From a virus, in IMG/VR virus record IMGVR_UViG_3300045988_154560: 18,251 nucleotides of DNA. The stretch is one strand, 5' to 3'. Shown one piece after another: positions 1 through 18,251 of this stretch (position 1 is the first letter of the stretch; each line of letters starts with the position of its first letter). Made by a program: the position numbers and the translations under genes. The notes under the pieces were generated by a model that worked only from the letters and a program-made list of their open reading frames with translations, did not search any database and was not told the DNA's origin.

Positions 1-99
1 AGCCTCATTGTTCGTATTATTGTGGTATAAATGTCGAATATATTTGTCGAATAATTTATATAATTTCTTTCAAATATTTTCACAAAAAGTATTGCATTT
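1..99. repeat. Left inverted terminal repeat (perfect 99 bp; imperfect similarity continues to about 128)
   Basis: Reverse complement of 18153-18251 is identical to 1-99. The first mismatch is at position 100 (c vs t), then at 105 and 111. The repeat starts exactly at the window edge. Confidence 0.95.
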
Positions 100-120
100 C
101 TTGTGCAAATGTTATATAAT
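92..120 (+). promoter_or_regulatory. Sigma-A-type early promoter straddling the inner edge of the left ITR (TTGCAT-17 nt-TATAAT)
   Basis: TTGCAT at 92-97, 17-nt spacer, TATAAT at 115-120. It points inward to the first + strand gene (RBS GGGAGA at 155-160, ATG at 170). Confidence 0.75.
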
Positions 121-169
121 TAAATCATGGAAAGGGAATTAAATAATAAATAAAGGGAGATAGATAAAT

Positions 170-754
170 ATGGAAAATACAATAATTATTAATAAATGTG
201 GAGAAGAAATTTATATAGATAAAGAAACAAAAAAGGTTGTTTGTGTTGTAAGAAATGGGAGAAAATATAAAGCTGATAGATATATAAATAACCCATATTA
301 CTGTGGAATAGCTGAAGAATATTTTGCTGAAACTGCTGAAGGTGATGAAGAAGAAACTTGTGATTTACAAGACGTGGTTGTTAATATTAATGAAAGTCAA
401 ATAGGAAGAGTAGTAGGAATGAAAGATGGAAAATATAGAATAGTAATGAGTACAGGAAAATTAGTTGAACTTAATAGAAATGAGTTTTATCTAGATAGTG
501 AAGAGCCACTACCTCAAGTTGAAGAAATACCGACTATAAAAGTAGGTTATTATAATTATGAAGTATTTGAAAATGAATATGTAATCAGATTCAGTTGTAA
601 TGTGTTAGATAGAGTTTTTGTATATAACAAGAAATTCAAAGATTTTAAATTAATGCAAATATCAACTAATAAGGTTTTATCAGCTAAAAGATATTATACC
701 AATTATTATAATATCATGAGTCAATTACAAGACTATGTAAATAAAGGGGCTTAG
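170..754 (+). CDS. Hypothetical early protein (194 aa)
   Basis: ATG preceded by AAAGGGAGA, and the first ORF after the ITR promoter. No family motif recognised. The stop codon lies inside a GC-rich hairpin (745-759). Confidence 0.7.
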   Translation: MENTIIINKCGEEIYIDKETKKVVCVVRNGRKYKADRYINNPYYCGIAEEYFAETAEGDEEETCDLQDVVVNINESQIGRVVGMKDGKYRIVMSTGKLVELNRNEFYLDSEEPLPQVEEIPTIKVGYYNYEVFENEYVIRFSCNVLDRVFVYNKKFKDFKLMQISTNKVLSAKRYYTNYYNIMSQLQDYVNKGA

Positions 755-763
755 CCCCTAGCA

Positions 764-793
764 AATTAATAATTTATATTTAGAGGTGATTAA
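764..793 (+). repeat. Direct repeat copy 1 (30 nt, translation-initiation region)
   Basis: aattaataatttatatttagaggtgattaa matches 879-908 at 29 of 30 positions. It contains the RBS AGAGGTGA and is immediately followed by an ATG. Confidence 0.9.
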
Positions 794-862
794 ATGGAAA
801 TATTATTCTTTATTTTTATTGTTATTCTTTTTATTACGTTAGGAATATATGCATTATCATAA
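794..862 (+). CDS. Mini-ORF, 22-aa hydrophobic peptide (MEILFFIFIVILFITLGIYALS)
   Basis: ATG is 6 nt after AGAGGTGA, within the duplicated initiation region. One transmembrane-length hydrophobic stretch. Too short for the ORF track. Confidence 0.4.
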   Translation: MEILFFIFIVILFITLGIYALS

Positions 863-878
863 TTCTTGTTTACCAAAT

Positions 879-908
879 AATTAATAGTTTATATTTAGAG
901 GTGATTAA
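879..908 (+). repeat. Direct repeat copy 2 (30 nt, translation-initiation region)
   Basis: aattaatagtttatatttagaggtgattaa matches 764-793 at 29 of 30 positions and precedes the ATG at 910. Confidence 0.9.
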
Positions 909-909
909 T

Positions 910-1092
910 ATGACAATGTTATTATTATTTTTACAAGTGTTATACACATTAACAAATTGGAGATGGGTTAAAACTGCTTTAGGTATATTCTTTGTAATAT
1001 GGTTAGCAGAAATAGCATTAGCTACAGGGATATTAATAACTATATTACCAAGTTTAATGAATATATTATCGGAATTAATCAAGATGTTATAA
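910..1092 (+). CDS. Small membrane protein (60 aa, two hydrophobic segments)
   Basis: ATG at 910 is correctly spaced from AGAGGTGA, whereas the ORF-track GTG at 901 lies inside the RBS. The sequence MTMLLLFLQVLYTL...ALGIFFVIWLAEIALATGILITILP suggests two transmembrane helices. A holin-like function is possible but unproven. Confidence 0.6.
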   Translation: MTMLLLFLQVLYTLTNWRWVKTALGIFFVIWLAEIALATGILITILPSLMNILSELIKML

Positions 1093-1108
1093 GAGAGGTG
1101 TAAATAAA

Positions 1109-1456
1109 ATGAAAGTAAAATGTGTAGATAGTTATTTAATGAAAGGTTTTTTAACTAAAGGAAAAATATATAATGTTGAATTAAATGAAGAACGTGGTTA
1201 CACTATTGTAGATGATGGAGGTAAATTATATGTATATGCACCATACAGATTTGTAGTGGTTGACAATTCACCAGTAGTAACTAATTTTAAAACAGTAGTA
1301 GCCATGACATCAAAGTTCAACGGTAAAAAAGTAGTATTATCTAGAACAAGCGAATATATCGTGTTAAGTGAAAACGACAGTAGTTATTTTGTTATAAATG
1401 ACAGTGGACAAGCAAGCAAATATCCAAAGTCAAATTTTCATATTGTAAGAGGTTAA
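1109..1456 (+). CDS. Hypothetical protein (115 aa)
   Basis: RBS AGAGAGGTG lies upstream of the ATG. The two halves of the protein look like diverged copies of a small beta-rich unit. No family recognised. Confidence 0.65.
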   Translation: MKVKCVDSYLMKGFLTKGKIYNVELNEERGYTIVDDGGKLYVYAPYRFVVVDNSPVVTNFKTVVAMTSKFNGKKVVLSRTSEYIVLSENDSSYFVINDSGQASKYPKSNFHIVRG

Positions 1457-1460
1457 CATC

Positions 1461-1652
1461 ATGAGAATTAATAAAGATGAAAGATTAAAAAGAAAAAATA
1501 AGATAGAAAACACAAACTACCTTGCAACTGTAGAAGTTAGGGACGCGATTATTTATATTAAAACCGCATACGGTTATAAAAACATAGTCCAAGCACAGGA
1601 AGTCTATAAAAATTGGAGAAAAGAATATTTAAAGGATATAAGGAGGTATTAA
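1461..1652 (+). CDS. Hypothetical basic protein (63 aa)
   Basis: Tightly packed after the previous gene, with RBS-like AAGAGG upstream. No family recognised. Confidence 0.55.
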   Translation: MRINKDERLKRKNKIENTNYLATVEVRDAIIYIKTAYGYKNIVQAQEVYKNWRKEYLKDIRRY

Positions 1653-1653
1653 A

Positions 1654-1770
1654 ATGATTAATCAATTATGGAGAAAATACAGATTATATTGTTATAAGAA
1701 TGGACTAGCAGATGGTAATTTTAAAAATTTTAGAGATTTTATGATAAAATACTATAAACTTAATGATTAG
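1654..1770 (+). CDS. Small hypothetical protein (38 aa, MINQLWRKYRLYCYKNGLADGNFKNFRDFMIKYYKLND)
   Basis: Strong AGGAGG (1641-1646) is 7 nt upstream of the ATG at 1654. The ORF starts 1 nt after the previous stop. Below the ORF-track length cutoff. Confidence 0.5.
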   Translation: MINQLWRKYRLYCYKNGLADGNFKNFRDFMIKYYKLND

Positions 1771-1919
1771 TTGCGTACAATATAATATAAGTGTTTTATA
1801 TTAAGCCTTATTAAATATAGTCAGACAACCTTTCATGACATTATTATATTTATCCTTTGTTTTATTAGTATTAGTATTTTTAATTTATCCGATTCATCTC
1901 AAAAATTAAAGCAGAATTA

Positions 1920-1945
1920 AGAGCAACAATAGTTGCTCTTTTTTC
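1920..1945 (+). terminator. Rho-independent terminator ending the left early operon
   Basis: Stem AGAGCAAC / GTTGCTCT with loop AATA, followed by TTTTTC. Confidence 0.8.
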
Positions 1946-1974
1946 TTGCAATTTTTTAAAAATATTTATATAAA
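1946..1974 (+). promoter_or_regulatory. Candidate sigma-A promoter for the SSB operon (TTGCAA-17 nt-TATAAA)
   Basis: TTGCAA at 1946-1951, 17-nt A/T-rich spacer, TATAAA at 1969-1974. It sits directly after the terminator and 80 nt upstream of the ssb ATG. Confidence 0.55.
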
Positions 1975-2054
1975 ATTATTAACACTTTTGAATAAAATAT
2001 CATACAATATAGTGTAAAGAAAATTAATAATATATGAAAAGGGGAATTTAAATT

Positions 2055-2480
2055 ATGAATAAGGTATTTATTAACGGAAACTTAACAAAGGATATGGATG
2101 TAAAAGTATTACCAAATGGTAACTATGTAGGTAAATTTACAATTGCCAACACAGTAGGATATGGAGATAAAAAGAAAACTTACTTCATTCCATGTACACT
2201 ATTCGGAAAGAGAGTAGAAAGCTTAGAAAAAATATTAGTTACAGGTGCAGGAGTATTAGTTGAAGGTCAATTAGATTATACAAGTGTAAAAGACGAACAA
2301 GGTAACTGGAAGAATTACACAAACGTTGTAGTAACAGAAATTGAAATAACAAAATTTAAACAAACTAACAATTATGACAATATGAGTTTAGAAGAATTAA
2401 GGGAAGAATGTAAAAATCAAAACATCAAATTTAGTTTCAAAGATAGTGCAGGAATGTTAATCAAGAAGCTAAATGCTTAA
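2055..2480 (+). CDS. ssb: Single-stranded DNA-binding protein (bacterial OB-fold type) with a C-terminal HeH/SAP-like motif
   Basis: The N-terminus MNKVFINGNLTKDMDVKVLPNG...YFIPCTLFGKRVESLEKILVTGAGVLVEGQL...NVVVTEIEI follows the canonical SSB OB-fold pattern. RBS AAGGGGA. The C-terminus MSLEELREECKNQNIKFSFKDSAGMLIKKL resembles a helix-extension-helix (SAP/Rho-N-like) motif rather than the acidic DDDIPF-type tail. Confidence 0.85.
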   Translation: MNKVFINGNLTKDMDVKVLPNGNYVGKFTIANTVGYGDKKKTYFIPCTLFGKRVESLEKILVTGAGVLVEGQLDYTSVKDEQGNWKNYTNVVVTEIEITKFKQTNNYDNMSLEELREECKNQNIKFSFKDSAGMLIKKLNA

Positions 2481-2494
2481 AGGAGTAGTTAATC

Positions 2495-2770
2495 ATGACA
2501 GAAGAACTTGATTTATTAGGTTTACTAATTGATAAAATTGAATATGAAATTACAATAAATAAAGATAGTTTAAAAGCTACAAAACATGACATTAAAAAAC
2601 TTGAAAAAAGTAAAGCTGATTTATTAGAAACAGGAATTGACGATTATGTTTTTGATAACAAGATAAACAGTATAATATATGTAAAAGAAACATTAGAAAA
2701 AAGAATAAATGTATTAAAGAAAGTTAAATACAGATTAGTAGTAAGTGAAAGAATGCTTAAATCACTATAA
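2495..2770 (+). CDS. Hypothetical coiled-coil protein (91 aa)
   Basis: RBS AAGGAG upstream and co-operonic with ssb. Heptad-like, K/E-rich sequence. No family recognised. Confidence 0.6.
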   Translation: MTEELDLLGLLIDKIEYEITINKDSLKATKHDIKKLEKSKADLLETGIDDYVFDNKINSIIYVKETLEKRINVLKKVKYRLVVSERMLKSL

Positions 2771-2803
2771 TAGTCATCACCATCACCTCTTAAATATAGA
2801 TTT

Positions 2804-2834
2804 AGGGTACACAATTACGTGTACCCTTTTATTT
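2804..2834. terminator. Hairpin terminator shared by the convergent + and - strand transcription units
   Basis: GGGTACAC (2805-2812) / GTGTACCC (2819-2826) with a 6-nt loop. It is followed by TTTTATTTT on the + strand and lies 3 nt from the stop of the - strand ATPase gene. Confidence 0.75.
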
Positions 2835-3827
2835 TACTCCTAAGTCTTTTAACATCTCATACATACTGATTTTAATTTCTATAGTTTTAAATCTGACCTT
2901 ACCAAATTGGAAATATCTTATTAAGTTATTAAAGCAACTGTTACCAACGTACTTATTATTTAAAAATGTGTTATCGTTGTGGTCGGAAGCTAAAACAGAG
3001 TAACATCTAGCCGTCTTGGTAGGCTTGTCTGTTATATAAAGTATGTCTTTTACAATGTTACCCCAAACCATGTATTTTTGACCCTTGTAGTCAACTGCAA
3101 AGTATTCATCACAATGTTTTAAGCTCATCGTTTCTACAAATGTATTACTATCTCTTAATGATTTATTGTCTATAGCATAATCACTGTATTTTGTATTACG
3201 AATAAGTTTACCAAATTTAGTTTCCTTTTTCATTTCTATAAACACATCGTTAGTACTATATTCTATAACCATTTCACCATCACGTGCTAATGTAAATCTC
3301 TCACCGTCATTAATTTTTATATTAAAATAAGTAAAGTAAGGATTTACTCTTGATATGTTGTTACCTAGGAAATACATTCTCACATTGTTTCTAGTTCTTG
3401 CTACTGTTTCATAAAAGTCCAAAGCGACATCAACTTCATTTGTTATATATCTCATACCTGCGCTACGGTCAACTAAAAATTCATCAAACATTATTGTTGT
3501 TACATTAGGGTATGCAACTGATTTATATCTTTGTGATACACTTAGAGCAACAGGAAAACCCGCGACATTACCGTCAACATAAAACTTCCCAAATTTAAAC
3601 TCAAGTTGATTATTTGGAAACTCTTTTCTTATATCGTCAAACCATTTATCATTATCTTTAAGTTCAGTTTTCCATCTTCTTAAGTATATGAATTGTTCAC
3701 CTTTCTTAAGAAAGTTTTTGATACATCTCTTTTTTAACCCATAACTCTTTCCAAATCCTCTATTTGTCAAAACAAAATTCCATATTGCGTTGTAACTACA
3801 TATTTTGTCATAATTATAAAATTCCAT
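2829..3827 (-). CDS. DNA encapsidation ATPase (phi29 gp16-like)
   Basis: ATG at 3827 follows AAGGAGG; the ORF-track start at 3866 has no RBS. Walker A-like VLTNRGFGKSY is followed by GEQFIYLRRWKTEL and a Walker B-like TTIMFDEF, the N-terminal signature I recall for phi29 gp16-family packaging ATPases. It is the last gene of the late operon, as in phi29. Confidence 0.9.
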   Translation of the reverse strand: MEFYNYDKICSYNAIWNFVLTNRGFGKSYGLKKRCIKNFLKKGEQFIYLRRWKTELKDNDKWFDDIRKEFPNNQLEFKFGKFYVDGNVAGFPVALSVSQRYKSVAYPNVTTIMFDEFLVDRSAGMRYITNEVDVALDFYETVARTRNNVRMYFLGNNISRVNPYFTYFNIKINDGERFTLARDGEMVIEYSTNDVFIEMKKETKFGKLIRNTKYSDYAIDNKSLRDSNTFVETMSLKHCDEYFAVDYKGQKYMVWGNIVKDILYITDKPTKTARCYSVLASDHNDNTFLNNKYVGNSCFNNLIRYFQFGKVRFKTIEIKISMYEMLKDLGVK

Positions 3828-3840
3828 AATTACCTCCTTA

Positions 3841-3864
3841 AAACAAAAGCACCGTAAAGGTGCC
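3841..3864 (-). terminator. Weak hairpin plus U-tract between the YvrJ-like gene and the ATPase gene (possible attenuator)
   Basis: The - strand RNA reads GCACC-UUUAC-GGUGC followed by UUUUGUUUU. The stem is only 5 bp, so this is at best a partial terminator. Confidence 0.3.
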
Positions 3865-3868
3865 ATTG

Positions 3869-4036
3869 TTATTTGTTAATTTTATCTTCTAAGTTATCCA
3901 TGCGTGTACATATTTCTTTTAATGTTACATTTAGATTACCTAGTGTTTCCGTAAACTTATTGTTATTGTTAAACATTACAACACAACAAGCAATTGGAAA
4001 ACCTACGTTTGATATTACGTTTACTATTTCTTCCAT
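3869..4036 (-). CDS. YvrJ-like small protein (55 aa); possible lysis or holin-associated protein
   Basis: ATG follows AAGGAGGTAATAAC. MEEIVNVISNVGFPIACCVVMF...NLNVTLKEICTRMDNLEDKI matches my recollection of the YvrJ family: an N-terminal hydrophobic GFP-containing helix followed by a coiled-coil tail. It occupies the position of the phi29 lysis genes, just upstream of the ATPase. Not in the ORF track because it is too short. Confidence 0.6.
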   Translation of the reverse strand: MEEIVNVISNVGFPIACCVVMFNNNNKFTETLGNLNVTLKEICTRMDNLEDKINK

Positions 4037-4082
4037 GTTATTACCTCCTTACTCATTTATGAACAATTTTATCAAGTGTTTG

Positions 4083-5828
4083 TTACCATATAGGTGATAG
4101 TTTTATTTTCATCCAGCTATCTCTATCTGAATTATTAAAACATGTGTATTTAAACAACTCATCAGTTCCACTACTATTAGTGTACGAATGTATAACTGTG
4201 TTATTACTATCTTTCAACGTAAATGTTGAACCATTTTGTATTCTTACATATAATTCATTTAACCCACTTGAACAAAAATAACTGTTCAATTTAATTGTTG
4301 GTGATGCTGAACTAACAATAGTCAAATAATTGTAGAAAGTATCGTTTGTATATGTGTAATTACCATCACTTGTACCAACAACAAACATATTAATTTTATC
4401 CAATAGTTGAACAGGCAAAATCTTACCTTTTCTTATTATCAAATCTTTACCTACACGATTGTATGAAGTATCGCACACTTCACAATTTATAAAATTAATA
4501 TTTGCTTTTGTAGTGCTAATATCAGTAACATCAAATTTTGAAGACATTACTAATGATAATATATTAAATTGATTACCATCACAAAGTCCTTCAAATTTTA
4601 CATAAATTCCACTAAGTTCTGCGACTCTAATATAATCAAAAACATTAGACCTAGCATTATTAAGATATACACCATTTGTTACTCCTTCAAATGAAATTGT
4701 ACTAAATTTCATTCCATTAACTTCACCTTTATATTTATCGGCGTAGGTATCAATATATACTCCATATTCTCCGCCAGTACATTGACCGCCTTTTATTATA
4801 TTTTCATTTATAAAGGTAGGTGTTGTTTGGCTTGATCCCTCTGTTCTTATATAAATAGCGTTTTTATTTGATGGGGCTTTTAAAGTTTGAAAATGTATTT
4901 CATTATAATTTATCCCCATTTGTGTACTATGCAAGATTAATGCATGGTCTAAATTAGACCTAACAAATCCTTTTAAATCAATATAGTTATAAGCACATTT
5001 ACTTTCGCTTGTACTATTTTTTAATTTAATAGCGTTTCCCTCTGCAAAAATATCAAATGTGGTTATTTTATTATAAGCGGTTTCTATCAATATACAACTT
5101 TCATTACCACTATAATACAATTCACCATCAATTTTTAAATTATTTTCGCCGATTGGTTTAATAGTAGTTTCAACTAAATATTTACCTTTTGGGATATATA
5201 CGCTTTTATATTTTGATAGTAAATTATTTACTAGCAAACCTATTTCTTTGGATTTATCATTTTTTGCACCAAATTGAAGTATATTAATTTCTTTATCTAT
5301 AATTATAAGTTCTGCGACTAAATTATCGTTTAAAAAGTGAATTAAACCATTATCTTCTATATCACTTTCTTTTTTAATTCTAACAATATAATAACCATCT
5401 CCACCATCGTTGATATTATAATATCCTAACGTTTTAACAATATCACCGTTTTTTAAGTCGGTATTTTTTAAATCTGTTATTGTGTTACAAAAACTCACCT
5501 TTTGTTCCAATTGTTTATTAATTGTGGTTATATTATTATTAATACTTTCGGTAGTGTTATCAAAAATTTCTTTATCTAATTTTTTATTTAGCATGTCAAT
5601 GTTAATTAGATTTTCTAAAGTCCCATCTTCTTCCCATTGACTAAGTAATTCATTTACTTCTTTTTCCAACCCCTCATTTTTTAACCACTCAAGTATAGCA
5701 CTAGAATTATTACATAACTCAATACATTCTTGTAGCTTTTGAAAGAATTTACATCTTAATTCTTCGTTTGTCATGTCTGAAAAATCATACACTCTTCTTA
5801 AAACATCTTCTGAAATTCCTCTTATCAA
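4083..5828 (-). CDS. Pre-neck appendage / tailspike protein with predicted right-handed beta-helix (pectate-lyase-like)
   Basis: TTG start 7 nt after AAGGAGGAG. GYYNINDGGDGYY and ILQFGAKNDKS (a FGAKGDG-like motif) are typical of pectate_lyase_3/tailspike N-terminal regions. These are followed by a long repetitive beta-rich region. The position after the lower collar equals that of phi29 gp12. Confidence 0.75.
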   Translation of the reverse strand: MIRGISEDVLRRVYDFSDMTNEELRCKFFQKLQECIELCNNSSAILEWLKNEGLEKEVNELLSQWEEDGTLENLINIDMLNKKLDKEIFDNTTESINNNITTINKQLEQKVSFCNTITDLKNTDLKNGDIVKTLGYYNINDGGDGYYIVRIKKESDIEDNGLIHFLNDNLVAELIIIDKEINILQFGAKNDKSKEIGLLVNNLLSKYKSVYIPKGKYLVETTIKPIGENNLKIDGELYYSGNESCILIETAYNKITTFDIFAEGNAIKLKNSTSESKCAYNYIDLKGFVRSNLDHALILHSTQMGINYNEIHFQTLKAPSNKNAIYIRTEGSSQTTPTFINENIIKGGQCTGGEYGVYIDTYADKYKGEVNGMKFSTISFEGVTNGVYLNNARSNVFDYIRVAELSGIYVKFEGLCDGNQFNILSLVMSSKFDVTDISTTKANINFINCEVCDTSYNRVGKDLIIRKGKILPVQLLDKINMFVVGTSDGNYTYTNDTFYNYLTIVSSASPTIKLNSYFCSSGLNELYVRIQNGSTFTLKDSNNTVIHSYTNSSGTDELFKYTCFNNSDRDSWMKIKLSPIW

Positions 5829-5921
5829 AGTTTACTCCTCCTTTTACAATAAAATGTAAATTTTACATTTACACTTTATTGTATGATTAATTGATTTTAT
5901 TTGCGTATATAATTATAAATT

Positions 5922-6134
5922 TTACGATAAACTGTTAACTTTTTCATTTAATTTTTCTATATCACTATTAATTTTTTTAATTAATAGATTTAGGTTTCTT
6001 TGTCTTATTTCTATATCTTCCCTTATTTTCTTTATTTCTTGCCATAATCTCTTCCATTGTTGAAAGTCTATAGCATTTTGGTCTTGTAATTCCCCAATGT
6101 TTTGTAGAACTCTGTTAATATCAATATCACTCAT
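5922..6134 (-). CDS. Hypothetical coiled-coil protein (70 aa)
   Basis: RBS AAGGAGGTAATAAC precedes the ATG. Located within the late structural operon. No family recognised. Confidence 0.6.
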   Translation of the reverse strand: MSDIDINRVLQNIGELQDQNAIDFQQWKRLWQEIKKIREDIEIRQRNLNLLIKKINSDIEKLNEKVNSLS

Positions 6135-6146
6135 GTTATTACCTCC

Positions 6147-6800
6147 TTAATATACAAATAAGAACAAGTTTTCAAGTTCTTTGAAAATCATTTCATCTAT
6201 ATTAATTAATACTGCTCTCCATTTTTCAAGGAGTTCTGCACTTGATGTTACACCTATATTACCTTGAGAAATTAGTTCATATTCTTCGGTATTGTTTGAC
6301 CTATTTGATACACTATTGTTTGCGTTAGTTGTTGAGTTATTTGTTGAATTACTATTTGACTTACTAGCAGATGTCATATACTTGTCTAAGTCATCAATTT
6401 TGTTTTGTGGAGTATCATTTGCTATTGATAAGTCATTGCTAGTAGAATTATTATTACTGTTAGATGTAGCTTGGCTATTTCCCTCTGTTACTCCATTTAA
6501 TTTTCTTACATAACTTTCTTTTAAATCTTTGTTTAACATAAAGTCTATATTCTGACATCTTATCTCTGTTTCATATAACTGCTTATACTTTGGATAAATG
6601 TCATTTAATGTGGAAATTAGATGTTGTTTAAAGATGTTAATATTGTCAAACCCTATTTCATGAAACATAAAATGCTGAAAGAATTTTTCCTCAAAGTAAG
6701 GCTTTAGTTCATTATTGTATAAATTGTAAGGTTGGTCAAATAAGTTATAACTTTTATCTCTATAAATGTAATAAAGTTGTAACGTGTATTTACTACTCAT
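6147..6800 (-). CDS. Lower collar protein (phi29 gp11-like) with an Asn/Ser-rich low-complexity insert
   Basis: The start is probably the ATG at 6800 (MSSKYT..., RBS GAGGTGGAAG), overlapping the connector stop. FFQHFMFHEIGFDNINIFKQHL...YPKYKQLYETE fits the REIGFET-type motif I recall from Picovirinae lower collar proteins. The gene order connector, lower collar, appendage matches phi29. Confidence 0.65.
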   Translation of the reverse strand: MSSKYTLQLYYIYRDKSYNLFDQPYNLYNNELKPYFEEKFFQHFMFHEIGFDNINIFKQHLISTLNDIYPKYKQLYETEIRCQNIDFMLNKDLKESYVRKLNGVTEGNSQATSNSNNNSTSNDLSIANDTPQNKIDDLDKYMTSASKSNSNSTNNSTTNANNSVSNRSNNTEEYELISQGNIGVTSSAELLEKWRAVLINIDEMIFKELENLFLFVY

Positions 6801-7653
6801 TTTCTTCCACCTCTGTTTCTTCCTCAACATAATACTTACTAATCATTTCTTTATTTGGTAATACTCTAACATTTAATCCAAACTTTTTATTAATTTGCTC
6901 ACATGCTTGTAATCTAACTTTGTACATTAACATTGCGTTTGTGTGAATAAAATCATTATTAGAATTTACTTCATCAGTTAATAATCTTTCTTTCTTTTCA
7001 AAGTTGTTATTTAAAGATAGGAAGCTTAAAATCTCTCTTTCAAGTTCATACTTGTATGAATTTAACTTGTCAGCTACATATGGAGTAGACATGGTTAAAA
7101 CCTCCAAAGGTGCTTCTCCCATTATTTCTCTATTTGCTAAAATGAAAGGCTCAAAGTTTTCAACTTTATCAAATATTAATTGTAATGACTTCTTAGTTTT
7201 TTCAGTAGCATTGATAAACCAAGGGAACTTTTGTTGATTGATGTTTGCTCTTATACACATTTCAACTTCCAACATTCTTTCCGCATAGTTAGCAATGTAG
7301 TCCCTAGTTGCTTTTGCTAAGTCATTATTTCTAATTAGCACACAGTTATCATTATTTATATATTTAATAGTTTTTACATAATTATAACCCGAAGTTATAA
7401 CTTCGGTACTTTCACCGTTAATATTCATATTAGCACCATATGAACAAGGTACTGATATTAATCCTAAATCTTTATCATCGCTGACTAAGCAAAGACCGTG
7501 TTCGTAAAGTGCGTTTTCAATATATCTACTGTCCATTGTTTCGGGTAAATTCTCCCATGTAAACATGTTTAAAGCTAACATTTTATAATAGTCATAAATT
7601 CTTCTATAATTTTTGACTTTAAATGCGTCTATCTCATGCTTATTTTTACTCAC
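6793..7653 (-). CDS. Head-tail connector / upper collar (portal) protein (phi29 gp10-like)
   Basis: GTG start 9 nt after GGAGG. FTWENLP, EKKERLLTDEVNSNND and ACEQINKKFGLNVRV match motifs I recall from phi29 gp10 (FEWENLP, EKKERMVTDEV, ACEKINELYGLNVKV). Confidence 0.9.
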   Translation of the reverse strand: MSKNKHEIDAFKVKNYRRIYDYYKMLALNMFTWENLPETMDSRYIENALYEHGLCLVSDDKDLGLISVPCSYGANMNINGESTEVITSGYNYVKTIKYINNDNCVLIRNNDLAKATRDYIANYAERMLEVEMCIRANINQQKFPWFINATEKTKKSLQLIFDKVENFEPFILANREIMGEAPLEVLTMSTPYVADKLNSYKYELEREILSFLSLNNNFEKKERLLTDEVNSNNDFIHTNAMLMYKVRLQACEQINKKFGLNVRVLPNKEMISKYYVEEETEVEENE

Positions 7654-8947
7654 TATCGTATACCTCCGTATTTCCTTGTATTTGTGCTACTGAATAATCG
7701 CCTAATGTTGCACCGTTGTCAATGTGCCATAATGTTAATCCTCTGTTAAAGATATCTTTTATTTCTTCAAGATATTCACGTGGAATTTTTTCTCCTACAA
7801 TGTTACAAGTGTTTGTTTTAATAAAGTTAAAGTATTTTCTAGAATTTACATTAATATATTTCCACTTATTAACCTTATAACCGTATTTAGTAAAATAATC
7901 ATGAATTCTATGCTTATATCTAAAATCTAAACCGAATTCTATTATATCTACTTTCCTATTACCATTTACCAAGTTAAATAACGTATCGTTACCACTTGTT
8001 TTAATAGAGTTAGGAGTATTTATTAAATCTGTTACTTTAGCATTCGCCATAGATGATATTTCAAAGTTTGATAATTTATTTCTTTCATCTAATTGACTAT
8101 TTGCTAAGTTATTAGAAAGTTTATCAAAATGTTGGTTTATACCTGCTTGTACAATACCCATTGCACCATTAGCAACTCCGAGAGCGTTACCTGTAAATAA
8201 ACTTCCTACTGCACCTATGGCATTAGCACCACCACTCATTATATTACCAATGGTACTTTTTTGAAAACTTAAATTATTAGTTGCAACACCTTGCCTTAAC
8301 GATAAATCATTTTCCATCATTGCATTAATGTTACCTTGATGAAAACTTGAAGAACTTGTTGCTAAGAATTGAGAGTATGCGCTCGAAACTACTGGTAACA
8401 TTAAAGGACTATTATTAACCATACCGTTTAAATTCCCGTTATAATCACCTTTATAACCTTCAACATAAAGATTGTATTTACTTTCTGTTGCGACATTTGT
8501 CGCTTTTACTCTTAACTTTAAAGTATGATTCTCACACAATTCGGGTTTTATAATTAAAGGGTTGTTCATATAATCGGTTACCATGAAATACCTAAACGGA
8601 AATGCGAATAATTTAGGCTCAAACGTAGCCATACCAGGGTCGCTAGTTGGAAATGCATTTATTTGTTTTAATAGTTTGTCTATTGTATCGACAAATAACA
8701 TTCTATAGCATTTAGGTATTCCACCCTTTGGAGTCCCGTACCTGTCTACGTCAAAACTACATTCGGTTATTGTACTCATATCATCAACTTCAATAAAAGG
8801 ATTATAAGTTAAACTTTGTATAGTATCTACAAACCCTAAATAGGTTGCACTACTAACTTTATTCATTGGAATACAGTAATAGTAAAGCCCTACTGGAATA
8901 TTTTCTAATATACTACTTTCTTGGTCATTACCTACTTGAATCGCCAT
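7646..8947 (-). CDS. Tail knob protein, middle and C-terminal portion (phi29 gp9-like) including a Gly/Ala-rich hydrophobic loop
   Basis: ATG at 8947 is 7 nt after AGGGGG. The C-terminus FTKYGYKVN...FNRGLTLWHIDN, and the loop IMSGGANAIGAVGSLFTGNALGVANGAMGIV, resemble the gp9 C-terminal region and its membrane-active loop as I recall them. The gp9 N-terminal domain is absent; it is found on the upstream ORF. Confidence 0.75.
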   Translation of the reverse strand: MAIQVGNDQESSILENIPVGLYYYCIPMNKVSSATYLGFVDTIQSLTYNPFIEVDDMSTITECSFDVDRYGTPKGGIPKCYRMLFVDTIDKLLKQINAFPTSDPGMATFEPKLFAFPFRYFMVTDYMNNPLIIKPELCENHTLKLRVKATNVATESKYNLYVEGYKGDYNGNLNGMVNNSPLMLPVVSSAYSQFLATSSSSFHQGNINAMMENDLSLRQGVATNNLSFQKSTIGNIMSGGANAIGAVGSLFTGNALGVANGAMGIVQAGINQHFDKLSNNLANSQLDERNKLSNFEISSMANAKVTDLINTPNSIKTSGNDTLFNLVNGNRKVDIIEFGLDFRYKHRIHDYFTKYGYKVNKWKYINVNSRKYFNFIKTNTCNIVGEKIPREYLEEIKDIFNRGLTLWHIDNGATLGDYSVAQIQGNTEVYDSE

Positions 8948-8958
8948 AAACACACCCC

Positions 8959-10506
8959 CTAATCATTTATTATTGACCTATAACGATAATCACTATTTGG
9001 CGTTCTATCATTTTCCATGATATTTGTTCCTGTTTGTTTTGCTTCTATTACATGGATTGACCCATCATCATTTTTAGAGATAAACATAACTACATGACCG
9101 TTATCTGAGTTACCTCTAATAAATACTAAATCACCCATTTTCAAGTTGTCTAATGTTGTTTCTTTACCGTCGTTAATTTGCGTATAAGTTGTACGTGATA
9201 TTTTTATCCCATTATCATTGTATGCCCATTGCATTAACCCCGAGCAATCTGTTCCACTATCTGACCCTAAAGGAGGATAATTGCCACCGAAAACATACGG
9301 TTTACCTAATAATTTTCTTGCACTTGCCACTACATTTTGTCTTAATACACTAGAACTTTCCTCTTGTCTATTATACGGAGCAGGAATGTACCCCTTACCG
9401 TCATTATCTGTTATAGTTCCACCGTTTAAATTTGGAATTGGTTTATAATTATAATCAGCATTTAAAAATACATTAGCCTCTGCTTTTCTTCTATTTCTTA
9501 AACCCTCTTCGAATTGTGTACCTGGCATAATAACTGTTGTTTTCCATACCTCTGCAATACTTTCTTTACTATCCCCATTTATATATTTAGTAAAAATTGA
9601 CTTACTTGTTAAGCTTCCTGTGTTGTAGTAAAAAGATACAAATGCATCAAATTCATTTTGTTTCATTTTATTCATGTCGTAGCCATATCTAACAAAGCTA
9701 TCGTAAACGTATTTTGAATAATTAGTATATAAGCTTTGTCCTAATACTTCTGAGGCTTGTTGCTCCGTACATACTGGGGCAAGTTGGTTATAGTGTTCGG
9801 GGTCGTATTTGCTAGTAGTCCCATACCCAATTGTATAAGTACCATCACCTAAATTGTAAGGAGTTGCAGAAAATCCCTCTGTCTGTTTAATAAACCAAAG
9901 ACCGTTACCACTAACATAACCCTCTTTATATAATGTAGTTTGGCTACTTGATGAGCCACCACCACTACCACCGTTTATCATTCCAAGTCTTGTTGATGAA
10001 GTTAAGAAATAACAACCTTTATTTGTATAATCATAAGCGTTAGTTATAGTTTGAACTTTTAACTCTCCAACTTCTAAATCCTCTGACTCTAATAAGTTAT
10101 CTAATTGAACATCTCCGTTATTATCAAAACGATAAGCATGTTCTCTCTCGATATAACTTTCCATTCTAGAAAAATTAATATCAAAGTAATAAGTTTGTAA
10201 TACATCTAGCTTTAATGTGAGCTTTGTACTATTTTCAGTTACATATTCTTTATTTATAATGAAAAAGTATTCCCATCTTTTCCCGTTGTTCCACATGCAG
10301 TAATTATAATCCATACAATCATCTATATACTTGTCAATTGTTAAACTTCTTTCTTTTCTCAAGTAAGTACAATCTGTCATTGAGTATTTAGCTTTACTCA
10401 TAAACCAGTTTATTTGGTTAGTTGAATTTTTAAAATTAACAGTATTGTTATAATTAATGTCAAGCTCGGGAATACTACAATAAAATACATTTGATATCCT
10501 TGGCAT
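8959..10506 (-). CDS. Tail protein: gp9-like N-terminal domain fused to lysozyme (GH24-like) and NlpC/P60 endopeptidase domains
   Basis: ATG at 10506 (MPRISNVFY) is 6 nt after GGGGGG; the ORF-track start at 10578 would overlap the capsid gene and its terminator. The N-terminal part (NQINWF...LDVLQTYYFDINF...IEREH) resembles the phi29 gp9 N-terminus. A GGSGGGSSSS linker follows. The lysozyme motif is IKQTEGFSATPYNLGDGTYTIGYGTT. The NlpC/P60 Cys and His motifs are GTDCSGLMQWAY and GDLVFI...GHVVMF. Confidence 0.85.
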   Translation of the reverse strand: MPRISNVFYCSIPELDINYNNTVNFKNSTNQINWFMSKAKYSMTDCTYLRKERSLTIDKYIDDCMDYNYCMWNNGKRWEYFFIINKEYVTENSTKLTLKLDVLQTYYFDINFSRMESYIEREHAYRFDNNGDVQLDNLLESEDLEVGELKVQTITNAYDYTNKGCYFLTSSTRLGMINGGSGGGSSSSQTTLYKEGYVSGNGLWFIKQTEGFSATPYNLGDGTYTIGYGTTSKYDPEHYNQLAPVCTEQQASEVLGQSLYTNYSKYVYDSFVRYGYDMNKMKQNEFDAFVSFYYNTGSLTSKSIFTKYINGDSKESIAEVWKTTVIMPGTQFEEGLRNRRKAEANVFLNADYNYKPIPNLNGGTITDNDGKGYIPAPYNRQEESSSVLRQNVVASARKLLGKPYVFGGNYPPLGSDSGTDCSGLMQWAYNDNGIKISRTTYTQINDGKETTLDNLKMGDLVFIRGNSDNGHVVMFISKNDDGSIHVIEAKQTGTNIMENDRTPNSDYRYRSIIND

Positions 10507-10522
10507 TGTTAACCCCCCTATT

Positions 10523-10550
10523 AAAATAAAAAGGGGTATAACCCCCTTTA
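10523..10550 (-). terminator. Hairpin plus U-tract immediately after the capsid gene (probably a partial terminator)
   Basis: The - strand RNA reads AAAGGGG-GUUAUA-CCCCUUU followed by UUAUUUU. It lies between the capsid stop (10556) and the RBS of the next gene. Confidence 0.6.
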
Positions 10551-10555
10551 TTAAA

Positions 10556-11605
10556 TTATTCGTTATCCTTAACAACAAATCTTACACAGTTAACGAAGTT
10601 ACAACTTGCAACGATTCCCCATCTGTTAAACCATACATTTGTGTAAAGTGCTTGAGGATTCCTAAATGTTTCTGAAGAATTTAGGGTGTCCCAAATTTGT
10701 AAGGCTTCTTTATCACAAATTATACATTGTGTTTCAGTATCTTCTGCATATGTTACTTCACCAGTACCTTGACATTTTACAAAATTGTCAATTGGTAACA
10801 CGTGTAAATTAATTTGGTCGTAACTTACGTGGAAAGCTTGTGCTAAAAGTTGAACGTCCATAACTGCAAGTAAATCTGTAGGTACGAAACATACTAAATC
10901 CTCTGGTTTTGAGTATGTCATTACACCCTGTCCATTATATTGATTTGATAAGAATCCCATTTTTAAGATATAAGATTTTATTGCGGTAACTATGCTTTGA
11001 GCTTTTTCTTTTAATGTATAAGTGTCGTATGCAGTTTTATCAATTGCTACTTCAGCTCCTTTTATGTGAGATAAAGCATGTTTAATTAATAAGAAGTCAT
11101 CATATTCAGCAGAGTTAAGTGGTGCTTGTAAAATTCTTGATGTTAATTCACTTAATCCGTTTTCTGTTCTAAATGCTCCCTTTAATTCTTCATCAGATAT
11201 AGTTGCTTGGTATTGCATTTGTTTATTCTCTGTATAATACTCAACTTTAACATTTGGGTCTTGTCTTGTTAATAAATCAGTAGCTAATTGAGTACCACTT
11301 GTTTGTCTAGTTCTGTCTTTACCTTTAACAATATCAACAAATATTGATTCTATTGATTTACCATATGGTAACATTCCCTTTTTGAACAGTTTATATGGGT
11401 TTTCATAAGACTTACTAAAAAATCTTTGTTTAGCAACTTGGTTTGTAAGAACGTTTATAAATTCATTTTTTGCAGTTGGGTACTCACTAATAATTTTCCC
11501 TACTTCGTGCATACTTTCTTTAGTTACCTCACCTATTCTGTCTTGAAATTCTTGACTCGCTGCACTCGAAAGTGCTTTCGTAAAAGTTACATTATCTAAT
11601 GCCAT
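10556..11605 (-). CDS. Major capsid protein (349 aa)
   Basis: Position between the scaffold-like gene and the tail genes (the phi29 gp8 slot), a strong RBS (GGGGGAAAT) and a downstream hairpin terminator are typical of a highly expressed capsid gene. The sequence family was not firmly recognised by eye. Confidence 0.7.
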   Translation of the reverse strand: MALDNVTFTKALSSAASQEFQDRIGEVTKESMHEVGKIISEYPTAKNEFINVLTNQVAKQRFFSKSYENPYKLFKKGMLPYGKSIESIFVDIVKGKDRTRQTSGTQLATDLLTRQDPNVKVEYYTENKQMQYQATISDEELKGAFRTENGLSELTSRILQAPLNSAEYDDFLLIKHALSHIKGAEVAIDKTAYDTYTLKEKAQSIVTAIKSYILKMGFLSNQYNGQGVMTYSKPEDLVCFVPTDLLAVMDVQLLAQAFHVSYDQINLHVLPIDNFVKCQGTGEVTYAEDTETQCIICDKEALQIWDTLNSSETFRNPQALYTNVWFNRWGIVASCNFVNCVRFVVKDNE

Positions 11606-11620
11606 AATTTTATTTCCCCC

Positions 11621-11896
11621 TTAATCAAAGTTCTTTAATATATAATCTATGTCAAATTCAGCTTCGTCTTTTTTATTAGACTTATCTGTTTTAGTTTGAC
11701 CAGTAACTGGTATTTGTTCAAATAATTCATAATTTTTTATTTTTAAACGATTTATTTCGTCATTAAGTGAAGATATATTACTTTCTTTTTCACTCATAAC
11801 TACTTTTTGATTTTCTAATAAATCAGATAAGTTTTTCTTTTCATCTTCAATTTTCTTAATATATTCTTGAGCTTCCTCAATTGTTTTGAACTCCAT
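11621..11896 (-). CDS. Putative scaffolding protein (91 aa, acidic coiled coil)
   Basis: First gene of the late operon, directly upstream of the capsid gene, with RBS AAGGAGG. Its size and E/K-rich heptad character resemble phi29 gp7. No motif-level evidence. Confidence 0.5.
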   Translation of the reverse strand: MEFKTIEEAQEYIKKIEDEKKNLSDLLENQKVVMSEKESNISSLNDEINRLKIKNYELFEQIPVTGQTKTDKSNKKDEAEFDIDYILKNFD

Positions 11897-12100
11897 GTTA
11901 TACCTCCTTTATTTTTTGAATATTATATTCTTATTAAAGCCCACCTTTAAGTGGACTTTATAAAAATACAAAAACGCAATTATTTAAATGTATATAATAG
12001 TGTTGCAAATCACAATGTTACGATTAAAGGCTCTTCACCTTTGCACTTAACCGTAAGTATTATATTTAAACTTTTAAACAACTACTCAATATATTGTATG

Positions 12101-12136
12101 AAAAATAACAAAAAAGGTTAACAAAATGTTAACCTT
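12101..12136 (-). terminator. Rho-independent terminator ending the right early operon
   Basis: The - strand RNA reads AAGGUUAAC-AUUUU-GUUAACCUU followed by UUUUGUUAUUUUU, 8 nt after the sigma-like gene stop. Confidence 0.85.
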
Positions 12137-12143
12137 ATTAGTA

Positions 12144-12833
12144 TTAGTCAAGTAACAACTCTTTTATTTCTTCCTCTAGATTATTTTCTTTAATCTTATT
12201 TCTTATATATTCTACTCTTAAATGTACAGTGGCCCTTGTAAATTTTTTACCTTGTTTTGATTTATAACCATTGTCATTTAAATACTTAGCTATTTCTGTA
12301 CAACTTTTACCCTCAGCTAATTGATACAAAATTATTCTATGAATTACATTATAGAATTGATTACCACAACTCACTATCTCATCTATTGCAGTTCTTAAAG
12401 TACCAAAGTCATACTCGTCATCTATTCCCATATATCTTCCAATCATATCTTCTTTTTCACTATCACCATTATTAGGTAGAATAAAATCTGTAGAGTAGTC
12501 AGACCCAAACTCATTAACTTTTGTTACTCTATCATTATCCCTTAATTTACAAGCTAATTCATTAAATACAACTTTAGCAACAAATGTATTTGCACCACTT
12601 TTTTCATAATCTAATTTATCCCACACTTTAGCTAATTTCATACATGCAATACTAAAACAATCGTCATAATCAAGTCTTAATCTATCAAATCCACTTCTAT
12701 ATTTAGTGTACATTAAACTTACTCTACCATGAATAAATTTTATATTCTTTTCACAATAATCATTGAAATCATCGTAAATTATTCTTTCCTTTAAATCTCC
12801 AAACTTATCTTTTCTCTTTATAACCTTACTCAT
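12144..12833 (-). CDS. Sigma-70-family-like transcription factor (229 aa)
   Basis: ATG at 12833 is 7 nt after GGGGG. A region-2-like block is DYDDCFSIACMKLAKVWDKLDYEKSGANTFVAKVVFNELACKLRD. A region-4-like helix-turn-helix block is ILYQLAEGKSCTEIAKYLN...TRATVHLRVEYIRNKIK. Assigned by motif pattern only. Confidence 0.55.
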   Translation of the reverse strand: MSKVIKRKDKFGDLKERIIYDDFNDYCEKNIKFIHGRVSLMYTKYRSGFDRLRLDYDDCFSIACMKLAKVWDKLDYEKSGANTFVAKVVFNELACKLRDNDRVTKVNEFGSDYSTDFILPNNGDSEKEDMIGRYMGIDDEYDFGTLRTAIDEIVSCGNQFYNVIHRIILYQLAEGKSCTEIAKYLNDNGYKSKQGKKFTRATVHLRVEYIRNKIKENNLEEEIKELLLD

Positions 12834-12846
12834 TTTTATACCCCCA

Positions 12847-15003
12847 TTATCTTTCAAAAAAATTATTCGCGTTAATCATATATGGTTGCTCTTGAATTAT
12901 TGTACCACCTTTTATAATTTTGGACTTCTTTGATTTTATTAGTCCTTTTATCTTTTGGGTACACTCTTTATCTTTATAATAATATATGTCATCGTCTTTA
13001 CTATAATATTTCAAACTTGCTAATTGTTTTGCTGAATACTCACACATTTCAAATACACTAATATCATCTAATTGTTTCATTATTGTATCAGTTAAACCGC
13101 AACATTTAATTTCCCACTCATGAGTTTTACTGTTCTTTTCTGCATAACGTTTTGACCCTAAGTATTTGAAGTCTTCAAAGCACATCTCATTATCCCAAAG
13201 ACCATATACCTTTTTACCAATTTCAACACCTTTTACTTCTTCAAGTGTACCGTATAAATGTAGACTATCAGTATCGCAATACATAAATCTTTCGTAATTA
13301 GCATTAATTGCTTGGACTAAATATTGTTTAGCCCAACTAGTTATAAATGTTGCCATTGGTAGATAAACCGTGTTACTTGTTACCATCTCATGAGTATGCT
13401 CGATAGTAAAAACACCACAATCATTTATAAAATTAGTTATTTCGGAAGCCCCTGCCATACCGAATTTACCGTAAAGCCCATTTTGCATTAATTTAGCGAA
13501 TGCTCTTAATGCTCCCTCATTTTGTTGTTTGATTTTAGACCAAAAGTCTATATAATTCTTAAACAAGTTATTAGTACCTCTAAATGCCATATGACCATTT
13601 AACTTGTATGCTTTTACGTGATAGCACTCAAAAAGCAAATCTAATAATACATTTGTTAAACGTAAATGGAGTGTAACCTTTTTACCATCTTTAATATTAT
13701 TTTTTAAGCATTCTCTACCACTGAAATACTTATTATCTTTTACTTGAAGGAATGCCATTTTATTCTTTTTAACCTGTAAATCATAAACAATTATATCTTG
13801 TATATATAAAGGGTAAGTTTGTTTATATTCTTCATTCATATTTTTATAAGGTGTATCTCTGTATTGTGCTTCACCATAAGGCAATAACCTTGATGTCATA
13901 ATGAAAGGGTACAATGAGTTAACATCTAAAACAACCCCATTTTTATTTTTTCTTTTACTAAACTTTTTAACATTGTTAAACTCAACTGATGAAAGGCCAC
14001 CATAGTAAGAATGTCTTTGCCATGCATCAGCAAAGTATGGTTGTTGAGGGTATAGTGCTTCAAATACTATATTACTTAAACTCTCTTGCGTATCTTGTTT
14101 TCCTACTAATTTAAAAAATTCTGTTTTCATTAACTTACTGTCAACCATATCAAAAACACATGCATCTGTAAAACTATTTTGTTTGTTTAAATAATCTTCT
14201 AAAACTGTTAATTTATAGTTAGCTAAAGCTTGACCACTATTAGTAAGTTTACTGTATCTGACTTTCTCACCATTTAAATCAATACCGTTTATCTTTAACA
14301 ACTTCACTAAATAACTTAATCCGTAAACATCTTCATAGATGTAGGTCATTTCTTCCTCTGTTAATTCTTCTTGTAAAGTTCTTTCTTTTTCATAGTCTAA
14401 ACCATCTTTACCTAACTCCAAACCAAGAAAATCAGAACAACATTTCTTTAAGCTGAAAGGAGTAAGCTTAAAAGTATCATAGAAGTTTATTTTTCCAAAA
14501 GGACTCGCTATTGTTAACTTATAAAAAACACCGTCTTTCATAACTAACCTATATTCAAATGGATTTAACTTATTATTTTTCTTATCTGTATTACTATAAT
14601 TTAAAACTTCGTAATATTTTTCAAACTCGTTCCACTGCTTTTTTGTAAAAATGTCATCTTGTTTTTGATTATTCCCATATCTTTCAACAAAGTCCAATAT
14701 AAATGGTTTAACATCATATAAACAATTATGAGCAAATAAGTTAATCTCTTTACAATCAATATTCAATAACATATCGTTAAAATTAGAAACATTATTGTAC
14801 CAGTAACAAACATCACTATCATTATCACAACTCATTAATGCTATAGAGTATGTTAACATCTCACTTTTATTATTTATTGCACATGCTTCTATATCAAATG
14901 CAAAATTTAACACATCTTTTTCATCTCCTGTTATTCTAGATTTATTTATATAATTCTTAATACCCTTATCTTTAATAGTCTTTAACCTTTCATTTAAATT
15001 CAT
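12847..15003 (-). CDS. Protein-primed family-B DNA polymerase (phi29 gp2-like)
   Basis: Exonuclease motifs: FAFDIEA, FAHNCLYDVKPF and YIYEDVYGL. Polymerase motifs: VLDVNSLYP (A), KLMQNGLYGKFG (B), YCDTDSLH (C) and GSKRYA (KxY). These closely parallel phi29 DNAP motifs DVNSLYP, KLMLNSLYGKF and YCDTDSIH. Confidence 0.95.
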   Translation of the reverse strand: MNLNERLKTIKDKGIKNYINKSRITGDEKDVLNFAFDIEACAINNKSEMLTYSIALMSCDNDSDVCYWYNNVSNFNDMLLNIDCKEINLFAHNCLYDVKPFILDFVERYGNNQKQDDIFTKKQWNEFEKYYEVLNYSNTDKKNNKLNPFEYRLVMKDGVFYKLTIASPFGKINFYDTFKLTPFSLKKCCSDFLGLELGKDGLDYEKERTLQEELTEEEMTYIYEDVYGLSYLVKLLKINGIDLNGEKVRYSKLTNSGQALANYKLTVLEDYLNKQNSFTDACVFDMVDSKLMKTEFFKLVGKQDTQESLSNIVFEALYPQQPYFADAWQRHSYYGGLSSVEFNNVKKFSKRKNKNGVVLDVNSLYPFIMTSRLLPYGEAQYRDTPYKNMNEEYKQTYPLYIQDIIVYDLQVKKNKMAFLQVKDNKYFSGRECLKNNIKDGKKVTLHLRLTNVLLDLLFECYHVKAYKLNGHMAFRGTNNLFKNYIDFWSKIKQQNEGALRAFAKLMQNGLYGKFGMAGASEITNFINDCGVFTIEHTHEMVTSNTVYLPMATFITSWAKQYLVQAINANYERFMYCDTDSLHLYGTLEEVKGVEIGKKVYGLWDNEMCFEDFKYLGSKRYAEKNSKTHEWEIKCCGLTDTIMKQLDDISVFEMCEYSAKQLASLKYYSKDDDIYYYKDKECTQKIKGLIKSKKSKIIKGGTIIQEQPYMINANNFFER

Positions 15004-15821
15004 TAATCGTATACTCCTCTCATTTCATCTAAACCATGATATTTTCTTAAACTTGAAGTAACTGCTTCGTAAATTCCTCTTTCAACTCTTTCCTCATTAC
15101 CAACGATACTATCTTCGGGGTATCTATCCAATAAATCTCTTAAAACTTCTTTTATCCATAAATCCCTTTGCAGAGGCGATAAAGAATTGTACTCTGCTCT
15201 AATCATTTCTTGAATGTATGGTTTACAGCTTAATTGAATAGTTGGTGATGACATAAATTCATCATTAAACCAAGTATCATTTTCTCTGCTATCTGTTAAT
15301 GTTTTATAAACATTAGCAAATTTGATTTGCTTCATATCTTGCTTGAATTTCTTTATCATTTCCCTTTTTGTTTTATTGTCTGTGATAATTATATTATCTA
15401 AATGTTGAACTGGTACACCATCGTAGAAAAATGATTTTTTATCATAGTAACTTAAAAATATATCTTTACCAGTTAAATAATCTATTTGCATTTTAGGTAA
15501 ACCCATTGTTTCAAGTGCTTTAAGTGTTATATCAACTTCTTTGTTATACTTTTTAATTACTTGGTTGTATTGATAATCAATTGAACTCTTATATTTCTTC
15601 CTTGCTTTTTCTTCTTTTTTAATAGCTGAATTTAAACCTGTAGTAATTTTGTTAATTGCTTGGTTTAGTTGGGTTTTTGTAAGAGTTTTGCCTTGTAAAT
15701 AACTAGGAATTGCATAACCCAATAACTCATACTTATTTACTAGATATTTAATTTTTTGTTTATCACTCTTTTTTGTGAAGTCTGCTCTCTTTAACCCACT
15801 TAATTGTCTTTTTGCGTTCAT
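15003..15821 (-). CDS. Putative terminal protein (272 aa)
   Basis: Immediately upstream of the DNAP gene and translationally coupled to it (TAATG overlap), as for phi29 gene 3 and gene 2. The size is similar to phi29 TP and the N-terminal half is Lys-rich. No sequence motif recognised; the call rests on synteny. Confidence 0.55.
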   Translation of the reverse strand: MNAKRQLSGLKRADFTKKSDKQKIKYLVNKYELLGYAIPSYLQGKTLTKTQLNQAINKITTGLNSAIKKEEKARKKYKSSIDYQYNQVIKKYNKEVDITLKALETMGLPKMQIDYLTGKDIFLSYYDKKSFFYDGVPVQHLDNIIITDNKTKREMIKKFKQDMKQIKFANVYKTLTDSRENDTWFNDEFMSSPTIQLSCKPYIQEMIRAEYNSLSPLQRDLWIKEVLRDLLDRYPEDSIVGNEERVERGIYEAVTSSLRKYHGLDEMRGVYD

Positions 15822-15872
15822 GTAAATCCCCCTATAATATAAAGTATGTAGTAGGGGCTTAAATATTGCCCC

Positions 15873-16133
15873 TTATTTATTAAGTCTGTTTAATTTATAG
15901 TTTTTAATAACTTGTATTTCATGCTCTTCAATGTTATTTATTTTTTTTAATTTTTCTAAACATATCTCTACATCTGCAATTTCTTCTTTAATCATTTGAT
16001 AAATATCGCACATATCTTTTCTTAATGTTTCATCACCTAGAATTAACCTATTATACTTCCCTAAAGCTTGAGTTAATTCACCTAGTTCTTCCATTGCAAC
16101 TGTTGTTTCTATTACACCTATTAAATCACTCAT
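15873..16133 (-). CDS. MazG-like nucleotide pyrophosphohydrolase domain protein (86 aa)
   Basis: ATG at 16133 follows GAGGAG and overlaps the upstream stop (ATGA). MEELGELTQAL ... EEIADVEICLEKL fits the EExxE...ExxD helical pattern of all-alpha NTP-PPase (MazG) proteins. Confidence 0.55.
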   Translation of the reverse strand: MSDLIGVIETTVAMEELGELTQALGKYNRLILGDETLRKDMCDIYQMIKEEIADVEICLEKLKKINNIEEHEIQVIKNYKLNRLNK

Positions 16134-16333
16134 TTTAATAACTCCTCTCTCCAACCATTATTTTCAAATAAATAGTTAACTAAATACTCATAATCTTTTC
16201 GTGATTTGCACCCACCATTTATATATGCGTATGCTATCCAAAATATATCCTCGGGATAAAGTTCTCTGTAACCGAGAACTCTTCCGCATTTGTCTGCTAA
16301 TAATTTAAATGCTATATATCTATCATCTACCAA
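16130..16333 (-). CDS. Hypothetical protein (67 aa)
   Basis: The frame has no ATG, so the start is a TTG, 8 nt after AGAGGTG. Tightly packed in the early operon. Confidence 0.5.
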   Translation of the reverse strand: MVDDRYIAFKLLADKCGRVLGYRELYPEDIFWIAYAYINGGCKSRKDYEYLVNYLFENNGWREELLK

Positions 16334-16470
16334 TGCATTTGCACCTCTTTCTTTTCATTATCAACATATACGGCAAAATCGCCATAATAATAAGCTACAA
16401 AAACAGGGTAACTCCCTTTACCATCTTCTATTAAAACTTCTAATATTTCTTTTAAATCTTTTACTGTCAT
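16327..16470 (-). CDS. Small hypothetical protein (47 aa, MTVKDLKEILEVLIEDGKGSYPVFVAYYYGDFAVYVDNEKKEVQMHW)
   Basis: The ATG overlaps the upstream stop (TAATG) and the ORF fills an otherwise unexplained gap in a tightly packed operon. Below the ORF-track cutoff. Confidence 0.5.
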   Translation of the reverse strand: MTVKDLKEILEVLIEDGKGSYPVFVAYYYGDFAVYVDNEKKEVQMHW

Positions 16471-16670
16471 TAAAATACACTCTCCATTACTTTATTTACA
16501 ATAGCTTCCTCACTCATAAAGCGATAAGGTAATATAGCTTTTTGATATTCTCCTCTCATATCTATAAATCTAACTATTAATAATTCATCTTCTAAATTCA
16601 TACATATAAATCTGCAATGTACCTTTGATAATGTTTCCTTAATTATTCTTTCAGCTTTAAATAAACACAT
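16470..16670 (-). CDS. Hypothetical protein (66 aa)
   Basis: RBS AAGGGG upstream of the ATG. Located in the early operon. No family recognised. Confidence 0.55.
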   Translation of the reverse strand: MCLFKAERIIKETLSKVHCRFICMNLEDELLIVRFIDMRGEYQKAILPYRFMSEEAIVNKVMESVF

Positions 16671-16690
16671 ATTCTCAAACCCCTTTTATA

Positions 16691-16825
16691 TTATTTAAAT
16701 CTATAATTTACTGGTAATTTCTTTATATTACTTGAATAGTATCTTCTACAATAAGAACACAAATGGTTATTTGCATAATACTCATAACTTGTTATTTCCC
16801 GAAAGCATTGTTCACAATGATACAT
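16691..16825 (-). CDS. Small zinc-ribbon protein (44 aa, CxxC...CxxC)
   Basis: MYHCEQCFREITSYEYYANNHLCSYCRRYYSSNIKKLPVNYRFK contains two CxxC pairs 15 residues apart. The ATG overlaps the upstream stop (TAATG). Below the ORF-track cutoff. Confidence 0.5.
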   Translation of the reverse strand: MYHCEQCFREITSYEYYANNHLCSYCRRYYSSNIKKLPVNYRFK

Positions 16826-17034
16826 TAAAAGTCCTCCTCTATTCCAATCTTTTCTAAAAACATTGTATGCAACATATCATATTTTTCTAACAAATCTTCA
16901 TACGATAATTGTTCTAATCTTTCAAGTGATTTTATGACATCAAAATCAGATAAAAGACTTACATCAAAATCAAGCAAAGCAAAATGACAACTTATAATAT
17001 TGTAACATAACACTTTCTTATCTACTTCTTCCAT
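16825..17034 (-). CDS. Small, strongly acidic early protein (69 aa)
   Basis: RBS AAAGGAGGAATA precedes the ATG. About 17 Asp/Glu against 6 Lys/Arg. No family recognised. Confidence 0.6.
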   Translation of the reverse strand: MEEVDKKVLCYNIISCHFALLDFDVSLLSDFDVIKSLERLEQLSYEDLLEKYDMLHTMFLEKIGIEEDF

Positions 17035-17203
17035 TATTCCTCCTTTTACTTTCTTGCCACTTTTTATTATTAATTCTTATTTTTCTAATTATTGATTTTA
17101 ATTCTTTTTCACTTTTGTGTTCTAAATAACTATCAACGTTAATTACTTCCTCCACTAACGTTCCTAACATTTCTTTGATTTGATTGGTTAAGTATTCTCT
17201 CAT
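17018..17203 (-). CDS. Hypothetical protein with a basic C-terminus (61 aa from the ATG)
   Basis: The ATG at 17203 lies 5 nt after the stop of the upstream mini-ORF. The ORF-track TTG at 17215 is an alternative start. The 3' end overlaps the next gene by 17 nt. Confidence 0.5.
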   Translation of the reverse strand: MREYLTNQIKEMLGTLVEEVINVDSYLEHKSEKELKSIIRKIRINNKKWQESKRRNNGRSR

Positions 17204-17207
17204 TTTA

Positions 17208-17279
17208 TTACCCAATATCTGTTATAATATATATTACTATTATTGATATCATTGCTAATATTCCAATTGTTATTACCAT
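17208..17279 (-). CDS. Mini-ORF, 23-aa hydrophobic peptide (MVITIGILAMISIIVIYIITDIG)
   Basis: A strong GAGGAGGA lies 7 nt upstream of the ATG. The peptide has a single transmembrane-length hydrophobic segment. Below the ORF-track cutoff. Confidence 0.45.
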   Translation of the reverse strand: MVITIGILAMISIIVIYIITDIG

Positions 17280-17384
17280 TTATCTTCCTCCTCGTAGTAA
17301 TCACGTTCTGAAGCACCTACAAAAAATACAATTATTAAAAATTTAATGCTAAATATAGAAATAGTAGTCCTAGTATTGCGTTCA

Positions 17385-17597
17385 TTAATTAACCTCCTTG
17401 TACTTTTCCTTGATTATTCTGTCGATATATTCTTTTGCTTTAAGTAAATCTTCTTTACCATTTTTCTCTTTGTATCTTGTAACATATTTTATAACATTAC
17501 CTTGCATAAAATCCAAATTATTCTTTTGACAGAAATCTATAACATCTAAGCCTGTCCCATAGTAAGATGGGTTAATTTTGTCTGTATTATTATTCAT
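17385..17597 (-). CDS. DUF3310-family phage protein (70 aa)
   Basis: INPSYYGTGLDVIDFC...FMQGNVIKYVTRYKEKNGKEDLLKAKEYIDRII matches the DUF3310 pattern (hYk...id.i...gnaiKY..R...K...dl.KA..yl). RBS GGAGGTAAC. Confidence 0.75.
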   Translation of the reverse strand: MNNNTDKINPSYYGTGLDVIDFCQKNNLDFMQGNVIKYVTRYKEKNGKEDLLKAKEYIDRIIKEKYKEVN

Positions 17598-17632
17598 TAA
17601 GTTACCTCCATTATTTGTTTAATATTTAATAA

Positions 17633-17866
17633 TTAACTATAAATTTCACTAATATAAAAACATATAAAACTTTCGTTAATCTTTTTATCAATACTACTTT
17701 CAATCCAGTTAATAAAATAATCTTTATATTTATTCCAATCATCGTCTAAATAAAAGTTTTCAAATCTATCTGTATTAAAAATTATTTCATTTGTTTCATG
17801 ATTTATTATTTTGATTTTTTCTTTGTTCCATAATAATTCATTCTCTAATAAATCTTTAATTTTCAT
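17633..17866 (-). CDS. Hypothetical early protein (77 aa from the ATG at 17866)
   Basis: The ATG at 17866 follows GGAGGG. The longer ORF-track start (GTG at 17917) and the ATG at 17905 lack a convincing RBS. This is the first gene downstream of the right ITR promoter. Confidence 0.55.
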   Translation of the reverse strand: MKIKDLLENELLWNKEKIKIINHETNEIIFNTDRFENFYLDDDWNKYKDYFINWIESSIDKKINESFICFYISEIYS

Positions 17867-17943
17867 TATTCCCTCCATCATTTTATTTAATATTTCCGAA
17901 TACATTCCCTTAGACACTATAAGGATATACTGTTTAATAGTGC

Positions 17944-17972
17944 TTGACTAATTCCCTTTAATATCTTATACT
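17944..17972 (+). promoter_or_regulatory. Outward-facing sigma-A-type promoter (TTGACT-17 nt-TATACT) directed toward the right terminus
   Basis: TTGACT at 17944-17949, exactly 17 nt of spacer, TATACT at 17967-17972. There is no coding potential downstream on the + strand. Confidence 0.55.
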
Positions 17973-18131
17973 TTATTTTCCGCTACTTTTAAATGCATTC
18001 AATAATAAATCAAATTTAAGACTGCATCTTTTTACGTACCAATCATGGCTTTGTAATATTTCTCTAATCTTATGGTTATTTATTTAAACTCACCCCCTCG
18101 GCTCTTTATTTGTGTCCCTCTCTATGATTCT

Positions 18132-18160
18132 ATTATATAATATTTGAACAAAAAATGCAA
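18132..18160 (-). promoter_or_regulatory. Sigma-A-type early promoter straddling the inner edge of the right ITR (TTGCAT-17 nt-TATAAT on the - strand)
   Basis: Mirror copy of the left promoter: the -35 element is at 18155-18160 and the -10 element at 18132-18137 on the - strand. It points inward. Confidence 0.75.
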
Positions 18161-18251
18161 TACTTTTTGTGAAAATATTTGAAAGAAATTATATAAATTA
18201 TTCGACAAATATATTCGACATTTATACCACAATAATACGAACAATGAGGCT
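18153..18251. repeat. Right inverted terminal repeat (perfect 99 bp)
   Basis: Exact reverse complement of 1-99, ending exactly at the window edge. Confidence 0.95.

Follow-up and report, generated by a model that had tools for sequence, protein, structure and literature searches.

Tethered lysozyme and NlpC/P60 domains on a probable two-gene tail knob in a phi29-like phage

Tail knobs and tail lysins in described phages

In phi29, the tail knob is made of gp9, a single chain of 599 aa whose N-domain contacts the lower collar (PMC6542822). The protein is represented by PDB 5FB4 and 5FB5, and knobs of its type correspond to Pfam PF16838 plus PF20934. The wall-degrading module carried on the tail, a glycosidase and a peptidase, is a separate, free-standing protein, gp13 (Phage_lysozyme2 PF18013 and M23 PF01551), and the phage has its own endolysin, gp15. 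Virion proteins that combine a glycosidase with a cysteine peptidase for local wall digestion are also found in Andhra gp10 and P68 gp11 (GyH and CHAP), in siphophage Tal, and in the diffocin hub-hydrolase CD1368, where the anchor is either a knob-inserted helix bundle or a domain of the Tal or Prophage_tail kind. In Andhra, the knob chain comes back to the N-domain and completes its sheet (PMC9710869).

The podophages of Clostridium perfringens (Guelinviridae: phiCP7R, phiCPV4, phiZP2, CpV1, phi24R, CPS1 and CPS2) encode a "lysozyme-peptidase" and a short "tail protein" as a pair located between the capsid and connector genes. The first ORF (~520-530 aa) comprises the N-terminal part of a gp9 homologue (N-part), a GH24 domain and a peptidase, and the second (~400-415 aa) corresponds to the C-terminal part (C-part). 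Volozhantsev (2012) described the domain composition of the lysozyme-peptidase and found that virions contain both proteins; in purified phiCP7R virions, both were detected by mass spectrometry, as separate proteins of 59 kDa and 46 kDa (PMC3362512). The GenBank note on phi24R gp12 names tail, lysozyme and peptidase domains.

The knob is also split into N-part and C-part proteins in phi29-like phages of Gram-negative hosts (Phanie, Astrid and DU_PP_III), where the published model assembles six heterodimers with beta-sheets shared between chains and where the split goes together with inserted domains (PMC11476376).

A gene pair between the capsid and connector genes

The stretch of DNA analysed here (the window) is a complete phi29-like genome of 18.25 kb with 146-nt inverted terminal repeats. 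On its minus strand, the capsid gene (10556-11605) is followed by two co-directional ORFs, ORF1 and ORF2 (Table 1), and then by the connector gene (6793-7653), which is the position of a gp9-type knob gene. The order and sizes match those of CPS2_8/9 and phi24R gp12/13. The terminator-like hairpin between the capsid stop (10556) and ORF1 may reduce transcription into the tail genes, and the same search found no terminator-like site between ORF1 and ORF2. At the other end, ORF2 shares its last 8 nt with the connector gene, which starts at GTG 7653.

ORF1 runs from ATG 10506 to its TAG, and ORF2 from ATG 8947 to a stop at 7646, in different frames ((10506-8947) mod 3 = 2). The first-pass annotation had reported a fresh ribosome-binding site and an ATG at 8947, six nucleotides after the ORF1 stop. 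Both elements are present, but the spacer from TAG to ATG measures 11 nt and the ribosome-binding site overlaps the stop codon. The longest ORF2 frame would reach GTG 8953, but all homologues start with M-[AS]-I, which fits ATG 8947 as the start. The two genes are probably co-transcribed and translationally coupled, and the overlap of stop codon and ribosome-binding site suggests that this translation is equimolar.

Table 1. Features of the knob locus, in window coordinates.
Feature	Position	Strand	Basis
Terminator-like hairpin	10529..10549	-	9-pair stem AAAGGGGGTTATACCCCTTTT, then T-rich tail
ORF1 ribosome-binding site AGGGGGG	10513..10519	-	6 nt upstream of ATG 10506, read from sequence
ORF1, 515 aa, knob N-part + lysozyme + NlpC/P60 peptidase	8959..10506	-	Domain and profile searches, homologues
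ORF1 aa 1-111, N-terminal beta-sandwich (tail-tube-like) knob domain	10174..10506	-	Pfam, AF2, Foldseek, hhalign
ORF1 aa 112-179, extended N-to-C connecting segment, ~gp9 123-184	9970..10173	-	hhalign, unsplit-knob profile
ORF1 aa 178-188, flexible Gly/Ser linker NGGSGGGSSSS	9943..9975	-	Sequence; pLDDT <50
ORF1 aa 192-350, GH24 phage lysozyme domain	9457..9933	-	Pfam, PDB matches, invariant columns
ORF1 aa 385-515, NlpC/P60 cysteine peptidase domain	8962..9354	-	Pfam, PDB matches, invariant columns
Junction: ORF1 TAG (8961-8959), ribosome-binding site AGGGGG (8960-8955), ORF2 ATG 8947	8948..8961	-	Sequence
ORF2, 433 aa, knob C-part, ~gp9 200-594	7646..8947	-	Pfam, phrogs, PDB 5fb4, hhalign, profile
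ORF2 aa 239-269, hydrophobic stretch rich in Gly/Ala, equivalent to the membrane-active L-loop (channel loop) of phi29	8141..8233	-	Alignment, hydropathy
ORF2 aa 301-433, most conserved C-terminal knob domain	7649..8047	-	Alignments

ORF1 begins as a knob protein. Residues 17-111 match Caud_tail_N (Pfam, E 2e-9), residues 1-111 are confident in the AF2 model, with phi29 gp9 as best Foldseek match (5fb4, E 2e-7), and hhalign places residues 17-177 on gp9 21-184 (probability 98.9). In the monomer model, residues 112-188 have low pLDDT and no confident fold, as expected over 112-179 because this segment requires partner strands. Beyond the linker, residues 207-343 match Phage_lysozyme (PF00959, E 2e-18; pLDDT ~90 over the domain), together with PDB lysozymes and endolysins, and residues 401-493 match NLPC_P60 (PF00877, E 6e-19), together with PDB NlpC/P60 hydrolases. 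Among the matches of the latter domain are the diffocin hub-hydrolase (8v3w_H) and the Tal of a Clostridium prophage (L022). The catalytic residues of the lysozyme (E210, T225) and of the NlpC/P60 domain (C421 in a DCSG motif, H471, E488) do not vary among 33 homologues, the most distant of them 46% identical. Homologues of 504-538 aa have the same three domains at 46-98% identity, and this architecture recurs in hundreds of 90%-identity clusters.

ORF2 matches phi29_gp9_C (PF20934, E 6e-29), columns 192-583 of phrog_2248 and PDB 5fb4, and hhalign aligns it to gp9 323-596 (probability 99.6). The monomer model of ORF2 has a mean pLDDT of 31.6. Its Gly/Ala-rich stretch aligns to gp9 ~430-470 and is the hydropathy maximum of the protein. 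In profile searches, the ORF1/ORF2 pair matched phrog_16615 (E 1e-60) and phrog_16740 (E 1e-69, the ORF2 match). All motifs quoted in the first-pass annotation are present: NQINWF (aa 30-35), LDVLQTYYFDINF (aa 100-112) and IEREH (aa 119-123) in ORF1, and ESSILENIPVGLYYYCIP (aa 10-27), FTKYGYKVN (aa 352-360) and GLTLWHIDN (aa 403-411) in ORF2.

Collinearity with unsplit knobs and conservation of the split

On a reference profile of ~45 unsplit knob proteins, ORF1 7-173 maps to states 8-173 (phi29 gp9 ~11-181) and ORF2 14-420 to states 186-576 (phi29 gp9 ~200-594), the two knob parts being contiguous and without overlap. The 590-column tail-protein profile phrog_2248, which covers both halves, agrees with this collinear mapping. 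ORF1 (1-179) and ORF2 jointly cover gp9 ~11-594, with the Caud_tail_N domain in the first, and phi29_gp9_C and the membrane-active loop in the second. The two parts lie in separate cistrons, not in one polypeptide. This mapping, with GH24 and NlpC/P60 domains at the C-terminal side of ORF1, bears out the earlier proposal that both ORFs are parts of one gp9-type knob whose halves are separated by a lysozyme/NlpC-P60 cassette. Direct hhalign comparison with phi29 gp9, or with a 7-sequence alignment of unsplit knobs, takes in ORF2 only from residue ~106-109, and the assignment of ORF2 1-108 to gp9 ~200-322 therefore depends on the larger profiles together with unsplit homologues that serve as intermediates.

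The break falls at about gp9 residue 181-200, a site tolerant of inserted domains. In metagenomic single-chain homologues from phi29-like genomes, an enzyme is inserted between N-part and C-part at the site of the ORF1/ORF2 break, a lysozyme in P0345 (812 aa) and P0350 (850 aa) and an M23 domain in P0426 (743 aa, on 3 contigs). Their C-parts are ~28-29% identical to ORF2 over nearly its full length; unlike the window, they have one polypeptide of 743-850 aa and a single recognised enzyme domain.

Alternatively, ORF1 could be an accessory tail lysin that replaces gp13 and uses a knob-derived N-domain as an adaptor, with fewer than six copies per particle and with ORF2 alone building the tube. 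The tail-tip lysin of Andhra and P68 is indeed a separate protein in two copies, the phiCP7R mass spectrometry gave no stoichiometry, and ORF1 112-188 lacks a confident fold as a monomer. However, ORF2 begins at profile state 186 and could not stand in alone for gp9 because the collar-binding N-domain is wholly absent. A six-frame scan of the genome returned exactly one N-part and one C-part, and no second N-part. The lower-collar contact of the phi29 N-domain (PMC6542822), the chain that returns to the N-domain sheet in Andhra (PMC9710869), the single-chain homologues, in which a hydrolase between the parts forces a 1:1 ratio, and the suggestion of equimolar translation at the junction all argue against an accessory role, which we consider improbable. 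Two polypeptides from adjacent genes, ORF1 with the tethered enzymes and ORF2 with the rest, very probably form the tail knob together.

The split gene pair was found in 9/9 related genomes examined, at 29-98% identity (including L003, L005, L018, L019, L100, L101, CPS2 and phi24R). Spacers in these relatives vary between a 4-nt overlap and 13 nt, and the relative frames 0, +1 and +2 are all seen, so neither sequencing error nor recoding accounts for the split. Given the strong domain E-values, the occurrence of the pair in all nine genomes and the ORF1 architecture in hundreds of clusters, the pairing is not due to chance. The first-pass annotation had allowed for one ORF interrupted by a sequencing error. 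Such an error, an assembly error, a pseudogene, or programmed readthrough or frameshifting into one fused chain would suit L100, where the two ORFs share one frame with a 12-nt spacer. Against this stand the stop and restart in nine independent relatives over that identity range, the length of 504-538 aa kept by ORF1 in hundreds of 90%-identity clusters, the variability of spacer and frame, the ribosome-binding site that ORF2 has of its own, and the separate 59-kDa and 46-kDa proteins of phiCP7R. The conserved split, the variable junctions and the separate virion proteins effectively refute a single fused chain or an error.

In the Guelinviridae, the gp9 homologue is split at the identical site, and the homologues are ~29-34% identical to the window proteins (~31% for the capsid protein). 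In contrast to the NlpC/P60 domain of the window, their C-terminal peptidase is M23 (PF01551; CPS2 E 1e-29, phi24R E 8e-32), and the virion presence of both proteins is documented only for such relatives (phiCP7R), which are ~30% identical and carry that other peptidase domain. The Phanie type has a small N-part and a C-part protein with additional N-terminal Ig-like domains, whereas in the window ORF2 has no N-terminal extension (residue 14 aligns at state 186) and the additional domains are enzymes placed C-terminally in the N-part protein. The two-gene tail knob with tethered enzymes is thus a variant of a known design and not a new one, because the C. perfringens podophages have already been described with a two-gene layout. 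All of them share it, and the "distinct solution" for envelope penetration suggested by the first-pass annotation does not stand. New here are the NlpC/P60 domain in place of M23 and a subclade in which a holin is present while no endolysin is recognisable.

Proposed assembly, entry and lysis

We propose that ORF1 provides the N-terminal tube-like beta-sandwich, which docks on the lower collar in phi29, and the extended connecting segment, and that ORF2 provides the distal beta-sheet domain, a strand returning to finish the N-domain sheet, the channel loop and the C-terminal domain. The N-domain sheet would then be completed in trans, and six ORF1 with six ORF2 chains would make a knob that corresponds to the gp9 hexamer of phi29. 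Past the break, ORF1 continues through the flexible linker into the GH24 muramidase and the NlpC/P60 endopeptidase, and since these enzymes are fused to ORF1 at the break, each knob protomer would carry its own tethered wall-degrading module. A 1:1 pairing within a hexameric knob would give six lysin copies per virion, unlike the two of Andhra; where the enzymes would sit on the knob is deduced from a published verbal account of its topology. The tethered module would digest the thick Gram-positive wall, both its glycan strands and its peptide stems, and let the knob reach the membrane, and the ORF2 channel loops would presumably exit after wall digestion to form a conduit for the DNA.

Phages of the phi24R/phiCP7R type encode a separate amidase (endolysin), unlike the window. 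In the subclade defined by ORF1 identity of at least 82% (the window, L018, L019 and L100), no peptidoglycan hydrolase other than ORF1 was recognisable in these genomes, and a holin is present; more distant relatives (ORF1 identity of at most 69%) keep an Amidase_3+SPOR endolysin. These observations would also suit a main role for ORF1 in lysis from within, as a holin-released endolysin whose knob N-part is secondary. We regard this as highly improbable. With a conserved N-part that has no second copy in the genome, ORF1 is still needed structurally. Reading of the sequence reveals no evident internal start and ribosome-binding site from which a free enzyme could be made, and small ORFs may hide an unrecognised endolysin. 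A role in lysis from within would add to the structural role and not substitute for it.

Tentatively, the knob-tethered lysozyme/NlpC-P60 may be the sole peptidoglycan hydrolase of the subclade, with ORF1 serving entry as a virion component and holin-dependent lysis as unassembled or excess protein, the Amidase_3+SPOR endolysin having been lost after this takeover, and gp9 181-200 being a site where enzymes or binding domains can generally dock and where gene fission and fusion have happened repeatedly. As to entry, the first-pass annotation saw the function of gp13 fused to half of the knob. The function is analogous, but GH24 PF00959 and NlpC/P60 PF00877 are non-homologous to the PF18013 and M23 domains of gp13, and ORF1 is not a gp13-type lysin. 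With these unrelated domains, the tethered module would take the role that falls to the separate tail protein gp13 in phi29.

The tail-knob gene and its two cistrons

The two minus-strand ORFs of the first-pass annotation (ORF1 and ORF2, see the table) were found as it had described them, and all the motifs that it quoted lie where it had placed them. Pfam searches identified Caud_tail_N (residues 17-111), Phage_lysozyme (207-343) and NLPC_P60 (401-493) in ORF1, and phi29_gp9_C in ORF2. ORF2 does begin at a fresh ATG (8947) with its own ribosome-binding site, but the spacer from the TAG of ORF1 to this ATG is 11 nt, not 6 nt as first counted. The ribosome-binding site (AGGGGG) overlaps the ORF1 stop, and the frame of ORF2 differs from that of ORF1.

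A PDB sequence search returned the tail knob of phi29, gp9 (5fb4), for both ORFs, with ORF1 16-160 corresponding to gp9 20-168 and ORF2 110-421 to gp9 324-595. On PHROG 2248, a 590-column tail-protein profile over both halves, ORF1 6-213 fell on columns 6-214 and ORF2 11-422 on columns 192-583. On a profile of about 45 unsplit knobs (phi29, B103, GA-1, Karezi, Athos, LE1-1, CI644P3 and metagenomic representatives), ORF1 7-173 covered states 8-173 and ORF2 14-420 covered states 186-576, that is, residues ~11-181 and ~200-594 in phi29 gp9 numbering, the few states in between being covered by ORF1 174-179 and ORF2 1-13. Because these profile spans are contiguous and do not overlap, and because scanning the entire genome in six frames recovered exactly one N-part and one C-part (the portions of the knob before and after the break), the two cistrons correspond to the two parts of one gp9-type knob, as had been proposed.

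Direct hhalign comparison of the ORF2 family with phi29 gp9, or with a 7-sequence alignment of unsplit knobs, covered ORF2 only from residue ~106-109, because the region past the break is very variable; its first 108 residues were placed only by the larger profile and intermediate homologues. A third search for ORF2 homologues, with a diverse 7-sequence alignment, again retrieved the abundant 78% clade and did not deepen the alignment, and the AF2 model of ORF2, based on a shallow alignment (78-98% identity), had a mean pLDDT of 31.6, too low for placing the break on the gp9 structure by fold comparison.

The same pair of cistrons is present in related genomes, with ORF1 identities of 96-97% (L018, L019), 82% (L100), 69% (L101), 65% (L005) and 46% (L003), and, at ~29-31% identity, in CPS2 and phi24R, which infect C. 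perfringens. The knob is unsplit in Enterococcus phage Athos, C. innocuum phage CI644P3 and Eggerthella phage LE1-1. At the junction, relatives show anything between 4 nt of overlap and a spacer of 13 nt, and ORF2 lies in relative frame +2 (window, L019, CPS2, phi24R), +1 (L018, L003, L005, L101) or 0 (L100). A split kept with such varying junctions and frames rules out a sequencing error in a single ORF, and the variation also argues against a conserved readthrough or frameshift. The split is real and old. In phi24R gp12, the deposited CDS extends two codons beyond an in-frame stop (...KVGDKV*Q*), and the annotation probably overshoots the true end by 6 nt.

Features of the window and of the compared genomes and proteins
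Sequence	Feature	Coordinates (strand)	Description
Window	Inverted repeats	1-146, 18106-18251	146 nt, 93% complementary
Window	Non-coding stretch	1653-2054	~400 nt
Window	Holin and gp16 packaging ATPase genes	2829-4036 (-)	ATPase gene directly after holin gene
Window	Holin gene	3869-4036 (-)	phrog_4898
Window	Appendage gene	4083-5828 (-)	581-aa pectate-lyase-like protein
Window	ORF2	8947-7646 (-)	433 aa, knob C-part
Window	ORF1	10506-8959 (-)	515 aa, knob N-part with lysozyme and NlpC/P60
Window	Terminator-like hairpin	10529-10549 (-)	Between capsid gene and ORF1
Window	Non-coding stretch	11897-12143	~250 nt
Window	Gene of 237-aa protein	12144-12857 (-)	Between polymerase and scaffold genes
Window	ORF upstream of polymerase gene	15003-15821	272 aa, no family match
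L018	Appendage gene	12374-14473	699 aa, family unknown
L019	Appendage gene	13191-14531	446-aa GDSL lipase-like protein
L100	Appendage gene	12660-14852	730-aa NosD-like protein
phi24R (L002, JN800508)	gp12	3992-5557	Deposited CDS
Clostridium sp. LY3-2 prophage (L022, NZ_JAMDLQ010000060.1)	Tal	1024-3996	991 aa, siphophage-type; Prophage_tail + NlpC/P60 + Phage_lysozyme
P0345	Single-chain knob		812 aa; Caud_tail_N + Phage_lysozyme + gp9_C
P0350	Single-chain knob		850 aa; Caud_tail_N + Phage_lysozyme + gp9_C
P0426	Single-chain knob		743 aa; Caud_tail_N + Peptidase_M23 + gp9_C

The break site in other knobs

ORF2 was searched exhaustively against 1.84 billion representatives, with 82 matches at E ≤ 1e-30. 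The best 150, each standing for one 50%-identity cluster, were classified. Roughly 103 of these are C-part-only proteins of ~400-480 aa (median near 420 aa), usually labelled merely 'tail protein', 39 are ordinary unsplit knobs, and three more (P0345, P0350 and P0426) are also unsplit but hold a large insert at the break site. All three are true single ORFs on phi29-like contigs (three contigs for P0426) and are collinear with ORF1 plus ORF2; in P0345, residues 6-401 align with ORF1 3-375 and residues 442-806 with ORF2 15-419. Insertion of wall-degrading domains is therefore tolerated at the equivalent of gp9 ~181-200, and the window shows a version in which the gene is additionally broken after the insert. 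In rough C-part distances, which do not constitute a supported phylogeny, the insert-bearing single chains adjoin split forms, and fission or fusion may have occurred more than once.

P0341 (633 aa, lysozyme plus C-part) was considered as a knob split before the enzyme, but the ~220 nt between the start of its contig and the ORF hold stops and no recognisable N-domain, and it was treated as ambiguous or as an assembly-end artefact. Large unassigned extensions lie before the C-part in P0338 (366 aa of a 754-aa protein) and at the C-terminus of P0320 (546 aa) and P0394 (903 aa); the knob therefore takes additions at several places.

The first-pass annotation had suggested that the arrangement would be a distinct solution for envelope penetration, yet the same layout is already documented in isolated C. 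perfringens phages. In phiCP7R, phiCPV4 and phiZP2, the gp9 homologue has 399 aa, 'much smaller' than phi29 gp9, and a 529-aa protein combines a tail domain (1-150), a lysozyme (200-350) and an M23 peptidase (400-500); both proteins were detected in virions, and the larger one was compared with gp13, the separate tail-associated lysin of phi29 (Volozhantsev et al., 2012; PMC3362512). The GenBank note on phi24R gp12 agrees with this tail, lysozyme and peptidase composition, and PHROGs holds separate families for the two knob halves. A two-protein knob with Ig-like inserts has been described in phi29-like phages of Gram-negative hosts (2024 review, PMC11476376). Our literature search found no explicit statement that the knob gene of the Gram-positive systems (C. 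perfringens phages) is split by a lysin cassette, and no report of an NlpC/P60 version; the peptidase is M23 in the C. perfringens phages, whereas it is NlpC/P60 in the window. The division of the knob gene by a lysozyme and NlpC/P60 cassette is confirmed and its interpretation supported, but as a variant of an architecture known from isolated phages. A wall-degrading function is indeed fused to half of the knob, but this hydrolase module is analogous and unrelated to gp13, which consists of PF18013 and M23.

The ORF1 enzymes and the proposed working of the knob

Lysozyme residues Glu210 and Thr225 and NlpC/P60 residues Cys421 (DCSG motif), His471 and Glu488 are invariant in 33 homologues (to 46% identity), and on this conservation the ORF1 enzymes look active. 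AF2 modelled ORF1 with confidence at 1-111 and 190-515 and as disordered at 112-188; Foldseek with this model returned phi29 gp9 as the best match, followed by NlpC/P60 hydrolases and GH24 endolysins. Inspection by eye around the ORF1 linker revealed no ribosome-binding site for an internal start giving a free lysin. Nearest to the NlpC/P60 domain are clostridial cell-wall hydrolases and the diffocin hub-hydrolase. The best segment of the LY3-2 prophage Tal is 57% identical to the ORF1 enzymes, with NlpC/P60 and lysozyme in reversed order; such domains therefore circulate among tail lysins of clostridial phages, and the likeness hints at a clostridial host and at domain shuffling among these lysins.

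In the knob, an N-terminal beta-sandwich sits on top and touches the lower collar, and the chain returns to complete the N-domain sheet before forming the internal channel loop and the C-terminal domain (PMC9710869; PMC6542822). The knob-homologous part of ORF1 stops inside the connecting stretch or where that stretch ends, and ORF2 opens with the conserved next strand. We infer a knob of six ORF1 and six ORF2 chains, in which the N-domain sheet would be completed in trans and which would bear six Gly/Ser-tethered muramidase-endopeptidase modules. These would digest the wall locally, after which the channel loops of ORF2 would build a membrane conduit, as proposed for phi29.

Genome content, lysis genes and implications

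The 18,251-bp window has inverted terminal repeats and a phi29-type gene set: a B-family DNA polymerase of the protein-primed kind, the gp16 packaging ATPase, a Phi29_MCP capsid protein, the gp10 connector, a lower collar, a pectate-lyase-fold protein resembling the pre-neck appendage, an SSB and a holin. It therefore represents an entire linear phage genome of the phi29 type, presumably replicated by protein priming, with a GC content of ~28%. A megablast of the knob region against 50,697 phage records found no near-identical DNA, and the closest isolated phages share ~30-34% protein identity with the window; in metagenome assemblies, homologues of ORF1 and ORF2 form hundreds of 90%-identity clusters and lie on 17-20 kb contigs.

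By its position upstream of the polymerase gene, the 272-aa ORF is the candidate for the terminal protein. The 237-aa protein, kept in relatives in a 229-aa version, has weak matches to Sigma70 region 2 and recombinase/HTH-like families ('Sigma70_ECF weak' in L005 and L101) and may serve the phage as a sigma-like late regulator, taking the role of phi29 gp4. The hairpin before ORF1 may attenuate tail-gene expression relative to the capsid gene. Rfam recognised no family at gathering score in the whole window, nor a phi29-type pRNA; two non-coding stretches are listed in the table. The appendage (receptor-binding) gene differs between genomes whose knob genes are 82-97% identical, and this swapped gene looks like a host-range cassette.

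Among all window ORFs of at least 60 aa, no other peptidoglycan hydrolase or dedicated endolysin was recognisable, and L018, L019 and L100 likewise have a holin and no other recognisable peptidoglycan hydrolase. In L101, L005 and L003 (69% identity or less), an Amidase_3+SPOR endolysin gene follows the holin. This distribution of genes raises the possibility that, in the subclade of the window, the knob lysin also serves as endolysin, with apparent loss of the separate endolysin in an abundant low-GC (~28%) clade known so far from metagenome assemblies only. A virion lysin doubling as lysis enzyme would, if true, matter in practice for enzybiotics against clostridia-like hosts.

None of this alters how phi29-like infection is understood in general. 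The gp9 ~181-200 site can accept either enzymes (GH24, M23, NlpC/P60) or binding domains, and a break in the gene at this site leaves function intact, which is useful in annotating the very many metagenomic phi29-like phages and in engineering small phages or their tail lysins.
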